Positions 1 through 64,000 of a stretch of DNA of 64,000 bases are shown piece by piece. The notes beneath the pieces are model-generated. The model did not search any database. It saw nothing but the letters and a program-made list of their open reading frames with translations, and was not told where the DNA came from. Origin of the DNA: a bacterium. GTDB lineage: Bacteria > Omnitrophota > Gorgyraeia > Zapsychrales > Zapsychraceae. The stretch lies in the NCBI GenBank assembly GCA_030429765.1, contig JAUIER010000012.1, positions 32,916-96,915 of the forward strand, given 5' to 3'. The first letter of the stretch is position 1. The number at the start of each line of letters is the position of its first letter. The translations under genes were made by a program, and so were the position numbers.

Positions 1-3000
1 GAATTTCCAGATTGGCTGACCATTAGGAAATCTCAAACCACCACCAGCCGGCGTTGGACTTTCATCGTATCGTGTTACCCGAAACTTGACTATACCATCC
101 GTATTGAACAGCTCATAGCAACGCTTCAACCCCCCCTTTCGGGTATAGGTCTCCACCTTGGGCCACTTAGGATCGGGACCTCCACCAACTCCACAGGCAT
201 TGTTACACCTCTTGGGTATTCGTCCCTCGACCTTTACGATATGCCAATAGGCCTCTCCCGGAGCTGCCGGCCTGTTTTCAGGTGAATTATCCTCCTGCCA
301 CCCATAAACGATTTGATTGGGCCAATCATCTGGTGGCGCTGCGTCATAGGCTATCCGTTCGTCGATCAACGGAGGAACCGCGTTGGTCAGAAAATCCTCA
401 AATTCGACGATGGCTGTGGTGAGAATATTCCGGAAGTAGTTTAACTCAGTCATTCTCGAATCCAGATAATCCCGGCGCATAATAAATTTGTCGATCTGGT
501 TTTCCGCCTCTATAGCCGCCGTTCCCGTGGAGGCTAGCCATCCTCCCGGGTTAATGTCACAAATAGGATTGGCCTGCACCAGTGAATCTCGCACCAACGT
601 GCGCATTCCGCGAGCATCATTCAAATCATTACCGTTACAGTCAAATATGGCATTAAAGTTGGAAATAGTTCCGCTGTAGGCATAAGCGGCCCCACTAGAC
701 GATTGAGTTAACGGCATGGCGGATAACACCGGATTCCATGGTAATCCGGCCGCCATTCCACGGCAGGTTAAATCCGAGCAGGCGTGAACACATTGGAGCA
801 TAGCAGCCATATCCGGCTCATCCAGCGGATCGGCCTGCACGTAGGCATTTCGATCATATGGCGGATTCGTCACCAATGTTCGCGGCAAATTGGTACATTC
901 GGCCAATGAGCAGGTTAGTTTACAATCATTGTACTGTGCATCGTTGCCGTCAAATATGCTTGATGCATTCAGACAGGCTACATCGGGGACCCCCCCGTTA
1001 CAAGTGTAATCATATCCGTGTATCGCGTAGTTGAGGCAAGCCACAACATCCTCAATTTGTCCATCCGTGCCGTCACCATTAAAGTCAAAAGTCAATTCCT
1101 CATAGGCACTTACGTCCGGACATCCCCGTGGCGGTACACACCACGGCCCCGTCGCACAAGCACTTCCCTGAAAACTTTGGACGGCCAGTGCACTCAGCTC
1201 ATCCCGAATGTCCACCAAGGCCTGTAGCCACAAATACAACTGCCCGGCAAATGGTTGGCATTCATCCGGCGTTCCCGGATCATTATCCCAATCATAAGGG
1301 TAGCAATTACCAAAATTGCCCGTCCCTCCTGGACTGGCCGCATTGGCCAATCCCTGGCCCGGATCGATCCATCGCTGCCAATTCTCAAACCATGTCTCAA
1401 ATTGCGATGCCAACTGACCGCGACTGTATTGCAATAGCGAATCAGCTTCTCGCGTAAATGTGTGCGTGTTATATATCATCTCGTCAAGAATATCCTCAGG
1501 GAAATTAGCGGCCGCGGTATCAGCTGGGCTGGTTGACGTCGGGTCCTCGCACTCACATATGGATGGTTCAGGGGTTCCGGAGACATTCGTCGTACAGTTA
1601 CCGTTCAGGAATTTGGCACATTGCCCACTGTAAGGCCATGCGGAAGGACCATCTATATCACCATTGGAACAAAATTGATCAGACCCACGCTTCCAGAATG
1701 CCCCCCCGGCATATGGGTCCGGCGCACATGTATCAACCGGGATTTCAAACGAACCTGTTAACGCCAAGGTCACATCATCAACATACGTCTCTACACAGTA
1801 GGATGTGTCATACGTCATGGTTGACGGGTCATTCCGTAATACCAGCTGATTCATTTCATATGGAAGATTAGGCGAACACAATGTAGCAGCCCTTGAATCA
1901 CACCATTTACACCGCTGGTCAAATGGGTTATAGACAGGGTTACCGATGACAAGCGTGCCCACCGTGTCCAATGAGTCCAGATCGGTTCCCCAGTCATGGA
2001 TCTTCCACAAGAATGGGAACACACCTATACGGTTTTCCGGAGTTGATGGCGGAGGAGCCGTGTACCCCGAATAGAATCCGGTGGTGTCGTCGACATAGTA
2101 ACGAATTCCCTGCCACGGAGGAGCAAACTGCTGCGCCCAGTTAGGGTTGGAGGAATCCTTGAAGTATCGTTGATTCTCGTCATCCTTGCCTAGGAGTTCC
2201 CGGAAGGAGAAAAAGGTATTTTCAGAATTTTCGAAATTTTCGTCAAAAACCCACTGATAGAAAGTCCCCAATGATGGCTCTACAGCCCCATATGGACTAA
2301 GCAATTGACAGGTACTGGCCGTTCCGCACTCCAAGTTTGGCGGGAAGAGTGTTGGATCACAGTAATCAGGGTTGGGTACCGTGATCAACGGTCCAGACGG
2401 GTTTGTTGGATCTGGTATCTGAATCGTCGGAGGTTTACCTCGACAGTCACAACATCCTGGTCGAACCTGAATCTGTCCAAAGGAAGGGCCTCGAGGATCA
2501 GGTACCGTGTCTGGCAAACAACACAAATTACACTCGGATGGGACCGAAAAAGGAAACGGATCGGTTACAGGATTGCCGTAAGGAACGTTGATATCCACGT
2601 GGCAAGGATGCGATGGATCCAGCGGAATCGAAAACGAGTAGTTGATAGTGCTGGTTTGCAGACCCGGGACGAAAGTTCCTGGCATGGGGTCAATTAGCGC
2701 CCAAGCCGGCTGGCAGGTCGCAGAATCCAAATCACATTCAGAGGCCGGTCCACAGGTGGTTCCAAAACAATCTCCGTTGGGCCCCGGAATCTTGTAAATA
2801 AAATCTTGAAGATCAACCAAAAATTGCTCTGCCGCAGGCAGATAATTTACGGCTATCTGGTCCAGCAAGAGCGGATAATATTTGGCGTACCGGTTCATGG
2901 TATCAAGCGGTTCAGATGTCACCGGATGAAGACCAAAGATACCATCCATATCTGAATCGTACAAATCTGGAACCTGCTTGTTGTCATTGGCTGCCACTTG

Positions 3001-3474
3001 AATAGCCCCGCGCATGGCGTTGGCCATAAACTGATCCACCGTATCCAGTAAGTTGGCCTCCAGATTATTCCATGCGCTGGTGATTTGGGAGCCTATGGAC
3101 ATTTGGAGTACCACCCCGACACCGGCAACAGCCACCGTGGTTATCGCAGCTGTCGCCCCAATAGCACCAACCCCGTACGTTACAACAACCAGAATAACAA
3201 TTACAATAAACGATATCAGCGCCTTGAAGAATCCTGTGCTTTGGCATTTCTTGCGTTCCCCACCCAGCTGCTGCATAAGCAACGAGTGCCCGTAGCTGGC
3301 CATGGCCGAGGCCAATGATGCCGCCCCGGTATTAGCCCCTATCTCCGTGGAAACTTTGTTTTCAGAGATCCGCCCCAAATTTAGTGTTACAGCATAAAAT
3401 ATCAACGCAAATGCGACAACCAAAAGGATAACCAGTCCGGCCTGGCCTTCTTTTTTTCGCATCGATTTGTTCAT
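1..3474 (-). CDS. Giant Cys-rich TadG-like protein, partial: N-terminus at 3474, C-terminus beyond the window start. N-terminal Tad/TadE-like pseudopilin-type TM segment (MNKSMRKKEGQAGLVILLVVAFALIFYAVTL), then a Cys/Pro/Gly/Asp-rich extracellular region.
   Basis: Manual translation of the reverse strand from ATG at 3474 stays open to position 1 (1158 codons) with no stop. The ORF track shows only short spurious ORFs here, because the long ORF has no stop inside the window. N-terminal hydrophobic segment resembles Tad/TadG (PF13400-like) proteins. About 50 Cys, including CC and CxC pairs. Confidence 0.6.
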   Translation of the reverse strand, partial: MNKSMRKKEGQAGLVILLVVAFALIFYAVTLNLGRISENKVSTEIGANTGAASLASAMASYGHSLLMQQLGGERKKCQSTGFFKALISFIVIVILVVVTYGVGAIGATAAITTVAVAGVGVVLQMSIGSQITSAWNNLEANLLDTVDQFMANAMRGAIQVAANDNKQVPDLYDSDMDGIFGLHPVTSEPLDTMNRYAKYYPLLLDQIAVNYLPAAEQFLVDLQDFIYKIPGPNGDCFGTTCGPASECDLDSATCQPAWALIDPMPGTFVPGLQTSTINYSFSIPLDPSHPCHVDINVPYGNPVTDPFPFSVPSECNLCCLPDTVPDPRGPSFGQIQVRPGCCDCRGKPPTIQIPDPTNPSGPLITVPNPDYCDPTLFPPNLECGTASTCQLLSPYGAVEPSLGTFYQWVFDENFENSENTFFSFRELLGKDDENQRYFKDSSNPNWAQQFAPPWQGIRYYVDDTTGFYSGYTAPPPSTPENRIGVFPFLWKIHDWGTDLDSLDTVGTLVIGNPVYNPFDQRCKWCDSRAATLCSPNLPYEMNQLVLRNDPSTMTYDTSYCVETYVDDVTLALTGSFEIPVDTCAPDPYAGGAFWKRGSDQFCSNGDIDGPSAWPYSGQCAKFLNGNCTTNVSGTPEPSICECEDPTSTSPADTAAANFPEDILDEMIYNTHTFTREADSLLQYSRGQLASQFETWFENWQRWIDPGQGLANAASPGGTGNFGNCYPYDWDNDPGTPDECQPFAGQLYLWLQALVDIRDELSALAVQSFQGSACATGPWCVPPRGCPDVSAYEELTFDFNGDGTDGQIEDVVACLNYAIHGYDYTCNGGVPDVACLNASSIFDGNDAQYNDCKLTCSLAECTNLPRTLVTNPPYDRNAYVQADPLDEPDMAAMLQCVHACSDLTCRGMAAGLPWNPVLSAMPLTQSSSGAAYAYSGTISNFNAIFDCNGNDLNDARGMRTLVRDSLVQANPICDINPGGWLASTGTAAIEAENQIDKFIMRRDYLDSRMTELNYFRNILTTAIVEFEDFLTNAVPPLIDERIAYDAAPPDDWPNQIVYGWQEDNSPENRPAAPGEAYWHIVKVEGRIPKRCNNACGVGGGPDPKWPKVETYTRKGGLKRCYELFNTDGIVKFRVTRYDESPTPAGGGLRFPNGQPIWKF

Positions 3475-3509
3475 AAATGACATCATATAATTGATTGTCC
3501 CGGGGCTAA

Positions 3510-3791
3510 TTAGTTGTCCCAAATAGCATTCATCGCCGTCCCCGACGAGAAAAATGGAGAAATCTGTGCAATTTGCTGACTGTCAGATACATTGGTATAT
3601 GACCGGCTCAACGTTTGACCGGTCAATATTGTGTCATGCGCAATCCTACGATTTACGATCTCTTTTCCTGACCATTCAAAAATTTTGGTTATCGAATAAA
3701 TCATCAGAAACACGATGATCATACTGAAGGTAAACTCAATGATGACCTGACCCAAGCGTCGTTCTTCAGATGTCTTCTTTCTTCGAATCAT
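3510..3791 (-). CDS. TadE-like pseudopilin (93 aa)
   Basis: N-terminus RRLGQVIIEFTFSMIIVFLMI matches the TadE-like pattern (basic residues, then G-Q/A, then an E-containing hydrophobic helix). Spacing to neighbours is 18-40 nt. Confidence 0.55.
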   Translation of the reverse strand: MIRRKKTSEERRLGQVIIEFTFSMIIVFLMIYSITKIFEWSGKEIVNRRIAHDTILTGQTLSRSYTNVSDSQQIAQISPFFSSGTAMNAIWDN

Positions 3792-3830
3792 TATATCATA
3801 CTCCTAACCGAGGAAATTGCCTACCAAATT

Positions 3831-5246
3831 TTACGGATATAGATACTGAACAAATGGATCTCCGTCCGTCGGCGTTATCCATTTTCGGCCATGCTTATCT
3901 GTTATCCGGCTTCGGACCAAAATGTGAGGATCCTGCCCGCCCAAAGTAGGAATAACCATACAGATTCTTGTCGCATTGGCGCTGGTAAAACAACAGGCAT
4001 TATTCGGACAGCACACCTCCACAGGATTACGCACATCTGATGTCCACCCAGCCTGATTTCCTTCAATCGTGCCCGGTTGAACTACAGAACTTCCATCCCC
4101 CGCCGTACCGTTGCAAAATCTGCCCGTATCATTACTCAGTTGAACCGTCCTCTGGATCAAATCAAGTGAATCTTTACGCTGTGCAGAACGAACATATCGT
4201 CTGGAATCGCCAGCCACCTGATACAACTGCCCCTCATCGATTTGAAGATAAGTGCCCACACCGTCACCGGCAGGTGTCCAATCTTTCGTAAATGTAAACA
4301 TTTGGATGTCTTGTGTCGTGATGCCCGCTGTCGGACGCTGCGGAGCCGGATTGAGAGGATCCGGATCTGGAATTGTAAAGTCCATGTCCCCTTCCTGGAA
4401 ATCCACCACATTGGCTGTTATCGGAGTCCCCCTCAGATCATCCATTGGACGGCCGTTGATACCAACAATCCTTTCCTGGTGCAAATCTCCATCGACATCC
4501 ACAAATGTAAATTCACCGTTTTCACCATCTATCTGTGAAGGTGTCGCAGCAATCCACTGCCACCAAAAATCCTGGCAGATCGCATCCATAGCCGGATCCG
4601 ACGCCAGTCCGTCATCAAGAGCCCCGTTTCGATCCAAATCGAATCGGTAGTAGTTGTTACCGCCGATATTGTCCACACAATTGGACGCCGTACCTCCACA
4701 ATCGCACCATGGTAATGCCGGGTGGTTGTTTTCTTTCTGATATACCAGCCCCGTGGGGTTGGCCGGAGAATTAAATGCCTTTGTCGCCACATTGGCTGTA
4801 GTGAACACAAAGTGCACCCCGTTAATAAAGTAATCGATAACCGGCAAATTGGCAAATTCACCCGGATCAATCGGCATAAAAAGATTACGACTATGGGTTG
4901 CTCCCCCAATCGCTTGTTGGGGAACCCTGTCGATTGGTGCCTGCCTGGAAGATTCCACCGACAGCCTATCTTCAATTACCAAAACTGAGGCACTGTTGCG
5001 GGAGGCGGTGCCATCACGCCAGTTTCCCGGAACATTTTTCAAACCTTCCGTAAATTCAAATGACATGAGCATCGCCAAGCGGAATGCTTTATAGCGATGA
5101 TTTTGTGCATAACTAGTTGTCATGACAGATCTTACAATAAGTCCAATAACAAAAACCACAACCGATCCAAACACCGCTAGTTCCAGAGCAGTTTGCGCTG
5201 TTTTGGATCGCCCCGAAATGGCTTTTTTTGTACGGTTAATATTCAT
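3831..5246 (-). CDS. Large TadE/TadG-like pseudopilin-type protein (471 aa). C-terminal Cys-rich region (VCCPNNACCF).
   Basis: N-terminus GRSKTAQTALELAVFGSVVVFVIGLIV is a Tad-type pseudopilin leader plus TM. Shares CC motifs with the giant gene downstream. Confidence 0.6.
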   Translation of the reverse strand: MNINRTKKAISGRSKTAQTALELAVFGSVVVFVIGLIVRSVMTTSYAQNHRYKAFRLAMLMSFEFTEGLKNVPGNWRDGTASRNSASVLVIEDRLSVESSRQAPIDRVPQQAIGGATHSRNLFMPIDPGEFANLPVIDYFINGVHFVFTTANVATKAFNSPANPTGLVYQKENNHPALPWCDCGGTASNCVDNIGGNNYYRFDLDRNGALDDGLASDPAMDAICQDFWWQWIAATPSQIDGENGEFTFVDVDGDLHQERIVGINGRPMDDLRGTPITANVVDFQEGDMDFTIPDPDPLNPAPQRPTAGITTQDIQMFTFTKDWTPAGDGVGTYLQIDEGQLYQVAGDSRRYVRSAQRKDSLDLIQRTVQLSNDTGRFCNGTAGDGSSVVQPGTIEGNQAGWTSDVRNPVEVCCPNNACCFTSANATRICMVIPTLGGQDPHILVRSRITDKHGRKWITPTDGDPFVQYLYP

Positions 5247-5249
5247 TTG

Positions 5250-5564
5250 CTAGTATGCTCCCACAGCCATAGAACCGGTTTTGGTTTCCAGTGAACGCGA
5301 GACATCATTACGCATTGTTTGCAGTCCAGACGGAGTCGATACAGACACCAGAGCCGTAACCGTATTCGTTTGAATAACATGACGTATACTTCCATTAGTC
5401 GTTCGAGGATCATACTGATCGCCTAATTGATCCACCGATTCTTTCCAACGTCCTTGCATGCCTCGCTTGAAGTAGTTTTGAGAGGCCACCAAGGCCCCTA
5501 TTACGATAATTAAAATCGTCGAGTATTCGATCGCTGATTGACCTTTGTTCTTTCTAATAATCAT
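5250..5564 (-). CDS. Flp-family (class III signal peptide) pilin-like protein, 104 aa
   Basis: N-terminus MIIRKNKGQSAIEYSTILIIVIGALVA carries the G/A-Q-x3-EY prepilin motif followed by a hydrophobic helix. Confidence 0.55.
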   Translation of the reverse strand: MIIRKNKGQSAIEYSTILIIVIGALVASQNYFKRGMQGRWKESVDQLGDQYDPRTTNGSIRHVIQTNTVTALVSVSTPSGLQTMRNDVSRSLETKTGSMAVGAY

Positions 5565-5591
5565 ATATTTATACCTCGACTTTATTCACCA

Positions 5592-5939
5592 TTAAACGTC
5601 TGGTTGGATCCCCAAATTAGTCAGGGTGTTAAGTTGGCCTGAAATCGCATCATCATAGACATAATTGATTATGCCGGCTACGTCTAATGTTTGCTTGTCT
5701 ACTCTGGCACTGGATATGCCATAAGATGCATTCAAATGCCCCTGGGTTATATCATTGAATCGCTGATCGGATTCGTTCTGCACGCCAATTTGATCGGCCA
5801 CAAATCTAATCCAACCTTGGGTGGAACGACGGATCATCGTTCCCATAACAGCCGTAATTGCCACAATAATCGTCAAAATCAGCGTATATTCGACCACCGT
5901 CTGGGCTCTGTGATTAGATTGTTTACTTTGCTTGAGCAT
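5592..5939 (-). CDS. Flp-family pilin-like protein, 115 aa
   Basis: N-terminus ...HRAQTVVEYTLILTIIVAITAVMG (A-Q-x3-EY motif plus hydrophobic helix). Confidence 0.5.
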   Translation of the reverse strand: MLKQSKQSNHRAQTVVEYTLILTIIVAITAVMGTMIRRSTQGWIRFVADQIGVQNESDQRFNDITQGHLNASYGISSARVDKQTLDVAGIINYVYDDAISGQLNTLTNLGIQPDV

Positions 5940-5944
5940 ATAAA

Positions 5945-6325
5945 TTAGTCCGCGTTTATGGCCGGAACTGTGAAACTGACAGAATTTGAAAATGTTGTTT
6001 GGTTGTAATCCTTGCGAAATATTCCAGAACTAAGTGGCAAGGAAGGTAATACGGCCGTCGTATCTGCAAATAAGGTCGTGGTATCTGTAACAGAATTTCG
6101 ATAGTATGGCTCATACTGTACGAAGACATCATTACCTCCGTAGATGTTTCCTACACGATTTCGAACGGTCGTGATAATGGAACTGTGGGCATCGCGAATT
6201 TTTGCCTGCACAGCCCGTCTAAAGTACATTGTCATTCCTGACAGCATGGCAACAACCACAAAAAAAACCAGAACATATTCTCCGGCGACCATTTGGGCTT
6301 TTTCATTTTCAAATCGTCTTAACAT
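5945..6325 (-). CDS. Flp-family pilin-like protein, 126 aa
   Basis: N-terminus ...EKAQMVAGEYVLVFFVVVAMLSGMTMY (A-Q-x4-EY motif plus hydrophobic helix). Confidence 0.5.
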   Translation of the reverse strand: MLRRFENEKAQMVAGEYVLVFFVVVAMLSGMTMYFRRAVQAKIRDAHSSIITTVRNRVGNIYGGNDVFVQYEPYYRNSVTDTTTLFADTTAVLPSLPLSSGIFRKDYNQTTFSNSVSFTVPAINAD

Positions 6326-6423
6326 TCTGGTCCTTTTTTAACACGGTAAGCTTCTCTATTATACACGAATCTATGGATAAAGATCAACTAAAAACACGTA
6401 TCACAAATTGTGAGCTACTTCAA

Positions 6424-6474
6424 CAAAATATGGCTTACCTGAGCAATTATATTCCTCAAGTAAGCCATATTTTG
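6424..6474. repeat. Perfect 15-bp inverted repeat (CAAAATATGGCTTAC … GTAAGCCATATTTTG) with a 21-bp spacer, in the pilin-cluster intergenic region
   Basis: Exact reverse-complement arms seen directly. Adjacent TCACAAATTGTGA palindrome at 6401..6413. Confidence 0.6.
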
Positions 6475-6509
6475 AACAAAACGACTAGCGAGTAGCCGTT
6501 TAGACTGTA

Positions 6510-6839
6510 TTAGTTACCCCAGAATTCTGACGTGTTGTTCAGAATTGCAGAGTTCATTAGGTCATACGTTGTCTCTGCTTGAGTCAACTGAGATCGTGTA
6601 ACCCCAGAAGCAAAAGTATCACGAGACTGTCCGATGACAACCATTTTCTTGATTACGTTAGTGTTACCTTCGGAATACTGTTGTCCAATATCATCAGCCG
6701 CTTGCTTCAATCGTCCTTGAACACCACGTTTGATGTATACCTGGATCGATAAAAGGGCACCAATGATAATGATGATCAGAATCGCATATTCCAATGTACT
6801 CTGACCTTTTTTTCTTTTCTTGTTAAAGTACTTAAGCAT
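6510..6839 (-). CDS. Flp-family pilin-like protein, 109 aa
   Basis: N-terminus MLKYFNKKRKKGQSTLEYAILIIIIIGALLSI. Nearly identical leader to the 7312..7533 paralog. Confidence 0.6.
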   Translation of the reverse strand: MLKYFNKKRKKGQSTLEYAILIIIIIGALLSIQVYIKRGVQGRLKQAADDIGQQYSEGNTNVIKKMVVIGQSRDTFASGVTRSQLTQAETTYDLMNSAILNNTSEFWGN

Positions 6840-6900
6840 TGATATATCCTCCCAAATTAATCCTCTAAGTTAATAGAGGGATTAAGTTATTATCTTCAGA

Positions 6901-7260
6901 TTACAGACCTTGAATAAGACCAAGCGCGGTGTTATATGATGATTCTTGGAAACCACCAACCCCTCTTGTTCTTGCGTTATCTGTTTGCTCAGCAACTGTC
7001 GTGTTATCCAATGTTTGGATTTGGTTAGTCGCTGTATCAATCAGATAATCAGTTTGTAGGTAATACGGCTCGTATTGTGCTGCTGTTCCCAAAGCGTTTG
7101 ATTGAGTAGTCATGTACTGCCCAGCTTCACGAACCCTGGCTTGTAGAGCACGTTGTGCATATGTCTGCATCGCAATAATACCGGCCACAACCAGTGAAAT
7201 CAGGATGGCATATTCTGCAGTATTTTGCGCCTTTTTATTTTTTATTAACTTTCTGAACAT
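6901..7260 (-). CDS. Flp-family pilin-like protein, 119 aa
   Basis: N-terminus MFRKLIKNKKAQNTAEYAILISLVVAGIIAM. Confidence 0.55.
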   Translation of the reverse strand: MFRKLIKNKKAQNTAEYAILISLVVAGIIAMQTYAQRALQARVREAGQYMTTQSNALGTAAQYEPYYLQTDYLIDTATNQIQTLDNTTVAEQTDNARTRGVGGFQESSYNTALGLIQGL

Positions 7261-7311
7261 TTATTTGTCCTCCTAAGATTAAATTCATGTAAAGATTGAA
7301 TTTTTCAAACA

Positions 7312-7533
7312 TTAGTTAGAAGTAGGTCGTGAAGTGGCCAATCGGTTAGCCATATCAGTCATACCGTTTGTACCCGTCGTTAGTGTACTGTTGTACGCTG
7401 TACGGAAGATACCATTAGGTCCTAGGAAAACCAAAAGGGCTGCTAATACGGCCGCAACCAAAATGATATACTCAACGGTACTTTGACCTTTCTTTTTCTT
7501 TTTAGGATTATTATTTATATTCCTTTTAAGCAT
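7312..7533 (-). CDS. Flp-family pilin, 73 aa
   Basis: N-terminus ...KKKKKGQSTVEYIILVAAVLAALLVFLGPNG. Shares the FLxPNG motif with the orphan gene at 17400..17612. Confidence 0.6.
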   Translation of the reverse strand: MLKRNINNNPKKKKKGQSTVEYIILVAAVLAALLVFLGPNGIFRTAYNSTLTTGTNGMTDMANRLATSRPTSN

Positions 7534-7592
7534 TGTCTTCCTCCTTAAAAAAGTTCACTTTTAAGATAGCGCCCACAAAACTTCATCGTGGG

Positions 7593-7760
7593 TTACTGAT
7601 TTCTGGACTCTTGAAGAATTATTTGTTGTGTTGCTTGTACTGATCTAAATACATAGGTACTCATGGCAATTGCTCCTGCTGCCACAATGGCTGCGATTAA
7701 GGCATACTCTAGTATACTTTGACCTGTCGTGTTTCTGATTTTTTGTTTCTTTGACCTCAT
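7593..7760 (-). CDS. flp: Flp prepilin, 55 aa (MRSKKQKIRNTTGQSILEYALIAAIVAAGAIAMSTYVFRSVQATQQIILQESRNQ). Below the ORF-track size cutoff.
   Basis: Found by manual reverse-strand translation. Classic Flp motif: a predicted cleavage site after G, then QSILEYALIAAIV. Typical Flp size. First gene after a dedicated promoter and leader. Confidence 0.6.
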   Translation of the reverse strand: MRSKKQKIRNTTGQSILEYALIAAIVAAGAIAMSTYVFRSVQATQQIILQESRNQ

Positions 7761-7912
7761 CGTAACCACCTTATGTATTTCACAAATAATGCCTGCTCTC
7801 GATGTGATGTTGCTTACATCAGAATCCTGAGAGCTCTATTGCTGAAGGGGTCGACTGTCCAGCCGGCCTTCAACACTTCGAAACATCCTGACTGATTCAG
7901 AACGAACCGAAG

Positions 7913-7935
7913 GGTAAAAGCACTCGAAAGTGCTA
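7913..7935 (-). terminator. Second leader hairpin: AGCACU-UUCG-AGUGCU followed by UUUAC
   Basis: 6-bp stem with a UUCG tetraloop and a weak U-run. Confidence 0.25.
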
Positions 7936-7947
7936 TTAACTCATTCC

Positions 7948-7977
7948 AATAAAAAACCCCTACAGTTATGTAGAGGT
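7948..7977 (-). terminator. Intrinsic-terminator-like hairpin in the flp leader (attenuator candidate)
   Basis: Minus-strand RNA reads CCUCUACA-UAAC-UGUAGGGG followed by UUUUUUAUU. The 8-bp stem holds a U.G wobble only on the minus strand; on the plus strand the same position would be a C.A mismatch. Confidence 0.4.
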
Positions 7978-7984
7978 AATCGGG

Positions 7985-8053
7985 TTATGGCTGTTTCAAT
8001 GAACGCAGACAGCATCTATACGAAATTTTCGTTTTGATCTCAAAAGTATTCAT
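7985..8053 (-). CDS. Candidate leader peptide (uORF, 22 aa: MNTFEIKTKISYRCCLRSLKQP) in the flp 5' leader
   Basis: AGGAG, 6 nt, then ATG. The stop lies about 8 nt upstream of an intrinsic-terminator-like hairpin. Confidence 0.25.
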   Translation of the reverse strand: MNTFEIKTKISYRCCLRSLKQP

Positions 8054-8111
8054 TTTTTCTCCTAGGAATGAAATCGTCATATCTGTATAAATGGCTGTTT
8101 AATGTGATAAA

Positions 8112-8139
8112 AGTATATCATATATCGAGTAATTGTCAA
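8112..8139 (-). promoter_or_regulatory. Sigma70-like promoter for flp
   Basis: On the minus strand: TTGACA at 8139..8134, a 16-nt spacer, TATACT at 8117..8112. Lies immediately downstream of the stop of the 576-aa gene. Predicts a 5' UTR of about 345 nt. Confidence 0.45.
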
Positions 8140-8164
8140 GGATCATGCAATGGTTGCCCTTCCC

Positions 8165-9895
8165 TTATATTAGGTCGAAGTTTAGCCGCCGCCCCTGTCG
8201 ATCCCGGATGTCCCGTGAATTGATCTCCTTGACCGCATGAATTAGCGAAGCCTTTGAATCCGCGGCCGATCCTGCCGAAATAGTCACATATACATGGCTC
8301 TCGTCCAATCGGTATGTGGCGGCACGGTCAAAAGTATCTGAAATTGTTAGACTTACGTATTTGCTGAGATATTGCCCCTCTACATAGGCCTGAACATGAG
8401 ATAAAAGTTGCTCGAACATTCCATCGACGTTCATTATAGTTGTCGCTGCGATCGGTTGAGAAGCCGACGGATCCTCATTTGAGGATACGGGCGCTTGATT
8501 GACATATTTCCGCATGAATGCATCCAGGATGTCCGTATCGGCCGTTTCTGCATTAGTAACCAGGGCCACTAGCGGCTCAGGTGATTCGTGAGCCCAAATG
8601 GCAAATACTGTCAGTGGCTGACTCAAATCATGAACATGTTCGTTCAGAATGTCGGTCGACATCTTGGCATACTGATAGATTGTGTCGTCATCATGACAGT
8701 AATAGGGGATTCGCTGGGCCCATTTCCCCGATTTGACCAATTCCTTCAGTTCTGGCTGACTTGGATGGACTCCAATGATAAATTCCCTGCGCTTAGGGAC
8801 CACGAAGGGTAGACTGGACAATGATCGTGATTCGCCATCAAGTATGTGGACCTCGTTTATAAAAAGCTGCTCTGGAATCTCAAATGATTCGACTAACGCC
8901 GCTATCTCCGGGCTTCCCAAGGAGCGTCCCTCGCTATTAAGCAGACACAAAGTATTGCTATTACTGACGATACAGCTGTCCAAAACAGAAATAGCCTTGT
9001 AAAGCGGTAGCTTCGTTGAAAAATTGTCATTTTTTTGTCCAATCTGAAATAGCTTTGTGTCCAGTTTTAGAGATCGTCCATCCGAAAAATCGATCTGGAA
9101 ACTCTGCGCCATGTTCTTGAGTTGATCAATCTCCAACTCTGCACGGGCCCAAAACGAGCCTGACTGTGAAGAATCAGTAATTTTGCCAATGACTCCCTCA
9201 TTTTGGAGTGGAAGCAACAAGGCTAAATCATTTCGACCTGAGTCTGAAGGGCCATTTTTCTCAAGCCTTGTGAGAATCTGAAAATCCAAGGCCTGGATCG
9301 TTTCCTGAGAATTAATGTCCAAACTGAGATCTCGAAAGAGTTCTGTGTAAAAATTTGACGATAGACATTCACATACACCGGCCAACATAAAAGTCAATCC
9401 TGCGTTGCTAATCGGATGCTCCTCCAAACCTTGTTTCCTTGACCGAATTGTTTCTACGGAGCGTAAGAACTCTTCGTCCAAACCACTCTCAGATTGGACA
9501 TTATTTTTGATCGCGTCCATTTCTTCTGTTTGACCAGAATCCGACATTGTCTGTACAGCTTCACTCTTTGTCGGATCATTTTCCTGGGGAGTAGTGACCC
9601 CTTCGGTTTCGGTCGGTATCGGGATCTTGGTGAGGTCCTGCGAAATCTGAATTTTCTTTTCAGCCGGGATCTCAAACTTCTTTTTCTTCTCGACCTTGAC
9701 CTTGGCCGGTCGACCAACGGAATTGCTTAAATTAGCTTGTTTTAGGATGGTGTTGATGGAGGATTTTGACACCTTGATCTCAAATTTCTCAGATGTCATC
9801 TCGGCTAGTTTTCGACAGCCCAGCTTGGGATTTGATTGCTTCTGATCAAGTATATAGTCGATAACTTCTTTTTTTAGTTTGTGGACAACACCCAT
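8165..9895 (-). CDS. HTH-domain protein of unknown function, 576 aa. N-terminal transposase/regulator-like HTH, a Lys-rich linker, then a large uncharacterised soluble region.
   Basis: N-terminal 60 aa (…KLGCRKLAEMTSEKFEIKVSKSSINTILKQANLS) looks like an IS630/ISL3-type HTH. No TM segments. Sits where tadB/tadC would be expected. Confidence 0.65.
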   Translation of the reverse strand: MGVVHKLKKEVIDYILDQKQSNPKLGCRKLAEMTSEKFEIKVSKSSINTILKQANLSNSVGRPAKVKVEKKKKFEIPAEKKIQISQDLTKIPIPTETEGVTTPQENDPTKSEAVQTMSDSGQTEEMDAIKNNVQSESGLDEEFLRSVETIRSRKQGLEEHPISNAGLTFMLAGVCECLSSNFYTELFRDLSLDINSQETIQALDFQILTRLEKNGPSDSGRNDLALLLPLQNEGVIGKITDSSQSGSFWARAELEIDQLKNMAQSFQIDFSDGRSLKLDTKLFQIGQKNDNFSTKLPLYKAISVLDSCIVSNSNTLCLLNSEGRSLGSPEIAALVESFEIPEQLFINEVHILDGESRSLSSLPFVVPKRREFIIGVHPSQPELKELVKSGKWAQRIPYYCHDDDTIYQYAKMSTDILNEHVHDLSQPLTVFAIWAHESPEPLVALVTNAETADTDILDAFMRKYVNQAPVSSNEDPSASQPIAATTIMNVDGMFEQLLSHVQAYVEGQYLSKYVSLTISDTFDRAATYRLDESHVYVTISAGSAADSKASLIHAVKEINSRDIRDRQGRRLNFDLI

Positions 9896-9960
9896 AGTTT
9901 TCCTAAGATCATCAGATTGGACATTTAAGTATACCGTCCAAATGCGTTTAGGTCAATGGT

Positions 9961-10326
9961 CTAACCAAGAATAATTTTGTCAGCGACTTGAGTGCGGGAA
10001 GATTGGATGACTCCTACTGGAACTTCGATGGCGGATTTTGCCTTCCAGTAAATTCGGCTTAGCCGATTGGGTCGGATATTTTGGACCAAACCCACCACGG
10101 TATTATTGTCATCGATAAAAATCACATCAATGGCGAAACGCATAAAGAACATGTGAATAGAATTACAATGGGTGATTAGCAGACCGTGACCCGGCTCTAG
10201 GGACTTGTGCTTAAGTAATCCCACCATTCTGGACATAAAGGTATCTGCTAAGACGGCTTGATCTGCGATAACCGTATTACGGGTGGAGTTTTCTATCTTC
10301 ATAAGGGTTAGGTTTTGATGTGCCAA
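9961..10326 (-). CDS. DUF192 (COG1430) family protein, 121 aa
   Basis: Size and sequence pattern (…GLLITHCNSIHMFFMRFAIDVIFIDDNNTVVGL…) typical of DUF192. Confidence 0.6.
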   Translation of the reverse strand: MAHQNLTLMKIENSTRNTVIADQAVLADTFMSRMVGLLKHKSLEPGHGLLITHCNSIHMFFMRFAIDVIFIDDNNTVVGLVQNIRPNRLSRIYWKAKSAIEVPVGVIQSSRTQVADKIILG

Positions 10327-10344
10327 CGTCGACGGGGATAGGCA

Positions 10345-12504
10345 CTAGACAGGCTTGTTGAACATCTCTTTATTGAAGTTCATTCCACGGGTAATAAAGT
10401 CGTGGTAACAGTTGGGGACGTATCCTGTGGCCTCAAACTGACCGAGAATCTTGCCATTGCTGTCCATCCCCTTTTGTTTAAATACAAAAACATCCTCGAG
10501 ATGAAGTTGAAAATCGGCCGTGAGTCCTGTTGTCTCGCTGACCCCCGTGATCTTTCTCGAACCGTCTGAATAACGGTTGATGTGAACGATGATCTGAATC
10601 GCTGAGGAGATCATCTCGTTAATCGCACGCACTGGCAGCTCGATACCACTTAACAGAATCATCGAGTGCATTCGGGTCAATACATCGCGTGTTGAGTTGG
10701 CGTGTAGCGTGGTCATTGATCCATCGTGACCGGTATTCATCGCCTGAAGCATATCAAGAACCTCGCCCCCGCGACACTCACCGATAACAATCCGGTCAGG
10801 ACGCATCCGCAGACAGTTGATAAACAAATCACGAATCGTGATCTGCCCTTTACCCTCAACGTTCGCTGGGCGTGACTCCAGACGTCCCCAATGGCTTTTC
10901 TTCAATCGAAGCTCAGCGGCGTCCTCAATCGTGATAATACGCTCGCTGTCGGGAATAAATTCTGAAACGACGTTTAGGAGCGTTGTTTTACCCGCACCTG
11001 TACCACCCGAAACGATCATATTTTTACGGCAAATAACACATGCCTGAAGAAAATCGGCCATTTCCTTGGTGATACTGCCGTATTTTTCAATCAAATCATT
11101 GACCTCGATACGTTCCTGCCCAAACTTTCGAATGGTGATCATTGGTCCGCCCAACGACAAAGGTGGAATAATGGCATTGATCCGCGATCCGTCCTGCAGA
11201 CGGGCATCAACCATCGGAGTCGATTCATCGATTCGTCGACCTAATGGCGCGATGATACGATCAATAATGGAGCGCATCTTTTCATTGGAAACAAATTTTC
11301 GATTGGTAAAAATCAACTTACCATTCTTCTCGACGTAGATTTCGTCCTTGTTGTTGACCATGATATCCGTTACGTCGGGATCGGCCAGGAAATCTTCCAA
11401 AGGACCCAGTCCAAGGGCCTCATTGACAATATCACGGACCACGCGTGTGCGCTCTTCTTGTGAGGAAATCTTACCACCAGACTCCTCCATAAGTAAGTTA
11501 AGAACGACCTGCTCGGCGCTTTTCTTGACCTTTACCGCCGATTCCGGATCACCCAGCATATCAACCGAAATTCCGTCGAGATTAAGCCGTTCGACCAATT
11601 TCTCATGAATCCGTTTCTTCAGCGATATAATCTCATCCTCTTCCGTCGCAAATGTCGTTGTCGTTCCCGCTTGCTGCGTGACACCAAATTTTTCCCAGAA
11701 CGATCCTTGTCCGGACATACCGTCAGTTGATCTGACCTTTTCGACATTGCTGGTCTCAACGTAAATATCGTTCTTCTTGAGCGCATTGACCATTTTGTTG
11801 AATGCATCAGCCACCCCGCTGCGAGGGCTATCTAATACGCAAGGAATCCCCTTGTTAAGGGCCATTCCGACCGTTTTTCCATCTGAAGGAATGTGCGCTA
11901 ATATTTCAACTGGAATCGCCGATCGAACTTCCTGCCAATGGACACTTCCGCGGCTCTCCGAACGGTTTAAGATCAGGCGGACCATATTCATCGGGTAGTG
12001 GAGACTCTGTAAAACGTCCAGACAATTCTTAATCTGATACACAGATAAAATATCCGGCGTTCCGACGAGAAGAATCAAATTCGTGTGGTCCAGCGCGGCG
12101 ACTAGAATATCACTAAACGTACGACCGGCATCAATAATGACATACTCGTATTGTTTGCGGGCAATACGAAAGAACGCCTGTAAAGCCTCGGCATTAACCT
12201 GAGCGATTTCTTTATTGTTTTTTATGGCTGGTAGGAAATGAAGTCCACTTTGATGGACGGTGGCATGCTGAGCTAACGGATCTTGATCGGCATTTGGATT
12301 GCTGAACGTGGGTATGATATCGACGACGGAATTACGAACCTGGACATTAAGCATTCGGGACATATCCTGTCCGGCCTGCATGTCTAGATCGACGAGCAAC
12401 ACCTTTTTTCCAGCTTTGGCTAGTGAAGCCGAAAGGTTTACTGCCGTCAGCGTTTTTCCAACCCCGCCCTTGCTGCTAAAGACGGTAATAATTCTACAAT
12501 CCAT
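10345..12504 (-). CDS. Fused pilus ATPase: N-terminal TadZ/CpaE-like ParA/MinD-type domain (no receiver domain) plus C-terminal TadA/CpaF secretion ATPase
   Basis: Deviant Walker A SSKGGVGKTLTAVNLS at residues 10-25 (ParA/MinD class). Second P-loop VSGGTGAGKTTLLN with T2SSE-family motifs (RIITIEDAAEL, GHDGSMTTLHANS) in the C-terminal half. Confidence 0.85.
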   Translation of the reverse strand: MDCRIITVFSSKGGVGKTLTAVNLSASLAKAGKKVLLVDLDMQAGQDMSRMLNVQVRNSVVDIIPTFSNPNADQDPLAQHATVHQSGLHFLPAIKNNKEIAQVNAEALQAFFRIARKQYEYVIIDAGRTFSDILVAALDHTNLILLVGTPDILSVYQIKNCLDVLQSLHYPMNMVRLILNRSESRGSVHWQEVRSAIPVEILAHIPSDGKTVGMALNKGIPCVLDSPRSGVADAFNKMVNALKKNDIYVETSNVEKVRSTDGMSGQGSFWEKFGVTQQAGTTTTFATEEDEIISLKKRIHEKLVERLNLDGISVDMLGDPESAVKVKKSAEQVVLNLLMEESGGKISSQEERTRVVRDIVNEALGLGPLEDFLADPDVTDIMVNNKDEIYVEKNGKLIFTNRKFVSNEKMRSIIDRIIAPLGRRIDESTPMVDARLQDGSRINAIIPPLSLGGPMITIRKFGQERIEVNDLIEKYGSITKEMADFLQACVICRKNMIVSGGTGAGKTTLLNVVSEFIPDSERIITIEDAAELRLKKSHWGRLESRPANVEGKGQITIRDLFINCLRMRPDRIVIGECRGGEVLDMLQAMNTGHDGSMTTLHANSTRDVLTRMHSMILLSGIELPVRAINEMISSAIQIIVHINRYSDGSRKITGVSETTGLTADFQLHLEDVFVFKQKGMDSNGKILGQFEATGYVPNCYHDFITRGMNFNKEMFNKPV

Positions 12505-12560
12505 AATTTCAAACTTACTGAAGAATGACTAATGAAAATTTAACGTATTATATACCGCTA

Positions 12561-14222
12561 TTAGTTTGTTTGCAAACTATAAACAATCGGAATTGTTATG
12601 TTCAGTTCCTGTAAGTCTGTCTCTGGTGGAAAACTTTCAAAAGGTGCAGTTTCACGGGCTGTATTTAAGGCATAGTCATCAAAGATTTCCTGCCCGGATG
12701 TTTCCTTGACTAGAGCATAGGCCAACGTGCCATCGCTCAGGATGTGCAGACCGATTTTGACAGTCCCTTCCCATCCGTAATCCTTGGCCTCCTGAGGATA
12801 AACAACTTGCTCAGAAATAGCCTGCTGAAGGTTTTGCACGTAATCGGTCATTTCCGGTGGAATAAATGACGAGTAGTCATCTCCTCCGGACATGGACATA
12901 TCCGACATAAACTTCGTCGTCGTAGGGTGCGGAACCTGACTATCCATCATCTTTTTACGAGGCGAATCCTCATTGAGCCCCGTATCGATTCGATGAGGTG
13001 TTAGTGAAATCACTAACTCGACATCTGAATCTGGTGATGGTGTTGATCGGGATCGGAAAACCAATCCGACAACTGGAATGCTGCCTAAAAATGGTACCTT
13101 TTTAACCAATTCACCCGAACGCTGTTGGATCAAACCGGCCAATACGATCGTTTGTCCATCATCAAGGAATAGCTGTGTGCTTGCGCTTCGCGTAACGAAG
13201 GCCACGTCATCCCCCACCGCATTCGAGTTGTCAATATCACTGATCTCAATATTGATCTGAACGTCAATCTTGTTACGCCGAATCGTCGGTGTGATCGTCA
13301 TTCCAATACCATACTCCTTAAATTCGACGTTTTCTTGAGTAGACGTTCCTGTCGATGTCGTCGTACGAATTGGAATTTCACCACCAATTAGGAAACTAGC
13401 CTCTTCGCCGCTCAGAACTACGAGTTTAGGTTGCGATAGGATTCGTCCCATACCTTCTTCTAATAGAGCATTTACGGTAGAAATCAGGGCGCTTGTACGA
13501 CGGAAGTCCCCAATCTTGAAGAAATCTCCAATGGATCCATCAAAATCAGGCAAGTCCTCTGCATAGTCCAGCTTAATACCTCCGCCGGATCCGGTGGCGC
13601 CATTACCACCACCAGCTGTCCAGTCAATCCCTAGACTCTTGGTTAAGGTGGTGTTAAGCTCCGTAACTTGTATGTCGATTTGAACCAAATCTTCGATGTC
13701 CTCTTCTTCCACAAGGCTTAGAACATGTTGGTCAAACGGAGCAATGATATCATCAAACAGTATGGCCTTTTTGTCAGGCACACTACCAGTTAGGACAACC
13801 CGCCCTTCCGGCTTATTGATATCCAATTTTACGTTGTTAATTCCAGCCCCATTGAGAAGTCGTTCAAGTCGATCTTTAATGACGCTTAACTCGGTTCCTG
13901 AGACGTTAATCATAACCACACGTTTGCCATGTTCGTCCCAGATAAATAAAGGTGTTTGGCCCACGTTTTTGGCAATCAGCAGGATTTCCTGTTCGTCGGC
14001 ATCGACAACGTCAGCAATGTCTGGATCAGTCATCGAAAGTCGGGTCAGGGAATATACGCGTAGTTGCGTCAACTCCCCCAGAACCATGTTGACTTCATCG
14101 GTGTATATTGTATCTAAAGCCTCAGCATCGGCTTGTTGAGGTCTTATTAGCCCAAGTCCCATTATTAGGAAGAGCGCCATTATGGTGAAAAATCTGTTAT
14201 GAGTTATCTGTGCTGTTTTCAT
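12561..14222 (-). CDS. CpaC/RcpA-type secretin with a C-terminal TonB_C-like domain
   Basis: Signal peptide, secretin N-domain, secretin core (…LIGGEIPIRTTTSTGTSTQENVEFKEYGIGMTITPTI…). The C-terminal roughly 90 aa (VVYPQEAKDYGWEGTVKIGLHILSDGTLAYALVKETSGQEIFDDYALNTARETAPFESFP) matches the TonB C-terminal domain pattern (PF03544). Confidence 0.8.
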   Translation of the reverse strand: MKTAQITHNRFFTIMALFLIMGLGLIRPQQADAEALDTIYTDEVNMVLGELTQLRVYSLTRLSMTDPDIADVVDADEQEILLIAKNVGQTPLFIWDEHGKRVVMINVSGTELSVIKDRLERLLNGAGINNVKLDINKPEGRVVLTGSVPDKKAILFDDIIAPFDQHVLSLVEEEDIEDLVQIDIQVTELNTTLTKSLGIDWTAGGGNGATGSGGGIKLDYAEDLPDFDGSIGDFFKIGDFRRTSALISTVNALLEEGMGRILSQPKLVVLSGEEASFLIGGEIPIRTTTSTGTSTQENVEFKEYGIGMTITPTIRRNKIDVQINIEISDIDNSNAVGDDVAFVTRSASTQLFLDDGQTIVLAGLIQQRSGELVKKVPFLGSIPVVGLVFRSRSTPSPDSDVELVISLTPHRIDTGLNEDSPRKKMMDSQVPHPTTTKFMSDMSMSGGDDYSSFIPPEMTDYVQNLQQAISEQVVYPQEAKDYGWEGTVKIGLHILSDGTLAYALVKETSGQEIFDDYALNTARETAPFESFPPETDLQELNITIPIVYSLQTN

Positions 14223-14225
14223 AGT

Positions 14226-15104
14226 CTATAGCTCCGCGCCCCCCCGAAAGATTTGAACAAAAGGCAAGTCATCCGCTTCAACTTCCTCGACTTCGACAGA
14301 CTCACGCCGCTCTGCTTTTTTCTGCTTTGGCAGATTGAGCTCTGTCCCTTGCTTATCCAAAACATAATCGGATAGTGAATCCCAGGCGGCCACTTGTAAC
14401 GCTTTAGTGTCTTTCTCCGCCGGAGATCGTAGGGCTAGTTTTAACTTTCCGTATTTCTGAGAAAAAGTGATCAACCCCGCTTCTTCAGGGGCGACTGCGA
14501 TCGTGACATTCAAGTCCCTTGATTTTTGTTGTTGCTGATAAACCAGCGCACTTCCTACCGGTTTAAAATTCGAATTGACGGCCAGCACCTGAATGTTCTG
14601 GAAGAGCACAGATGTAACTTCCAGTGGTTTTTCGAGAGGATCTTGGGGATGTGGCACCTGCAGATCAGCCAAGATATCTACATAATCTCCCGGATTGATC
14701 AATCCACCTACCGCCGATAGAGAATCGATCAGAATTGTCATGGCGCGTTTTCCTGGAGGTGTGATTGAAGCGAACACTGTACTGTCCACAATTTGCGTCG
14801 GCATGCCGGCGGCTGATTTGGCAACTTCACCTTTTGGAAGGTTAGCTAACTGTGCCTGCAACGCTTTTTGCTGTTGCTGCGCCATGGCCTGCATTTGTTT
14901 ATGTAATTCGCGGTTTTTGATCTCCATCTCTTTCCGCAAAGCAGCCGTTTGGGCTTGGGACTTCTTTTCGTAGTCCTGGGCCAATGCCTTGGTTTGTGAT
15001 TCAATACTTCCTTTAACGTATTGACTCATCAAGAAGGCAGCCACAAGCCCTAAACCCACAGCTAGTAGTATCGTTGCAAATTGTTTTTTGTTTTCAATGT
15101 TCAT
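14226..15104 (-). CDS. CpaB/RcpC-like pilus assembly protein: N-terminal TM, Gln-rich coiled coil, SAF/RcpC-like domain
   Basis: Matches CpaB in topology, domain pattern and position upstream of the secretin. Confidence 0.6.
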   Translation of the reverse strand: MNIENKKQFATILLAVGLGLVAAFLMSQYVKGSIESQTKALAQDYEKKSQAQTAALRKEMEIKNRELHKQMQAMAQQQQKALQAQLANLPKGEVAKSAAGMPTQIVDSTVFASITPPGKRAMTILIDSLSAVGGLINPGDYVDILADLQVPHPQDPLEKPLEVTSVLFQNIQVLAVNSNFKPVGSALVYQQQQKSRDLNVTIAVAPEEAGLITFSQKYGKLKLALRSPAEKDTKALQVAAWDSLSDYVLDKQGTELNLPKQKKAERRESVEVEEVEADDLPFVQIFRGGAEL

Positions 15105-15117
15105 AGTTTCACCTCGG

Positions 15118-16125
15118 TTATTTTAGCAAATCCTCCCGGACCTCAACAGTTACCTTTTCTTTGACATTGTCGATGTAATCCAGTATGGCTTGTTGTTGTT
15201 TGAGCAAGGTTTGTGACTGGATGATGTCTTCTTTGATTTCACTGAAAGGTATCGTTTTACCGCCACGAATATCTTCCAGTTTTATGATGTAAAAGCCTTT
15301 GGGGCCTTTAAATACGTTACTGGTACCGCCCTTTTCAAGAGCCAAAATTTCCTGGGCCATCGCCGGAAATGGTTCCTGGGTGATGTAGCCCAAATCTCCG
15401 CCTTTTGACTTTGAATCGGCAATTGAATTGAGTTTGGCTAACTCGGCAAAATCGGATCCCTTGAGCACATCCACCAGGATCTCATTGGCTTTAATCTGGT
15501 CCTTGACCACGATTTCGCGAACCCGGTATTCCGATGGTTCGACCAATTGCTCTTTTTGCTCTTCATAGAATTTTTTGGCGTCTTCTTCCGTGACCTCAAC
15601 GTTTTCGGTGATCTTTCGAGCTGATTCCCGAACCAGAAGAGTGCGTCTGAATTCTTCGACAGCCGCTACGATATCTTTGTCTTGGGCCACACCGGTCCGT
15701 TCGGCATCTTCTACTAATAGTTGCTGACGGACTAACTCCTCCAGAATCAGCTTTTTGGCATCAACATTCTCTGCATCGAAATCGGGGACTACCTCTTTAA
15801 GGGCATCCAACCGTTCGTTAAACTCATCTAATGTGATGGTCCAATTACCCACTTTGGCCAGAAAGTTACCGTCTGATGGTTTGGATGGCATACTTTTCGG
15901 CATCGCTTTTTGAGGTGTTTCAGCTTTGGCCATTTGTTGTGGAGGTGGAGATTGTGGTTGAGTCTGTTTATTGACAACCGGCGGCTTGGGTGTGGAAGTA
16001 GCCACCATCTTCTTTTTGTCTTTCGAGAGGTGTTCTTTAATTGAGGAAATCATGTCGCATCCGGAGACGCTTGAAACAAACACAGTTGCCAACAACAATT
16101 TGAAAATAACGTACCTGGTTTTCAA
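15118..16125 (-). CDS. SurA/PrsA-like parvulin-type peptidyl-prolyl isomerase lipoprotein
   Basis: Lipobox VSSVSGC. Pro/Gln-rich linker. PpiC-type domain (…SKSKGGDLGYITQEPFPAMAQEILALEKGGTSNVFKGPKGFYIIKLE…). First gene of the minus-strand cluster. Confidence 0.7.
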   Translation of the reverse strand: MKTRYVIFKLLLATVFVSSVSGCDMISSIKEHLSKDKKKMVATSTPKPPVVNKQTQPQSPPPQQMAKAETPQKAMPKSMPSKPSDGNFLAKVGNWTITLDEFNERLDALKEVVPDFDAENVDAKKLILEELVRQQLLVEDAERTGVAQDKDIVAAVEEFRRTLLVRESARKITENVEVTEEDAKKFYEEQKEQLVEPSEYRVREIVVKDQIKANEILVDVLKGSDFAELAKLNSIADSKSKGGDLGYITQEPFPAMAQEILALEKGGTSNVFKGPKGFYIIKLEDIRGGKTIPFSEIKEDIIQSQTLLKQQQAILDYIDNVKEKVTVEVREDLLK

Positions 16126-16371
16126 TTGAGGCTCCTTACTATTTGCAATTTTTATTTATAAAGTATATCCGCTATCCTCGCCTCTGACAAGCCTGTTTCG
16201 GCTGTTTATGCAAAATTATCAAAATTTTACATATCTTTGGCAATTAAATCATCGAATAACTTGCCCAATATTTGTGCAACACATTCAATGATATCATATT
16301 ATGAGAGCAATGCAAAATTTTTTAGGCTTATTTTTTGTAAATATATGATTTTTATATATTTATGTTATTTT

Positions 16372-17355
16372 TTAGACCAATTCCTGAACAGCATCCCGCT
16401 CGGACTTCAATTCGTCATAGGTCGCCTGAATTTTTTGCTTGGCAAAGTCATTGAGCTGAAGATTTTGCACAATTGTCCAATTTGCCCCATCTGATCGCAC
16501 AGGAAAACTAAACATCAGTCCTTCCTCAATTCCATAGCTCCCGTCTGAGCTAACAGCGACGGAAAAGTACTCACCTTCCGGGGTTGGTGTGGTTAGGTTT
16601 CTGACGGTATCCACTACGGCATTGGCCGCTGAGGCTGCCGAGGATAAGCCTCGGGCTTGAATGATGGCCGCCCCACGCTTCTGGACCGTTTCGATGAAGG
16701 TCGTTTTAAGCCAATTGTCGTCGGAAATAACCTCATCAATCGCTTTTCCGTTGATCGTGCCGTTGTACACATCCGGATATTGTGTCGCGGAATGGTTTCC
16801 CCAAATCGCGATGTTCTGGATGTCGTTAACTGACACGCCTGCCTTTTGACTAATTTGAGCATATGCTCTATTTTGATCCAGCATCGTCATGGCAAAAAAG
16901 TTACTGGCCGGGATGTTCGGCGCGGAGGCTTTAGCTATGTAAGCATTTGTATTGCAAGGATTTCCGACAACAACCACCTTACAGGTCGGTTTGGCATTAT
17001 TGTTGATCGCCTGTCCCTGCGCCGTGAAGATTCCACCATTGATCTTCAGTAGATCTCCACGCTCCATCCCGGCTTTACGCGGGACACTTCCAACGAGTAA
17101 CGCCCAATCGACATCCGAAAATGCCTTGTTTAAATCCGATGTTTGAGTCACCGATTTCAGCAGTGGAAAGGCGCAATCGTCAAGCTCCATACAAACCCCG
17201 TTTAAGGCCGGCAAAGCCGCCTCAAGTTCCAACAAATTCAGATGGACTTGGGTATCCGGACCAAACATCTGGCCTGAAGCGATTCGAAACAACAAGGCAT
17301 ATCCGATTTGACCGGCCGCTCCCGTTACGGCTACACGTACTTCTTTGCCTGACAT
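16372..17355 (-). CDS. mdh: Malate dehydrogenase (NAD-dependent, LDH-like family)
   Basis: N-terminal [23 protein letters not shown] Rossmann motif. Length and conserved catalytic region match. Confidence 0.9.
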
Positions 17356-17399
17356 ACTTTCCTCCTTAACATAAATATTTGGAATTAAAAGATTTAGGA

Positions 17400-17612
17400 T
17401 TAGTTTCCTGTGAGATCATCAAAAACATCCGTTCCAACCGCATTCATCGTATACATGGTGGATTGTAGGGATTGATTGATATTATTGACAAACATTCCGT
17501 TGGGTCTTAGGAATATGAACATAATAACCAGAACGGCGGCAATCATCATTAAGTATTCCGTCATACTCTGGGCCGATCTGGATGTGTGAGAATTGGGCTT
17601 GAGTTTTAGCAT
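17400..17612 (-). CDS. Orphan Flp-family pilin-like protein, 70 aa
   Basis: N-terminus …[30 protein letters not shown] resembles the 7312..7533 paralog. Confidence 0.5.
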
Positions 17613-17640
17613 GAAATCCCCCTGTGCGTGCGCGTAATTG

Positions 17641-18429
17641 TCATACCTTTATCCGTTGGCGTGTCGACTGAATTAACTTCCTATCAAGTGTAGCATATAG
17701 TATTTCCTCGCGGTCTGATGATCCTTCCGCAATAACTTTCCCCCATGGATCCACGACGGCCGAATGTCCATAGTACCGGATACCACGGTGATCTTTCCCT
17801 ATCTGATTGGGGGCCAATATGTAACACTGATTTTCGATAGCCCTGGCCCTCAGGAGAGTCATCCAGTGCGCCTGACCGGTTTCGTAAGTGAATGAAGCCG
17901 GAACACACAGGACCTCAGCACCACGCCGGCGGTATTCGCGATATAACTCTGGATAACGAAGATCAAAACAAATTGAAAGCCCCACCGACCATCCCTGAAC
18001 CTTGGCGACCTGAAATCGTCGACCGGCTAAAAATGTCCTGGATTCGTCGACATCCGTCCGACCCACCCGGGCACGGAACAAATGTTGTTTGCGGTACTTG
18101 GCTTCAATATTTCCTCGATTATCAATTAAAATCGAGGTGTTGTAGACCTTTTTTTCACCGGATCTCTTTTCGTATATCGACCCCAGCAAAATTGACACAT
18201 GATGATCACAGGCAATTTTTGCAAATTTTCTCGTCGAGAATCCGGGAATATATTCAGCAACGGACAGTCGTTCAGCCGTACGGCTCAGATCTCCCCGATA
18301 GACAAATACCTCGGGTAAACAAATCAAATCCGCCCGCTTCTTCGCGGCCTTTAGTACCAATTGTTCCGCCTTGAGCAAATTAAACGGCTTATCTGATCCG
18401 GCATCGAGTTGTATCAGTGCTACTTTCAT
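17641..18429 (-). CDS. Carbon-nitrogen hydrolase (nitrilase/Nit-family amidohydrolase)
   Basis: C-N hydrolase signatures (E, K, and C in …GLSICFDLRYPELYR…). Confidence 0.8.
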   Translation of the reverse strand: MKVALIQLDAGSDKPFNLLKAEQLVLKAAKKRADLICLPEVFVYRGDLSRTAERLSVAEYIPGFSTRKFAKIACDHHVSILLGSIYEKRSGEKKVYNTSILIDNRGNIEAKYRKQHLFRARVGRTDVDESRTFLAGRRFQVAKVQGWSVGLSICFDLRYPELYREYRRRGAEVLCVPASFTYETGQAHWMTLLRARAIENQCYILAPNQIGKDHRGIRYYGHSAVVDPWGKVIAEGSSDREEILYATLDRKLIQSTRQRIKV

Positions 18430-18507
18430 TCACTCAAGATTGTCGTCGATATTGAACCTGAAACCTATTCTCATTCTAGTTTCATATTGTGAAAAAGGCA
18501 ATGTGTT

Positions 18508-19476
18508 TTATGATATCTGCAGCGAATGCAAAAAAGATCCTTGGGTGAGAAAATGCTGAATGGAATCCACCGTCGCCCGGGTTTTACGGGCTAATCCTTC
18601 GATTGTGTTAAACGCATTGTGCGGGGTAAACAGGACATTATCCCGTTGAGATAACTTAGCCGCTGTTTCAATCCAGGTATGACGCATATGCCCGGCCCTG
18701 AGCCCATCCGCCAGAACGCCCTCCTGCTCAAAGACATCCATGGCCAAGCCATTCAAAATACCTTCATCCAGTAACCGACGCATATCCTCCAGCGGTGTAA
18801 TCTCACCCCGCGAAATATTGACCAGACACATCAAAGATCCGCTGTTCTTGATTCGCTCGTAACCGAGCATACCGTGGGTCAAATCCGTGAGAGGCAAGGC
18901 GCAGACGACAATATTCGCCCAGCTTAGGCCATCCTCCAACCCCACATACTCACACATATCTGTTTGTGGGCTGATATCCACCCCCCGAACCTCCATACCC
19001 AGGGCCTGAGCCATCTTCACTACCTGACGACCAATATGGCCGACACCGACAACCAATACCCGTTTCCCAGGGCATTCATAACCAGTCAAATCGTCCCGGT
19101 TAAACGTTTGGAAATGAAGGTATTGCCTTTTAAACTGCCGGAGTAAAGAGATCACTGAAAAAACGGCGTGCTCCGCTACCGAATAACTGCAATAATCACC
19201 TAAATATCCCAATGATACTCTCGCATTTGATCCCGCAAACATCCTGGTTAAATGATCATAACCTTGACTACGTGTCAGTACAGCATCAATCGTCCCATAC
19301 CAATCAGCGGGAATGACGGATTGCGTTCTTATACAGATAATTCTGGAGATAGGGGCTGATTCGTCGGCCTCCTGAACGGTTTCAGGGTGATATTGAACCT
19401 TCAGCGTCGGGGGAAGGATCGACTTTAGACGATCCTGTTCTTCACGAAACACTTCGTAAAAGGCAACATCATACAT
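18508..19476 (-). CDS. D-isomer-specific 2-hydroxyacid dehydrogenase
   Basis: NAD-binding motif VLVVGVGHIGRQV. The ORF track extends to 19545, but that overlaps the upstream gene. The internal Met at 19476 is the more likely start. Confidence 0.75.
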   Translation of the reverse strand: MYDVAFYEVFREEQDRLKSILPPTLKVQYHPETVQEADESAPISRIICIRTQSVIPADWYGTIDAVLTRSQGYDHLTRMFAGSNARVSLGYLGDYCSYSVAEHAVFSVISLLRQFKRQYLHFQTFNRDDLTGYECPGKRVLVVGVGHIGRQVVKMAQALGMEVRGVDISPQTDMCEYVGLEDGLSWANIVVCALPLTDLTHGMLGYERIKNSGSLMCLVNISRGEITPLEDMRRLLDEGILNGLAMDVFEQEGVLADGLRAGHMRHTWIETAAKLSQRDNVLFTPHNAFNTIEGLARKTRATVDSIQHFLTQGSFLHSLQIS

Positions 19477-19481
19477 AAAAA

Positions 19482-20054
19482 TCAGGATTCTTTCATTGGG
19501 GACAGCCAAATTTTGAAATGTTCGGCTGGAAACATATACGTCCAAAAACGTTCATATGCCATCGGGTATTTATTAAAAATTTTGTGTAGAAAGAATCTTC
19601 GGTGGGCCCGGTGAAAGGTGATTTCTTTTTTGAGAAGTCGGAATTTCTTGCCTTTTAGCCAGGTGTATTCATCTTCGATATAATCGTCAAATCCGAAAAA
19701 ATTGAAACGTAGTTTGTGGTGAGGTGTATTCGCGCACCAGGAAGAATGATGCGGAACTTCAATATAGATCGTTCCATCCTTACGACAGATCCGATGAAGT
19801 TCACTCATAACCGGCGGTAAATTTTCTAGATGTTCAAGTACATGATGACAAATGATCTCTTGAAATTGATTGTCCTTGAAGGGATAAGGACATTGATTGA
19901 GATCATGAATCACATCGGGATTATGTTCGGGATCAATATCCAGCGTGACGGCGTCATCGTCCTGTTTTCCGGCATGCCCCAGGACCAATTTTGACTTGGT
20001 TGTCTCAATTTCCCGACGTGAAGAAGGTTTGATTAACTCTTGCTGATTCATCAA
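19482..20054 (-). CDS. Class I SAM-dependent methyltransferase
   Basis: Methyltransferase type-11-like motifs (…ICHHVLEHLEN…RICRKDGTIYIEVP). Confidence 0.65.
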   Translation of the reverse strand: MMNQQELIKPSSRREIETTKSKLVLGHAGKQDDDAVTLDIDPEHNPDVIHDLNQCPYPFKDNQFQEIICHHVLEHLENLPPVMSELHRICRKDGTIYIEVPHHSSWCANTPHHKLRFNFFGFDDYIEDEYTWLKGKKFRLLKKEITFHRAHRRFFLHKIFNKYPMAYERFWTYMFPAEHFKIWLSPMKES

Positions 20055-20108
20055 TTGCGCTCCGATTTGCCAAAAAAGATAGGGCCATCAAATGATGGCC
20101 CTATATAA

Positions 20109-20186
20109 TGGCGACCCCAGCGGGATTTGAACCCGCGCTGCTAGCTTGAAAAGCTAGAGTCCTAACCAGGCTAGACGATGGGGTCG
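20109..20186 (-). tRNA. tRNA-Glu (anticodon TTC), CCA encoded
   Basis: Cloverleaf by eye: acceptor CGACCCC/GGGGTCG, anticodon stem-loop CTAGC-TTTTCAA-GCTAG, T-arm GGGTTCAAATCCC. Confidence 0.85.
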
Positions 20187-20264
20187 AAATATCGACGTAC
20201 TTCAAATTCAGAATCCCTATTATATTCAAGATTTATTCCGGGTCAAGTAAAATTATTCGACGAT

Positions 20265-22715
20265 TTACCCTTCCTTGGAAACCACGTTGGCGATCGAGGT
20301 CACATGATCTTCACCCTTAAGTGTGATCAATCGGACACCTACCGCACTGCGGCCGGTCTGACGAATTTCGTCGGGCGAACAACGCACAATCATCCCCGTT
20401 TTCGTGACGGCCATGATCTCGTCATCCTTCATTACCGCCAACACGCCCACAACCTTTCCGTTACGATCGGTGACCTTGACATTGATAATCCCTTTGCCGC
20501 CTCGGCTTTGAATACGGTAATCGTTAAAGTCAGAACGCTTCGCGTATCCACTCTGTGTCACGGTCAATAATGTGCGTCCGGTTTTACTGATGTCCGGCGG
20601 GAACACTATCATACTTACGACTTCATCGTCTTTGGCCAGATTAATTCCCCGAACCCCTTTCGCGGAACGTCCCATCGGCCGGATATTCTTTTCCGGAAAC
20701 CGTAAGGCCTTACCGGCTCTTGTCGCCAGGATAACCTCACTCTTGCCATTACTTAAGGCGGTTCCAATCAAGGAATCCCCTTTATCCAGCGTAATTCCAA
20801 CAATACCACCCTTACGTGGATTACTGAAAAGAGACAGATTTGTCTTCTTTACATTTCCTTTAGCCGTCGCCATGACCAATTCAAAATCTTCAGCAAATTC
20901 TTTAACCGCGACAATCGAACTGATCCGTTCGTTGTTTTTCATCGATAACAGATTCACGATATTCTTTCCCTTCGCTGTACGCGAAGCAATTGGAATCTCG
21001 TAAACCTTCAGCCACCGGACAATCCCCAGATTAGAAAAAATCAAGAGATAGTCTTTCGAAGACGCTACAAATAATTGCTTAACAAAGTCTTCTTCCTTCG
21101 TTGACATCGCGGAAACACCCTTACCGCCTCGACGCTGTTTTCGATAGGAAGACACAGCAATTCGTTTGATATAGCCTGAGTTACTGATCGTAATCGCCAT
21201 ATCTTCTTCAGCGATCAAATCTTCTACTTCGATTTCCTCGGCTTTGGCTGCGATTTCTGTTCTTCGTTCGTTGGCATACTTCTTTTTTATATGTTCCAAT
21301 TCGGTTTTGATAATTCCATCGATCTTTTGTTCCGAAGCCAAAATCGCCCGGTAATTATCAATATCTTTTAACAGCGCTTGATACTCGGCTTCGATTTTGT
21401 CGCGCTCTAAGGCTGTTAAACGCTGCAATTGCATTTCCAGAATTGCTTGGGCCTGAATCTCGGAAAGCCCGAATTTATTCATCAGATTAACCTTAGCCTC
21501 GGCTGTACTCTTGGATTCCCGAATCGTCTTGATGATCAGATTAATCTTATCAATCGCAATCTTAAGACCTTCAAGAATATGGGCGCGTCGAAGGGCACGA
21601 TCCAAATCAAATTGCGTTCGTCGTCGGATAATAATCCGGCGGTGATTCAGATAGTGATACAGAATCTCTTTAACATTGAGAATTTTAGGACGACCACTCA
21701 CAATAGCCAGATTAATAATTCCAAAGGTGGTCTCTAATTGGGTGTGTTTGAAAAGTCTATTCAGGACAATTTGAGGTTCAACATCCCGACGCATCTCAAT
21801 CACAATTCGGATACCATCTTTATCCGATTCATCACGAATATCTGTAATCCCATCGATCTTTTTATTTTGAACAAGGGAAGCGATTGATTTGATCAAATTC
21901 GCTTTATTGACCTGATAAGGAATTTCAGTAATGACAATAAAATCTTTTTTATTGTTCTGTTTTTCGATAATTGCTTTAGCTCGGACGACAAGTTTACCTC
22001 GCCCCGTCTCATACGCACTCTTAATCCCGTCTTTACCGCAGATAATTCCTCCTGTCGGGAAATCCGGTCCTTTGATCGTTGAGCTTAATTTCTTAATCGA
22101 GATATCAGGATCTTCAATCAACTTAACGGCCGCATCGACAACTTCACCAAGATTATGCGGCGGCATATTTGTTGCCATCCCAACCGCGATACCACTTGAC
22201 CCATTGATTAAAAGATTGGGTAGGGCTGCAGGTAAAATAACCGGTTCTTTAAGTGAATCATCAAAATTAGGTTGAAAGTCGACCGTATTTTTTTCGATAT
22301 CCCCCAGCATTTCGCTAGTAATCGCGGCCATACGGGCTTCGGTATATCGCATCGCGGCAGCGGCATCACCATCAATCGATCCGAAGTTGCCCTGTCCATC
22401 GACAAGCGGATAGCGCAGCGAAAAATCCTGAACCATACGGACAATTGTGTCATAGATCGCCGAATCACCATGAGGGTGATACTTACCCATCGTCTCACCA
22501 ACGATACGCGCGGATTTTTTATAGGGTTTACCATAATCCAATGAAAGTTCTTTCATCGCATATAGGACACGACGGTGAACCGGCTTCAATCCATCCCGGA
22601 CATCCGGTAATGCACGGCCAACGATAACACTCATCGAGTAAGCGAGATACGATTTACGCATCTCCTCTTCGATATATACCGGGATAATTTTTTGTTTATC
22701 TGATGAATCTTTCAT
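20265..22715 (-). CDS. gyrA: DNA gyrase subunit A
   Basis: 816 aa. Conserved N-terminus (…[25 protein letters not shown]…) and C-terminal beta-pinwheel repeats. Confidence 0.95.
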
Positions 22716-22738
22716 TATATTCCTTTCACATCATAAAC

Positions 22739-25482
<2,744 letters not shown>

Positions 25483-25520
25483 AAGCCTTTTTTAATATCT
25501 ATGATTTTTTTAAAATTAAA

Positions 25521-26609
25521 TCAGATTCGCATAGGTAAGGCCAGATATAAATAGTCATTCATCCGCATGACCGCAGGCTTATCCACTCCCATTAACTCCA
25601 TGTGAATTTCCTCGTCATTGATGTTTTTTAGAAAATCAATCAGGAATTGAGGATTAAATCCCACCACCATTTCGGAACCCTTGTATTCCACTGGAATCTC
25701 TTCACGCGATTCACCCACATCCGGGGTGGTTTTAGAAACAACCATTTTATCGGTAAACACCTCGAATTTTACGGCCTGAAAATCTGGAGTTGACAATAAA
25801 TTGGCTCGACGAATACTGGACAATAATTCCTGTGTGTTCATAACTATTTTATTATCAGCAGGTTTTGGAATAACTTGATTATAATTTGGGAATTCGCCCT
25901 CAATCACACGAGTGGCTATTAACACTCCACCAATATCAAACAGGATCTGATTGGATCCTATGATAAAGGATACTGTCCCTTCATCTTTGAGATTTCGGTT
26001 GATTTCCTGAATGGCCTTGATGGGAATAATGACATTGGTGTCGTTTTTTAAAGGCGATTTGACTGTTCTCTCGATTTTAGCCAAACGGCGTCCATCAGTA
26101 GCAACGACACGAATCGTATTTCCGCTGATTTCAAAAAGAACACCATTCAATACGTATCGCGATTCTTCATGTGAAACAGCAAATGACGTCAGTTTGAACA
26201 TTTCCTTAAGTAGAGATTGTTCAATTTCAATCCGATCTTTCTTGTTAAACTCCGGAAACTTTGGAAACTCATCTCTCGGCAGGCCGATCAGTTTAAAGCG
26301 GTAATTGGTCCCTTCGATATCGATCTGATTGTTCTTTTTGGTATTCACGATGATATCCCCAAACGGGACTTCTTTAATGATGTCACTAAAACGTTTAGCG
26401 GGAATAGTTATTGCCCCTTCTTCAATTGTTTCCACAGGTATTTCACATGATATGCCGATGTCTAAATCGGTGGCATTTAAACGAAGAATATTATCCTTAG
26501 TCTCAGCTAAGATGTTGCTTAATATAGGTAGAGTCACTTTTGTCGATACAACGTTTTGTACTGTCTGTATTCCAAAAAGTAGGTTTTCCTTTGATGCTTT
26601 AAATTTCAT
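25521..26609 (-). CDS. dnaN: DNA polymerase III beta sliding clamp
   Basis: 362 aa, three-domain clamp pattern, adjacent to dnaA. Confidence 0.9.
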   Translation of the reverse strand: MKFKASKENLLFGIQTVQNVVSTKVTLPILSNILAETKDNILRLNATDLDIGISCEIPVETIEEGAITIPAKRFSDIIKEVPFGDIIVNTKKNNQIDIEGTNYRFKLIGLPRDEFPKFPEFNKKDRIEIEQSLLKEMFKLTSFAVSHEESRYVLNGVLFEISGNTIRVVATDGRRLAKIERTVKSPLKNDTNVIIPIKAIQEINRNLKDEGTVSFIIGSNQILFDIGGVLIATRVIEGEFPNYNQVIPKPADNKIVMNTQELLSSIRRANLLSTPDFQAVKFEVFTDKMVVSKTTPDVGESREEIPVEYKGSEMVVGFNPQFLIDFLKNINDEEIHMELMGVDKPAVMRMNDYLYLALPMRI

Positions 26610-26669
26610 TTGTTAACACCTCGCTAACTATATTTTTTAAATTAAACTAGTCTTCGTATTAGTAGAACC

Positions 26670-26678
26670 TGTGGATAA
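26670..26678. promoter_or_regulatory. Consensus DnaA box (TGTGGATAA) in the dnaN-dnaA intergenic region
   Basis: Exact 9-mer match. Confidence 0.5.
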
Positions 26679-26758
26679 TTTGAACAAATTTATAACATAC
26701 TGAATTAATTGAATTTACAACTTAAATCGATGTTTATAACCTATGTGCAAACCCGTGG

Positions 26759-28105
26759 TTATTGTTTTAATTGTGTTGTTAACTTCAGGACAGCTGTTTT
26801 TAACTCAGGATTTGATTCCAAATCATTATCAACTTTTTTACAGGCATGCAAAACAGTAGTGTGATCTTTACCCCCAAAGGCATTGCCGATTTCGGGAAGT
26901 GACATATTAGCCAGGTTGCGACACAGATACATAGCAACTTGACGAGCGACAACAATATTCTTGGTTCTTTTTTTAGCCCGAAGATCCGCCATCGTTACGG
27001 TAAAAAATTGGGCCACCGTTTTTTGGATCATTTCGACACTGATAATCTTAGTGCTCTCCTGAACCATGTCTTTCAAAATAATCTTGGCCATGTCCAACGA
27101 AATAGGTGTATCTTCAAGTAATGCATAAGCCGCAACCCGGATCAGGGCTCCTTCCAGTTCGCGGATATTGGTTTTGATCTCTTCGGCAATAAAATAGATC
27201 ACATCTTCCGGGACTTTTACTGTTTCGCTTTCCATTTTCTTTCGCAGAATCGCAACGCGCGTTTCAAAGTCTGGTGGCTGGATATCAGTAATGAGCCCCC
27301 ACGAAAACCGGGAACTCAATCGCTCCTCGAGATTAGATATCTCTTTAGGCGGTCGGTCCGATGTGATGATAATCTGTTTACGGCTGTCGTGCAGCACATT
27401 AAACGTATGAAAAAATTCTTCTTGTGTCGATTCTTTACCGGCGATGAACTGAATGTCGTCGATCAATAGAATATCAATCTCGCGGTATTTCTTACGGAAA
27501 TTATTTGTCGAGCGGGTCCGGATCGAATCGATGAGTTCATTGGTAAACCGCTCCGACGACATATAAAAATGTTTGAGTTGCGGATGGACTTGTGAAATCT
27601 TATGAGTGATGGCCTGAATCAAATGGGTTTTTCCTAATCCCACTTGACCATATATAAAGAGAGGATTATAAGCTTTGGCCGGTGACTCGGCTACAGCTAA
27701 TCCGGCGGCCGCGGCAAATCGGTTTGACGACCCCACAACAAAATTATCAAAGGTAAAACGGGCATTGAGTTTTGACGGTGACGTCGTCGAGAGATTAGGT
27801 GTTTGGTTGAATCCCTTCTCGAATTCTGTCAACCGATGTTGCGTGTCTTTTTTGAGGATATTCGAATTAACCGCAAATTCCAGGTTCAGGGATTGGGTAG
27901 ATAAAGTTTGCAGTGTGTCCTGGATGAAAGTTTTATAGTGTTCGACAATCCAGTTTTTAAAAAAGTCGTCAGGTGTCTCAATGATAAGAGTGTCGGGACT
28001 TTTTTCTTTGACTTGAACGGTTGAAAACCAGGTTTCATAGGAGGTGGCTCCGACCTTTTCTTTGATATCGTCCTGGGCTTTTTCCCAAATTCCGGTAAGA
28101 CTCAT
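26759..28105 (-). CDS. dnaA: Chromosomal replication initiator DnaA
   Basis: AAA+ Walker A GQVGLGKTHL. C-terminal DnaA-box-binding domain (…HTTVLHACKKV…). Confidence 0.95.
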   Translation of the reverse strand: MSLTGIWEKAQDDIKEKVGATSYETWFSTVQVKEKSPDTLIIETPDDFFKNWIVEHYKTFIQDTLQTLSTQSLNLEFAVNSNILKKDTQHRLTEFEKGFNQTPNLSTTSPSKLNARFTFDNFVVGSSNRFAAAAGLAVAESPAKAYNPLFIYGQVGLGKTHLIQAITHKISQVHPQLKHFYMSSERFTNELIDSIRTRSTNNFRKKYREIDILLIDDIQFIAGKESTQEEFFHTFNVLHDSRKQIIITSDRPPKEISNLEERLSSRFSWGLITDIQPPDFETRVAILRKKMESETVKVPEDVIYFIAEEIKTNIRELEGALIRVAAYALLEDTPISLDMAKIILKDMVQESTKIISVEMIQKTVAQFFTVTMADLRAKKRTKNIVVARQVAMYLCRNLANMSLPEIGNAFGGKDHTTVLHACKKVDNDLESNPELKTAVLKLTTQLKQ

Positions 28106-28679
28106 ATGCGAAACCGACCCCCCGCTAAGGCAGTTAATAACTCATTTGTTCTAAATAACTGTTATTAAAAAATTTAGGACTATAAAAAAACAATGTTAAC
28201 AGGTTATCCACATTGTGGGTATATGTCATATGGATGTTCTGTTGGGGAAACAACGAAAGAGATTCCCAAAAGTAAGGTGTTGAAAACGCGCGAACAGGTG
28301 TCTGACCGATCATTTTCCGACGAGATTAAGGCAATGAAAAATCGAAATAGTGATTCATTATAACAAAGAAAAAATGTAATTCAAATCAAATTTTGTTGGC
28401 CAAAATGCCGATGGTTCCCAAACAAGATGATCAATATTTTTTTTCTCGACGAGAAGATTCAAAAGCTCAGGACAAAAAAATCCAGCCTTTTTCAGGCTGA
28501 GAAAGTATGTCCCAGAGTCGTATATCATTGTGGGGCATAAATTTTCACTTTTAATGCCATAAATCCCTTGACTAAGATTAGGCCTATGCTATAATTGGCG
28601 GATTAATGACTGGGATCAGTCACCAAACAGATCATCGGGATGGTTAAGGATAACCATCCTATTTTTTAAGGAACATGTC
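28106..28679. promoter_or_regulatory. Probable oriC region between divergent dnaA and rpmH
   Basis: Perfect DnaA box TTATCCACA at 28204..28212, abutting an inverted imperfect box (TGTGGGTAT). AT-rich stretch at 28150..28195. Canonical origin position. Confidence 0.55.
28568..28595 (+). promoter_or_regulatory. Sigma70-like promoter for rpmH (TTGACT, 16 nt, TATAAT)
   Basis: Followed by the 5' UTR hairpin GGATGGTTA-AGGA-TAACCATCC at 28638..28659. Confidence 0.45.
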
Positions 28680-28817
28680 ATGAAAAAGAACTTAAAGACT
28701 CCTACAATATTGAAGGGTAAACGAACGCACGGGTTTCGCAAGCGAATGAGTACTCAAGATGGTCGAGATATCATCAATCGACGTCGTCGAAAAGGGCGTA
28801 AAAGTTTAGCGAAATAG
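28680..28817 (+). CDS. rpmH: 50S ribosomal protein L34, 45 aa (below ORF-track cutoff)
   Basis: [45 protein letters not shown] is a canonical L34. Confidence 0.9.
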
Positions 28818-28886
28818 GCCCGACCAATGCGTTTTAAACAGGCTTTTAACCAAAAATAATACACACATTTGTGTGGTTTTTAAGCT

Positions 28887-30542
28887 ATGGAAAAAAGACT
28901 TGTTATATCCTTTGTATTATCCTTTCTCGTCCTCTACATTTGGGCCAGTCTGGCTCCAAAATCCGATAATGTCCAATCTGAATTTTCCCGCGAAGCGGAA
29001 ACGATTCTTGAATCTGAGCAAATTACGGATCTAAAAGACGTTAAAGACCCCGCTTCACTTGGCTCAAGCATACCCACGGCATCACAATCTTCTAAAATCA
29101 TCGAGGAAAATTACACCTTAGAGAATGAACTTTTCATTTTGACGTTCTCTAATAAAGGCGGTAATCTCAAGAGCGTCTACCTCAAGGAGTATAAGACACT
29201 CCTGCCTGTAACAAATATCGTATCCCTTCCAGATTTTAACGCCTCGGAATTTTCTATTTCAAGTCAGACTGAAAAGCAGGTCATATTTGAGTATGTGTCG
29301 GAGGAATTAAAGATTGTGAAGATGTACACCATCCTCGAAAATGAGTACATCATTGATGCCGACATTAGCATTATCAATTTGCAGGAAATGTCCAAAAAGA
29401 TTTCAACGGAAATCAAGAGTTTCACGTTGAACATGGCCAACTTGGATAATGCCGGTAAGAAGCTCGAAGATGTTGATGAAAAGAAAGATGTCTCGGCGCA
29501 ACGTGACCGTGGTCTCAATGAGTATGTAATCAACAGTACTAAAGGAATCAAGCGCAAGAATAACGCATTTAAGTTTAGTGACAAGGATCGCGTGACAGGC
29601 GATGATCCCATCAATTGGCTGGGTTTCCGGAATCGATACTACACGGCGATCGTGGAGCCCAAGTTTGATAACATTGGACATTCTATAAAAAATATTGAAG
29701 AATCGAGTGCTGATTTTATCGTGCGAACCGAAGATTTTACATTGGCACCTCAGGAAGGTCGAACTTTCTCGACTCACGCGTTTGTTGGCCCAGAAAAAAT
29801 TGCTTTGCTTAAACAGTATGATTCTGGTCTTGAAGATATTCAGCGTTACTACAAATTCGGGTTATTTGACGGAATTGCCAAGATCATTTACAAGATGATG
29901 AATGTCATCCACAAGGTTGTTCCAAATTGGGGGCTTTGTATCATCATTATCAGCGTAATTATCTACTATTCGATGTATCCTTTGACGGCCAAGGGAATGG
30001 CCTCCATGCGTAGGATGCAGGCCTTGCAGCCGAAAATTCAGGCGCTTAAGGAAAAGCACGAGAAAAATCCACAGAAGCTCAATCAGGAAATGCTCGAGCT
30101 GTACAAGCGCGAAAAGATCAATCCATTGGGTGGTTGTCTACCGATACTGTTCCAAATGCCGGTATTTATCGGTCTCTATCAAGTGCTATGGCGTAATGTT
30201 GAGTTTAAAGGGGCGAATTTCCTATGGATCCAGGATCTGTCACGTCCGGACCGATTGTTTGTACTGGATTTCAGCCTACCGATCATAGGCAACGAAATAA
30301 ATTTATTGCCTTTGTTAATGGTCGTGATTATGTTCTTTCAGCAAAAATTTTCATCAAGAAATATGACATTAACCGATCCGGCACAGATTCAACAGCAGAA
30401 GATGATGATGATGATCATGCCAATCTTCCTTGGATTCATCTTTTACAAGTTTGCTAGCGGTCTGACACTTTACTTCACCATGTTCTACATTTTTTCAACT
30501 ATTACACAGTGGAAAATTTCACAGTCTCCTAAAGCAGCCTAG
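28887..30542 (+). CDS. yidC: Membrane protein insertase YidC
   Basis: 551 aa. N-terminal TM, periplasmic domain, C-terminal 5-TM insertase core (…LGGCLPILFQMPVFIGLY…). Confidence 0.9.
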   Translation: MEKRLVISFVLSFLVLYIWASLAPKSDNVQSEFSREAETILESEQITDLKDVKDPASLGSSIPTASQSSKIIEENYTLENELFILTFSNKGGNLKSVYLKEYKTLLPVTNIVSLPDFNASEFSISSQTEKQVIFEYVSEELKIVKMYTILENEYIIDADISIINLQEMSKKISTEIKSFTLNMANLDNAGKKLEDVDEKKDVSAQRDRGLNEYVINSTKGIKRKNNAFKFSDKDRVTGDDPINWLGFRNRYYTAIVEPKFDNIGHSIKNIEESSADFIVRTEDFTLAPQEGRTFSTHAFVGPEKIALLKQYDSGLEDIQRYYKFGLFDGIAKIIYKMMNVIHKVVPNWGLCIIIISVIIYYSMYPLTAKGMASMRRMQALQPKIQALKEKHEKNPQKLNQEMLELYKREKINPLGGCLPILFQMPVFIGLYQVLWRNVEFKGANFLWIQDLSRPDRLFVLDFSLPIIGNEINLLPLLMVVIMFFQQKFSSRNMTLTDPAQIQQQKMMMMIMPIFLGFIFYKFASGLTLYFTMFYIFSTITQWKISQSPKAA

Positions 30543-30544
30543 GT

Positions 30545-30733
30545 ATGAGTAATCCAGAAAGTAAGAGTTTTGAGTTTGAAGCATGCTCGGTTGACGAAGC
30601 TATTTCCAAGGCCTTGGATGCGCTAAAAGTCAAACGGGAAGAAATATCCGTCAAGGTTGTCAGCGAGGAGAAAAAGGGATTATTTGGCATGGAAGGTGCT
30701 AATCCAGCTAAAATCAAAGTTACGCTAAAATAA
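30545..30733 (+). CDS. Jag/KhpB N-terminal-domain-only protein, 62 aa. The KH and R3H domains are absent.
   Basis: Position directly after yidC. Jag_N-like sequence. Confidence 0.5.
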   Translation: MSNPESKSFEFEACSVDEAISKALDALKVKREEISVKVVSEEKKGLFGMEGANPAKIKVTLK

Positions 30734-30793
30734 TCCCGAAAGTTCTTGATTTTTATTTTTGTTTGTAAGAGAATAGTTCCATAGTCACAGATT

Positions 30794-30809
30794 TGTTTCA
30801 CGTGAAACA
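30794..30809. promoter_or_regulatory. parS centromere site (TGTTTCACGTGAAACA, perfect consensus)
   Basis: Exact 16-bp palindrome, 28 bp upstream of parA. Confidence 0.85.
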
Positions 30810-30836
30810 CAATTCTAACCCCCTACCCTCCATTTT

Positions 30837-31757
30837 ATGGCAAAGATAATTTCAGTTTGTAATCAAAAAGGTGGAACCGGAAAAACAACGACGGTTGTCA
30901 ATCTGGCTTCAGCTTTGGCTCAGTTAGGCAATCGTGTTTTGATCGTTGATGTTGATCCCCAAGGAAATGCCACCAGTGGCGTGGGTGTCAATAAGAGTGA
31001 GCTTAATAAAACGATTTACGAATTGTTGCTCAATCGGGCTACGGCTCGAGAGGTAATCCTCGAGAATGTCTATCCCAGTTTGGACATTATACCGTGTAAC
31101 ATCAATCTTACCGGGGCCGAAATAGAGTTGGTGGGTGCTATCGCCCGCGAAACCCGTCTGAAGAACGCGCTGGCTACGGTACAGGATCACTATGACTATA
31201 TTTTTACTGATTCGCCGCCTTCGCTTGGTCTTTTAACTCTTAATGCGTTAGTTGCCAGCAATTCTATTATTATTCCGATCCAATGTGAGTTTTACGCCCT
31301 TGAGGGTGTATCCCAGTTATTGAATACGTTGAATTTGATTCGCGAAGGTCTAAACCCTCGATTGTCGATTGAAGGTGTCTTGTTGACGATGGCCGACTAT
31401 CGAACGAATCTGACCAATGAGGTTATCACGGAGATCAAGTCCTACTTTAAAGATAAGGTGTACGAGACGATCATCCCACGAAATATTCGTCTGAGTGAGG
31501 CGCCTAGTCATGGTAAGCCGATCGCACTATACGATAGTAACTCGATTGGGGCCATTCGATACGCGGAATTGGCGCAAGAGGTATTAAGCGCCTCTCAGCC
31601 TCAATCTATCGTAACCTCTGAGAATCGGGTGGACGAAATATCAGATACAGAATCTACTACAGAAACGCCAACTGAACCTCAACCGGAAACACAGGCGGTT
31701 TCGGAATCAATTCAGGATGTACCTAAAGATCCGGTGAATCATGATAATGCAATATAA
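30837..31757 (+). CDS. parA: Chromosome partitioning ATPase ParA/Soj, with an acidic T/P/E-rich C-terminal tail of about 45 aa
   Basis: Deviant Walker A KGGTGKTTT. 306 aa. Confidence 0.9.
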   Translation: MAKIISVCNQKGGTGKTTTVVNLASALAQLGNRVLIVDVDPQGNATSGVGVNKSELNKTIYELLLNRATAREVILENVYPSLDIIPCNINLTGAEIELVGAIARETRLKNALATVQDHYDYIFTDSPPSLGLLTLNALVASNSIIIPIQCEFYALEGVSQLLNTLNLIREGLNPRLSIEGVLLTMADYRTNLTNEVITEIKSYFKDKVYETIIPRNIRLSEAPSHGKPIALYDSNSIGAIRYAELAQEVLSASQPQSIVTSENRVDEISDTESTTETPTEPQPETQAVSESIQDVPKDPVNHDNAI

Positions 31758-31787
31758 TGTTCAAATATTGAACAAAAGGAGTTGTTA

Positions 31788-32669
31788 ATGGATAATCGAG
31801 CTCTTGGAAAAGGGTTGTCAGCGTTGATTCCTGGTCACACAGAGACAGATGACCTTGACGATACACAGCGGGCAGCCTCCGCCGATGTTTTGACCGTCGA
31901 GACAAAGCTTATCAGCAACAATACCTTACAGCCTAGAATTGACTACGATGAAGAAAAATTGCTGGAACTGAAAAATTCTATTCGTGAACAGGGCGTGCTG
32001 CAACCGATCCTGGTTCGTGCCAAAGGTGATGGGTATGAGGTAGTAGCTGGAGAACGTCGACTCAAGGCCGCTCGATCGCTCAAGCTTGAGACCGTGCCAG
32101 TCATTATCAAGAATGTTACGGATAAAGAGGCATTAGAGATTGCGTTGGTTGAAAATATTCAACGTGAAGAATTGAATCCCATTGAGGAGGCCAAGGCTTT
32201 TCGTAAATTGATAGATGAGTTTCAGTATACACAAGAAGAAGTTGCTCAAGCCGTGGGTAAGGATCGCTCAACGATCACAAATTTATTACGTGTCTTGAAC
32301 CTGCCTGAGAATATTCAGCAAGGCGTGTTTGATGGTAAGATCAGTATGGGGCACGCCCGAACGTTGTTGGGGGTTGATTCACAAAATGAAAAGAACCGTC
32401 TGTTTGACTTGGTTGTTCAGGATGCATTATCGGTCCGTGAATTGGAAAATTTAGTCAAGGCGCAAGCGCCTCGGGATGCAGGACTTGGATCTCGACGGGT
32501 GAAGAAAGAAAAAACCAAAAATCATGAAATTATCGCCTTGGAAGAGGATCTGCAAAAGACCCTTGGTACCAAGGTTCGGGTGGATGCATCCAAAAAAAGA
32601 GGAAAGATTGTAATTGAATATTATTCGCTTGAAGACTTGCAGCGGGTGATTCAATTGATTCGCAAATGA
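31788..32669 (+). CDS. parB: Chromosome partitioning protein ParB/Spo0J
   Basis: ParB box (…GERRLKAA…) and HTH. The ATG at 31788 sits behind the RBS AAAGGA; the ORF track used a TTG at 31782. Confidence 0.9.
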   Translation: MDNRALGKGLSALIPGHTETDDLDDTQRAASADVLTVETKLISNNTLQPRIDYDEEKLLELKNSIREQGVLQPILVRAKGDGYEVVAGERRLKAARSLKLETVPVIIKNVTDKEALEIALVENIQREELNPIEEAKAFRKLIDEFQYTQEEVAQAVGKDRSTITNLLRVLNLPENIQQGVFDGKISMGHARTLLGVDSQNEKNRLFDLVVQDALSVRELENLVKAQAPRDAGLGSRRVKKEKTKNHEIIALEEDLQKTLGTKVRVDASKKRGKIVIEYYSLEDLQRVIQLIRK

Positions 32670-33166
32670 AAGAAGCAGCACTCGTACTTATCAAGCCGGA
32701 CGGCATTAGCAAGGGATTGACTGGGGCCGTTTTTACCAAATTTTCACAGGCTGATCTGGAGATCATTGGGATCAAAATTGCCAAGGCCTCACGTCCATTG
32801 GTCGAGAAGCATTACGAGCATCTCAAGGACGAACCTTTTTTTAAAGGTGTGATAGACTACCTCATGGGTAAGGGCTATAAGCGTAAGAAGCTTTTGGCCA
32901 TTATCTATTATGGGGAAGGCGCCATTAAAAAATGTCGCAAAATCGCTGGTGTTACAAATCCTGAGGAAGCTCACCCCTTTAGTATCAGAGGATCCTATGG
33001 CCGGATTACGACCAAGGGGTTATATGAGAATGTTGTGCATGTCTCCTCGAGCCGCCGGGACGCCAAGCGCGAAATTCAATTATGGTTCGAACCCGCCGAA
33101 ATCACCCGCGAGTTGTATCCTGAAAACAAGATTGTAGAGCAAGAGAAGAAGCGAGTCTGGAAATGA
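32666..33166 (+). CDS. ndk: Nucleoside diphosphate kinase
   Basis: NDK fold pattern (…LVLIKPDG…, …NVVHVSSS…). Confidence 0.8.
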   Translation: MKEAALVLIKPDGISKGLTGAVFTKFSQADLEIIGIKIAKASRPLVEKHYEHLKDEPFFKGVIDYLMGKGYKRKKLLAIIYYGEGAIKKCRKIAGVTNPEEAHPFSIRGSYGRITTKGLYENVVHVSSSRRDAKREIQLWFEPAEITRELYPENKIVEQEKKRVWK

Positions 33167-33984
33167 TCAAGGGAATGACCGGATTTGGCAGCGCCGAATG
33201 TACGTCTGGAAACGTAAAGGCCATCATTGAAATCAAGAGCGTTAACCATCGCTACTTTGATATCAACTATTATCTGCCGATTGGCTTTGGGTCGTTGGAG
33301 CGAAAGATCCAGCAACTGATCCGCACGCAGTTGCAGCGCGGCCGTGTCACTCTCTCTATCAAGATCACCGAAAAACCCAGCAGCACCATTGTCCTTCACA
33401 AAGATGTAGTTAAAAAACATCTCACGTATGCCAAACAATTGAAACGTGAATTCAAACTTGATAATGATCTCACCTTGTCCGACATTATTCGGTTACCGGG
33501 GGTTCTGGAATCCAAAGAGACTTTGGTACATCCAGACAAGATATGGCCAAGCTTAAAAAAATCTTTGACCAAGGCCGTGACTATGCTTGAGCAGATGCGT
33601 AAAAGCGAAGGCCGGAGTTTATGCACCGATGTCGGTAATCAACTCAAGAAAATGTCAACCCAAATACGGATGATTCAAACCCGTTCCAGGGTGATCCTCA
33701 AAGACAAAAAAAGTAAGCTCACCGTAGAAGAATTTTCTTCGGTCCAGAAAAGTCTGGACATCAACGAAGAACTAGCACGTCTTAAACATTATATTCAGGA
33801 AGTCAAAGCCCTGCTGAAATCCAGTGTTCCCGTCGGGAAGAAGGTGGATTTTATTGCTCAGGAGATGCAGCGCGAAACCAACACCATTGGATCAAAGCTT
33901 CAAGACGGAGTGGTGTCTAATGCGGTGATCTCTATTAAAAGCAAGATTGAAAAGATCCGTGAGCAGGCCCAGAATATTGAATAA
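33163..33984 (+). CDS. YicC family stress-induced protein (TIGR00255)
   Basis: N-terminal MTGFG… YicC_N motif. Located upstream of gmk-rpoZ, as in many bacteria. Confidence 0.8.
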   Translation: MIKGMTGFGSAECTSGNVKAIIEIKSVNHRYFDINYYLPIGFGSLERKIQQLIRTQLQRGRVTLSIKITEKPSSTIVLHKDVVKKHLTYAKQLKREFKLDNDLTLSDIIRLPGVLESKETLVHPDKIWPSLKKSLTKAVTMLEQMRKSEGRSLCTDVGNQLKKMSTQIRMIQTRSRVILKDKKSKLTVEEFSSVQKSLDINEELARLKHYIQEVKALLKSSVPVGKKVDFIAQEMQRETNTIGSKLQDGVVSNAVISIKSKIEKIREQAQNIE

Positions 33985-34036
33985 GCGCATCCTTTGGATA
34001 AATCAACATCGCCGGATGTTGTAAGCGGATAATTAA

Positions 34037-34600
34037 ATGAGTCGAGGCAAAATTATTATTTTATCGGGACCATCTGGATCCGGTAAAACCACCCTGTATC
34101 AAAAGCTTCTCAAAACCAACGCGCATCTCTCCAAATCCATTTCAGTGACGACCCGGTCCAAACGGCCGGGCGAGGTTCACGGTAAGGATTATTTTTTTGT
34201 CAGTCCAAAGATGTTTGAATACAAAATTCGTATGGGACATTTTTTGGAGTATGAGAAATTTTTTGGTAACTATTATGGAACACCCCGCCGTTATGTTTTG
34301 GATTTGTTGCGTAAAGGCCAGTCCGTATTACTTTGCATTGATGTTAAGGGGGCCGAAACGGTCAAAAAGAATCACCGGGAGGCGGTCCGTATCTTTATCA
34401 AAACGCCAACCATCCAGGATTTAAAGGATCGACTGCTCAAGCGCGGATCTGAGGACTTGGAAACCATTCAGAAACGTCTCGACCGGGTGGAAATGGAGCT
34501 CAAACAGGCCAGGCACTATGACTATGTCATTATCAATGCCAATCTGAACACGGCTCAGGGGGAGTTAAATCGAATTGTCCGGGAGATCACCGCCGGATAA
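34037..34600 (+). CDS. gmk: Guanylate kinase
   Basis: P-loop GPSGSGKTT. 187 aa. Confidence 0.9.
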   Translation: MSRGKIIILSGPSGSGKTTLYQKLLKTNAHLSKSISVTTRSKRPGEVHGKDYFFVSPKMFEYKIRMGHFLEYEKFFGNYYGTPRRYVLDLLRKGQSVLLCIDVKGAETVKKNHREAVRIFIKTPTIQDLKDRLLKRGSEDLETIQKRLDRVEMELKQARHYDYVIINANLNTAQGELNRIVREITAG

Positions 34601-34679
34601 ACTGTGGTTGGATATCCTAAACCTTAGAATGAGCTATATTTAAGGAAAATGGCCGCCAAAAATCAGCCGTAACTTTCTT

Positions 34680-34714
34680 TTGACAATCTTTCAAGGTTGT
34701 GATAAATTATTGCC
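34680..34714 (+). promoter_or_regulatory. Candidate promoter upstream of rpoZ (TTGACA, 17 nt, TG-extended TAAATT-like -10)
   Basis: By eye. Weak -10. Confidence 0.25.
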
Positions 34715-34787
34715 CATTATATTTGAATATATAATAGGCATTTTTTATTAATATATACGAAGACCTGACTTTAGGAGGCAATCCCGA

Positions 34788-35048
34788 ATGGCTCAACAAC
34801 CCATAGAAGAACTTTTACCGAAGGCAAATTATAGTGTGTATCGTCTGGTTAGAATGGCTGCAAATCGTGCGTTGGAATTAGCTGACGGCAAGCCTCCGTT
34901 GATCAAAAATCCGGGTACGGATAAACTGACATCGATTGCGCTAGAGGAAATTTATCAAGGGCGAATTTTGACTCCGGAAGCCGCTGAAAATGCCGAAGAG
35001 CATCAGAAAAAGGCGGATATCGAAGAGAGCAAAGAGTCGGATGAGTAG
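34788..35048 (+). CDS. rpoZ: DNA-directed RNA polymerase subunit omega
   Basis: N-terminal omega motif (…NYSVYRLVRMAANRALEL…). Confidence 0.8.
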   Translation: MAQQPIEELLPKANYSVYRLVRMAANRALELADGKPPLIKNPGTDKLTSIALEEIYQGRILTPEAAENAEEHQKKADIEESKESDE

Positions 35049-35053
35049 GTTTT

Positions 35054-35599
35054 GTGAGTAAAAAGTCCAGAGTTATTTTAGGAGTCACCGGCAGTATTGC
35101 CGCGTATCGTGCGGCGGATTTAACCAGGGGATTAATCGACAAGGGGTTAAGGGTTTCGGTGGTGATGACCAAGTCCGCCGAGCGTTTTATAACCCCTTTG
35201 ACTTTTTCCAGTTTAAGTGGTGAACGGGTTTACCGTTCGATGTTTGACAAGCAGAGTGATCCGTCTCAAATGGATCATATTGAGTTAGCGAAGTCAGCAG
35301 ATGTTCTTTTGATAGCACCCGCGACGGCTGATACCATTGCCCGGATCGCGGGAGGGTTTGCGGATGATTTGTTAGCATGTGTAGCCATGGGGACGCGGGC
35401 ACCGATCCTGATTGTCCCCGCCATGAACACAAACATGTACCAGAATCCAATTGTTCAGAGTAATATTCAGAAACTTAAGGATATTGGCGTAAAATTTATC
35501 GACCCCAAAAAAGGCAAACTGGCCTGTGGGGATTACGGTGACGGGCATATCGCGGACGAACAGACAATCATTGAGGCCGTACTTGACGTTTTGAAGTGA
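35054..35599 (+). CDS. Phosphopantothenoylcysteine decarboxylase-type flavoprotein (standalone CoaC-like)
   Basis: Flavoprotein motifs (…ILGVTGSIAAYRA…, …PAMNTNM…). 181 aa with no CoaB domain. Confidence 0.75.
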   Translation: MSKKSRVILGVTGSIAAYRAADLTRGLIDKGLRVSVVMTKSAERFITPLTFSSLSGERVYRSMFDKQSDPSQMDHIELAKSADVLLIAPATADTIARIAGGFADDLLACVAMGTRAPILIVPAMNTNMYQNPIVQSNIQKLKDIGVKFIDPKKGKLACGDYGDGHIADEQTIIEAVLDVLK

Positions 35600-35605
35600 C
35601 ATTGC

Positions 35606-35677
35606 GGCGTGGTGGCCAAGTGGTAAGGCGGGGGCCTGCAAAGCCCTTATTCACCGGTTCGATTCCGGTCCACGCCT
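35606..35677 (+). tRNA. tRNA-Cys (GCA)
   Basis: Acceptor GGCGTGG/CCACGCC, anticodon loop CTGCAAA, T-arm CCGGTTCGATTCCGG. No encoded CCA. Followed by a T-run. Confidence 0.85.
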
Positions 35678-35704
35678 TTTTTGTTCTGATACAATTGATT
35701 TGTT

Positions 35705-35787
35705 GGGCAAGTGGTGGAATGGCATACACGTTGGACTTAAAATCCAATGACCGTAAGGTCGTGTGGGTTCGACTCCCACCTTGCCCA
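35705..35787 (+). tRNA. tRNA-Leu (TAA), type II with long variable arm
   Basis: Acceptor GGGCAAG/CTTGCCC, anticodon loop CTTAAAA, variable arm GACCGTAAGGTC. Confidence 0.85.
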
Positions 35788-35809
35788 CATTAGAGATTTA
35801 CAAAATTAC

Positions 35810-35886
35810 GGACCCGTAGCTCAGTTGGTTAGAGTACTACCTTGACATGGTAGGGGTCACAAGTTCGAATCTTGTCGGGTCCACCA
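35810..35886 (+). tRNA. tRNA-Val (GAC), CCA encoded
   Basis: Acceptor GGACCCG/CGGGTCC, anticodon loop TTGACAT, T-arm CAAGTTCGAATCTTG. Confidence 0.85.
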
Positions 35887-35912
35887 TTTATCTAATTCCA
35901 ATAAAGGAGAAC

Positions 35913-36473
35913 ATGATGAAAAAATTGGGTATGACACTTGCCGTATGTGCGGCCTTAACCATTGCGGTTTCAAAACCGGCAATGGCGGATGAAGCGTCAC
36001 ACAAAAAAGCCACGGTTGATTTACTTAAACTGTTAAAGATTGATACACAAATCGGTGCGATGGTTGACAACATGAGAGAATCAGCCACGGCACAATTGGA
36101 CGCACAAAATTTCCCAGCCGAATTGGGACAAAAGTTTGAAAAAGTTATCAACAAGCAATTTGACCTGATCAATGACGAAATCGGATGGGACAAGATCAGC
36201 GGCGAGTACATCTCCCTATATATGGAAATGTTCACGGAAGAAGAAATTGTTCAGCTCAACAATTTTTACAAGACAGATTTAGGACAAAAATTGGTCGACA
36301 AAATGCCGGAACTTTTTGCCCGAGGGATGGAAATCGGCCAACGACGAATGATGTCAAAGCAAGTAGAAATCCAACAGACAATGGCTGAGGAATGGAAAAA
36401 TTTTGAGGCGTCCCTGACAGAAGAAGAGCGGGAACTGCTAGAGAAAAATTTGCCAGCAGGTTATGGACTATAA
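35913..36473 (+). CDS. Secreted DUF2059-like protein. Start refined to MMKKLGM behind the RBS AAGGAGA.
   Basis: Signal peptide ending AMA-DE. The ORF track's 35847 start overlaps tRNA-Val. Confidence 0.55.
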   Translation: MMKKLGMTLAVCAALTIAVSKPAMADEASHKKATVDLLKLLKIDTQIGAMVDNMRESATAQLDAQNFPAELGQKFEKVINKQFDLINDEIGWDKISGEYISLYMEMFTEEEIVQLNNFYKTDLGQKLVDKMPELFARGMEIGQRRMMSKQVEIQQTMAEEWKNFEASLTEEERELLEKNLPAGYGL

Positions 36474-38193
36474 GACAGACCTAGATAAACTCAGACATAG
36501 CTGTTCTCATATCATGGCTCAGGCTGTTCAGGAGCTATGGCCGGAAACCAAAGTCACCATTGGACCGGCGATCGATAACGGGTTCTATTATGATTTTGAT
36601 AAACCGGAACCATTTACCGATCAAGATTTGAAGAAAATTGAAAAGCGTATGCGCAAGATTATTGAACGCAAACCGGCGTTCAAGCAATCGTTCATGCCGC
36701 GAGAGGAAGCGATTCAGTTCTTTCATGATAAGAACGAGTCGTATAAAGTTGAGCTCATTGAAAACCTAAACGATGATCAAGTATCCATTTTTCACACCGG
36801 TGATGAATGGATGGATCTGTGTAAAGGACCGCACATCGAGAATGCGGGGGCCATCAAGGCTTTTAAGCTATTGTCGGTGGCGGGCGCTTACTGGCGCGGT
36901 GATGAAAATCGCGAACAGCTTCAGCGGATTTATGGAACGGCATTTGAGAGCAAAGAAGAACTGGATGCCTATCTGAATATGCTGGAAGAAGCGCAAAAGC
37001 GGGATCACCGTAAGTTAGGGCCGCAGTTAGACCTTTACAATATTTACCAGGAAGAAGCCGGCGCCGGGTTGATTTTTTATCCGCCGGCAGGAGCGACACT
37101 CCGCAATATTTTGGAGAATTATATCCGCGAGGAAAATTCCAAAAGGGGATATGAATTGGTCATGACACCGCATCTTCTGCGAGGCAAGCTTTGGGACCAA
37201 AGCGGTCACTCGGGGCATTATAAAGAGAACATGTATTACCTCGACATAGACAATGAAGAATATGCGGTTAAGCCGATGAATTGTCCAGGGCATAATTTGA
37301 TCTACAATTCGAAAGTCCGATCTTACCGTGAGCTTCCAATTCGATTTTTCGAATTGGGTACGGTATATCGTCAGGAGAAGGCCGGGGTTTTACACGGTTT
37401 GCTGAGGGTTCGCGGATTCACTCAAGATGATGCTCACATTTATTGCCGTGAAGATCAGCTCAAAGATGAGATCAAGAGTGTGATCGATTTTGTCTTTAGT
37501 ATCTCTAATGATTTTGGTTTTAAAGATATCGAGATTGAGCTGAGTACACAGCCGGAAAAATTTATCGGCGATCAAAAAAATTGGGATCATGCCACGGATA
37601 CACTTAAAGCCGCGTTAACCGAAAAAGATATTGAATTCAAGATCAATGAGGGTGACGGCGCGTTTTACGGACCCAAGATTGATTTCAAGCTCCGCGACGC
37701 CTTAAACCGCGAATGGCAATGTGCCACCATTCAATGTGATTTTTCATTGCCGGAGCGTTTCAATTTGACGTATGCGGATGATCAGGGCAATAAAGTTCGG
37801 CCGATTATGATTCACCGGGCGATCCTGGGAAGTGTGGAGCGTTTTTTAGGCACATTGATCGAACATTACGCCGGCGCGTTTCCAGCCTGGCTGGCGCCGA
37901 CACAGGCGATAATCATACCGATCAAGGATTCCCATGAGGAGTATGCCGCACAGCTTCGAGAAAATTTACAAAATCAAGGGTTTAGGGTTATAGTTGATCG
38001 CCGTAACGAAGGATTGGGCAAGAAGATTCGAGAGGGTACCATCAAGAAAGTCCCATATTTGCTTATTATCGGGGATAAGGAAATTGAGGAAAATAAGGTT
38101 GCGATAAGAAAGTATGGAAAAGGAGACATTGGATCTTTTTCCGTTGAGGAATTTATTCAAACATTAGAACAAGAAATACGGGATAAAAAGTAA
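36463..38193 (+). CDS. thrS: Threonyl-tRNA synthetase (no N-terminal TGS domain)
   Basis: HSCSH editing/zinc motif near the N-terminus. Class II catalytic core and anticodon-binding domain. thrS-infC-rpmI-rplT synteny. Confidence 0.9.
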   Translation: MDYKTDLDKLRHSCSHIMAQAVQELWPETKVTIGPAIDNGFYYDFDKPEPFTDQDLKKIEKRMRKIIERKPAFKQSFMPREEAIQFFHDKNESYKVELIENLNDDQVSIFHTGDEWMDLCKGPHIENAGAIKAFKLLSVAGAYWRGDENREQLQRIYGTAFESKEELDAYLNMLEEAQKRDHRKLGPQLDLYNIYQEEAGAGLIFYPPAGATLRNILENYIREENSKRGYELVMTPHLLRGKLWDQSGHSGHYKENMYYLDIDNEEYAVKPMNCPGHNLIYNSKVRSYRELPIRFFELGTVYRQEKAGVLHGLLRVRGFTQDDAHIYCREDQLKDEIKSVIDFVFSISNDFGFKDIEIELSTQPEKFIGDQKNWDHATDTLKAALTEKDIEFKINEGDGAFYGPKIDFKLRDALNREWQCATIQCDFSLPERFNLTYADDQGNKVRPIMIHRAILGSVERFLGTLIEHYAGAFPAWLAPTQAIIIPIKDSHEEYAAQLRENLQNQGFRVIVDRRNEGLGKKIREGTIKKVPYLLIIGDKEIEENKVAIRKYGKGDIGSFSVEEFIQTLEQEIRDKK

Positions 38194-38209
38194 TTACGGA
38201 GGTGTAGCT

Positions 38210-38728
38210 ATTAGAAAATTTACACGAGTTAATCAGCGTATTAAGGCCTCGGAAGTCCGGGTTATTGGACCGGACTCGGAGCAGTTAGGTGTAGTGGCAT
38301 TAAGCCGGGCCTTAGATTTAGCTCAGGAACATGATCTTGATCTGGTTGAAATTGCACCAACGGCCAACCCGCCGGTTTGCCGAATTATGGATTACAGCAA
38401 ATTTAAATACGATCAAGAGAAGAAAGAACGCCGAATCAAGAAAAATCAGCATGTGACGCATCTGAAACAAATTCGTTTGAAGCCGCATATTGGAGACGCC
38501 GATTATGAAATGAAGATGAGACAGGCCGCTGGTTTTCTTAAAAAGAAAGACAAAGTCAAGGCGAATATGTTTTTCCGCGGACGGGAGATGATGCACCGGG
38601 AACTCGGACGGGAAATTCTGGATCGCTTGATTGTTGATTTAGCGGAATTTGGAACACCGGAACGTGCTCCATCCATGGAAGGCCGGGTCATGTCGGTGCT
38701 TTTCAATCCGATATCCGATAAAAAATAA
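38210..38728 (+). CDS. infC: Translation initiation factor IF-3, ATT start codon
   Basis: In-frame extension upstream of the first ATG reads IRKFTRVNQRIKASEVRVIGPDSEQLGVV, a conserved IF3 N-terminus. ATT/AUU start is the classic autoregulatory feature. Confidence 0.8.
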   Translation: MRKFTRVNQRIKASEVRVIGPDSEQLGVVALSRALDLAQEHDLDLVEIAPTANPPVCRIMDYSKFKYDQEKKERRIKKNQHVTHLKQIRLKPHIGDADYEMKMRQAAGFLKKKDKVKANMFFRGREMMHRELGREILDRLIVDLAEFGTPERAPSMEGRVMSVLFNPISDKK

Positions 38729-38795
38729 ATTTAGTTACAGCATAAATCATTGCGCGTTTTTATGCAGGAACGGTTTAGAGGGAGGAACCAAAATC

Positions 38796-38993
38796 ATGCC
38801 AAAGTTAAAGACGAACAGATCTGCGGCAAAACGTTTTAAGATTACCAAGAGCGGTAAGATCAAAAAACGTAGTGCAAGGCGGGGACATATATTGGGAAAA
38901 ATGAGTCGAAAAGCAAAACGAAATTTGCGTCAAAGCAGCTATTTATCCGACGCGGATTCGAAGAAGATAAGGAGGCTTCTGCCTTATGGTTAG
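38796..38993 (+). CDS. rpmI: 50S ribosomal protein L35
   Basis: MPKLKTNRSAAKRFKITKSGKIKKR…, 65 aa. Confidence 0.9.
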   Translation: MPKLKTNRSAAKRFKITKSGKIKKRSARRGHILGKMSRKAKRNLRQSSYLSDADSKKIRRLLPYG

Positions 38994-39657
38994 AATTAAA
39001 ACATCGGTTGCGTCGCACAGACGAAGAAAGCGTGTCTTAAAAGATGCGAAGGGGCAGTTCGGACAAAGAAGCCGGAACTTCACACAAGCCAAACGGTCGG
39101 TCATCAAAGGTTTAGTCTACGAGTACCGTGACCGTAAGGTTAAAAAGCGTGAATTTCGCCGATTATGGATCATTCGAATCAATGCCGCATGCGCGGAAGA
39201 AGGTATCAAGTACAGCCGCTTCATTAAAGGGTTGTCAGATGCGAATGTCGAAATCAATCGAAAGGCCATCGCCGAATTGGCTGTAAGTTCTCCAGAGGCA
39301 TTCAAGGAACTGGTCAAGATCGCACAAAACGGATCGTCAGCGGCGCCAAAGAAAAAAGAAGCCCCGGCCAAGCCAAAAGCCAAAAAGGCCGACTTTGTTG
39401 ATGCCATCGTTTTAATCGATGGAATCGGACCCAAGGCGGAAAAAACATTGGCCGATCAGGGAATCACGAAGCTAACTCAATTGGTGAAGATGTCCGATAA
39501 GGAAATCGCGGAGTTGGAAGAAGCCATTGGGAAGCCTGGTATCGTCGAAAAGGAAGAATGGATTGTCCAGGCCAAAGAAATGATCGGTGGAGCAGAACCG
39601 CGGGCGCAGGTTGATAAGGATCTGGCCGCGAAAATGCGAAAAGCTGCCGAAAAATAG
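38986..39657 (+). CDS. rplT: 50S ribosomal protein L20 with a C-terminal HhH-like extension of about 100 aa
   Basis: The N-terminal 118 aa are a canonical L20. The extension holds a Lys/Ala/Pro linker and LIDGIGPKAEKTLADQGITKLTQL (helix-hairpin-helix-like). Confidence 0.85.
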   Translation: MVRIKTSVASHRRRKRVLKDAKGQFGQRSRNFTQAKRSVIKGLVYEYRDRKVKKREFRRLWIIRINAACAEEGIKYSRFIKGLSDANVEINRKAIAELAVSSPEAFKELVKIAQNGSSAAPKKKEAPAKPKAKKADFVDAIVLIDGIGPKAEKTLADQGITKLTQLVKMSDKEIAELEEAIGKPGIVEKEEWIVQAKEMIGGAEPRAQVDKDLAAKMRKAAEK

Positions 39658-39683
39658 TATCATTATAGAAATCAAAAATCAGA

Positions 39684-39716
39684 TTGGGCCCTTAATTTAA
39701 GGGCCCAATTTATTTA
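39684..39716 (+). terminator. Rho-independent terminator after rplT
   Basis: GGGCCCTTA-ATT-TAAGGGCCC stem-loop followed by AATTTATTTAT. Confidence 0.6.
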
Positions 39717-39806
39717 TAGGGACAATTTACCGGAATAGAGTTGTCCGGACTTTTTTTCTATATTAGAATTTATAGATTAACAGCAGTCTGTATACCCAAT
39801 TAAAAT

Positions 39807-41156
39807 ATGAAAATAGTCATTGTTGGAGCAGGTCGGATTGGTCGAAATCTCTCGAAGACTTTGTCGGAGGAGGGGAATGAGGTCTATCTGATCGAAAATA
39901 ACAAGGCCGTGGCCACGCGGTTCGGAGATAAGCTCGATGTCAAGATTATCATCGGCACCGGCTCGGACCCGAATACTTTGCTCAAGGCTGATATCGCCAA
40001 TGCTGATTTGGTTCTGGCCGTGACCACATCCGATGAAACCAATTTGGTGGTATGTACGTTGGCGGCGTCGTTCGGAACCAAAAGACGGATCGCCAGGGTG
40101 CGCAATACCCGGCTTAGGGCGACAATCGCCGAGTTTGGCTATAATATTTTCAATGTAAATGAGATTATTAATCCGGAACTTGTGGCCGCCGAAGCGATTG
40201 TTAAAACGATCCACACGCCCGGTGCCAGTGAGGTTGGAGAGTTTGCTTCCGGCCGTATACTGTTGAGGGCTTTTGACATCTCCGGATCATCGCCTTTGTG
40301 CGGTGTCAAGATTGGCGAGTTTGCCGATGATGATTTTCCTTGGCCGTTTCTGATTATCTCAATTGTGCGTGATCATGAAGTATTTATCCCCAAAGGCGAC
40401 ACCGTCGTCGAAGAAGGGGATCATATCTATGTTCTCTTGCCACGCCATTCTCTGGCCGAATTTGTGTCAGTTGTTAATCCGGAGATTAAGCCGCCGCGAA
40501 AAGTGGTTATTTATGGCGCCAGTATTACCGGAAGGCAATTGGCGACGTCCCTATCGCAAACCATCAAAGATGTCATCCTAATTGAGGAAGATAGAGATCT
40601 AGCACAGCGCGTGTCTGAAGAAATCAGTAATGTCACGGTAATTAATGGATCAGCGTCAGAGTCGGAGATCTTGAATGAATGCGGCGTCGAGGTGGCGGAC
40701 GCCTACATTGCCACATCCAAAGATGATGACTCCAACCTCATTAGTTCGGTGTTGGCCAAACGTTTGGGCGCTCGGATGACTATCATCACAACACAGCAGC
40801 CGGAGTATATGGCGATCGTTGATGCCTTGAATATCGATGCCATTATCAACCCTCATTATCTGGCGGTGGAACAGATTCTACAGATGGCTCGCGGACGTAG
40901 TATCAGCTCGGTTACCAAATTAATGGAGTGTGATGCCGAGGCCATTGAATTGGTTCCGCAAAAAAATGCCCTCATCACCCGCAATCCCCTCAAAAATATT
41001 AAGCTTCCCAAAAACTCTATTGTCGGCGCAGTCTCATCTGAAAATGAGGTCACGTTGGCCAATGGTGATACACATATTAAGGAAGGCGAAAAAGTCATTG
41101 TTTTTTGTCATGAATCCGCCCTTAAAAAAGTTCAAGCGCTTTTTGCTCCTAAGTAA
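39807..41156 (+). CDS. trkA: Trk potassium uptake system NAD-binding subunit TrkA
   Basis: Two RCK/TrkA-N Rossmann domains (VGAGRIGRNL and YGASITGRQL). Confidence 0.85.
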   Translation: MKIVIVGAGRIGRNLSKTLSEEGNEVYLIENNKAVATRFGDKLDVKIIIGTGSDPNTLLKADIANADLVLAVTTSDETNLVVCTLAASFGTKRRIARVRNTRLRATIAEFGYNIFNVNEIINPELVAAEAIVKTIHTPGASEVGEFASGRILLRAFDISGSSPLCGVKIGEFADDDFPWPFLIISIVRDHEVFIPKGDTVVEEGDHIYVLLPRHSLAEFVSVVNPEIKPPRKVVIYGASITGRQLATSLSQTIKDVILIEEDRDLAQRVSEEISNVTVINGSASESEILNECGVEVADAYIATSKDDDSNLISSVLAKRLGARMTIITTQQPEYMAIVDALNIDAIINPHYLAVEQILQMARGRSISSVTKLMECDAEAIELVPQKNALITRNPLKNIKLPKNSIVGAVSSENEVTLANGDTHIKEGEKVIVFCHESALKKVQALFAPK

Positions 41157-41175
41157 TTCCTAATCGTCCACTATT

Positions 41176-42630
41176 ATGCACAAGAGATTTGTTATTAATA
41201 TTATTAGTCGAATCGTCCTCTTTGTCTGTGCTTTGATGCTGATACCACTGGCATGGGCCGTAGTGGACGATGTGCACCATCAGGAAGTTGAAGCGTTTAT
41301 CATTACAATTATTTTCGGTGCTATTGTTTCCAGTCTTTGTCTATTCTTTTTTCGTTTTCAAAAATCAGATTTTAAAAAAATTAATTCCAAGGACGGGTTG
41401 GCTATTGTCGGCTTGTCATGGGTGATTTTGTCGGCCTTTGGGGCGTTACCGGTGTATTTGAGTGGCGAGGTATTGAGTTTTACAGACGCGTTTTTTGAGA
41501 CGGCCAGCGGTTTTACCACGACGGGGGCGACCATCATGACAGATATTGAGGCCCTCTCACCGGGCATCATGTTCTGGCGGAGTCTCACGCATTGGCTGGG
41601 CGGAATGGGGATTATCGTGTTGTATATCGCCCTGCTTCCGGCTATCGGGGCCAATACTTTTCAATTATACAAAGCCGAGGCCCCCGGACTAGATGTGGAG
41701 CGGATCGAACCGCGTATTCGCGAGACGGCCAAAAAGCTCTGGTTTGTCTACTTTGGGTTTACGATCGTTCAGACGGTTTTGTTGATGTTCGGCGGGATGT
41801 CACTTTTTGATGCTTTATGTCATACATTTGGAACCATCGCCACGGGTGGTTTCTCAACCAAAAATCTGAGTGTTGCGTACTACAATGATTATATCCAGTG
41901 GGTGATTATTGTATTCATGTATCTGGCCGGGATCAATTTTATCCTGCATTTTCAATTGATCCGGGGTAATGTTAAAGCGATTTTTAGGAACGAAGAGTTT
42001 CGATACTATACGGCCATAATTCTGGTGATGACTGCCATTAGTGCCTTTTTGATCTCCATGACCGGCATGTCAGAAAAGCCGATCCAGGATGCGGCGTTTC
42101 AGGTGGTATCTGTTCTCACATCCACGGGATTTATAACGGCCGATTTTGACTTGTGGCCTAATGCCTTGAGATTTTTATTTGTACTGATGATGTTTGTCGG
42201 CGCCTGCGGCGGGTCAACGGGCGGAGGGATGAAGATTGTCCGGTTTTTTCTGGCGATCAAAATCTCGATACGATCAATCCTGCAGACGGTCTTTCCAAAC
42301 GCGGTTTTTTCCATCAAATTTAATGATAAGCCATTATCGGAAAAAGTCGTCACGGCTGTTCTCGCCTACTTTACGATTTATATGTTTTTGTTTTTATTCG
42401 GGGCGGCTTTATTTACCCTAACTGAATCGTGTGACTTGATTACATCAATGACGGCTTCTGTATCAGCCCTGAGTAATATTGGTCCCGGCCTCGGCAGGAT
42501 CGGCCCCGTACAGAATTATGCCTGGGTCAGCGTCCCGGGAAAATGGCTGCTGACATTTTTGATGTTGGCCGGCCGTTTGGAGCTGTATTCGATCCTGATC
42601 CTGTTTGTCCCGGCGACCTGGAAAAAATAG
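41176..42630 (+). CDS. trkH: Trk-type potassium transporter TrkH
   Basis: Multi-TM protein with the TrkH/KtrB selectivity-filter pattern (…SGFTTTGAT…, …STGGFST…). Confidence 0.85.
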   Translation: MHKRFVINIISRIVLFVCALMLIPLAWAVVDDVHHQEVEAFIITIIFGAIVSSLCLFFFRFQKSDFKKINSKDGLAIVGLSWVILSAFGALPVYLSGEVLSFTDAFFETASGFTTTGATIMTDIEALSPGIMFWRSLTHWLGGMGIIVLYIALLPAIGANTFQLYKAEAPGLDVERIEPRIRETAKKLWFVYFGFTIVQTVLLMFGGMSLFDALCHTFGTIATGGFSTKNLSVAYYNDYIQWVIIVFMYLAGINFILHFQLIRGNVKAIFRNEEFRYYTAIILVMTAISAFLISMTGMSEKPIQDAAFQVVSVLTSTGFITADFDLWPNALRFLFVLMMFVGACGGSTGGGMKIVRFFLAIKISIRSILQTVFPNAVFSIKFNDKPLSEKVVTAVLAYFTIYMFLFLFGAALFTLTESCDLITSMTASVSALSNIGPGLGRIGPVQNYAWVSVPGKWLLTFLMLAGRLELYSILILFVPATWKK

Positions 42631-42689
42631 TAAGGAAAAATAATTTTTGGTGTTATAATGCTCCCGTTTATCACAGAGGGAAAGACGAT

Positions 42690-43700
42690 ATGAGTATGAA
42701 TTTTGAAGAGATAAAAGCCAGTATATCCACGGAAGCGGCCCAGGTATCCGATGCCCAGCAGCTTGAGGCGTTTCGGATCAAGTATTTGGGCAAGAAAGGC
42801 GTGATTCAGGATATCTATGCCTCGCTGGCCCAGGCCCCGAATGAAGAAAAGCGGACGATTGGAAAGGCGGCCAATGAAATCAAACAGCTGGCGACTCGCG
42901 TCATGGAGGAGCTCAAAACTCGTGTTGGATCGGCCGGCGGAGGGAAAGCACGACGATCTATTGATCCGACCATCCCCGGGGTGGCGCCTAGGGTGGGATA
43001 TAAGCACTTGCTGACCCAGACGATCGAGGAAATATCGGATATATTTGAGAAGCTGGGTTTTGTCATTGAAGATGGACCGGAAGTTGAGACCGAATTTAAT
43101 AATTTCACGGCACTAAATATTCCTGAAAATCATCCATCCCGCGACGGTTTTGACACGTTTTACACGACCGCCCGGAATCCCGAGGATCAATCATCTCATC
43201 TACTTCTGCGGAGTCACACATCACCCGGACAGATTCGAATTATGCAGAACAACAAGCCGCCTTTGGCGGTGATCATCCCGGGACGCGTGTATCGACCCGA
43301 CGCCGTTGATGCCAGCCATTCATTTATGTTCCATCAGATTGAAGGTTTGTTGGTCGATAAGGATGTGAAATTTTCAGATTTAAAGGGATTACTGAACGCG
43401 TTTTGCAAGCGTCTGTTTGGCAATGATATTCAGATGCGGTTTCGACCGCATTATTTTCCATTTACCGAGCCCTCAGCGGAGGTTGATATTTCCTGGCGCG
43501 GCGGTAAACGCGACTGGCTGGAGATTATGGGATGCGGAATGGTTCATCCGAAAGTCTTTGAGTATGCGGGATATCCCAAGGGAAAATATACGGGATTGGC
43601 CTTCGGACTTGGTGTTGAACGAATGACGATGCTGAAGTACGGCATCAAGGATATTCGGCTTTTTTATGAGAATGATCAAAGATTTCTGGAGCAATTTTAG
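42690..43700 (+). CDS. pheS: Phenylalanyl-tRNA synthetase alpha subunit
   Basis: Class II motifs (…FRPHYFPFTEPS…, …GLAFGLGVERM…). Start refined to the ATG at 42690 behind a GAGGGA RBS. The ORF track's 42543 start overlaps trkH. Confidence 0.9.
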   Translation: MSMNFEEIKASISTEAAQVSDAQQLEAFRIKYLGKKGVIQDIYASLAQAPNEEKRTIGKAANEIKQLATRVMEELKTRVGSAGGGKARRSIDPTIPGVAPRVGYKHLLTQTIEEISDIFEKLGFVIEDGPEVETEFNNFTALNIPENHPSRDGFDTFYTTARNPEDQSSHLLLRSHTSPGQIRIMQNNKPPLAVIIPGRVYRPDAVDASHSFMFHQIEGLLVDKDVKFSDLKGLLNAFCKRLFGNDIQMRFRPHYFPFTEPSAEVDISWRGGKRDWLEIMGCGMVHPKVFEYAGYPKGKYTGLAFGLGVERMTMLKYGIKDIRLFYENDQRFLEQF

Positions 43701-43703
43701 ATT

Positions 43704-45731
43704 ATGAAGATAAGTCTGAACTGGATTAAAGATTACGTCGACGGAAAATTCAAGGCCGATACCCTGGCGCATCGATTAACCATGGCCGGCCTTGAGGTCG
43801 AAGAGATATCACATGTCGGCAAGGATACGGTGTTTGAATTGGAAATCACACCGAACCGTGCCGATTGTTTGAGTATGTTGGGTATGGCCCGGGAGATCGC
43901 TACAATTTTTGAGTCAAAACTGACCGTTCCATCCATCCCAAAATCCAAGGCCGTTAAGGCCACAGTGCCGGTCAAGATCGAGGATAAAAAAGATTGCCGA
44001 ATTTATACCGGACAATTGATTGAAGGGGTAGCCGTCAAGGAGTCACCGAAGGAAATTCAGCAGCGATTGCAGTCAATCGGTATCCGGCCGATCAGTAATC
44101 TCGTCGATGTTACCAACTTTTGTATGATGGAAATGGGCCAGCCGCTTCATGTTTTCGATGCGGATAAACTGGCCGGCGGATCTATTGTGGTGCGTCGGGC
44201 GCGTAAGGGTGAAAAGATCGTGACCATCGACGATGTAGAACGAGAATTAGATGAAGGCGTGTTGGTGATTGCCGATGCCGAAAAGCCGGTCGCCATTGCC
44301 GGGATCATGGGTGGAAAAGATACGGAGGTCACGTCCGCGACCCGGAATGTTCTGCTGGAGAGTGCCTATTTCGATCCGATCTTGATTCGGCGCACATCAA
44401 GAAAGCTGGGATTGTCGAGTGATTCATGCTATCGATTTGAACGCGGTGTGGACATCGCCGGCGTGAACCGCGTGGGACAACGGGCGTTAGATATGATCTT
44501 GAATTTGGCCGGCGGCAAGGTTGTCGCGCGCGGACAGGCCGGAACAGATCAGGTGAAGGCAGTTAAACCGGTCAAGATCAGTTTGGATCGAATTAATTCT
44601 TATTTGGGAACATCATTGAACGCCACTCAGGTCAAGGGAACCCTGAAGAAATTGAATTTTTCCATTGTTTCCCCCAAAGCCGGTCATTTTGAAGTGACGG
44701 CACCGTCATCGCGCAGCGATATTCATTCAGATGTGGATTTGATCGAAGAGGTGGCCCGTATTATTGGGTATGACAATCTTCCAGAGAGTCTACCGAATAT
44801 TCAGGTCGTCAATATTCCGGAAAATTCGGACCGACAGCGACGGCAGCAGCTGCGGGAAATGATGCTGTCACAAGGGTTCAGCGAAGCGATTACATTTTCT
44901 TTGCTAAACCGCAAAGAGCTGGCGCAGGCCAAGGTCGAAAGCAAAGATGTGTTAGCCATTTCAAATCCGTTATCGCTCGATCAGGAAATTCTACGTTCCA
45001 GTATGTTGCCGTCACTGCTTCAGGTGGTCCGGGCCAATGTCAACCGCGGGCAGCGGCATCTGCGTCTTTTTGAGCTAGGTAAGATCTATCAAAGTACGGG
45101 GCGGGAAGCTTATACATTAGGGATAGTTTGTACGGGAAACCTCGTCGACGATTGGCGTGAACTAAAAAAGCGAAACATCGGTTACTATGATATTAAAGGC
45201 GCCATTGTTCAGGCCTTTGAACGAGCCTCCCTGGGAGGTTTAGAATTTGAGGCCTCTCAGTTTCCCTATTTTGAAGAGGGAAACAGTGTCGCGATGATGC
45301 AGGGTGGTAAGCCATCCGGTATGATTGGCCGCGTACAGGATGGTGTCTTGAAAAATTTTGGGATCAAGATCAAGGATGTGTGGTTTGCGCAGGTCCGTGT
45401 GCCAGCCGTCGGTAAGCCGATACCGGTTGTTAAATTTAAGGAGTTGTCGGAGTATCCGGCCATCACACGGGATATCAGTTTGGCCCTGGACCAGAATATT
45501 CAGTATAAAGATGTACTGGCGGCGGCCAGGAGTAACGGCGGTGAATTTTTGCAGGACGTCGTATTCTGCGAGGAATACTTAGGCGAAAAGATTCCTGCGG
45601 GTCAACGCGGGATCATTATTTCTCTAAAATATCAATCCAACGACCGGACATTGACAGAGCAAGAGGTCAATGACGCGCATCAACAGGTGCTGGATCAGAT
45701 AGTCAGCTCCTTCCAGGCAACCATTCGATAA
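43704..45731 (+). CDS. pheT: Phenylalanyl-tRNA synthetase beta subunit (short form, 675 aa)
   Basis: B3/B4, B5 and FDX-ACB domain order. Directly after pheS. Confidence 0.9.
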   Translation: MKISLNWIKDYVDGKFKADTLAHRLTMAGLEVEEISHVGKDTVFELEITPNRADCLSMLGMAREIATIFESKLTVPSIPKSKAVKATVPVKIEDKKDCRIYTGQLIEGVAVKESPKEIQQRLQSIGIRPISNLVDVTNFCMMEMGQPLHVFDADKLAGGSIVVRRARKGEKIVTIDDVERELDEGVLVIADAEKPVAIAGIMGGKDTEVTSATRNVLLESAYFDPILIRRTSRKLGLSSDSCYRFERGVDIAGVNRVGQRALDMILNLAGGKVVARGQAGTDQVKAVKPVKISLDRINSYLGTSLNATQVKGTLKKLNFSIVSPKAGHFEVTAPSSRSDIHSDVDLIEEVARIIGYDNLPESLPNIQVVNIPENSDRQRRQQLREMMLSQGFSEAITFSLLNRKELAQAKVESKDVLAISNPLSLDQEILRSSMLPSLLQVVRANVNRGQRHLRLFELGKIYQSTGREAYTLGIVCTGNLVDDWRELKKRNIGYYDIKGAIVQAFERASLGGLEFEASQFPYFEEGNSVAMMQGGKPSGMIGRVQDGVLKNFGIKIKDVWFAQVRVPAVGKPIPVVKFKELSEYPAITRDISLALDQNIQYKDVLAAARSNGGEFLQDVVFCEEYLGEKIPAGQRGIIISLKYQSNDRTLTEQEVNDAHQQVLDQIVSSFQATIR

Positions 45732-45779
45732 AATGTTGTGGGTTTATCGAACAGTTGTGTTAAAATAATTGCATTGAAG

Positions 45780-46000
45780 TAATCCCTGCTGTGTTTGTTA
45801 GGGCGATAAAAAAATGAACCTAACATAATAAACGGGACGCCTGATGACTAAAACGCCCGTGGGCTTTTAGAGAGGGTACCCACTTGGTGGCTCGGTTCAC
45901 CAATTATATCGTCCGACGGCATAAGTGGGGATTACTTTGCTTTTCCCTCCTACCTTCCGATTTCTTCACCTAAATAATGACCAAAATCTGCGATTTCCAC
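45780..46000 (+). ncRNA. Candidate 6S RNA (ssrS), inferred from synteny
   Basis: A 355-bp non-coding gap immediately upstream of a 5-formyltetrahydrofolate cyclo-ligase gene, matching the conserved ssrS-ygfA linkage. Local stems exist (CCCACTT…AAGTGGG). The fold could not be verified by eye and the boundaries are uncertain. Confidence 0.25.
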
Positions 46001-46086
46001 CCCGATTTTAAGATTGTACAAAATCTAAAATAATGCTAAGATATTGCCACTTAAAATATATTTCGTTGCTGTTCTAAGCGATTAAC

Positions 46087-46644
46087 GTGCAAATAAATAC
46101 AAAAAAAGAGTTACGGAAGTATGTCATAACGCTTTTAAGAGGGCAGGAGGAAGAAAAGCGACAAGAAAAAAGCTTGGCGATACATCGTAAGCTTTTAAAT
46201 ATGAATGAGTTTCAACAATCATCTCATATTTTATTCTATGCATCGACCGAAGAGGAAGTCATCACAACAGGAATGATCAATGATTCACTTGATCTGGGCA
46301 AAACGGTAGGATTGCCGTATTTTGATCCGGCTGATCCGCATATACAGCCCAGAATTATCCATAATTTGGAAACCGATACGCAACAAGGACCTTATGGTAT
46401 CCGACAACCAAAAATCCAAGACAACAACATCATGCCGTCGATTGATATGGTCATCGTGCCCGGTGTGGCGTTTGACATGTCCAACCGACGCTTGGGTCGA
46501 GGTGGCGGATACTATGACCGGTTTCTAGGAACACTGCCAGCCGGGACTATTACCGTCGGCCTTGCCTACGACATTCAAGTTTTTGATCAATTACCTCAGG
46601 TCGAGTCACATGATGTTCCTGTGACGCATGTCTTGTCTAATTAG
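46087..46644 (+). CDS. 5-formyltetrahydrofolate cyclo-ligase
   Basis: 5-FTHF cyclo-ligase family pattern (…VPGVAFD…GRGGGYYDRFL…). Confidence 0.8.
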   Translation: MQINTKKELRKYVITLLRGQEEEKRQEKSLAIHRKLLNMNEFQQSSHILFYASTEEEVITTGMINDSLDLGKTVGLPYFDPADPHIQPRIIHNLETDTQQGPYGIRQPKIQDNNIMPSIDMVIVPGVAFDMSNRRLGRGGGYYDRFLGTLPAGTITVGLAYDIQVFDQLPQVESHDVPVTHVLSN

Positions 46645-46709
46645 ACGCTCGTCTTCCAACCATTACCCCTGCCGCATATCTCCGGACCATTGATAGAGAG
46701 GAGTCACCT

Positions 46710-48287
46710 ATGACTGAAGAAGCAGGAATTTATACGCAAAGCATTGTTTTATCCATCATCGTTATGGGGTCGGTTTTGGCCGGCTATCTGTTGCGATGGT
46801 TTTTTGCCAATAAAAAGCTGAAAGACGCCCAAGCTATGGCCAAAGGAATTGTTGATCAGGCCAAGCGTGAGGCGGAAAACCGTAAGAAAGAAATTGAGCT
46901 TCAGGGCAAAGATATGATGCTTCAATTGCGCCAGGAGTTTGAAGAAGAGACCCGTCACCGCCGTGAAGAGAACAATAAAATTGAAAAACGACTGATGCAG
47001 AAAGAGGAGAATCTGGATAAACGGGTGGATCTTCTGGAGCGTAAAGAAAAGGACATGGAAGAACGTCTGGATGAGTTGAAGGTCAAAGAGCAGAAGGTGA
47101 TCGATAACAATGAACAACTGGAAAAGGTCATTGCTGAAGAAAAAGATCGATTACAGAAAATTTCATCGATGACTGAAGAAGATGCCAAAAAGCTATTGTT
47201 ATCTCGGGTTGACGAAGATTTGCTGCAGGAAAAAGCATCACGTATCCGCGCTATGGAAGAAGAAATTAAAAGTACCGTGGATAAAAAATCACGGGAAATT
47301 CTGAGTGTTGCCATTCAACGGTGTTCATCGGAACATACAGCGGCATCGACCGTGACCGTGGTGTTATTACCGAGCGATGAAATGAAGGGACGGATTATCG
47401 GACGTGAGGGGCGTAACATCCGCGCGCTGGAAGCGGCGGCAGGGGTGGATATCATTATTGATGATACCCCGGAGGCGGTCACGATTTCAGGATTTGATAT
47501 GTACCGTCGTGAAACAGCCCGAATCGCGTTGGAAAACCTGATTGCGGACGGTCGGATTCATCCGGGCCGGATTGAGGAGGTTGTTGAAAAGGCCAAAAAG
47601 GAAATGGAGAACCTCATCAAAGAAGAAGGCGAAAAAACGGCCTTTGATTTAGGGATTCATGGGATGCATGTTGAGCTGTTAAAATTGGTCGGACGTCTGA
47701 AATTCCGTACCAGTTATGGTCAGAATGGTCTGCAGCACACCAAAGAGGTCGCGATGTTGATCGGTTCAATGGCCTCGCAATTAGGTCTTGATTCTAAACT
47801 GGCGATGCGTGCCGGATTGCTGCATGACATTGGAAAGGTTGTCAGTCAGGATGTTGAAGAAGGAACACACGCGATCGTGGGTGGAAATCTCGCCCGCAAA
47901 TATGGCGAACGAGAAGAGGTCGCCAATGCCGTTGAGAGTCATCATGACGAGGTTGAGTCAACGACGATTTACGGGGCATTGGTTTGCGCGGCGGATGCCA
48001 TCAGCGCGTCCAGGCCCGGAGCGCGGGCGGAAACGTTGGAGACATACGTCAAGCGTCTGGAAAATCTGGAAAAGATTGCCAATTCATTTAAAGGAATCAG
48101 CAAGGCGTACGCATTGCAGGCCGGGCGAGAGGTCCGCATGCTGGTTGATCCGGACAAGATTAATGATGATGAGGCGATTGTTCTGGCCCGTGATTTGCGA
48201 AAGAAGATTGAAGAGGAAATGGAATATCCAGGACAGATCAAGGTCATTGTCCTTCGTGAGACACGCGCGGTTGAATTTGCCAAATAG
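46710..48287 (+). CDS. rny: Ribonuclease Y
   Basis: N-terminal TM, long coiled coil, KH domain, HD domain (…HDIGK…). Confidence 0.9.
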   Translation: MTEEAGIYTQSIVLSIIVMGSVLAGYLLRWFFANKKLKDAQAMAKGIVDQAKREAENRKKEIELQGKDMMLQLRQEFEEETRHRREENNKIEKRLMQKEENLDKRVDLLERKEKDMEERLDELKVKEQKVIDNNEQLEKVIAEEKDRLQKISSMTEEDAKKLLLSRVDEDLLQEKASRIRAMEEEIKSTVDKKSREILSVAIQRCSSEHTAASTVTVVLLPSDEMKGRIIGREGRNIRALEAAAGVDIIIDDTPEAVTISGFDMYRRETARIALENLIADGRIHPGRIEEVVEKAKKEMENLIKEEGEKTAFDLGIHGMHVELLKLVGRLKFRTSYGQNGLQHTKEVAMLIGSMASQLGLDSKLAMRAGLLHDIGKVVSQDVEEGTHAIVGGNLARKYGEREEVANAVESHHDEVESTTIYGALVCAADAISASRPGARAETLETYVKRLENLEKIANSFKGISKAYALQAGREVRMLVDPDKINDDEAIVLARDLRKKIEEEMEYPGQIKVIVLRETRAVEFAK

Positions 48288-48291
48288 TTGA

Positions 48292-48346
48292 GAGCTGCAG
48301 ATTGCTGATTTTGTTTGTGAAATTTGGCAGCTGCAGCTTTTTTATT
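48292..48346 (+). terminator. Possible terminator after rny
   Basis: AGCTGCAG…CTGCAGCT inverted repeat followed by TTTTTTATTT. The loop is large. Confidence 0.3.
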
Positions 48347-48374
48347 TACATCTATAAATGGAATTGAGGAACGT

Positions 48375-49169
48375 ATGAACGTTTTATGTATTGGAGATAT
48401 TGTAGGGCGTCCGGGACGAGAGGCGTTGGAACATTGTCTGGATAAAATCAAAGAGGAATATCAGGTAGACTTCACCATTGTGAATTCAGAAAACGCGGCG
48501 GGTGGTGCCGGATTAACATCAAGGATAGCCAAAAAATTTTTAAAGTTCGGTTGCGATGTGCTGACACTCGGAGACCATACGTGGGACCAGAAGGAATTGG
48601 AGGAATATTTGGAGGATTCCGAACGGGTGATACGACCGGCGAACTTTCCCGAAGGCGCGCCGGGCCGCGGATGGTGCGTGCAGACCAGTCAATCGGGCGT
48701 TAAGGTCGGTGTGATCAATTTATTGGGGCGGACATTCATGCGTCATCAAGTTGAATGCCCGTTCCGGGCGGTCAAGGCTATTGCTGAAGAGATCCGTCAG
48801 CAAACACCGGTCATTATTCTGGATATGCATGCCGAAACCACCAGCGAAAAAATGGCCATGGGGCATTTCTGCAACGGCATGGTATCGGCTGTATATGGAA
48901 CCCATACGCATATTCAAACGGCGGACGAGACCGTGCTTGACCGCGGGACGGCCTATATCACTGATGTCGGCATGAGTGGTCCATATGATTCGGTGATAGG
49001 ACAGAATACCGAAAATATCATCGAGCGTTTTTTGAGCAGCCGGCCGATCCGGTTTCAGGTGGCCGAACAGAATATCAAGATTTGCGGAGTGGTGGTGTCG
49101 ATTGACGAAGCATCGGGTCAAGCCAGCAAGATACAGCGGATCCAATATCCGTACCAACCCCAGTCATAG
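48375..49169 (+). CDS. YmdB-like metallophosphoesterase (TIGR00282)
   Basis: MNVLCIGDIVGRPG…, follows rny as in Firmicutes-type rny-ymdB pairs. Start refined to 48375 behind the RBS GAGGAA. Confidence 0.8.
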   Translation: MNVLCIGDIVGRPGREALEHCLDKIKEEYQVDFTIVNSENAAGGAGLTSRIAKKFLKFGCDVLTLGDHTWDQKELEEYLEDSERVIRPANFPEGAPGRGWCVQTSQSGVKVGVINLLGRTFMRHQVECPFRAVKAIAEEIRQQTPVIILDMHAETTSEKMAMGHFCNGMVSAVYGTHTHIQTADETVLDRGTAYITDVGMSGPYDSVIGQNTENIIERFLSSRPIRFQVAEQNIKICGVVVSIDEASGQASKIQRIQYPYQPQS

Positions 49170-49274
49170 CCAATAAGGAATCTACAATTACCTTGTTCGG
49201 CTTTGGATCATATACTATAATTTACGTATCGCCGAAATTATCGCGATCGAAATGGCCTAGATAAAGGGGGATAT

Positions 49275-49664
49275 ATGGGAAATTGGGACGGATTAGATCG
49301 AAGAAAGTTTCCGCGGGTCAAATATCCGTGTTTGGTTATCCTCAAAGACGCAGAGGATAACAAAGAAATTATTCTCAGTCATACTGAAAATATCGGCATC
49401 GGCGGAATTTGTGTTATTCTAAAGAAAAACGTTAAAATGTTTTCCACCGTCGAGATCGAACTTGATTTGCTGGATATGAGTCAGCATATCAAGTGTCAGG
49501 GAAAGATCGTCTGGAACGTCCAGCGGAAGGATGATGCCAAGAAAAAACCGGCGTTTTACGACGTGGGTATTGAATTTAAGGATATCACAGACAAGGAACG
49601 TGAACGGGTCGAGCACATCATCACCAAACTGGCCGGTTTGGATCGAGAGGTCCCATACACATAG
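49275..49664 (+). CDS. PilZ-domain (c-di-GMP-binding) protein
   Basis: RRxxxR-like motif (DRRKFPRV) and the D/N-x-S-x-x-G motif (TENIGIGG). Confidence 0.7.
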   Translation: MGNWDGLDRRKFPRVKYPCLVILKDAEDNKEIILSHTENIGIGGICVILKKNVKMFSTVEIELDLLDMSQHIKCQGKIVWNVQRKDDAKKKPAFYDVGIEFKDITDKERERVEHIITKLAGLDREVPYT

Positions 49665-49708
49665 ACAAACGCCATCGTTTTAACTTCTTTCGAATATAGA
49701 GGATCCAC

Positions 49709-50986
49709 ATGATAAAAGTACGATTTGCCCCGAGTCCAACGGGGTTTTTGCATATTGGAGGCGCCCGGACTGCGCTTTTTAACTGGATGTACGCCCGCGC
49801 TCAAAAGGGAACGTTTGTATTGCGCATTGAGGATACCGATCAGCAGCGTTCTAAAAAGGAATTTGAAGAAGAGATTTTGCGCAGCATGAAATGGCTGGGC
49901 TTCGACTGGGATGAACTGCATTATCAGAGTCAACGTTTTGACATTTATCGCGAACACGCCCATCGTTTGCTGGATGAAGGTAAGGCTTACAAAGAAGGCG
50001 AGGCGATTATCCTGAAGATGATTCCTGATCAAGAGATCAAGATCTATGATTTGATCCGGGACGAGATTACATTTGATAGTTCTGATCTCAAAGATCAAGT
50101 GCTGATGAAGTCGGATGGTTCGCCGGCGTATAGTTTCTGCTGTGTGGTCGACGACGCGTTAATGGAAATTTCGCATGTCATCCGGGGAGAAGATCACATC
50201 TCTAATACACCGAAACAGATCATGATTTATAACGCGCTTGGGTGGAAGGTTCCCAAGTATGCTCATTTGCCATTGATCATGGGAGAGGACGGCAGCCGTT
50301 TGTCTAAACGTAACGGCGCGGTGGCGGTGAGCGACTACAAGAATCAGGGATTTATCGCCGAGTCGCTCGTGAATTACTTGATGCTGCTGGGCTGGTCTCC
50401 GGGAAACAACCAGGAAAAGACTACGCTTGAGGCGGCCGTTAAAAAATTCTCGATCAAGAAAGTCAACAAGGCCGCGGCCATTTTTTCTATGGAAAAGCTG
50501 CGGTGGCTGAACAATCAATATTTTAAGGAAATGAAGACCGATCAATTGATCGAGATACTTAAAGAAAATCTGCAAGAGCGTAAGGTCGATATGAATCTTG
50601 TCGATGATGCGCAATTCCGTGAGCTGGTGGATTTGTACAAAGGACGACTGGCGACGCTGAATGATTTTTACGACTGGACAGATTTTGCGTTTGTCAGTGA
50701 TGTCAAAATCAGTGATGAGCTTAAGTCTAAGTATCTGGCCGCGGAAAAATGTGAGATTCTTAAAAAACTTGCCGACGCATTGGCCGGAGTCGGCCAGTTT
50801 GATGCGTCAACGGCAGAAAGCGTTTTCAAGCAAACAGTAGAAAGCAGCGGACATACCTCCAAAGATTATATCCATCCAGTTCGTGTCGCCCTGACCGGAA
50901 AAGAGGTGGGACCGAGTTTATTCCATATTATGTCGATACTTGGCAAAGACAAAACGGTCAGTCGGTTAAACCATGTTTCTATTTAG
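49709..50986 (+). CDS. gltX: Glutamyl-tRNA synthetase (short, 425 aa)
   Basis: HIGG (…SPTGFLHIGGARTALFN…) and KMSKS-like (…LSKRNG…) class I motifs. Confidence 0.9.
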   Translation: MIKVRFAPSPTGFLHIGGARTALFNWMYARAQKGTFVLRIEDTDQQRSKKEFEEEILRSMKWLGFDWDELHYQSQRFDIYREHAHRLLDEGKAYKEGEAIILKMIPDQEIKIYDLIRDEITFDSSDLKDQVLMKSDGSPAYSFCCVVDDALMEISHVIRGEDHISNTPKQIMIYNALGWKVPKYAHLPLIMGEDGSRLSKRNGAVAVSDYKNQGFIAESLVNYLMLLGWSPGNNQEKTTLEAAVKKFSIKKVNKAAAIFSMEKLRWLNNQYFKEMKTDQLIEILKENLQERKVDMNLVDDAQFRELVDLYKGRLATLNDFYDWTDFAFVSDVKISDELKSKYLAAEKCEILKKLADALAGVGQFDASTAESVFKQTVESSGHTSKDYIHPVRVALTGKEVGPSLFHIMSILGKDKTVSRLNHVSI

Positions 50987-51005
50987 CCAACATAAGGAGA
51001 AAGTC

Positions 51006-51155
51006 ATGAAAATTTTTGGACGTCTTGTTTGTTTATGTGTGCTGACATTGCTGTTACAGGGATGTGAAACGTGGCGCGGGGCCAGAGACGGTTTTTCAGA
51101 GGATTGGAGACGCTGGACGGAGCGAGACAAACAGGTTCAGGAAAAATATTGGTAG
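51006..51155 (+). CDS. Small lipoprotein (49 aa) with lipobox LLQGC
   Basis: Signal peptide plus Cys. Short and unverified. Confidence 0.3.
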   Translation: MKIFGRLVCLCVLTLLLQGCETWRGARDGFSEDWRRWTERDKQVQEKYW

Positions 51156-51170
51156 CGGTAACAGGGCTGA

Positions 51171-51755
51171 TTAGTCCAGCAATGCCGGAATGACTTTGAC
51201 TTTGGGTTTTGAATCCGGAGCGGGAGCGAATGGATCCGGTGTTGGAGCCGGTTTAGGAGTGAGCTTTTCCTGGATTTTTTCCGCCGGAATTTTTTCAAAA
51301 TCCGCAACATCTTCGGAATCCAGTGTGGCATCCAGACCGTGACCGCCCTGGATGGCGAGAATATCTTCGGGATTCATATCCGATACCTCAAAAGATTTGA
51401 CCTTCCAGTCCATCCCCGAACGGATCAGGACATATTCCCACTGACTATTCATGGGAAGATACCGATTTCGGACAAATTTGATATCGACATTAATCTTGAC
51501 CAGCATTTCGTCTTTGTTCTTGAGCAGACGCCGGCTTTTGATACGATATGATATAACCTTGACCACATTCGGGTATTTGTCCCGATCTTCCCAATGGTTC
51601 ATGGCCGTTAACATACTGTCCTGAGACCACTCATCAAGAATGTTTTTAACCACTTTGGACGCAGCCCCTTTATGAACGGCGGGCATCATAATAAAGTGAA
51701 CGATACCCAGAAAAATAACAATGGCGGCTACGATTAGGTTAGATCTGTCTTGCAT
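51171..51755 (-). CDS. Hypothetical membrane-anchored protein with a Pro-rich C-terminal tail
   Basis: N-terminal TM. No recognisable domain. Confidence 0.5.
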   Translation of the reverse strand: MQDRSNLIVAAIVIFLGIVHFIMMPAVHKGAASKVVKNILDEWSQDSMLTAMNHWEDRDKYPNVVKVISYRIKSRRLLKNKDEMLVKINVDIKFVRNRYLPMNSQWEYVLIRSGMDWKVKSFEVSDMNPEDILAIQGGHGLDATLDSEDVADFEKIPAEKIQEKLTPKPAPTPDPFAPAPDSKPKVKVIPALLD

Positions 51756-51885
51756 GGTGGTAATAGTCAGTTTTTATAAGTTGAATGATACTATAAGTTA
51801 CCACACATAAACCGGCATAGCAATAAGTTTCACCGGGTATGTCAAAAAGTATTTATCTAGCCGGAAACTTGTGCTATAAAGGAGA

Positions 51886-52479
51886 GTGTCTGTCAAAAAC
51901 ATGTGCAAAATCAATGGGTTGGGAGAAATTTTCCGCCGAATGGGCGTGGGTGTCTGCCTGGTTCTGGTCAGTTTCTCGCTGGTCGGCTGCGACTATATTT
52001 ACCGATTGTTGGATAAGGAAGGCGCCGAGGAATTGGAATTGGTCGGGGAGATGTCCCCTTTTGAGAAGAATCCGACAGTTGAAGAAATTCAGCATTTGCT
52101 CAAAATATACGGTTACAGCCCCGGGGCGGTAGACGGGGTGCTGGGTTTACGGACCCGGAATTCCATCGAGAAATTTCAGAACGACCATGGACTCAAACCT
52201 TCCCGATTTGTCGATGACGAGACGTGGGCCATGCTGTGTGTGCATAAAGACAACGGCTTAGTGGTGGACGGTGAGGTCAGCATCACCCGCGTTCAGGAAC
52301 TGCTCACGCGGGCCGGCCATGACATCGGTGCGGTAGACGGCAAGTTCGGCCCCAAAACTCAGAAAGCCGTGGAAGAATTTCAAAAGGCGCATCAACTGAA
52401 AGTTGATGGCAAAATCGGTTACAATACCATGAAGGCCATGGCGCTCTACATTAATCAACCCATACAAACGACCCCATAA
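51886..52479 (+). CDS. Lipoprotein with two peptidoglycan-binding (PG_binding_1) repeats
   Basis: Repeats …GAVDGVLGLRTRNSIEKFQNDHGL… and …GAVDGKFGPKTQKAVEEFQKAHQL…. The start may be internal at 51940. Confidence 0.7.
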   Translation: MSVKNMCKINGLGEIFRRMGVGVCLVLVSFSLVGCDYIYRLLDKEGAEELELVGEMSPFEKNPTVEEIQHLLKIYGYSPGAVDGVLGLRTRNSIEKFQNDHGLKPSRFVDDETWAMLCVHKDNGLVVDGEVSITRVQELLTRAGHDIGAVDGKFGPKTQKAVEEFQKAHQLKVDGKIGYNTMKAMALYINQPIQTTP

Positions 52480-52480
52480 C

Positions 52481-53281
52481 ATGACTCAATCGAACAATCC
52501 GGTTTTGAAAGAAATTCAACAACACTTAACGCAAAAAAAATTGATCCTTTTTTTGGATTATGATGGCACATTGACACCGATCGTGGATACGCCGGATCAG
52601 GCGGTGTTGTCGGCATCGAACCGTGAGCTGGTCGCGTCCATTGCCGCGCTGGCGCGGGTGGCGATCGTCAGCGGACGGGCAACAGAAGATGTCAAAAAGA
52701 AGGTCGATATCGACGGGATATTTTATGCCGGCAGTCATGGATTTGAAATCGTTCAGCCCGACGGAAATGTCCATGTGAATGAGGAGGCCCAACAGGTCCG
52801 GAAAACCCTTGAACATATTCTGAAACAATTAGGCGAACGCCTTCGAGACATTGACGGTGTTTTGATCGAAGATGTCAAATACACCGTTTCAGTGCATTAC
52901 CGGCTGGTTGACGAGGCGGATGTCCCAACGGTCGAGGCCGAGGTAGATCGAATTTTGAGCGAGGTCAGCGGCTTTCAGAAAATGTGCGGCAAGAAGGTCT
53001 TTGAGATCCGTCCTCAGATAGACTGGCATAAAGGCAAAGCCGTGCGTTGGATTCTGGATTTGCTGAGGTATAACCCCGCGCAGGATTTTGCCGTCTATAT
53101 CGGAGATGACACCACCGATGAAGATGCTTTTGAGGTCCTCAAGGGCAATGGGATGGGGATATTGGTCGCGGAGAAGGCACGGGCGTCTCATGCCGACTTC
53201 AGGATCAAGGATACAGCGGAGGTCTCGATGGCGCTCGAAGTTGTCCTCAAGCATCTGAAAAATCTTGAAAATCAGGATTAG
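52481..53281 (+). CDS. otsB: Trehalose-6-phosphate phosphatase
   Basis: HAD motif I (FLDYDGTL), motif IV (GDDTTDE). Confidence 0.8.
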   Translation: MTQSNNPVLKEIQQHLTQKKLILFLDYDGTLTPIVDTPDQAVLSASNRELVASIAALARVAIVSGRATEDVKKKVDIDGIFYAGSHGFEIVQPDGNVHVNEEAQQVRKTLEHILKQLGERLRDIDGVLIEDVKYTVSVHYRLVDEADVPTVEAEVDRILSEVSGFQKMCGKKVFEIRPQIDWHKGKAVRWILDLLRYNPAQDFAVYIGDDTTDEDAFEVLKGNGMGILVAEKARASHADFRIKDTAEVSMALEVVLKHLKNLENQD

Positions 53282-53368
53282 TCGTTTAAATCGCCGATAA
53301 AGCTCTTGCTTTTTCGGAAAAAATCGCTATTATCAATTTATTCACATTTGTAATCCTCACATCTGATT

Positions 53369-54502
53369 ATGAAAATTCACGAATATCAAGCCTCAGAATT
53401 ATTTAAGAAATCCGGATTGCCGGTTGTCGATGGACAGGTGACGTCCGAAGTCGACGAAGCGGTATCGTTTGCGCAATCGATAGGATATCCGGTTGTCTTG
53501 AAAAGTCAGGTTCTCGTCGGAGGACGGGGCAAGGCCGGCGGTATCAAGGTCGTCAAATCCGAGGAAGAGTTACGTGAAAAGTATCAGGATCTGAAAAATC
53601 TCACCATCAAAGGCTATCCGGTCAGAAAGATTCTCGTCGTCAAGGCCATTGATATCCAGAAAGAATTCTATTTGGCCGCCATTGTCGATACGGCTCAGGA
53701 TGACATTGTCCTGATCGCCAGCTCTGAAGGCGGTGTGGAAATCGAGGAGACGGCCAAGACCAATCCGGATGCCATCAAGAAATATTATCTGCAAGGTCAG
53801 AAATCGCTCGATCCGGCGCGATTTCCATCATTTATTCAGGGGGTATTTGATACGCCCGAATTGCAGGCCCAGGGAACGAAGGTCTTTGAAGGACTACTGA
53901 AAACATTTTTTGACAATGATTGTTCGCTGGCCGAGATCAATCCGCTGGTTATCGACGGCACAGGAACGATATATGCGGCGGACGCCAAGATTAATCTGGA
54001 TGACAATGCCTTGATGCGGCACGAAGGTTTGGAAGATTTGCGGGATATGGATTATGAAAATGCCGATGAGCTCGAGGCCAAGAAGCACAACTTGAGTTTT
54101 GTCAAGCTCGACGGTAATGTTGGATGTATTGTCAATGGTGCCGGGCTGGCGATGGCCACGATGGACATCGTGAAGTTATCTGGCGGAAACCCGGCCAACT
54201 TTCTCGACGTGGGCGGCAGTTCCAATCCGGAAAAGGTCTTAAACGCGATCAAGATCATTTTGCGCAGTCCCGAGGTCAAGGCAATCCTGATCAATATCTT
54301 CGGCGGGATTACGCGTTGCGATGATATCGCCAACGGAATTCTGGAAGCCAAAAAGCAGATCGATTTGCCGGTTCCACTTGTTATCCGTCTGACCGGGACT
54401 AATGAAAAAGAAGCCAAAGATATCCTAACGGCCGCGGGGGTTGAGACATTCTCGACCATGCGCGAAGCGGTCAACAAAGTGGTGGAACTCGCCCGAGGCT
54501 AA
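53369..54502 (+). CDS. sucC: Succinyl-CoA synthetase beta subunit
   Basis: ATP-grasp N-terminus ([12 protein letters not shown]…). 377 aa. Confidence 0.9.
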
Positions 54503-54507
54503 ACACT

Positions 54508-55377
54508 ATGAGCGTTATTGTTGATAACAACACAAAAGTCATTGTTCAGGGAATAACCGGCCGGGATGGATCTTTTCACGCCCAGCAGATGCTCGAGTAC
54601 GGCACCAAGGTTGTCGGCGGGGTCACCCCGGGCAAGGGCGGACAGGAAGTTCACGGTGTGCCTGTATTTAATTCGGTGGCAGAGGCCAAATCAGCGACGG
54701 GAGCCAATTGCGCGATTATCTATGTCCCGGCCAAATTTGCCAAGGCGGCGATGCTTGAAGATATCGAGGCGGGTATGGAACTGATTATCTGTATCAGCGA
54801 AGGATTACCGATGCTCGATATGGTAGATGTCCGTCACGCGATGAAAGGTAAAAATATTCGGCTTATCGGGCCCAACTGTCCGGGAGTAATTTCACCGGGA
54901 CAATGCAAGGTCGGGATTATGCCTGGTCATATTCACAAGCCGGGGCCAATCGGAGTTGTATCGCGCAGCGGCACGCTCACCTATGAAGTTGTTTATAATC
55001 TTACCCTCAATGACATCGGTCAAACTAGTTGCGTGGGAATCGGCGGCGATCCCATTATCGGAACACGTTTTATCGATGTACTGGAAATGTTCAATAAAGA
55101 CGACGAGACCCAGGGAATCGTCATGGTCGGTGAGATCGGTGGTCAGGATGAACAGATCGCGGCCGAGTACATCAAACGAGAGATCAAAAAGCCTGTCGTC
55201 GGATTTATCGCCGGACGGACAGCGCCCAAAGGTAAACGTATGGGGCACGCCGGAGCGATCATTTCTTCGGGCGACAGCACGGCTGAGGCCAAGCGCGCGA
55301 TTCTGGAAGACGCCGGCGTTCATGTCGTTGACTTTCCGGATGAAATTCCACCTATTTTTAAGCAAAAATTAGCTTAA
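54508..55377 (+). CDS. sucD: Succinyl-CoA synthetase alpha subunit
   Basis: CoA-binding and phospho-His loop (…SRSGTLTYE…GHAGAI…). Confidence 0.9.
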
Positions 55378-55428
55378 TTCCCTCCAAATCGTATTATAAT
55401 AACTCAAGTCAATCAGGCTGTTTGTCCT

Positions 55429-56535
55429 ATGAAGAAAAAAATTTTCAAGAATATTTTTGTATCTTCCATCCACCAAAATGCCGGTAAGACCACGATGTCG
55501 CTGGGTCTCTACCAGGCCCTCAAGAGCCGAAAAATCCGTACCACCTTTCTCAAGCCCATTGGTCAGCAATTTGTGAATGTCGGTGATCTGAGCGTCGACA
55601 AGGATTCATATCTGATTGGTGAGGTTTTTAAGATGGGAAAAAAGCTCAAGGAGATGAGCCCGGTCACCATCGGACGCGGCTACACGGAAAAGTATATTTT
55701 TAATCCCAACAAGGCTGCCCATGAACGCAAGATTGTCCGGGCGTACGAAAGTCTGATCAAACGCAAAGACGCGATCATCGTCGAGGGGACGGGGCACGCG
55801 GGCGTCGGGTCGGTCATTGATCACTCCAACGCCGATGTGGCGAAGTTGCTGGGATCAAAAGTGATCATTATCAGCGAGGGCGGGATCGGACGCTGTATTG
55901 ATGAAATCACACTCAACAAGGCCTTGTTTGATCTCAAACAAGTCGAAATTATCGGCGTCATTGTCAATAAGGTGCTCCCCGAGAAATACAATAAGATCAA
56001 ACGTATTTTGTCACGGGGCTTGAAAAATAAGGGATTAAAATTGTTGGGTGTCATTCCCGTGAATCCGCTGATGAGTTCACCGACGGTGGCGCAGATCCGG
56101 TCGCGTCTGAAATTGCAGGTGCTGTGCGGGATGACGGCCACATCACGCCGGGTCAAGAACGTTATTGTGGCGGCGATGGAACCGCACAATATGGTCCATT
56201 ACTTACGGGACGGCACGCTGGTGATCACGTCGGGCGATCGGGTTGACAACATTTTGCTGGCGGTCAGTACGCATCTGGTGCGGGACGGACGAAGTTTTCA
56301 GATCTCAGGGATAATACTTACGGGAGGTTTGATGCCGAACCCCCAAATCGTGGAACTCCTTAAAAAAAGTGAAATCCCGGTTTTGATCACCGATGAGGAC
56401 ACCTACACCATTGCCGCGACAGTCGAACATATGATCTGCAAGATCCAGAAAACCGATAAAGACAAAATCGAAGAGGCGGGTAAGCTGGTCCGCAAATATG
56501 TGGACGTAAACACGATTCTCAAGAGTTTTGACTAG
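55429..56535 (+). CDS. Standalone Pta N-terminal-like protein (AAA_26/BioD-like plus DRTGG domains). The phosphotransacetylase catalytic domain is absent.
   Basis: P-loop-like HQNAGKTT, and a DRTGG-like segment (…LVITSGDRVDNILLA…). Confidence 0.65.
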   Translation: MKKKIFKNIFVSSIHQNAGKTTMSLGLYQALKSRKIRTTFLKPIGQQFVNVGDLSVDKDSYLIGEVFKMGKKLKEMSPVTIGRGYTEKYIFNPNKAAHERKIVRAYESLIKRKDAIIVEGTGHAGVGSVIDHSNADVAKLLGSKVIIISEGGIGRCIDEITLNKALFDLKQVEIIGVIVNKVLPEKYNKIKRILSRGLKNKGLKLLGVIPVNPLMSSPTVAQIRSRLKLQVLCGMTATSRRVKNVIVAAMEPHNMVHYLRDGTLVITSGDRVDNILLAVSTHLVRDGRSFQISGIILTGGLMPNPQIVELLKKSEIPVLITDEDTYTIAATVEHMICKIQKTDKDKIEEAGKLVRKYVDVNTILKSFD

Positions 56536-56712
56536 AAATAGACTGAAAAAATTGCCTAAGAATCGGGCAGGCTCAAGTCGGATCTGTCAGGTAAAAAGCA
56601 GTGATAAAATGTGTTGATTTAAGATTAACAAAATGTTATCATGCGGACTTAATATTTATTAGCGCATCAGCCGACCGGCTCCATTGATTAACATTTAACC
56701 ATCATAATCCAT

Positions 56713-58062
56713 ATGAGCTCATTCAATATCAAACGAGGTAAAGACATTCAGCTTAAGGGCGAGGCCCGACGAGAATACATCGATGTCTTAGCCCCTCAGC
56801 GGGTTGCAATTCAGCCCCCGGATTTTCGTGGCCTCAAGGCCAGAGTTCTCGTCAAAGAAGGCGAAAAGGTCCAACGCGGATCGGTTGTTATCGAGGATAA
56901 AGATATCGACGGATTGAATCTGCTGTCGCCGATCAGCGGTACGGTCAAGGCGATCAACCGCGGCGCCAAGCGGGCCCTGCTTAGTATCGTCATCGAGAAC
57001 GATAAGTCTAACGACAGCCGTGACTTCAAGAAATACAGCGCGGCCGATATCAAAAAACTCAAGCGAAAAGACATCGTGGCCAGCCTGCTGGAAGGCGGCT
57101 TGTGGCCGACCATCCGGCAACGACCGTTCGGTAAGATCGCTTCTCCCCAAGACAAACCCAAATCCATTTTCGTCCGGGCCATCAACACGGATCCTCTGGC
57201 CGCGGATACTGATTTTATTCTCAATGACCAGGAAAAAGATTTTCAGGCTGGTCTGAACATTCTCACCAACTTAACAGACGGAAAAGTCCATCTGTGCATT
57301 AAAGATACGGCAAATTCGGCGGCTTTAACGTCGGCGGAGGGCGTCGAAGTGCATTTGTTCTCAGGTCCTCATCCGGCTGGAAATGTGGGAACTCACATAC
57401 ATCACGTTGACCCGATTAATAAAGGCGATGTGGTGTGGTACGTTGAGGCTCAAGATGTTGTACGAATCGCGCAGTTGTTCTCAACCGGACAGTACCCGAA
57501 CCGATGCGTGGTCGCGCTGACCGGAGAAGGGGCCAAAGACAATGTCTACGCCTTTACTCTTCAGGGAGCTTCCATTAAAGATTTGCTGAGCGGGACGGAT
57601 TTTGCCGGCAAACGCTGCCTGACGGGCAGTGTACTGAGTGGACGAGACGTCGGCGCGGATGGATTTCTGGGATTTTATGATTCGCAGATCACGATTGTTC
57701 CGGAAGGTGGAAATCGTGAGTTTCTAGGTTGGTTAGTTCCGGGATTCAAGAAATACACGCTGTCACACACATACGCATCGGCGTTTTTACCCGAAAAACC
57801 TGTCTCACTCGACACCGACGAAAACGGCGGTCATCGAGCGATTGTTCTCAATCACCTATACGACTCTTACGTCGCATTGGATGTTGTGACGTATTTTCTG
57901 CTTAAGGCGATCCTGGCCGAAGATATTGATGAGGCCGAACGCCTGGGTATTCTGGAATGTGATCCCGAAGATTTCGCCTTATGTACATTTGTCTGTCCTT
58001 CCAAGGTGAACGTCGGATCGATCATTCGACAAGGATTGGATATCATAGAGAAAGAAGGATAA
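56713..58062 (+). CDS. nqrA: Na+-translocating NADH:quinone oxidoreductase subunit A
   Basis: 449 aa. First gene of a six-gene nqr operon. Confidence 0.9.
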   Translation: MSSFNIKRGKDIQLKGEARREYIDVLAPQRVAIQPPDFRGLKARVLVKEGEKVQRGSVVIEDKDIDGLNLLSPISGTVKAINRGAKRALLSIVIENDKSNDSRDFKKYSAADIKKLKRKDIVASLLEGGLWPTIRQRPFGKIASPQDKPKSIFVRAINTDPLAADTDFILNDQEKDFQAGLNILTNLTDGKVHLCIKDTANSAALTSAEGVEVHLFSGPHPAGNVGTHIHHVDPINKGDVVWYVEAQDVVRIAQLFSTGQYPNRCVVALTGEGAKDNVYAFTLQGASIKDLLSGTDFAGKRCLTGSVLSGRDVGADGFLGFYDSQITIVPEGGNREFLGWLVPGFKKYTLSHTYASAFLPEKPVSLDTDENGGHRAIVLNHLYDSYVALDVVTYFLLKAILAEDIDEAERLGILECDPEDFALCTFVCPSKVNVGSIIRQGLDIIEKEG

Positions 58063-58093
58063 CCTCGTTAACACAGCGATGGTGAATTAAAAT

Positions 58094-59266
58094 ATGAGTT
58101 TTCTAGCCAAAAAATCCAAAGAAATTGAAGAAAAGTTTTTCGCCAAGGGCAAGCCCCTCGAAAAGATGTATCCGCTGTTTGACGCTCTGGATACATTTCT
58201 ATTGACACCAGGCAAAACGACCAAGGCCGCGCCGCATGTGCGTGATGCCGTGGACATCAAACGGGTCATGATCTTTGTTGTTGTGGCCCTTATTCCTTGT
58301 ATTATCATGGGGATCTACAATGTCGGGTATCAAATGCTGCTGGCCAAGGGAGCCGAAGTCAGCTTGATGGGAGCCATGGGACAGGGAGCTTTGAAGGTCC
58401 TCCCTATTATCATCGTCACATACGCCGTTGGGGGGATGTGGGAAGGTTTGTTTGCTATTGTCCGTAAGCACGAGATCAATGAAGGATTTCTGGTGACCGG
58501 AATTCTCTTCGCGCTGACATTGCCGCCGACGATCCCTTTGTGGATGGTCGCGGTGGGGATTTCGTTCGGAGTCGTGATTGGGAAAGAGATTTTTGGCGGT
58601 ACCGGATACAACGTGTTGAACCCGGCCTTAACGGCGCGGGCGTTTGTATTTTTTGCCTATCCGGCTCAGATGTCAGGAGATGCCGTTTGGGCGGCCGTGG
58701 ATGGATTTTCCCGGGCGACACCTTTAGCGGTGGTGGCCGGCGCGGACCGTGGTTCTTCAGCCGTGGAGGCCTTGACGTCAGCAGGATATACATTTAGCGA
58801 TATCGCGCTGGGATTTATTCCGGGCTCAATCGGTGAGAGTTCGGCGGTGGCGTGTTTGCTCGGTTTGATCTTCTTGTTAGTGACACGTGTCGCCAGCTGG
58901 CGAGTGATTGCCGGTTGTGTGATTGGGTTATTCGCGATGAGCTTTATTTTTTCGCTTTTTCAAGGCAGTGAGGCTTTGGCCTTCTTTAGTCTGCCGGCGC
59001 ATTGGCATTTGGTGATGGGAGGTTTCGCGTTTGGGGCGGTATTTATGGCCACCGATCCGGTTTCCTCAGCCGCGACAAATACAGGCCGCTGGATTTATGG
59101 GATTCTAATCGGTATGCTGGTCGTCCTGATTCGGGTCGTTAACCCAGCCTATCCGGAAGGGGTTATGCTGGCCATCTTATTTATGAACGTATTTGCTCCG
59201 ACAATTGATCATTTTGTTGTCCAGGGGAATGTAAAAAGGAGGCTAGCTCGTGTCCAAAAAGCGTAG
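58094..59266 (+). CDS. nqrB: NQR subunit B
   Basis: Polytopic. FMN-attachment region. Confidence 0.9.
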   Translation: MSFLAKKSKEIEEKFFAKGKPLEKMYPLFDALDTFLLTPGKTTKAAPHVRDAVDIKRVMIFVVVALIPCIIMGIYNVGYQMLLAKGAEVSLMGAMGQGALKVLPIIIVTYAVGGMWEGLFAIVRKHEINEGFLVTGILFALTLPPTIPLWMVAVGISFGVVIGKEIFGGTGYNVLNPALTARAFVFFAYPAQMSGDAVWAAVDGFSRATPLAVVAGADRGSSAVEALTSAGYTFSDIALGFIPGSIGESSAVACLLGLIFLLVTRVASWRVIAGCVIGLFAMSFIFSLFQGSEALAFFSLPAHWHLVMGGFAFGAVFMATDPVSSAATNTGRWIYGILIGMLVVLIRVVNPAYPEGVMLAILFMNVFAPTIDHFVVQGNVKRRLARVQKA

Positions 59267-59969
59267 TCAATTTTATACATTTCAATTTGCCCTGGGGATT
59301 TGCATTATCTGCAGCATCTGCCTGACGCTTGTGTCGGAAGGATTGCGTCCCAAGAAAGAATTCAATGAAGCGCTCGACGTTAAGAAGAATATCCTTAAGG
59401 CCGTTGATTTGCGAACGCCACTCGCCGATAAGGCCACAAACGCGGATATCGAGAGTGTGTATCAGAAATACATCGACGTGAAGGTGATTGACGGTTCCGG
59501 AAATGTGATTGAAGGTAAATCGCCGGCTGATATTCAGGAAGGCGAAGATGCGTATCCGTTGTACGTTTATAAAGAAGGCAGCGAGAAGGTGGCCTACGCG
59601 TTTCCAATCGTGGGTAAAGGACTGTGGTCGACACTGTACGGATATTTGGCGCTGGAACCGGATGCCAAGACCATCCGCGGGATCACCTTCTACAAGCATG
59701 GTGAAACGCCTGGTCTGGGAGCCGAGATTGAAAAAGATTGGTTCCAAAACAATTTCAAAGGCAAGAGTATCTGGGATTACAAAGACGGTCAGTTGTGGCC
59801 GGTGGCGGTTATCAAAGGGAAAGTTTCGGAGAAGATTTCCGATCCGGAGCAGAAGAAGCATTATGTTGACGGAATCAGCGGGGCGACAATGACAGCTAAC
59901 GGTGTCACGGAAATGGTCGACCGTGAGATTCGAAAATACGAACCATTCTTTGCGAAAATTCGACGATAG
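59250..59969 (+). CDS. nqrC: NQR subunit C
   Basis: Single TM plus FMN-binding domain (…ISGATMT…). Confidence 0.85.
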   Translation: MSKKRSQFYTFQFALGICIICSICLTLVSEGLRPKKEFNEALDVKKNILKAVDLRTPLADKATNADIESVYQKYIDVKVIDGSGNVIEGKSPADIQEGEDAYPLYVYKEGSEKVAYAFPIVGKGLWSTLYGYLALEPDAKTIRGITFYKHGETPGLGAEIEKDWFQNNFKGKSIWDYKDGQLWPVAVIKGKVSEKISDPEQKKHYVDGISGATMTANGVTEMVDREIRKYEPFFAKIRR

Positions 59970-59993
59970 GACCCGATCAGGGGAGGAATTATT

Positions 59994-60638
59994 ATGGCGA
60001 GTACACTACTGAGAAAAGAACGCAAGCAAGTCAAAGACGCGATGTGGGACAACAACCCGGTAACGCTACAGGTATTGGGGATCTGTTCGGCGCTGGCGGT
60101 TACGGTTCAATTAAATACGGCCCTGGTTATGTGTGCGGCACTGACATTTGTATTGTGTTTGTCGAATGTGATTATTTCATTGATCCGTAACATGATTCCT
60201 AATGAAATCCGTGTTATCGTTCAGCTTTCCGTCATCGCGTCGTTGGTTATCATTGCCGATCAGCTGCTCAAGGCGTTTATGTTTGATGTCAGCAAGCAGT
60301 TAAGTGTTTTTGTCGGATTGATCATCACCAACTGTATTGTTATGGGGCGGGCTGAGGCCTTTGCGATGGCCAACGAGTGGAAATCATCTTTTGTGGATGG
60401 ATTAGGAAACGCCTTTGGGTACAGTGCGGTATTGATATTGGTCGCTTCCGGTCGTGAGATCCTAGGCAGCGGATCCTTGTTGGGATTCAAGATTGTTCCC
60501 AAGGCATTATACGAAATGGGATATGTGGATTGCGGGATGATGGTTCTGGCACCAGGGGCCTTCTTCCTATTAGGGCTTTTGATTTGGGGACAACGAGCAC
60601 TGTCGCCGGAATTGGCCGATAAAGATTCGACGAGATAA
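59994..60638 (+). CDS. nqrD: NQR subunit D
   Basis: NqrD/RnfE-family membrane protein. Confidence 0.9.
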
Positions 60639-60652
60639 ACGAGGTTAATATT

Positions 60653-61261
60653 ATGGAACATTATCTGAGCTTAGCGGTTAAATCAATTTTCGTAGAAAAT
60701 ATCCTTTTGGCGTATTTCCTTGGCATGTGCTCGTTTTTGGCATGCTCGAAAAAGATTGAAACGGCGATTGGATTGGGATGCGCGGTTATCTTTGTTTTGA
60801 CGGTTACATGTCCGGCCAACTGGGCCATCAACAACTTCCTTTTATCCAAAGGGGCGTTGAGCTGGGCCGGTTTACCGGATGTTGACCTGAGCTTCTTGAC
60901 GTTTATTGCTTTTATTGCGGTTATCGCGGCGATGGTGCAGATCGTCGAGATGGTGCTGGACCGATTTAGCCCCAAGCTGTACACGGCACTGGGAATCTTT
61001 CTTCCGCTTATTGCGGTAAACTGCTCTATCTTAGGTGGTTCATTATTTATGGCCGAGCGCGGATACAATTTCGCGGAATCAGCGGTATTCGGATTCGGGT
61101 CCGGTGTCGGATGGGCGTTAGCCATCGTCGCCATGGCCGCCATCAGAACAAAACTTCAATATTCTAATGTTCCAAAATCATTACAAGGTCTTGGCCTGAC
61201 AATGATCATAACCGGATTAATGGCGATGGGCTTTATGTGCTTCGCCGGAATCCAACTGTAG
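60653..61261 (+). CDS. nqrE: NQR subunit E
   Basis: NqrE/RnfA-family membrane protein. Confidence 0.9.
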
Positions 61262-61281
61262 ATTCTATTCGAGAGGTTATT

Positions 61282-62514
61282 ATGGGATTAGGTGGATACT
61301 TACTACTCAGCACGGCTGTTTTCGCGGTCATCACTTTGGTGCTCGTATCATTGCTGATGTTCGTCAAAAATAAGATTATGCAGCAAGGTGATTGCAAGAT
61401 CACGGTCAACAATGAAGCCGAGCCGATTGCGGTGCCTTCCGGCGGAACGCTGTTGACTGCACTGGCGACACAGAATGTATTTCTTCCATCGGCCTGCGGA
61501 GGCGGTGGAACATGCGCCATGTGTAAATGTCAGGTTTTGGAAGGCGGCGGCGACATTCTGCCGACGGAAACCGGTTTGATCCCGCGTAAGGAGCAGAAAG
61601 AAAACTATCGTCTGGCCTGTCAGGTAAAGATCCGTCAGGACATGAAGATCAAGATTCCTGATGAGATCTTCAAGATTCAAAAATTTGATTGTACCGTTCG
61701 CTCCAATGATAACGTTGCGACGTTTATTAAAGAGCTCGTACTCGAACTGCCCAAAGATCAGACCTTGGACTTTGAGGCTGGTGGATATATTCAGATTGAT
61801 ATTCCGCCATATGAGCTTGAGTTCAAGACATTTGATATCCAAAAGGAATATCATCCGGATTGGGATAAATTTAAGATCTGGGATCTGAAATCAGTGAATG
61901 AAGAACCGATTTTCCGGGCATACTCCATGGCTTCACATCCGGCCGAGCCGGGTATTGTGATGTTGAATGTCCGTATCGCCACGCCACCACCACGCGAATG
62001 GAGTTTACCGCCGGGTAAGGCGTCGTCATATATCTTTAACCTGAAACCGGGTGACAAGGTAACGATCAGCGGGCCTTATGGTGAGTTCTTTATCAAAGAC
62101 ACGAAACGTGAAATGTGTTACATCGGTGGAGGCGCTGGGATGGCGCCAATGCGTTCGCATCTGTTCCATCTGTTCCATACATTAAAGACCAAGGACCGCA
62201 AGGTCAGCTTCTGGTATGGAGCGCGTTCGAAACGGGAGATGTTTTACACGGATCATTTCGAAAAGATTGAAAAAGAATATCCGAATTTTAAGTATAATGT
62301 GGCTCTGTCAGAACCTCTTCCCGAAGACAATTGGGATGGGCCGACAGGATTTATTCACCAGGTTGTTCTTGAAAATTATTTGAAGAATCATCCGGAACCC
62401 GAAGAGATTGAATACTATTTGTGCGGACCGCCGATGATGATCAGTGCTGTTCAGAATATGCTGGATAGCTTGGGTGTTCCCGAAGAGATGATTGCGTTTG
62501 ATTCGTTCGGGTAA
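61282..62514 (+). CDS. nqrF: NQR subunit F (TM, 2Fe-2S ferredoxin, FAD/NADH-binding)
   Basis: [12 protein letters not shown] cluster motif. Start refined to MGLGGYLLL behind the RBS GAGAGG. The ORF track's 61237 start overlaps nqrE. Confidence 0.9.
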
Positions 62515-62520
62515 TAAAAA

Positions 62521-62550
62521 AAAGGGACAGTCAACTGACTGTCCCTTTTA
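62521..62550. terminator. Bidirectional rho-independent terminator
   Basis: GGGACAGTC-AACTG-ACTGTCCC perfect 9-bp stem, flanked by A-run and T-run. Sits between convergent nqrF and the NqrM-like ORF. Confidence 0.65.
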
Positions 62551-62564
62551 CATTTAGGCGGTAT

Positions 62565-62726
62565 TTAATTCGTACACTGGGTAGGATCTTTGCCTTCAGC
62601 CCGGCAGGCGCAGGATTCAGGATCGTCAGAACAGCCCTTCTTCAGGGCCTTCTTCGTCACGATCAGACCGATCGCCATACCCAGCAAACATCCGCCAAAA
62701 ACTATAAAGGTCACTAAATATTTCAT
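62565..62726 (-). CDS. NqrM-like small membrane protein, 53 aa (MKYLVTFIVFGGCLLGMAIGLIVTKKALKKGCSDDPESCACRAEGKDPTQCTN)
   Basis: Single TM followed by a Cys cluster (GC…CAC…C) like the NqrM/DUF539 maturation factor. Adjacent to nqrF. Below the ORF-track cutoff. Confidence 0.45.
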   Translation of the reverse strand: MKYLVTFIVFGGCLLGMAIGLIVTKKALKKGCSDDPESCACRAEGKDPTQCTN

Positions 62727-62773
62727 ACCGGTAGTATAATTCAATCCAGATTATTAATCAACCAGCAAAACAT

Positions 62774-64000
62774 ATGACTCCTGCCAAAAGCGAAAAATTA
62801 AATATCAGTCCGGATACGGAACTGGATGTCCTGCGTAAAATTGTTGAAATAACCAATTCTGAGTTGGATTTAAACCTGATCCTGGGGGAGGTCGTCAAGA
62901 TTGTTAACGAGATGACCAAGGCCGACTCGGTCTTTATCTATCTGTTTGACGACCGCCGTAAACATCTAACCTTGATGGCCTCAAAGACGCCTCACAAGAA
63001 AGAATTGGGAAATGTAACCCTTAAGGCGGGTGAGGGGATAACCGGTTGGGTAGCCAAGGAAAACAAGCCGGTGGCGATCGGCAAGGACGCGAGTCACGAT
63101 AAGCGTTTCAAAAATTTTGACGTGTTGCCTGAAGATAAATATGAAGCCTTTTTATCAGTACCGGTTGTGTATAAGGACCGCGCGATTGGCGTTGTAAATA
63201 TTCAGCACAAGAAGCCGCATGAGTATGCCAAGGGAACCATCGATTTGATCACGTTGATCGCCAAGCAGATCAGTGGATCGATTCAGCATGCCCGGCTCTA
63301 CGAGGAGACCAAAAAGAAAGCCTTGCAGTTTGATAGCCTCAATAAGGTAAGCCAGTCGATCATATCGCATGATTATCTCGACGAGATCTTAAATTTGATC
63401 GTTGTGGTTACGGCCGAGATGCTGAATTCCAAAATCTGCTCCATTATGCTGCTCGATAAGAACGGCAAGGAACTCAAGATGCAGGCGACGCATTCACTTA
63501 ATAAGAGTTATACCAAGCGGCCGAATTTAAAGATCAGCGGCAGTCTTAGCGGGGACGCGATCAAGAAGCGTGAACCGATCATCGTGGAGGACGTCCAGGA
63601 AAACAAAAAATATCAGCTTATGGATATGGCCATCAAAGAAAACCTGTCGTCGCTGTGCATCGTTCCGATGGTGGTAAAGGATCAGGCCATTGGTGTGATT
63701 ACTGTGTATACCAAGGACAAACACGTGTTCACAGAAGAAGAAGTCAATGTGTTGCAGATGGTCGCCAATCAGGCCGCGGTTGCGGTTGAGAATACGAAAT
63801 TGGTGGATGAGATGGTCCGCGCCAAAGAGGCCCTGGAAACCCGTAAACTGGTTGAACGGGCCAAGGGGATCTTGATGAAGATGAGTAATCTCAGTGAGGA
63901 GGCCGCCCACCGGCTGATTCACAAAAAGGCCATGGATTCCTGCAAGACCATGAAAGATATCGCCGAGTCCGTCATTCTGATGGACGAACTTCAATCCTAA
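62774..64000 (+). CDS. GAF-GAF-ANTAR RNA-binding regulator
   Basis: Two GAF-like regions. C-terminal ANTAR motif (…LVERAKGILMKMSNLSEEAAHRLIHKKAMDSCKTMKDIAESVI…). Confidence 0.75.
   Translation: MTPAKSEKLNISPDTELDVLRKIVEITNSELDLNLILGEVVKIVNEMTKADSVFIYLFDDRRKHLTLMASKTPHKKELGNVTLKAGEGITGWVAKENKPVAIGKDASHDKRFKNFDVLPEDKYEAFLSVPVVYKDRAIGVVNIQHKKPHEYAKGTIDLITLIAKQISGSIQHARLYEETKKKALQFDSLNKVSQSIISHDYLDEILNLIVVVTAEMLNSKICSIMLLDKNGKELKMQATHSLNKSYTKRPNLKISGSLSGDAIKKREPIIVEDVQENKKYQLMDMAIKENLSSLCIVPMVVKDQAIGVITVYTKDKHVFTEEEVNVLQMVANQAAVAVENTKLVDEMVRAKEALETRKLVERAKGILMKMSNLSEEAAHRLIHKKAMDSCKTMKDIAESVILMDELQS

What the first reader, a model, noticed from the sequence alone, without database searches (positions are those of the whole stretch)
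8165..10326. Unknown 576-aa HTH protein plus DUF192 occupy the slot where tadB/tadC normally sit
Between the ATPase and flp, where platform genes are expected, lie two soluble proteins. One is a DUF192 protein. The other is a 576-aa protein with an N-terminal transposase/regulator-like HTH, a Lys-rich linker, and a long uncharacterised domain with no TM segments. Its stop codon directly abuts the flp promoter. It could be a locus-specific regulator, a domesticated transposase, or a new assembly factor.
Basis: partly seen in the sequence, partly recalled or inferred. Interest (0 to 1): 0.55.

Follow-up and report, generated by a model that had tools for sequence, protein, structure and literature searches.

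The report
Transposase-derived regulator inside Tad pilus locus
The 576-aa gene is not a jumping-gene insertion or a replacement for missing pilus parts: it is a conserved, unannotated DNA-binding protein, probably a dead relative of Tn5-type transposases, that sits in almost every Omnitrophota Tad pilus locus and carries a conserved 12-bp box on its own promoter.

Summary
Both ORFs are real: X (8165-9895, minus strand, 576 aa, soluble) and a DUF192 protein (9961-10326). The platform genes are not missing. In this genome tadB and tadC lie at the far end of the cluster, just beyond the window's left edge.

X is not an IS insertion. It has no flanking inverted repeats. It holds the same slot in 63 of 65 loci found through X itself, and in 55 of 61 loci found independently through the TadZ-TadA ATPase. 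The family has about 900 clusters, none named and none matching Pfam beyond the HTH.

X has a near-invariant N-terminal HTH, a Lys-rich arm, a disordered linker and a fast-evolving C-terminal body. A confident model (pLDDT 86) has Tn5 transposase as its top PDB match, though not significantly. Profile comparison aligns the IS4-family first-Asp and 'LTS...Y..RW' motifs, but the catalytic Glu is lost.

A 12-bp box, ATGTCCAATCTG, marks X's own promoter in about 75% of loci. A second copy often lies 5 or 6 helical turns upstream. Extra boxes lie inside X and, outside the window, near tadB, tadC and a giant ORF.

Best reading: an exapted, catalytically dead transposase acting as an autoregulated locus regulator. 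Binding and targets are inferred, not shown.

The parts
8165..9895 (-). Gene X, 576 aa: a soluble, unannotated protein of the Omnitrophota Tad locus
   Evidence: ORF. 896 homologous cluster representatives. Conserved position next to Tad genes. AF2 model pLDDT 86.4, pTM 0.77.
9710..9895 (-). X residues 1-62: three-helix HTH, near-invariant across the family (M1 G2 K19 R28 K44 S45 G61 R62 invariant in 126 sequences)
   Evidence: Alignments A1 and A2. Weak Pfam and NCBIfam hits to transposase-type HTHs. Pax6 paired-domain match, prob 0.99.
9641..9709 (-). X residues 63-85: Lys-rich arm with the conserved 'KKF.IP..KK' motif
   Evidence: Sequence. Conservation of K73 F74 I76 P77 K80 K81. A DNA-contacting role is inference.
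9476..9640 (-). X residues 86-140: acidic, poorly conserved linker of variable length, predicted disordered
   Evidence: pLDDT below 50 for 94-123. Large length variation in alignment A1.
9116..9475 (-). X residues 141-260: helical domain with the conserved 'DG.G.IFLKAA.WE' motif (G166, L170, K171, A172 at 90% or more)
8486..9115 (-). X residues 261-470: RNase-H-like strand/helix order (b1-b2-b3-a1-b4-a2-b5), a beta-rich insertion (358-447), then the 'LTN...Y..RWPN' helix. Proposed dead DDE core.
   Evidence: DSSP of the model. hhalign to the IS186 and Tn5 families. Permutation control. Column conservation. Top Foldseek PDB hit Tn5 transposase, E 0.11.
8168..8485 (-). X residues 471-576: C-terminal alpha/beta part with conserved N559, E560 and G568
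9928..9956 (-). X's own sigma-70-like promoter (TTGACC-17-TATACT)
   Evidence: The same layout is seen upstream of X in 55 of 66 starts (TTGAC present).
9912..9925 (-). Proximal box AATGTCCAATCTGA, starting 3 nt after the -10 hexamer and ending 16 nt before the ATG. Proposed operator.
   Evidence: The box (<=2 mismatches) is present within 45 nt of the ATG in 50 of 66 X starts, and at exactly -20 in 37.
9489..9502 (-). Internal copy of the box (exact 14-mer), same orientation, in the linker-coding part of X
9316..9327 (+). Internal copy of the box (1 mismatch), opposite orientation
9036..9047 (+). Internal copy of the box (exact 12-mer), opposite orientation. It overlaps the codons where the family's conserved Trp286 is Gly in this protein.
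9961..10326 (-). DUF192 protein (121 aa from TTG; an ATG lies 9 codons in), directly after the tadZ-tadA fusion
   Evidence: Pfam PF02643 E 4e-18. DUF192 follows TadZ-TadA in 50 of 61 independently seeded loci and in nearly all X-seeded loci.
8112..8139 (-). Promoter of the flp/pilin unit (TTGACA-16-TATACT with TG), 25 nt after X's stop
   Evidence: An analogous TTGACA-N17-TGTTATA(T/C)T promoter lies just after X's stop in many loci.
7956..7977 (-). Intrinsic-terminator-like hairpin plus T-run in the flp leader
10345..12504 (-). TadZ-like/TadA ATPase fusion (context; used as the independent seed for the co-occurrence test)

Best explanation
X is a phylum-wide accessory component of the Omnitrophota Tad pilus locus. 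It is a cytoplasmic, sequence-specific DNA-binding protein that most likely descends from an IS4/Tn5-type DDE transposase and has lost catalysis. Its near-invariant N-terminal HTH, probably helped by the adjacent 'GRR' motif (G61 and R62 invariant) and the Lys-rich arm, is proposed to recognise the box ATGTCCAATCTG (core ATGTCCA). One box lies between the -10 hexamer and the Shine-Dalgarno of X's own gene. In many loci a second box abuts the -35 hexamer, 52-55 or 61-66 bp upstream, which places both boxes on the same face of the helix. Binding there would repress X's own transcription. Further boxes lie inside X. In this genome others lie upstream of tadB, downstream of tadC and around the start of a 9568-aa ORF. 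These suggest that X also controls, or bridges by looping, the distal part of the pilus cluster and its neighbour. The dead transposase body would supply multimerisation or synapsis, or signal sensing. Shown here: the gene, its conservation and position, the fold model, the box and its statistics. Inferred: that X binds the box, that binding represses transcription, that other Tad genes are targets, and the transposase ancestry. DUF192 is a separate conserved small cytoplasmic protein, apparently co-transcribed with tadZ-tadA. Its role remains unassigned.
For: Conserved locus component:
- Synteny PPIase-RcpC-secretin-TadZA-DUF192-X-Flp holds at only 23-27% X identity.
- 63 of 65 X-seeded loci are Tad-adjacent.
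- 55 of 61 TadZA-seeded metagenome loci carry X.

HTH:
- Invariant N-terminus.
- Transposase-type HTH hits in 53-61 of 80 members.
- Pax6 paired-domain match.

Box:
- 109 matches (<=1 mismatch) in 946 kb against about 4 expected; 78 of them are at X's promoter.
- Core ATGTCCA is invariant in the proximal boxes aligned. Proximal box in 50 of 66 starts, distal box in 39 of 66. Spacing clusters at 52-55 and 61-66 bp.
- Half-site density is 7.06 per kb upstream of X against 0.15 per kb in coding controls.
- Replicated in independently seeded loci: 42 matches against 4.1 expected, 26 at X's promoter.
- The box stays with X where X is inverted or relocated.
- In the window, 4 of 5 matches lie within 900 bp at X, against 0.58 expected for 64 kb.
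- Extra boxes at tadB, tadC and the giant ORF in this genome, and right after tadC in L016, L025, L026 and L037.

Transposase ancestry:
- Top PDB Foldseek hit is Tn5 transposase over 433 columns.
- hhalign against the IS186 family scores 37.6 (E 4e-4) on 'LTN..Y..RWP' versus 'LTSL..YRLRWQ'. 120 column-permuted profiles gave mean 14.4 and maximum 24.6.
- The same segment is found with Tn5.
- Relaxed alignments (-mact 0.05) are collinear. X 'LEDGT' falls on IS186 'LVDGT' and Tn5 'EDTT', the position I identify from memory as the first catalytic Asp (Tn5 D97).
- Secondary-structure order fits an RNase-H core with a beta insertion.

Dead enzyme: the position aligned with the catalytic Glu is Leu or Phe, and the helix is cut by a conserved Pro. 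The candidate second Asp is only 52% conserved.
Against: - No binding data exist. The box could be the site of another factor.
- The box is not enriched in the X-flp spacer (0.18 per kb) or upstream of the assembly operon (0 per kb). Direct control of the pilin promoter through this box is therefore not supported.
- Boxes after tadC occur in only 5-6 of 18 loci that reach that far.
- The transposase link is weak by standard measures. Foldseek E is 0.11 and TM about 0.2. hhalign probability is 29-33% and the confident stretch is only 30 columns. E. coli IS4 InsG gave nothing. No Pfam DDE hit appeared in 80 members. The PDB profile search found nothing.
- The window's own X has lost many family-conserved residues (W175C, W225A, W286G, W377H, R463K, W464Y, P465V). 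Its C-terminal body is only 17-23% identical to its nearest relatives. Its model therefore rests on the family alignment.
Confidence: 0.55

Rival explanations
1. X is an HTH regulator of the locus, but its C-terminal body is an unrelated sensor or oligomerisation domain. The IS4-like motif would then be convergence or chance.
For: There are no significant Pfam, NCBIfam or PDB sequence hits outside the HTH. The Foldseek match to Tn5 is not significant. The confident hhalign stretch is only 30 columns. The C-terminal body evolves very fast, as sensor domains often do.
Against: The profile match exceeds all 120 permuted controls by a wide margin. It is recovered with two different IS4-family members. 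The first-Asp motif aligns collinearly. Tn5 is the single best of 350,542 PDB chains. The secondary-structure order fits.
Confidence: 0.2
2. X is still an enzyme: a recombinase or transposase-like protein that cuts or rearranges DNA at the boxes. It could, for example, invert its own cassette or act as a phase-variation switch for the pilus locus.
For: D272 (83%), D279 (98%) and N448 (98%) are conserved. Boxes occur in both orientations inside and around X in the window and in L001, L002 and L027. X is inverted relative to both neighbours in L028, L031 and L037, and these are not each other's closest relatives. Box clusters sit at both ends of the X-to-tadC block in some loci.
Against: The canonical third catalytic residue is replaced by Leu or Phe, and the second Asp is poorly conserved. 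The most common arrangement is two direct boxes 5-6 helical turns apart around a promoter, which is typical of an operator. Gene order is stable across the phylum. No variant orientations were seen within one strain, although only one other assembly of this strain was available.
Confidence: 0.1
3. X is a cytoplasmic assembly or targeting factor of the Tad machine, for example a partner of the TadZ-TadA ATPase or of the platform. Its DNA binding would be secondary.
For: X occupies a fixed position between the ATPase/DUF192 genes and the pilin genes. This layout relocates tadB and tadC. X's fast evolution resembles that of the pilin-associated p471 and giant genes.
Against: The most conserved part of X is an HTH with a conserved DNA box at its own promoter. 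X has its own promoter. It has no TM segment and no motif or similarity linking it to Tad proteins.
Confidence: 0.1
4. X is a recent insertion sequence that landed between tadA and flp.
For: The HTH is of transposase type. The body shows an IS4-like motif.
Against: No terminal inverted repeats or target duplication flank the ORF. The position is orthologous in more than 100 loci at 20-45% identity. There is one copy per locus. The catalytic residues are degenerate.
Confidence: 0.01

Closest known systems
IS4-family DDE transposases (Tn5 Tnp, IS186 InsL; Pfam PF01609 DDE_Tnp_1)
   Same: Both have an N-terminal DNA-binding region followed by an RNase-H-like core with a beta-rich insertion. The insertion is followed by the 'L-T-S/N ... 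Y-x2-R-W' helix. The first-Asp motif 'L(E/V)DGT' aligns collinearly.
   Different: X has no PF01609 hit, no terminal repeats, a single copy and a fixed syntenic position. The catalytic Glu is replaced by Leu or Phe after a helix-breaking Pro, and the second Asp is only half conserved. X also carries an extra Tc3/paired-like HTH at the very N-terminus.
Transposon-encoded autoregulators that bind an element end overlapping the transposase promoter (IS1 InsA; Tn5 inhibitor protein). Recalled from the literature, not tested here.
   Same: A transposase-related DNA-binding protein whose site overlaps the promoter of its own gene.
   Different: Those act within mobile elements. X is fixed in a chromosomal pilus locus, and its boxes are direct repeats around the promoter, not element ends.
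Locus-linked regulators of Flp/Tad pili (the PprA-PprB two-component system next to the P. aeruginosa tad locus; CtrA control of Caulobacter pilA). From my own knowledge.
   Same: A regulator encoded beside, or acting on, Tad/Flp genes.
   Different: Those are response regulators of known families. X belongs to no described regulator family, and its box is not found at the flp promoter.
Exapted transposon proteins acting as transcription factors: bacterial TldR (nuclease-dead TnpB repressing flagellin genes), and eukaryotic Pax paired domains, CENP-B and FHY3. From my own knowledge.
   Same: The concept matches: a transposon-derived, catalytically dead protein reused as a site-specific DNA binder next to surface-filament genes. 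X's HTH resembles the paired domain.
   Different: TldR is RNA-guided and derives from TnpB. X would be a protein-only DDE-transposase derivative, which I cannot match to any described bacterial example.
Canonical Tad/Cpa loci (A. actinomycetemcomitans flp-tadV-rcpCAB-tadZABCDEFG; Caulobacter cpa)
   Same: RcpC/CpaB, the secretin, TadZ, TadA, TadB, TadC, Flp pilins, minor pilins and a TadG-like protein are all present.
   Different: TadZ and TadA are fused. The secretin carries a TonB_C domain. A PPIase heads the cluster. DUF192 and X follow the ATPase. tadB and tadC are moved to the far end, after the pilins and the TadG-like gene.

Membership tests
Active IS4-family insertion sequence / DDE transposase | Complete D-D-E catalytic triad with the Y-x2-R-x3-E-x6-K signature | tested here: not met
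   First Asp: 83% D. Candidate second Asp (position 353): 52% D. The position aligned with the Glu is Leu or Phe in the family and Gln in the window protein. The helix ends at conserved W-P.
Active IS4-family insertion sequence / DDE transposase | Terminal inverted repeats and a target-site duplication flanking the gene | tested here: not met
   No inverted repeat brackets 8165-9895. The repeats found are copies of the box upstream of and inside the ORF.
Active IS4-family insertion sequence / DDE transposase | Mobility: variable location and multiple copies | tested here: not met
   X holds the same slot in 63 of 65 X-seeded loci and 55 of 61 TadZA-seeded loci, with one copy per locus.
Active IS4-family insertion sequence / DDE transposase | Match to Pfam PF01609 (DDE_Tnp_1) or to an NCBIfam IS-family model over the catalytic domain | tested here: not met
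   Only the HTH matches, and it falls below the cut-offs.
RNase-H-like (DDE) fold, as ancestry | b1-b2-b3-a1-b4-a2-b5 core superposable on a solved transposase | tested here: inconclusive
HTH transcription regulator | Helix-turn-helix DNA-binding domain | tested here: met
   Three helices at residues 9-53. Pax6 HTH match, prob 0.99. HTH_32 or HTH_Tnp_Tc3_2 hits in 53-61 of 80 members.
HTH transcription regulator | A conserved operator associated with a promoter | tested here: met
   The box ATGTCCAATCTG flanks X's own promoter with helical phasing.
HTH transcription regulator | Demonstrated binding and an effect on transcription | not testable with these tools
   Needs EMSA, DAP-seq or reporter assays.
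Tad platform proteins TadB/TadC (T2SSF, PF00482) | Polytopic membrane protein with a T2SSF domain | tested here: not met
   X has no TM segment and no PF00482 hit. The real T2SSF pair is found downstream in L066, L016, L022 and L024.
DUF192 (PF02643, COG1430) | Pfam model match above the gathering score | tested here: met
   65.8 bits against a cut-off of 27, E 4e-18, for 9961-10326.
Anti-phage defence or phage protein | Match to PADLOC or PHROGs models | tested here: not met
   No hits.

The most novel reading that the evidence does not exclude
X is a domesticated DDE transposase that keeps the ancestral ability to synapse two DNA ends. By pairing the box cluster at its own promoter with the box clusters about 10 kb away (upstream of tadB, after tadC, at the giant ORF), it would loop, or even rearrange, the whole pilin-tadG-tadBC block. 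It would then work as an architectural on/off switch for a predatory or attachment pilus and its giant effector gene across a whole phylum.
Probability: 0.15. Interest if true: 0.85.

Novelty: new variant of a known kind. Interest (0 to 1): 0.62.

Why it matters
Omnitrophota are uncultured, mostly ultra-small bacteria. Their Tad pili and neighbouring giant genes are the main genomic argument for a predatory or parasitic lifestyle (PMC10066038).

This work identifies an unannotated family of about 900 protein clusters. It is a near-universal extra gene of that locus and comes with a precise candidate operator. That gives a concrete handle on how the pilus system is controlled. The box can be scanned in complete genomes to define a regulon, and binding can be tested in vitro without culturing the organism.

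If the transposase ancestry holds, this would be a rare bacterial case of a DDE transposase exapted as a fixed, phylum-wide DNA-binding factor.

The work also corrects a likely annotation trap. These loci can look as if they lack tadB and tadC when only the ATPase neighbourhood is inspected.

Tried and rejected
- IS insertion: the repeat search around the ORF found no bracketing inverted repeats.
- Family libraries: Pfam, NCBIfam, PADLOC and PHROGs gave nothing beyond the HTH.
- PDB sequence and profile searches with alignments A1 and A2 gave 0 hits.
- The first structure model, from 9 sequences, was too poor to use (pLDDT 53). It was replaced by the 126-sequence model.
- Foldseek against BFVD returned only HTH matches.
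- hhalign against E. coli IS4 InsG found nothing useful.
- The Tn5-family profile recovered the same segment only weakly (E 0.066).
- The search for related loci with the 126-sequence alignment failed because it had no conserved stretch. The search was redone with A1.
- X as regulator of the flp promoter through the box: rejected as a direct claim, because the box is not enriched in that spacer.
- Known riboswitch in the window's flp leader: none found at E<=5.
- Literature: nothing on DUF192 or COG1430 with pili, or on the box sequence. The Omnitrophota papers read mention Tad genes but not this protein.
- My attempt to align the window-clade flp leaders was too crude to give a structure.
Full report
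**Observation**

The window is the replication-origin region of a bacterial chromosome. It carries dnaA, dnaN, gyrB, gyrA, yidC, parAB and nqrA-F. All relatives recovered come from Omnitrophota metagenome-assembled genomes.

A Tad-type pilus cluster runs on the minus strand:
- PPIase, 15118-16125
- RcpC/CpaB, 14226-15104
- secretin with a C-terminal TonB_C domain, 12561-14222
- TadZ-like/TadA fusion, 10345-12504
- DUF192, 9961-10326
- X, 8165-9895
- a 395-nt spacer
- two Flp-like genes, five further class-III-signal pilin-like genes and a 471-aa protein
- a TadG-like ORF that runs off the left end

X is 576 aa and soluble. It has an N-terminal transposase-type HTH that is weak by Pfam, but the model matches the Pax6 paired-domain HTH. 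A Lys-rich stretch follows. A strong promoter begins 25 nt after X's stop codon.

**The platform genes are not missing**

A second assembly of the same strain (L066) extends past the window's left end. After the 471-aa gene it shows a 93-aa ORF, a 1270-aa TadG-like protein and a 119-aa ORF. Two T2SSF genes (285 and 292 aa) come next, then another 119-aa ORF and a 9568-aa ORF.

Related loci have the same T2SSF pair at the distal end, or among the pilin genes, confirmed by Pfam. The 'slot' description of gene order is correct, but nothing is replaced.

**X is a fixed component of the locus, not an insertion**

No inverted repeats bracket the ORF. Word-indexed search found only nine homologues at 23-27% identity. 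The three contexts examined already showed the same synteny from CN-hydrolase and Mdh through to Flp.

An exhaustive profile search found 896 cluster representatives, 607 of them below 1e-30. All named members are 'hypothetical protein' from Omnitrophica.

A scan of species-representative genomes gave 62 loci. All are labelled Omnitrophota or, probably mislabelled, Planctomycetales, apart from one Margulisiibacteriota. I annotated them with phmmer using the window's proteins.
- X is next to Tad genes in 63 of 65 loci. The usual order is TadZA-DUF192-X-Flp.
- In L028, L031 and L037, and probably in L026 whose contig ends inside X, X alone is inverted between the assembly and pilin blocks.
- In L048, L052, L054 and L057, X heads the cluster.

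As an unbiased test I seeded on TadZ-TadA in metagenome contigs. Of 61 loci with at least 1.2 kb downstream, 55 carry X and 50 carry DUF192. The exceptions are five high-GC loci with a PilT-like ATPase after TadZA, and one locus (L113) where an ORF I judged by eye to be IS200-like (Y1 transposase; not tested against a family library) sits in X's place.

**Anatomy of X**

In a 126-sequence alignment, residues 1-62 are almost invariant. A conserved 'KKF.IP..KK' arm follows, then a linker of variable length.

The 126-sequence alignment gave a confident model: pLDDT 86.4 and pTM 0.77. It shows these parts:
- a three-helix HTH
- a disordered linker
- a helical domain (141-260)
- strands and helices in the order b1-b2-b3-a1-b4-a2-b5 (265-352)
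- a beta-rich insertion (358-447)
- a helix (453-464) carrying 'Y..RW'
- a C-terminal alpha/beta part

X evolves much faster than its neighbours. Between loci, X is about 26% identical where TadZA is about 70% and the secretin about 50%. The N-terminus holds at 54-69% while the body drops to 17-23%. The window's copy has lost many family-conserved residues, and no closer orthologue was found.

**Ancestry**

No sequence library recognises the body of X. Four lines of evidence still point to IS4/Tn5-type transposases.

1. The best of 350,542 PDB chains by Foldseek is Tn5 transposase, aligned over 433 columns. The match is not significant: E 0.11 and TM about 0.2.
2. hhalign of the family against an IS186-family profile aligns 'P..ILTN-(10)-Ii..Yl.RWP' with 'LLTSL..V..LYRLRWQ'. 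The score is 37.6, E 4e-4 and probability 29-33%.
   - 120 column-permuted versions of the IS186 profile gave mean 14.4, sd 2.6 and maximum 24.6.
   - The same segment is picked out in Tn5, whose sequence I verified against the PDB.
3. With relaxed alignment (-mact 0.05), X's 'LEDGT' (D272) falls on IS186 'LVDGT' and Tn5 'EDTT'. X's D353 falls on Tn5 'CDRE'. By my recollection of the Tn5 literature these are catalytic residues D97 and D188.
4. The strand order, with a beta insertion before the signature helix, is the Tn5 layout. This step is inference plus established knowledge of Tn5.

The enzyme looks dead. D272 is 83% Asp and D353 only 52%. The residue aligned with the catalytic Glu is Leu or Phe, after a conserved helix-breaking Pro.

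**The box**

A repeat seen in passing turned out to be the main functional clue. TCAGATTGGACA occurs five times in the window at <=1 mismatch, against 0.58 expected, and four copies lie within 900 bp at X.

K-mer counting on the regions upstream of X in all loci showed AATGTCCA in 47 of 57. Anchoring on the ATG of 'MGV' gives the typical layout: N(C/T)GTCCAATCTG abutting CTTGACAAA, then 17 nt, then TATAnT, then about 10 nt, then AATGTCCAATCTGGAGG, 5 nt and ATG.

The counts are as follows.
- Of 66 X starts, 50 have the proximal box (at exactly -20 in 37) and 39 have a distal box.
- 28 have both, and the spacings cluster at 52-55 and 61-66 bp, that is five or six helical turns.
- Across 946 kb there are 109 matches (<=1 mismatch) against about 4 expected, and 78 of them are at X's promoter.
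- Half-site density is 7.06 per kb upstream of X against 0.15 per kb in coding controls.
- The TadZA-seeded loci replicate this: 42 matches against 4.1 expected, 26 at X's promoter.

The box moves with X when X is inverted or relocated. Some loci show TGTCCA-N3-TGGACA palindromes, for example L020.

The distal copy lies upstream of the -35 hexamer and the spacing follows the helical repeat. This points to a DNA operator and not an RNA element.

In the window the proximal box (9912-9925) starts 3 nt after the -10 hexamer of X's promoter, which spans 9956-9928. There is no distal box, but three copies lie inside X: 9489-9502, 9316-9327 and 9036-9047.

In L066 further boxes lie 170 nt upstream of tadB and in the spacer after tadC. 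Two more lie 58 nt upstream and 214 nt downstream of the giant ORF's start. Two boxes directly follow tadC in L025, L026 and L037. One is visible in L016, where the stored sequence ends. Boxes or half-sites follow tadC in 5-6 of the 18 loci that reach that far.

The box is not enriched in the X-flp spacer or upstream of the assembly operon.

**Mechanism**

The simplest reading joins the two most conserved features: an invariant HTH and an invariant box on the same gene's promoter. X binds its own promoter, probably as a dimer or higher oligomer on phased sites, and represses it. Through the additional boxes it may act on the distal part of the cluster and on the giant gene.

The dead transposase body may provide oligomerisation or synapsis, or it may sense a signal. 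These steps are inferred.

The pilin promoter itself appears to be under other control. In several related loci a c-di-GMP-I riboswitch lies between X and the pilins, or after tadC. A GAAAACGCTTTC palindrome also lies upstream of the flp -35 hexamer in many loci.

**DUF192**

The DUF192 gene is clearly assigned. It follows tadZ-tadA by a few bases in nearly all loci. It has no strongly hydrophobic 19-residue stretch. I found nothing linking the family to pili and only a marginal PDB relative, 4q63 at E 0.24. Its function remains open.

**Verdict**

X is a new, unannotated family. As a kind, an exapted transposon protein used as a DNA-binding factor is known, but I know of no described bacterial DDE-transposase example in a pilus locus. 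Hence 'new variant of a known kind'.

Noticed in passing
L066 12359-14097 (same strain, just left of the window); L016 18813-20533; L022 17998-19699; L024 12836-14614: tadB and tadC (a T2SSF pair) sit at the far 3' end of the cluster, after the pilins and the TadG-like gene. In L024 they sit among the pilin genes. They do not follow tadA as in canonical Tad loci.
   Followed up: yes
L066 15141 to the locus end: A 9568-aa giant ORF starts about 1 kb after tadC in this genome. Copies of the box lie 58 nt upstream and 214 nt downstream of its start. This matches published notes that giant ORFs neighbour pilus genes in Omnitrophota.
   Followed up: partly
L039 2070-2198; L037 130-257; L026 408-491; L015 13702-13751: c-di-GMP-I riboswitches (Rfam RF01051 and RF03167, above gathering score) lie between X and the pilin genes, or after tadC, in related loci. 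The motif GCAAAGCCACGGGAC recurs in 13 or more of 44 X-pilin spacers. None was detected in the window's own leader.
   Followed up: partly
window 7770-8164 (minus strand): The flp leader holds a strong promoter (8139-8112). It also holds a 22-codon small ORF with a good Shine-Dalgarno (about 8053-7985) and a terminator-like hairpin (7977-7956). A 'GCAATAGAG' box after a GC hairpin is shared with L001, L004, L005, L008, L009, L011, L030 and L062. This may be an unrecognised leader or attenuator RNA.
   Followed up: partly
L013, L016, L024, L025, L039, L040, L041, L044, L049, L050, L058-L061, just after X's stop codon: A near-palindrome GAAA(A/G)CG(C/T)TTTC lies about 30 nt upstream of the flp -35 hexamer and often overlaps X's stop codon. 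It is a candidate site for a second regulator. It is absent from the window.
   Followed up: no
window 28970-28981 (plus strand), inside the 5' part of yidC (28887-30542), next to the dnaA-yidC spacer: A fifth exact copy of the box (TAATGTCCAATCTGA) lies far from the Tad locus. About 0.008 exact 12-mers are expected by chance in 64 kb (my calculation). It encodes 'NVQSE', the same peptide as the internal copy in X.
   Followed up: no
window 10345-12504 and 12561-14222: TadZ (ParA-like) and TadA (T2SSE) are fused into one 719-aa protein. The RcpA-type secretin carries a C-terminal TonB_C domain. Both features are conserved in the related loci.
   Followed up: partly
L028, L031, L037, L026 (and one metagenome locus with 'DUF192+ X-'): The X cassette alone is inverted relative to both the assembly and the pilin blocks. 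The X proteins of L028, L031 and L037 are not each other's closest relatives, which suggests repeated inversion of this one gene.
   Followed up: partly
L113 10097-10783: In the one DUF192-type locus that lacks X, an ORF beginning MGRPKRISFPGAIYHICVHGNN sits in X's place. I judged it to be IS200-like (Y1 transposase) by eye only.
   Followed up: no
L016 7826-9953; L049 8453-10001; L024, L025, L036, L038, L050, L061, L064 (650-790 nt): The DUF192-X spacer is unusually long in several loci, up to 2.1 kb, and its content is unexamined.
   Followed up: no
window 45780-45935; 35606-35883; 20112-20185: A 6S RNA gene and four tRNA genes (ordinary housekeeping features).
   Followed up: no
window 1-20000 and L066: No prepilin peptidase (TadV/CpaA) was apparent among the genes of the cluster. 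I did not search for it specifically.
   Followed up: no

Follow-up and report, generated by a model that had tools for sequence, protein, structure and literature searches.

The gene at positions 10345-12504 (minus strand) of the window, by which we mean the whole 64-kb stretch of DNA that was analyzed, encodes a TadZ-type ATPase, a tether, and a CpaF/TadA motor within a single polypeptide of 719 residues. The initial annotation had read the gene as a fusion of a TadZ/CpaE-like ParA domain with TadA/CpaF, and both family assignments hold. We consider it likely that a Tad (Flp, type IVc) pilus uses this product as its cytoplasmic engine, in which a TadZ that lacks the receiver-like domain is tethered to the TadA motor. 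This kind of fusion is not new because a preprint of July 2026 has already described and tested TadZA, a fusion without the receiver-like domain, in Bdellovibrio bacteriovorus (bioRxiv 10.64898/2026.07.08.737194), and the Omnitrophota case is a further, new member.

Architecture of the Fused Protein

The tadZA-like gene is one open reading frame (ORF) with an ATG start and a stop codon at 10345-10347, and like every other feature of the locus described below it lies on the minus strand. Pfam models place AAA_31/ParA/CbiA at residues 4-242 and T2SSE at residues 364-644 (201 bits, 2.6e-59), and the protein has two P-loops, SSKGGVGKT at residues 10-18 and GGTGAGKTT at residues 500-508. The description of residues 1-250 as a MinD/ParA-type ATPase with the SSKGGVGKT motif thus agrees with both the Pfam matches and the motif position. 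Within this domain (11755-12504), which was defined by Pfam, a search of representative sequences, blastp, and a tree, the deviant Walker A motif K12-G-G-V-G-K17-T18 is encoded at 12451-12471, and the KGGVGK[T/S] pattern is present in 116 of 120 close homologues. A flexible tether of about 37 residues follows (residues 251-287; 11644-11754), recognized by its low pLDDT and weak conservation, and it contains the motif F269-W-E-K-F-G274 (11683-11700), a candidate docking site. The CpaF part then begins with an N-terminal helical bundle (residues 288-364; 11413-11643) made of helices 288-309, 320-342, and 349-364 according to the AlphaFold2 model and the alignment, and continues with the CpaF/TadA NTD and ATPase core (residues 365-719; 10348-11412), which is defined by Pfam, motifs, and structure matches. 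In the AlphaFold2 model a pLDDT below 50 is restricted to residues 260-289 (nt ~11638-11726), the place near 11700 where a junction had been expected, and this stretch is flanked by two confident modules. The TadZ-type domain is modeled with a pLDDT of 89.6, while the pTM of 0.54 for the fusion says nothing about the packing of the two modules. The tether varies between 18 and 52 residues among homologues and its sequence is weakly conserved overall.

The N-terminal domain was said to lack a receiver-like domain, and this proved correct. The Walker A motif is already reached at residue 12, compared to positions ~145-190 in split TadZs, and with just 56 nt between the end of the secretin gene upstream and the ATG, there is no room for a receiver-like domain. 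This distinguishes the fusion from canonical TadZ/CpaE proteins (A. actinomycetemcomitans TadZ, Caulobacter CpaE, E. rectale TadZ), which are separate polypeptides of ~390-440 residues with an N-terminal receiver-like domain. Canonical TadZs are nevertheless the closest unfused relatives by sequence, they are ParA/MinD-class ATPases that have the signature lysine, as does the window protein, and their genes come after rcpA and directly before tadA.

The C-Terminal Half Is a CpaF/TadA Motor

The assignment of the C-terminal half to CpaF/TadA is supported by sequence, motifs, and structure. The N-terminus of Caulobacter CpaF is short and disordered, and in the fusion this position is taken by the tether together with an entire TadZ-type ATPase. 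Residues ~348-697 match the Caulobacter CpaF structures with 380 bits (E 1e-113), compared to 128 bits for FlaI/GspE and 120 bits for VirB11, and Foldseek ranked 8rjf and 9e24 first. The same plan of helical bundle, NTD, and CTD, with all of the ATPase motifs, is seen in Caulobacter CpaF (PDB 8RKD, 8RJF, 9E24). In the window protein these motifs are Walker A (500-508), the Asp box (521-532), Walker B/Glu (570-579), and the His box (590-603), and across 76 homologues they vary little or not at all. The score against TIGR03819 (331.4 bits) is below the cutoff of that model (373.15), which is a hypoth_equivalog termed 'TadA family conjugal transfer-associated ATPase' and may cover one TadA subfamily. 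The initial annotation had described a complete CpaF ATPase at residues 330-719 with the GGTGAGKTT P-loop, and it is indeed complete, but the CpaF part starts at about residue 288, with the helical bundle, rather than at 330. A helix of this part, EEDEIISLKKRIHEKLVERL (pattern DEIIxLKxRIHxxL), is kept in every fusion, and a comparable N-terminal sequence precedes the ATPase core in split TadA genes.

The N-Terminal Domain Is of the TadZ Type

Sequence comparisons support the assignment of the N-terminal half to the TadZ/CpaE type rather than to generic MinD/ParA proteins. The alternative is that it is a MinD-, ParA-, or FlhG-type ATPase of cell division or chromosome segregation, unrelated to pili and fused to CpaF by chance. 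In its favor, the NCBIfam models that residues 4-253 match best are those for archaeal MinD (97 bits) and bacterial MinD (93.5 bits), many homologues are named 'septum site-determining protein MinD' by JGI, the domain shares both the fold and the deviant Walker A KGGVGKT with MinD, and fold comparison is unable to separate the ParA/MinD subfamilies. However, the two MinD scores fall far short of what the curated models require (201.75 and 212.9), and the MinD models head the list because no general TadZ model competes in NCBIfam. A plain HMM scan alone would therefore mislead: the domain scan that was proposed as a check on the fusion did recover ParA and T2SSE with Pfam, but with NCBIfam the top models for the N-terminal half were those for MinD, below cutoff.

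Other evidence points away from MinD. An exhaustive search of 1.84 billion representatives showed that 94 of the best 150 matches combine an N-terminal extension of at least 100 residues with the ATPase layout, and those extended matches that were sampled are Response_reg+ParA proteins that JGI names CpaE. Hence the nearest unfused relatives of the domain are receiver+ATPase CpaE proteins and not the ubiquitous MinDs of ~265 residues. With blastp the domain scores up to 161 bits against TadZs encoded beside tadA, two to three times its scores against MinD (56-59 bits) or against the Soj encoded in the window itself (48 bits), and in a tree MinD and Soj are split from all TadZ and fused domains in 77 of 100 bootstraps. 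The domain has the signature lysine of TadZ (K/RGGxGxS/T), as K12-GGVG-K17-T18, and it occupies exactly the tadZ slot, downstream of rcpA and upstream of tadA. A free C-terminal amphipathic helix for membrane targeting, as in MinD, is impossible in the fusion, where the domain runs into the tether and CpaF. The window also has a separate Soj/ParB pair (30837-32669), and those parts of it that were scanned yielded neither minC nor minE. We therefore regard a non-TadZ identity, which would have separated the domain from pili, as very improbable, and blastp, the tree, and the representative search all favor TadZ. In the fold search with the N-terminal domain, 3EA0 was the best match (TM 0.88-0.90), followed by MinD, FlhG, and FleN (0.73-0.83); the solved E. 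rectale TadZ was not among the top 50 matches, and a literature search on 3EA0 found nothing.

Recurrence of the Fusion in Independent Assemblies

In most sampled bacteria tadZ and tadA are two genes 4-40 bp apart, so that a single indel could imitate a fusion in one assembly, and the ORF might be an artefact, with the two genes joined through a chimeric assembly, a sequencing frameshift, or an overlooked stop codon. Yet ~230 clusters formed at 90% identity share this single ORF, and thus homologous fusions are indeed present in related genomes. The assemblies behind them are independent and come from NCBI, JGI, ENA, and Logan, and some of the contigs measure 2-3.4 Mb. Among the best 120 clusters from these four sources, 119 are full-length (about 680-770 residues, 63-79% identity), a second search gave about 110 further clusters with the fusion, and the gene order flanking it is conserved between assemblies. 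The tether can be aligned between homologues and contains a conserved motif, the receiver-like domain is missing in every fused homologue, which an indel cannot account for, and the Bdellovibrio TadZA has been seen as a full-length tagged protein (10.64898/2026.07.08.737194). As the same fusion recurs in independent assemblies, a chimera or frameshift is excluded, and we assign essentially no probability to an artefact of any of these kinds.

Two sets of candidates were rejected in the course of these searches. Apparent standalone receiver-less TadZs among the close relatives (P0123, P0128-P0130; locus L004) are for the most part truncated fusions, which enter the CpaF N-terminal helix and then break off; P0128 (258 residues) ends earlier than the other short matches, ahead of the tether. 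A tblastn search of 80 genomes appeared to show fusions in many phyla (query residues ~26-737), but analysis of stop-to-stop ORFs reduced ~55 of these to ordinary adjacent tadZ and tadA genes, with single-ORF fusions in only 13 of the 80. The statement that tadZ and tadA are normally separate is thus borne out by the ~55 genomes with tadA 4-40 bp after tadZ, and an alignment against split genes shows that the fused protein is collinear with these adjacent pairs.

Genomic Context

The fusion is flanked by RcpC, a secretin, and about ten Flp- or pseudopilin-like genes and so lies in a tad locus. Upstream are an RcpA/CpaC secretin (12561-14222) and RcpC/CpaB (14226-15104), both identified by Pfam. 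The secretin has a C-terminal TonB_C domain, a tail that is limited to the Omnitrophota loci among the Tad loci compared. Directly downstream of the fusion is a DUF192 gene (9961-10326; Pfam), a kind of gene that is common in Tad loci elsewhere (27 of the 67 others). Seven small Flp-type prepilin genes encoding 58-126 residues (5250-7769) were recognized by their G/A-Q-x3-4-E-Y N-termini, and their homologues have Flp_Fap and Class_IIIsignal matches. Class-III-signal N-termini are also seen in three pseudopilin-like genes, of 471 residues (3831-5246), 93 residues (3510-3791), and at least 1162 residues (1-3486), the last a giant ORF that runs off the start of the window.

Of the 67 other Tad loci, 58 have TadB after TadA, but neither Pfam nor tblastn found a T2SSF (TadB/C) gene in those parts of the window that were scanned, and none was found within 10 kb on either side in five other Omnitrophota loci (L001-L003, L005, L006). 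A 576-residue orphan that is predicted to be cytoplasmic and has a weak N-terminal HTH (8165-9895; scans and synteny) was rejected as a divergent platform protein, as it has no hydrophobic segment (maximum Kyte-Doolittle value 1.32, 19-residue window). Related Omnitrophota loci have a gene of similar size (552-567 residues) at this position, with detectable similarity only in the N-terminal ~60-115 residues. Omnitrophota do have Tad genes, with the Tad complex expressed in V. archaeovorus co-culture (PMC10066038), and their reported TadB/C group with those of the Bdellovibrionales (Seymour et al., PMC10066038).

Catalytic Residues and the Tether Motif

The catalytic set of the N-terminal domain, K12, K17, T18, D39, D41, and D125, is complete in the window protein and is kept in all 61 Omnitrophota-type sequences, except for K17, which is kept in 60. 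To judge from this alignment, none of the residues on which ParA/MinD ATPases rely for ATP-dependent dimerization and hydrolysis has been lost from the Omnitrophota TadZ module. The Walker A lysine and switch-I aspartate that it contains are also kept in actinobacterial and Bacillota TadZs but are lacking in proteobacterial and acidobacterial TadZs. The fused TadZs of Bdellovibrionota likewise have a complete set (K-K-S-D-D-D), whereas the triple-substituted N-modules of Elusimicrobiota-type fusions have lost their catalytic residues with the fusion retained. The F-W-x-K-F-G motif of the tether is present in 109 of 119 close homologues, compared to 0.6% of shuffled linkers, and it is absent from the Bdellovibrionota and Elusimicrobiota fusions; the Bdellovibrionota tether motif is LxxLxxxKKPS.

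Distribution and Origin of the Fusions

The fusion architecture is conserved throughout the Omnitrophota and is also found in Elusimicrobiota and Bdellovibrionota. As in canonical tad loci, the genes run in the order rcpC-rcpA-[tadZ-tadA], and therefore the fusion arose from two adjacent genes by loss of the stop and start codons between tadZ and tadA together with loss of the receiver-like domain. The Bdellovibrio TadZA is similar in design, as it is a single ORF of receiver-less TadZ, flexible linker, and TadA encoded after rcpC-rcpA, and its locus resembles that of the window in being without a prepilin peptidase and having dispersed tad genes. In Bdellovibrio sp. HCB288 the gene order is RcpC, secretin, ParA+T2SSE fusion, T2SSF.

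We put the chance that the Omnitrophota fusion and the Bdellovibrio TadZA had separate origins, and do not go back to one ancestral fusion passed on by descent or transfer, at somewhat short of even. Fusion has occurred more than once, as WOR-3 has a single-ORF fusion that represents an independent event and Eremiobacterota have one of a different build. The N-terminal domain of the window protein is only 22-30% identical to the Bdellovibrionota fused domains (71-93 bits), compared to scores of up to 161 bits for the split TadZs of Bacillota and Actinomycetota, the tether motifs differ, and the next gene is tadB in the same operon in Bdellovibrio but DUF192, with no T2SSF gene nearby, in the window. 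Monophyly of all receiver-less fusions has a bootstrap of only 9-14 of 100. On the other hand, in the best NJ trees of both domains the Omnitrophota, Elusimicrobiota, and Bdellovibrionota fusions fall together and apart from all split pairs, forming one receiver-less clade in the TadZ tree, and the fused and split TadA domains are separated in 70 of 100 replicates. Loss of the receiver-like domain is common to all of these fusions, and the grouping of Omnitrophota TadB/C with those of Bdellovibrionales is likewise in accord with a shared origin.

Proposed Function

We propose that in the Omnitrophota machine TadZ, an ATPase of assembly and positioning, is joined through its disordered linker to the helical bundle of TadA, the extension/retraction motor. 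By analogy with the solved CpaF structures the CpaF part would form a hexamer, and there would therefore be six tethered TadZ modules per motor, enough for as many as three ATP-sandwich dimers surrounding it. The obligatory 1:1 coupling of TadZ with the motor that the initial annotation proposed is what the covalent linkage would imply. These modules may correspond to the 'outer cytoplasmic ring' that is seen by cryo-ET in Caulobacter and is possibly CpaE (PMC12637624), and through them the motor would be connected both to the assembly of RcpC and secretin and to a landmark in the cell. The Bdellovibrio TadZA is required for predation, its TadZ and linker bind the polarity hub RomR, and Tad positioning is RomR-dependent (10.64898/2026.07.08.737194), and by analogy the link to a landmark in Omnitrophota may pass through the F-W-x-K-F-G motif of the tether. 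The TadB/C platform and the prepilin peptidase would be supplied from elsewhere in the genome.

A less likely possibility is that the tethered TadZ is an ATP-dependent clutch or assembly chaperone and not a localizer, with its dimerization gating CpaF or driving the assembly of secretin and RcpC. The Omnitrophota module keeps all of its hydrolysis residues, the proteobacterial TadZs that have been studied are atypical ATPases of low activity (PMC6668835), and CpaE is needed for secretin assembly in Caulobacter (PMC12637624), all of which are consistent with such a role. The same is true of cell size, as many or most Omnitrophota are ultra-small (PMC10066038), and 'polar' positioning may perhaps not be the relevant function in them. 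Against this are the RomR binding of the Bdellovibrio TadZ and linker and the Elusimicrobiota-type fusions, which have lost their catalytic residues yet remain fused, so that hydrolysis is not essential to the architecture. More speculative still, and in our view rather unlikely, is a two-engine machine, more than a convenience of stoichiometry, in which ATP-driven dimerization of the fully catalytic TadZ modules switches the motor on and off or between extension and retraction and the lineage-specific F-W-x-K-F-G serves as a docking site for a landmark or a partner in the envelope. With a secretin that has the TonB_C tail and a platform encoded elsewhere, this might constitute a distinct, contact-triggered Tad variant for ultra-small epibiotic or predatory cells.

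Implications

Returning to the tethered TadZ-TadA engine that we favor, current annotation pipelines name only one half of such proteins ('TadA' by NCBI, 'MinD' or 'CpaF' by JGI), and a detector of Tad systems that expects TadZ as a gene of its own may therefore count such loci as incomplete. A natural covalent chimera of TadZ and TadA argues that the two work next to each other at the base of the machine, and it is a ready-made construct for structural work on the connection between TadZ and the motor. The complete N-modules of the Omnitrophota and Bdellovibrionota and the triple-substituted ones of the Elusimicrobiota type represent a natural experiment on TadZ hydrolysis. Our analysis extends the Bdellovibrio finding beyond one genus, as the fusion is phylum-wide in Omnitrophota and is also found in Elusimicrobiota and Bdellovibrionota, and at least two of these three phyla include predatory or host-dependent small cells.

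A TadZ-Type ATPase and a CpaF/TadA Motor in One Protein

The gene at 10345-12504 on the reverse strand is a single 719-residue open reading frame with an ATG start, in which Pfam recognizes a ParA-class ATPase (AAA_31/ParA/CbiA, residues 4-242) and a T2SSE domain (residues 364-644), and the single-polypeptide fusion claimed in the initial annotation is thus borne out by the domain HMM scan. Both P-loops quoted there were found, KGGVGKT (residues 12-18) and GGTGAGKTT (residues 500-508), and the receiver-like N-terminal domain usual in TadZ is absent as claimed, since the start codon lies only 56 nt past the stop of the upstream secretin and leaves no space for it. In an AlphaFold2 model (76 homologues as input, mean pLDDT 81), residues 1-250 form a confident ParA-like module, pLDDT falls below 50 across residues 260-289, and a helical bundle (residues 288-364) is followed by the N- and C-terminal domains of CpaF; because the pTM is 0.54, no fixed packing of the two halves is predicted. 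The junction had been correctly placed near nucleotide 11700, while the CpaF part, assigned from residue 330, begins at about residue 288 in the model.

The C-half matches Caulobacter CpaF structures with 380 bits (E 1e-113), versus 128 bits for FlaI/GspE and 120 bits for VirB11, and Foldseek agrees. For the N-half the top NCBIfam models are MinD, with 97 and 93.5 bits, but these lie far under their cutoffs and MinD was rejected, as three independent tests led to TadZ/CpaE. In an exhaustive HMMER search with residues 1-262 against 1.84 billion representatives (117 matches at E ≤ 1e-30), 94 of the best 150 matches have the CpaE/TadZ layout, an N-terminal extension of at least 100 residues and then the ATPase; those sampled are Response_reg+ParA in Pfam and "pilus assembly protein CpaE" in JGI, and the remainder of the 150 are 5-6 full-length fusions and short sequences, mostly fragments. 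Secondly, in a scan of GTDB species genomes (a sample rather than a census, with 600 pattern matches listed), the fused protein is collinear with adjacent gene pairs in about 55 of 80 loci among the matches listed, a TadZ of 390-440 residues (Walker A at ∼145-190) being followed 4-40 bp later by a TadA of 430-480 residues. Among these matches the split pairs occur in Acidobacteriota, Actinomycetota, Chloroflexota, Bacillota, Planctomycetota, Proteobacteria, and Nitrospirota, in agreement with the view that tadZ and tadA are normally two genes. Thirdly, blastp gave up to 161 bits against bona fide TadZs from split pairs versus 56-59 bits against the MinD proteins of E. coli and B. subtilis and 48 bits against the window's own Soj, and in a neighbor-joining (NJ) tree MinD and Soj split off from all TadZ and fused domains (77/100 bootstraps). 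The top fold match is 3EA0, a "ParA family ATPase" (TM 0.88-0.90) whose own Walker A, KGGDGGS, is TadZ-type, but fold alone cannot tell TadZ from MinD because MinD, FlhG, and FleN come next (TM 0.73-0.83). The fusion itself is confirmed, and these comparisons support a TadZ/CpaE-type N-half and hence the TadZ-TadA interpretation.

Recurrence of the Fusion

The fusion is not an artefact. All but one of the best 120 homologue clusters are of ∼680-770 residues and align with the query over its full length at 63-79% identity; their sources are assemblies from NCBI, JGI, ENA, and Logan, and they belong to the Omnitrophota wherever named. A further search, for which a profile of distant fusions was used, yielded about 110 additional fusion clusters. 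Contigs of 2.0 and 3.3 Mb have the same neighborhood as the window, in the order gyrB-gyrA ... PPIase - RcpC - secretin with TonB_C - fusion - DUF192 - ∼560-residue orphan - Flp-like pilins - giant protein. Short matches resembling standalone N-domains were also considered, but most are truncated fusions, as their sequence reaches the CpaF N-terminal helix and then breaks off.

Public annotation covers only one half of the protein, which NCBI names "Flp pilus assembly complex ATPase component TadA" or "ATPase, T2SS/T4P/T4SS family" and JGI often "septum site-determining protein MinD" or else "pilus assembly protein CpaF," and for this reason the TadZ component is invisible in annotations.

A Tad Locus Without Nearby Platform Genes

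The fusion is preceded by RcpC and an RcpA/CpaC secretin (12561-14222, reverse strand) with a C-terminal TonB_C domain (residues ∼472-550, Pfam). This tail is shared by every Omnitrophota locus examined and is essentially missing from 67 other Tad loci, where the sole match is weak and far from the secretin of its locus. Directly after the fusion is a DUF192 (COG1430) gene (9961-10326, reverse strand), and then a 576-residue cytoplasmic orphan (8165-9895, reverse strand) with a weak N-terminal HTH match and nothing else. Close Omnitrophota loci have a similar-sized gene in this slot that is similar only in the N-terminal ∼60-115 residues, and a more distant one (L005) has an unrelated 800-residue orphan, a PIG-L/GH3 protein, and a TPR protein. 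Ten consecutive genes of the class-III-signal type follow (1-7769, reverse strand), with N-termini of the form G/A-Q-x3-4-E-Y plus a hydrophobic helix: seven small Flp-type prepilins and three larger pseudopilin-like genes, encoding proteins of 93 and 471 residues and a giant ORF of at least 1162 residues, which lacks a Pfam match, extends beyond the window start, and has homologues of 1304-1356 residues in two other Omnitrophota loci (L001 and L002).

In those parts of the window that were scanned, neither T2SSF (the TadB/C platform) nor an A24 prepilin peptidase turned up, and no T2SSF was detected in five other Omnitrophota loci within ±10 kb, versus a TadB following TadA in 58 of the 67 other loci. 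DUF192 recurs in 27 of those 67, mostly behind tadB/tadC, and the Omnitrophota gene order thus looks like the canonical tad order with tadB/C excised. The other scanned parts of the window are housekeeping in nature (dnaA, dnaN, gyrBA, yidC, soj/parB, tRNA synthetases, Trk, Nqr). GC skew changes sign near 26 kb, beside dnaA-dnaN-gyrB-gyrA (∼26000-28105), which puts the Tad locus (3500-15104) some 10 kb away from the origin of replication. The gyrBA-linked position is also seen in L001 and L002, and the Tad locus of V. archaeovorus is reported to lie at 12-30 kb of its chromosome (PMC10066038).

Distribution and Origin

Among the matches listed from the genome sample, single-ORF fusions occur in Omnitrophota (L005, L006), Elusimicrobiales (L047), Bdellovibrio sp. 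HCB288, two Bdellovibrionales, one Pseudobdellovibrionaceae, one Oligoflexia, a MAG named as "Deltaproteobacteria" that clusters with the Bdellovibrionota type, two unclassified MAGs, WOR-3, and, as a 1282-residue variant, Eremiobacterota; named Elusimicrobiota fusions are also among the matches to the distant-fusion profile. In an NJ tree of TadA domains all fusions fall on one side and all split TadAs on the other (70/100 bootstraps), the fused side also including some long TadAs with no upstream TadZ match. The corresponding TadZ tree unites the 24 receiver-less fusions with a support of only 9-14/100, and the Bdellovibrionota subgroup with 100/100. The best tree thus suggests that the Omnitrophota, Elusimicrobiota, and Bdellovibrionota fusions share one origin, although this is not established. 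The WOR-3 fusion (L056, 842 residues stop-to-stop, ∼150-residue linker) arose independently, since its TadZ domain nests among acidobacterial split TadZs, and together with the Eremiobacterota protein (L061, 1282 residues stop-to-stop, ∼310-residue N-terminal extension, weak TadZ match) it points to repeated, independent tadZ-tadA fusion.

The long-N-terminus TadA genes (L041, L057, L058, L063, L065, L069, L077-L079) have no detectable TadZ upstream and carry Walker A at residues ∼330-380 (∼810 in L063); their ATPase domains cluster with fused rather than split TadAs, and the extension may represent a TadZ module that has degenerated or been replaced. Tandem CpaF/TadA proteins were also seen outside the window, an 815-residue form with two complete ATPase modules (P0298-P0302, L085 7001-9448; one cluster on 7 contigs) and a 1155-residue form with three, each with Walker A, Glu box, and His box (P0089, L086 7001-10468; a single contig). 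Each form is encoded in a Tad-like locus that also contains two T2SSF genes and a gene for a VWA protein, with TadE beside the two-module form and an A24 peptidase beside the three-module form, and no TadZ is among the called genes of either locus. Such proteins would be covalent dimers or trimers of the hexameric motor.

Catalytic Residues, Tether, and Possible Function

Six positions required in ParA/MinD ATPases were compared (K12, K17, T18, D39, D41, D125). In Omnitrophota-type fusions K12, T/S18, D39, D41, and D125 are present in 61/61 sampled and K17 in 60/61, and Bdellovibrionota fusions have all six. Elusimicrobiota-type fusions (P0153, P0211, P0287, P0295, and others) have coordinated changes in Walker A (K17Q, 14/15), switch I (D41N, 13/15), and Walker B (D125N, 14/15) with the signature lysine retained, and by these residues their N-module looks like a natural hydrolysis-dead version. 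Split TadZs of Actinomycetota and Bacillota mostly have the full set, and those of Proteobacteria, Acidobacteriota, Chloroflexota, and Planctomycetota the "atypical" set already described for studied TadZs (PMC6668835).

The tether (residues 251-287) varies from 18 to 52 residues among homologues and is little conserved outside F-W-x-K-F-G (residues 269-274), which 109 of 119 close homologues carry, as against 0.6% of shuffled linkers; a different motif, L-x-x-L-x-x-x-K-K-P-S, is common to the tethers of Bdellovibrionota. As CpaF is a hexamer in its solved structures, the fusion would surround the motor with six flexibly tethered TadZ modules, and these could form up to three ATP-sandwich dimers, an arrangement that would fit the proposal that CpaE takes part in the unassigned outer cytoplasmic ring of Caulobacter (PMC12637624). 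In the TadZA of Bdellovibrio bacteriovorus, the TadZ plus linker part is both required and sufficient for binding to RomR, a polar hub, and TadZA travels quickly from pole to pole (bioRxiv 10.64898/2026.07.08.737194). By analogy, the F-W-x-K-F-G motif of the Omnitrophota tether is a candidate site at which a partner specific to that lineage could dock. In a rival reading, the catalytically complete N-module would not be a positioning device but would work as a clutch or an assembly chaperone.

Relation to Known Systems

A receiver-less TadZ joined through a linker to TadA in one protein, as in the window, has already been described for Bdellovibrio in the same preprint, which cites an earlier prediction (10.64898/2026.07.08.737194). 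In Bdellovibrio sp. HCB288 the order is RcpC - secretin - ParA+T2SSE (740 residues) - T2SSF, whereas DUF192 follows the fusion in the window. No other description was found in the literature searched, and the Omnitrophota papers found discuss Tad genes with no mention of the fusion. What is added here is its phylum-wide conservation in Omnitrophota and presence in Elusimicrobiota, the distinction between complete and substituted N-modules together with the tether motif, and the lack of nearby platform genes together with the TonB_C-tailed secretin. The biology of the fusion, while no longer surprising, is solid and useful for research on Tad systems and on predatory and epibiotic bacteria.

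Follow-up and report, generated by a model that had tools for sequence, protein, structure and literature searches.

The window, that is, the whole stretch of 64,000 nucleotides (64 kb) analyzed here, carries on its minus strand, at positions 12561-14222, an open reading frame of 553 amino acids plus a stop codon. According to the ORF list the frame begins with ATG, and its product combines the Pfam domains PF13629, PF00263, and PF03544; a homology search retrieved a protein from public assemblies (P0001) that is 100% identical to it. All genes and domains described below are encoded on the same strand. The predicted signal peptide covers residues 1-33 (14124-14222), of which residues 2-24 are modeled by AF2 as a hydrophobic helix; its cleavage site, between ...RPQQADA and E, was assigned by eye from the sequence, and in the family alignment the signal peptide is the least conserved part of the protein (0.26). 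It is followed by a T2SS-T3SS_pil_N domain (residues 43-107, 13902-14096; PF13629, 40.4 bits against a cut-off of 23), which aligns with the N-domain of RcpA and which, by analogy with that protein, we infer to be the expected docking site of RcpC (PMC12307814). The second periplasmic alpha/beta domain (residues 112-190, 13653-13889) is modeled with an H-E-E-H-E-E order of elements at a pLDDT of 86-91 and shows a weak BON-like match (PF16693, 21.5 bits) that falls under the cut-off of that profile.

The secretin core occupies residues 253-410 (12993-13466) and is recognized by PF00263 with 138.8 bits (E = 1.8e-40, cut-off 27.5). The best solved relative of the protein is RcpA (8odn, E = 7e-36), and the alignment with it stops at query residue 413. 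The core is followed by a predicted disordered linker of 45 amino acids (residues 411-455, 12858-12992; pLDDT below 50 at residues 416-451) and by a module consisting of an extra N-terminal helix (residues 456-472) and a TonB_C core (residues 473-550), encoded together at 12573-12857 and modeled at a pLDDT of 82-90. In the full-length AF2 model, which has a pTM of 0.43, no confident packing between domains is seen. Judging from its sequence, the gene product is the outer-membrane secretin of a Tad (Flp) pilus machine, which bears out its earlier designation as CpaC/RcpA-like in the preliminary description of this DNA. Specifically, the secretin core, the pil_N domain with a signal peptide, and an operon with RcpC/CpaB, a CpaF/TadA ATPase, and Flp-type pilins are all as in the RcpA/CpaC subfamily, and the one feature of that subfamily that fails is the C-terminal TadD-binding tail, the place of which is taken by the linker and the TonB_C module.

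The operon around the secretin gene is evidently conserved, as indicated by gene order in related loci. Immediately beside the secretin gene lies rcpC/cpaB (14226-15104; PF16976, 81.5 bits; syntenic in 70 of 74 loci), which encodes a predicted inner-membrane-anchored protein of the alignment complex with 292 amino acids. The C-terminal tail of RcpC, “PxIQIFRGGxEL”, is conserved among the 80 sequences compared and is the best-conserved short strand of the operon. Next to it is a gene for a PpiC/SurA-like peptidyl-prolyl isomerase (15118-16125; PF13145, 72.8 bits; syntenic in 68 of 68 loci), a predicted lipoprotein with the lipobox VSG/CD, whose G-C-D motif is 80-90% conserved among 73 sequences. 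On the other side, the gene at 10345-12504 (syntenic 69/70) encodes a ParA/TadZ-like ATPase fused to a CpaF/TadA-type T2SSE motor ATPase in a single protein of 719 amino acids, with PF13614/PF10609 at residues 4-242 and PF00437 at residues 364-644. A DUF192 protein (9961-10326; PF02643, 65.8 bits; syntenic 66/67) is a further conserved member of the operon, as is a 576-amino-acid protein with no assigned function (8165-9895; syntenic 54/58). The latter shows only a sub-threshold N-terminal HTH match and, when its sequence is read by eye, no obvious hydrophobic transmembrane stretch, and homologs of 554-598 amino acids occupy the same place in the three syntenic loci that we inspected.

The series of putative pilin genes at 3510-7533 was recognized by N-terminal motifs read from the translations and, for the 73-amino-acid frame, by a Class_IIIsignal match. 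This last frame (7312-7533; PF04021, 28.4 bits) encodes a Flp-type pilin, and flp is syntenic in 49 of 55 loci. Five pilin-like paralogs at 5250-7260 share the N-terminal motif “G/A-Q-(S/T)-x-x-E-Y”, and the series also holds proteins of 471 and 93 amino acids with pilin-like N-termini; a matching series is present in each of the three inspected loci.

The preliminary description had likened the last 90 or so residues of the secretin to TonB's C-terminal domain, and both profile and structure comparisons agree with it. PF03544 matches residues 472-550 (nt 12573-12809) over profile positions 2-79 of 79 with 53.6 bits (E = 3.1e-14), against a gathering cut-off of 24.6, so that this profile and PF00263 both score above their curated cut-offs. 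The NCBIfam model tonB_Cterm (TIGR01352) gives 43.1 bits against a cut-off of 27.1, and the Pfam TonB_2 profile gives 22.2 bits on the same protein. The signature residues are present (Y475-P476, A479, G483-W-E-G486-x-V488, D497-G498, S509-G510, F514-D515, and F531-P532). An AF2 model of residues 444-553 (pLDDT 81.8, pTM 0.68) places a three-stranded sheet on helices, and when it was compared with the PDB by Foldseek, the top 26 matches were all C-terminal domains of TonB, FusB, HasB, or TolAIII, rather than any unrelated fold. These matches include the Helicobacter pylori TonB C-terminal domain 5lw8 (E = 3e-6, TMt 0.76), the TonB chain of the BtuB:TonB complex 2gsk (chain B; rmsd 1.7 Å, TMt 0.78), the TonB chains of the further complexes 2grx, 6i97, and 9dc4, and the TolA of the TolB-peptide complex 6s3w. 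A search by sequence alone also found an H. pylori TonB C-terminal domain (6sly, E = 2e-6), while the sequence similarity of the module to TolA is marginal (E about 0.09). Altogether, profile matches and predicted fold identify the last ~95 residues as a genuine TonB_C domain, with a resemblance far beyond chance.

The same description had treated the secretin as a single odd gene, a view that did not survive a survey of its relatives. The architecture is common to 119 of the 120 best homologs, the exception (P0051) being a fragment of 337 amino acids, and at least one TonB_C domain is encoded in all 203 family members examined, with two copies in 18 of them. Relatives turn up in no fewer than 562 loci of GTDB species representatives; in the best 80 of these, the match extends to residues 548-553, and these 80 are labeled Omnitrophota, apart from a few with generic labels. 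These comparisons indicate that the fusion of secretin and TonB_C is a conserved trait of the phylum Omnitrophota. Many of the genes bear only the name “TonB family protein” at NCBI, and the Tad secretin is therefore hidden from genome surveys.

Within the family, the TonB_C domain is the most conserved region of the protein, with a majority-residue frequency of 0.80 (0.75 in the secretin core vs 0.28 in the linker) and with 38 of its 78 columns at 90% or more. Fifteen invariant columns lie within residues 476-545. This conservation seems far above what would be expected of a TonB C-terminal domain. In strand 3 (residues 539-548; ELNVTIPIVYSL), every position is conserved at about 80-90% or more, as would suit an interface with a protein that is read by its sequence. 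The length of the linker ranges between 26 and 227 amino acids (median 50), and its composition is rich in A, E, S, K, and P, with 8% Pro. In the mature N-terminal tail, which is otherwise variable, D37 is nearly invariant.

The nearest relatives of the module are found outside the canonical TonB proteins. In an exhaustive search of 1.84 billion representatives, which supersedes an earlier word-indexed search with the TonB_C module alone that had returned five fragments, none of the 150 closest domain matches belonged to a canonical TonB. In Omnitrophota, the same TonB_C subtype is also carried by TolC-like OEP channels as a fusion (P0269, P0279, P0280, and P0251). A homology search with one of these (P0269) gave only 3 matches because repeats saturate the word index, and it confirms the architecture rather than a frequency.

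To account for these observations, we tentatively propose, at a little less than an even chance, that the module is a passive docking element, tethered in the periplasm, which stands in for the tail through which canonical Tad secretins bind their pilotin. On this proposal, the pilotin-binding tail of RcpA/CpaC would have been replaced by the disordered linker and TonB_C, and about 13-14 modules per ring would hang on the periplasmic side outside the secretin barrel, just below the outer membrane. By beta-strand augmentation, the third strand of each module would take hold of a short strand exposed on a conserved envelope protein. To our knowledge, strand augmentation is the partner-binding mode of every solved complex of a TonB or TolA C-terminal domain among the Foldseek matches. 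Such docking would fix or position the secretin, or aid its assembly, which is the job of the TadD pilotin in canonical Tad systems, and the module would transduce no proton-motive force. In broader terms, the ligand of the module could be a protein strand or peptidoglycan. The preliminary description had named a tether to peptidoglycan or to a partner among its suggestions, and in this general form we find the suggestion plausible and prefer it.

Two candidate strands for a protein ligand were considered. The conserved RcpC tail described above was demoted, since a simpler account is that it corresponds to the beta-hairpin with which RcpC binds the N-domain of RcpA (PMC12307814). The string “LDTIYTDEV”, which resembles a TonB box and stands at the start of the mature secretin, was rejected as a ligand in cis for want of conservation, as the family keeps only D37 and “DEV” of it.

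The strongest rival to protein docking, possible in our estimation though we would bet against it, is that the modules bind peptidoglycan or another envelope polymer and so pin the secretin ring and the TolC-like channels to the sacculus. It would account for the occurrence of one TonB_C subtype on two unrelated channels, at the secretin's C-terminus and at the N-terminus of the TolC-like OEP. Tandem repeats combined with such fusions are typical of polymer-binding modules, and here the module is duplicated in 18 secretins and reaches up to 6-7 copies elsewhere; the range of 1-2 copies in secretins and 3-7 in related proteins suggests polymer avidity, and linkers of 26-227 amino acids suit a reach to the wall layer beneath the outer membrane. 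Reportedly, the C-terminus of Escherichia coli TonB associates with murein, as Kaserer et al. are said to have described in 2008. The peptidoglycan-binding AMIN domains of PilQ provide a precedent on a secretin (PMC10653833). However, the solved complexes of this fold among the Foldseek matches are all with protein or peptide, and nearly every residue of the sheet is conserved, which goes beyond the usual need of a generic glycan binder. The module is also acidic (family mean net charge -4 and pI about 5; -12 and 4.05 for the copy in the window), whereas the E. coli TonB C-terminal domain is basic, but charge says little about whether the ligand is peptidoglycan or protein, because the entire secretin is acidic.

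We consider it improbable that the modules instead form a homo-oligomeric collar, in which neighboring modules would pair with each other, or dock onto their own N-terminal region, and thereby stabilize or template the 13-14-mer without a pilotin. The lack of a gene for a TadD-like or TPR lipoprotein in the operon of the window and in the three syntenic loci would fit such self-assembly, as would the high conservation over all faces of the sheet, which is suited to multiple self-contacts, and the near-invariance of D37 in the N-tail. TonB C-terminal fragments, moreover, can form strand-exchanged dimers. Against a collar, the AF2 model lacks confident packing between domains, the TonB-box-like “LDTIYT” of the N-tail in the window is not conserved in the family, and linkers of up to 227 amino acids, together with copies of the module that stand alone or are fused to TolC-like channels, are ill-suited to a collar specific to secretins.

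The preliminary description had further suggested that the module couples the channel to an energized inner-membrane component. In such a scheme, the module would meet an ExbBD- or TolQR-type motor or a TonB-box partner, and the proton-motive force would open or regulate the secretin. The full TonB_C signature is indeed kept, including the YP motif and the Gln three residues before it (Q472, which presumably aligns with Q160 of E. coli TonB), and some linkers are long and contain Pro, Ala, and Glu. Nevertheless, we regard energy coupling as very unlikely. The polypeptide begins with a signal peptide rather than a TonB-type membrane anchor and is predicted to be anchored in the outer membrane; no ExbB/ExbD or TonB-dependent transporter genes were found in the 64-kb window or within 10 kb on either side of four other loci, and no TolQ/TolR/Mot genes in the window or the inspected syntenic loci; and linkers with a median of 50 and a minimum of 26 amino acids are too short to cross the periplasm to the inner membrane. 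In addition, the module has its nearest kin among non-canonical proteins, secreted or outer-membrane-fused, rather than among TonBs. Finally, an artefact that joined a secretin gene to an adjacent small TonB-like gene by sequencing error, always a general possibility in metagenome-assembled genomes, can be rejected with near certainty, since hundreds of independent assemblies carry the frame unbroken, at 36-77% identity, and the sole apparent exception (L066) has a run of N in the linker.

Secretins normally need accessories to reach the outer membrane, to assemble in it, and to stay fixed there, and those known are an S-domain with its pilotin, lipidation, AMIN domains, and GspAB. Were a TonB_C domain to play this part, it would be a new solution, and the fold, familiar from energy transducers of the inner membrane, would serve in passive adaptors on outer-membrane proteins as well. 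In the papers searched on secretins, on fusions of the TonB C-terminal domain, and on Omnitrophota, we found no description of this fusion, and Seymour et al. 2023 contains no mention of TonB or secretin. Extending the docking proposal, we speculate that secreted TonB_C domains might form a lineage-specific general system of Omnitrophota, in which the Tad secretin and TolC-like ducts plug into one periplasmic partner, be it a protein or the cell wall; this idea we hold to be rather doubtful. If true, it would represent an unrecognized, pilotin-free way of tethering and positioning outer-membrane machines. Omnitrophota are ultra-small and mostly uncultured, and their Tad machine has been proposed to be a device for predation or attachment (PMC10066038). 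On the idea of such a general system, the TonB_C domain of the secretin would be essential for building a pilus thought to be used in attachment or predation by ultra-small, probably host-dependent bacteria. As the most conserved part of the protein, kept in all members examined and recurring on TolC-like channels, the module is a good entry to the envelope biology of the phylum.

Comparison with known systems places the protein between several of them. It resembles RcpA/CpaC (8odn) in its signal peptide, pil_N domain, and secretin core and in the position of its gene next to rcpC/cpaB, a CpaF-type ATPase, and Flp pilins. RcpA, however, ends in a short random-coil S-domain, the last residues of which (412-416 in Pseudomonas aeruginosa) bind the TPR pilotin TadD (PMC10499894), whereas the protein in the window ends in the linker and TonB_C, in an operon devoid of tadD; the contrast with pilotin-binding secretin C-termini that had been drawn at the outset thus holds. 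With TonB's C-terminal domain (PF03544), the module shares the full-length profile match, the alpha-beta-beta-alpha-beta fold, and the YP and G-x-E-G-x-V motifs, and its extra N-terminal helix is like the one that packs on strand 3 in H. pylori TonB 179-285 (PMC7098700). Yet it fails the marks of TonB proper: it is joined to an outer-membrane protein and lacks an inner-membrane anchor, it has no rigid Pro-rich spacer spanning the periplasm, it shows no association with Exb or transporter genes, ExbBD included, in the inspected loci, and it is acidic rather than basic.

Domain III of TolA (1lr0, 6s3w, and 1tol; Foldseek hits 7, 13, and 26) has the same class of fold and uses strand augmentation to bind phage g3p or a short strand at the N-terminus of TolB, but TolA has an inner-membrane anchor and is energized by TolQR. 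Fusions of TonB-C to a Wzi-like protein of the outer membrane in FCB bacteria (PMC12419801) and to TolC-like OEP channels are alike in that a secreted TonB_C is covalently attached to an outer-membrane channel or barrel; unlike the secretin, these fusions carry the module N-terminally and involve other partner families. The AMIN domains of PilQ, the T4aP secretin, are N-terminal and of an unrelated fold, whereas the module described here is C-terminal and has the TonB_C fold. Nonetheless, both are accessory periplasmic modules of varying copy number on a secretin, and AMIN, by binding an envelope component, positions its secretin and enables its assembly (PMC10653833).

The gene at 12561..14222 on the minus strand starts with ATG and encodes 553 aa, at exactly the coordinates that the preliminary description had given for a secretin with a TonB_C-like end. 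Pfam matches above the curated cut-offs place T2SS-T3SS_pil_N at residues 43-107 (40.4 bits), Secretin at residues 253-410 (138.8 bits), and TonB_C at residues 472-550 (53.6 bits versus a cut-off of 24.6; profile positions 2-79 of 79), so that the proposed scan with PF03544 and PF00263 is positive for both; a TonB_2 match lies at threshold. The NCBIfam tonB_Cterm model also passes (43.1 bits versus a cut-off of 27.1). The polypeptide starts with a signal peptide and lacks a membrane anchor of the TonB type. Among solved structures, the closest to the whole protein is that of the P. aeruginosa Tad-pilus secretin RcpA (8odn, E = 7e-36); the alignment takes in the N-domain and secretin core and ends at query residue 413.

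In the AlphaFold2 model of the whole protein, computed from an alignment of 88 sequences, the N-domains and secretin core are confident, residues 416-451 are disordered (pLDDT <50), and the C-terminal module has a pLDDT of ~88-90, with helices predicted at residues 456-472, 477-482, and 512-525 and strands at 486-494, 500-509, and 539-546. Residues 444-553 were also modelled separately (pLDDT 81.8, pTM 0.68), and comparison of this model with the PDB gave a C-terminal domain of TonB, FusB, HasB, or TolA for each of the top 26 matches. Leading these are the H. pylori TonB-CTD (5lw8; E = 3e-6, TMt 0.76) and TonB chains from complexes with BtuB and FhuA (2gsk_B, rmsd 1.7 Å). The H. pylori TonB-CTD was also found by sequence search alone (E = 2e-6), with the extra N-terminal helix included. 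The TonB_C-like end is thus confirmed by Pfam, by NCBIfam, and by a TonB/TolA-type fold: a TonB_C match is present, and the predicted structure is not an unrelated one.

The fusion is not limited to this contig. Among the 120 best database homologues, with identity down to 43%, all but one fragment combine PF13629, PF00263, and PF03544; those named by source are Candidatus Omnitrophota/Omnitrophica, and their proteins bear the names “TonB family protein” or “pilus assembly protein CpaC”. When one genome was scanned per GTDB species, at least 562 loci proved to encode a relative, and the best 80 of these (down to 36% identity) all reach query residues 548-553 and carry Omnitrophota titles, apart from one bulk-labelled MAG set (“uncultured Planctomycetales”) and one entry titled only “bacterium”. 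The suggested survey for this fusion, using local HMMs, found TonB_C in 202 of 203 secretins, as one copy in 184 and two in tandem in 18; the remaining gene is broken by an N run, with the domain encoded immediately downstream. Two secretin-TonB_C proteins of 1045-1091 aa (P0249 and P0232) have two TonB_C domains followed by ~300-490 residues without a Pfam match. According to Seymour et al. (2023), a Tad locus of Omnitrophota, located near the origin in V. archaeovorus, probably serves in attachment or predation; the words “TonB” and “secretin” do not occur in their text (PMC10066038), and our literature search did not find a description of the fusion. The architecture is already present in public databases under automatic names, and we found no paper interpreting it.

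Conservation within the protein peaks in TonB_C, with a majority-residue frequency of 0.80 (38 of 78 columns at ≥90%), compared with 0.75 for the secretin core and 0.28 for the linker. Fifteen columns within residues 476-545 are invariant, and conservation reaches ~80-90% or more at each position of the third strand, which in TonB complexes is the partner of the TonB box. The linker, disordered and with many A/E/S/K/P residues, is 26-227 aa long in the family (median 50).

An exhaustive phmmer search with the module alone against 1.84 billion representatives gave only 203 matches at E ≤ 1e-10. Secretin fusions make up 102 of the best 150; the rest are mostly fragments of such fusions, and what is left consists either of M56-peptidase fusions or of proteins that have a signal peptide or are lipoproteins and hold 2-7 TonB_C copies in tandem, with no canonical TonB among these 150. 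Several relatives are TolC-like outer-membrane efflux channels (PF02321) with 1-6 N-terminal TonB_C of the same subtype (proteins P0269, P0279, P0280, and P0251, and positions 7735-9744 of locus L085). Two of them carry an Omnitrophota label, which for P0280 is the name of its own source and for P0269 comes from its 90% cluster, and an RND pump gene lies a few genes downstream of P0280. The TolC-like proteins are a second outer-membrane channel family with a TonB_C appendage.

The secretin gene belongs to a Tad/Flp operon whose genes all lie on the minus strand. First comes a PpiC/SurA-like isomerase gene (15118-16125; conserved in 68 of 68 loci), followed by rcpC/cpaB (14226-15104; 70 of 74), the secretin, a ParA/TadZ-CpaF fusion gene (10345-12504; 69 of 70), DUF192 (9961-10326; 66 of 67), a conserved 576-aa protein (8165-9895; 54 of 58), a Flp-type pilin (7312-7533; 49 of 55), and five pilin-like paralogues with two larger proteins that have pilin-like N-termini (3510-7260). 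The isomerase has a lipobox (VSG|CD, Asp at +2), with the G-C-D motif 80-90% conserved and then a variable Pro/Lys-rich spacer, and might serve the secretin or the pilins as a dedicated foldase. ParA/TadZ-like and CpaF/TadA-type ATPases are usually separate proteins in Tad systems; here, one 719-aa polypeptide holds a ParA/TadZ-like domain (residues 4-242) and a CpaF/TadA-type T2SSE motor (364-644), a fusion kept at 722-723 aa in other Omnitrophota loci. For the 576-aa protein (homologues 554-598 aa), encoded between DUF192 and the pilin genes, the only domain match, an N-terminal HTH, is below threshold, and no hydrophobic stretch stands out as a TM segment. On the downstream side, the operon adjoins an ORF of >1194 aa (1-3582, minus strand) that exits the left window edge, is without a Pfam match, and contains hydrophobic segments at its N-terminus; in L003, a syntenic locus, the equivalent position is taken by a gene of 934 aa, and large or giant genes have been noted beside Omnitrophota pilus clusters (bioRxiv 10.64898/2026.06.07.730766).

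Genes for the TadB/TadC platform (PF00482), prepilin peptidase, and the TadD pilotin are absent from this otherwise complete-looking operon (3510-16125) and from ±10 kb around the secretin in the inspected loci L002-L004. TadBC has been described from Omnitrophota by Seymour et al. (PMC10066038), so these genes presumably lie elsewhere in the genome. ExbB, ExbD, TolQ, TolR, TonB-dependent transporter, and TadD-like TPR genes are likewise absent from the scanned window ORFs (a scan that left out a few small ORFs and the last, 62774-64000) and, in the other inspected loci, from ±10 kb around the secretin.

The operon lies ~10 kb from dnaA, dnaN, gyrB, gyrA, and the GC-skew switch. The chromosomal origin region spans ~26000-30600, with the skew changing sign at ~26-28 kb; dnaA (26759-28105), dnaN, a DciA-like gene, gyrB, and gyrA are on its minus strand and yidC, parA, and parB on its plus strand. 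The window also holds a 6S RNA (45780-45935, plus; 60 bits versus a gathering score of 46.4), three clustered tRNAs (35606-35883, plus), a single tRNA (20112-20185, minus), and a complete Nqr/Rnf-type operon (56713-62514, plus) encoding NqrA-like, NqrB/RnfD, FMN-binding, two Rnf-Nqr membrane, and NqrF-like reductase subunits. Residues 3-109 of the ORF at 38986-39657 (plus) match ribosomal protein L20; its C-terminal stretch weakly resembles ribosomal S13 (29.9 bits, slightly below the cut-off of 31) and could be an unusual extension or ORF-calling read-through.

The identity of the protein parts is secure, and from here on we infer function. We propose that the module would be a passive periplasmic docking unit that stands in for the pilotin system in positioning or assembly, because it occupies the former pilotin-binding position, no pilotin gene was found in the operon or inspected loci, and it recurs on another outer-membrane channel family. 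As its partner we tentatively prefer, ahead of peptidoglycan, a conserved protein strand that would be bound by beta-augmentation. Beta-augmentation is the binding mode in solved complexes of the TonB-CTD fold among the PDB matches, and together with the extreme sequence conservation it makes a protein-strand ligand plausible. The RcpC tail “PxIQIFRGGxEL”, which is almost invariant, suggests itself as the strand; a beta-hairpin of RcpC completes the RcpA N-domain sheet (PMC12307814), and the tail would be more economically explained as the equivalent of this hairpin than as the module ligand. The tethered module might bind peptidoglycan instead, a plausible though less likely reading that would fit the variable copy number, the tandem arrays, the fusion to unrelated channels, and the precedent of the PilQ AMIN domains (PMC10653833). 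Self-association of the modules, for example as a collar, appears improbable. Coupling of the secretin to an energised inner-membrane component, as the preliminary description had entertained, is very improbable, since a module anchored in the outer membrane, on a tether of as few as 26 residues and without Exb/Tol context in the scanned ORFs or inspected loci, cannot act as a TonB-type transducer. Tested for anchor, spacer, and Exb context, the secretin does not qualify as a TonB protein; what belongs to the TonB_C domain family is its C-terminal module.

A domain fusion alone is not a new principle. This one would surprise a secretin specialist, and it offers a specific, testable way into the envelope organisation of a phylum about which little is known. 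Canonical RcpA binds the TadD pilotin through its very last residues, 412-416, which are needed for secretin assembly (PMC10499894). The contrast originally drawn with pilotin-binding secretin ends is therefore borne out: where RcpA has its TadD-binding tail, the Omnitrophota secretin carries, at exactly that position, a tether and a TonB_C domain instead.
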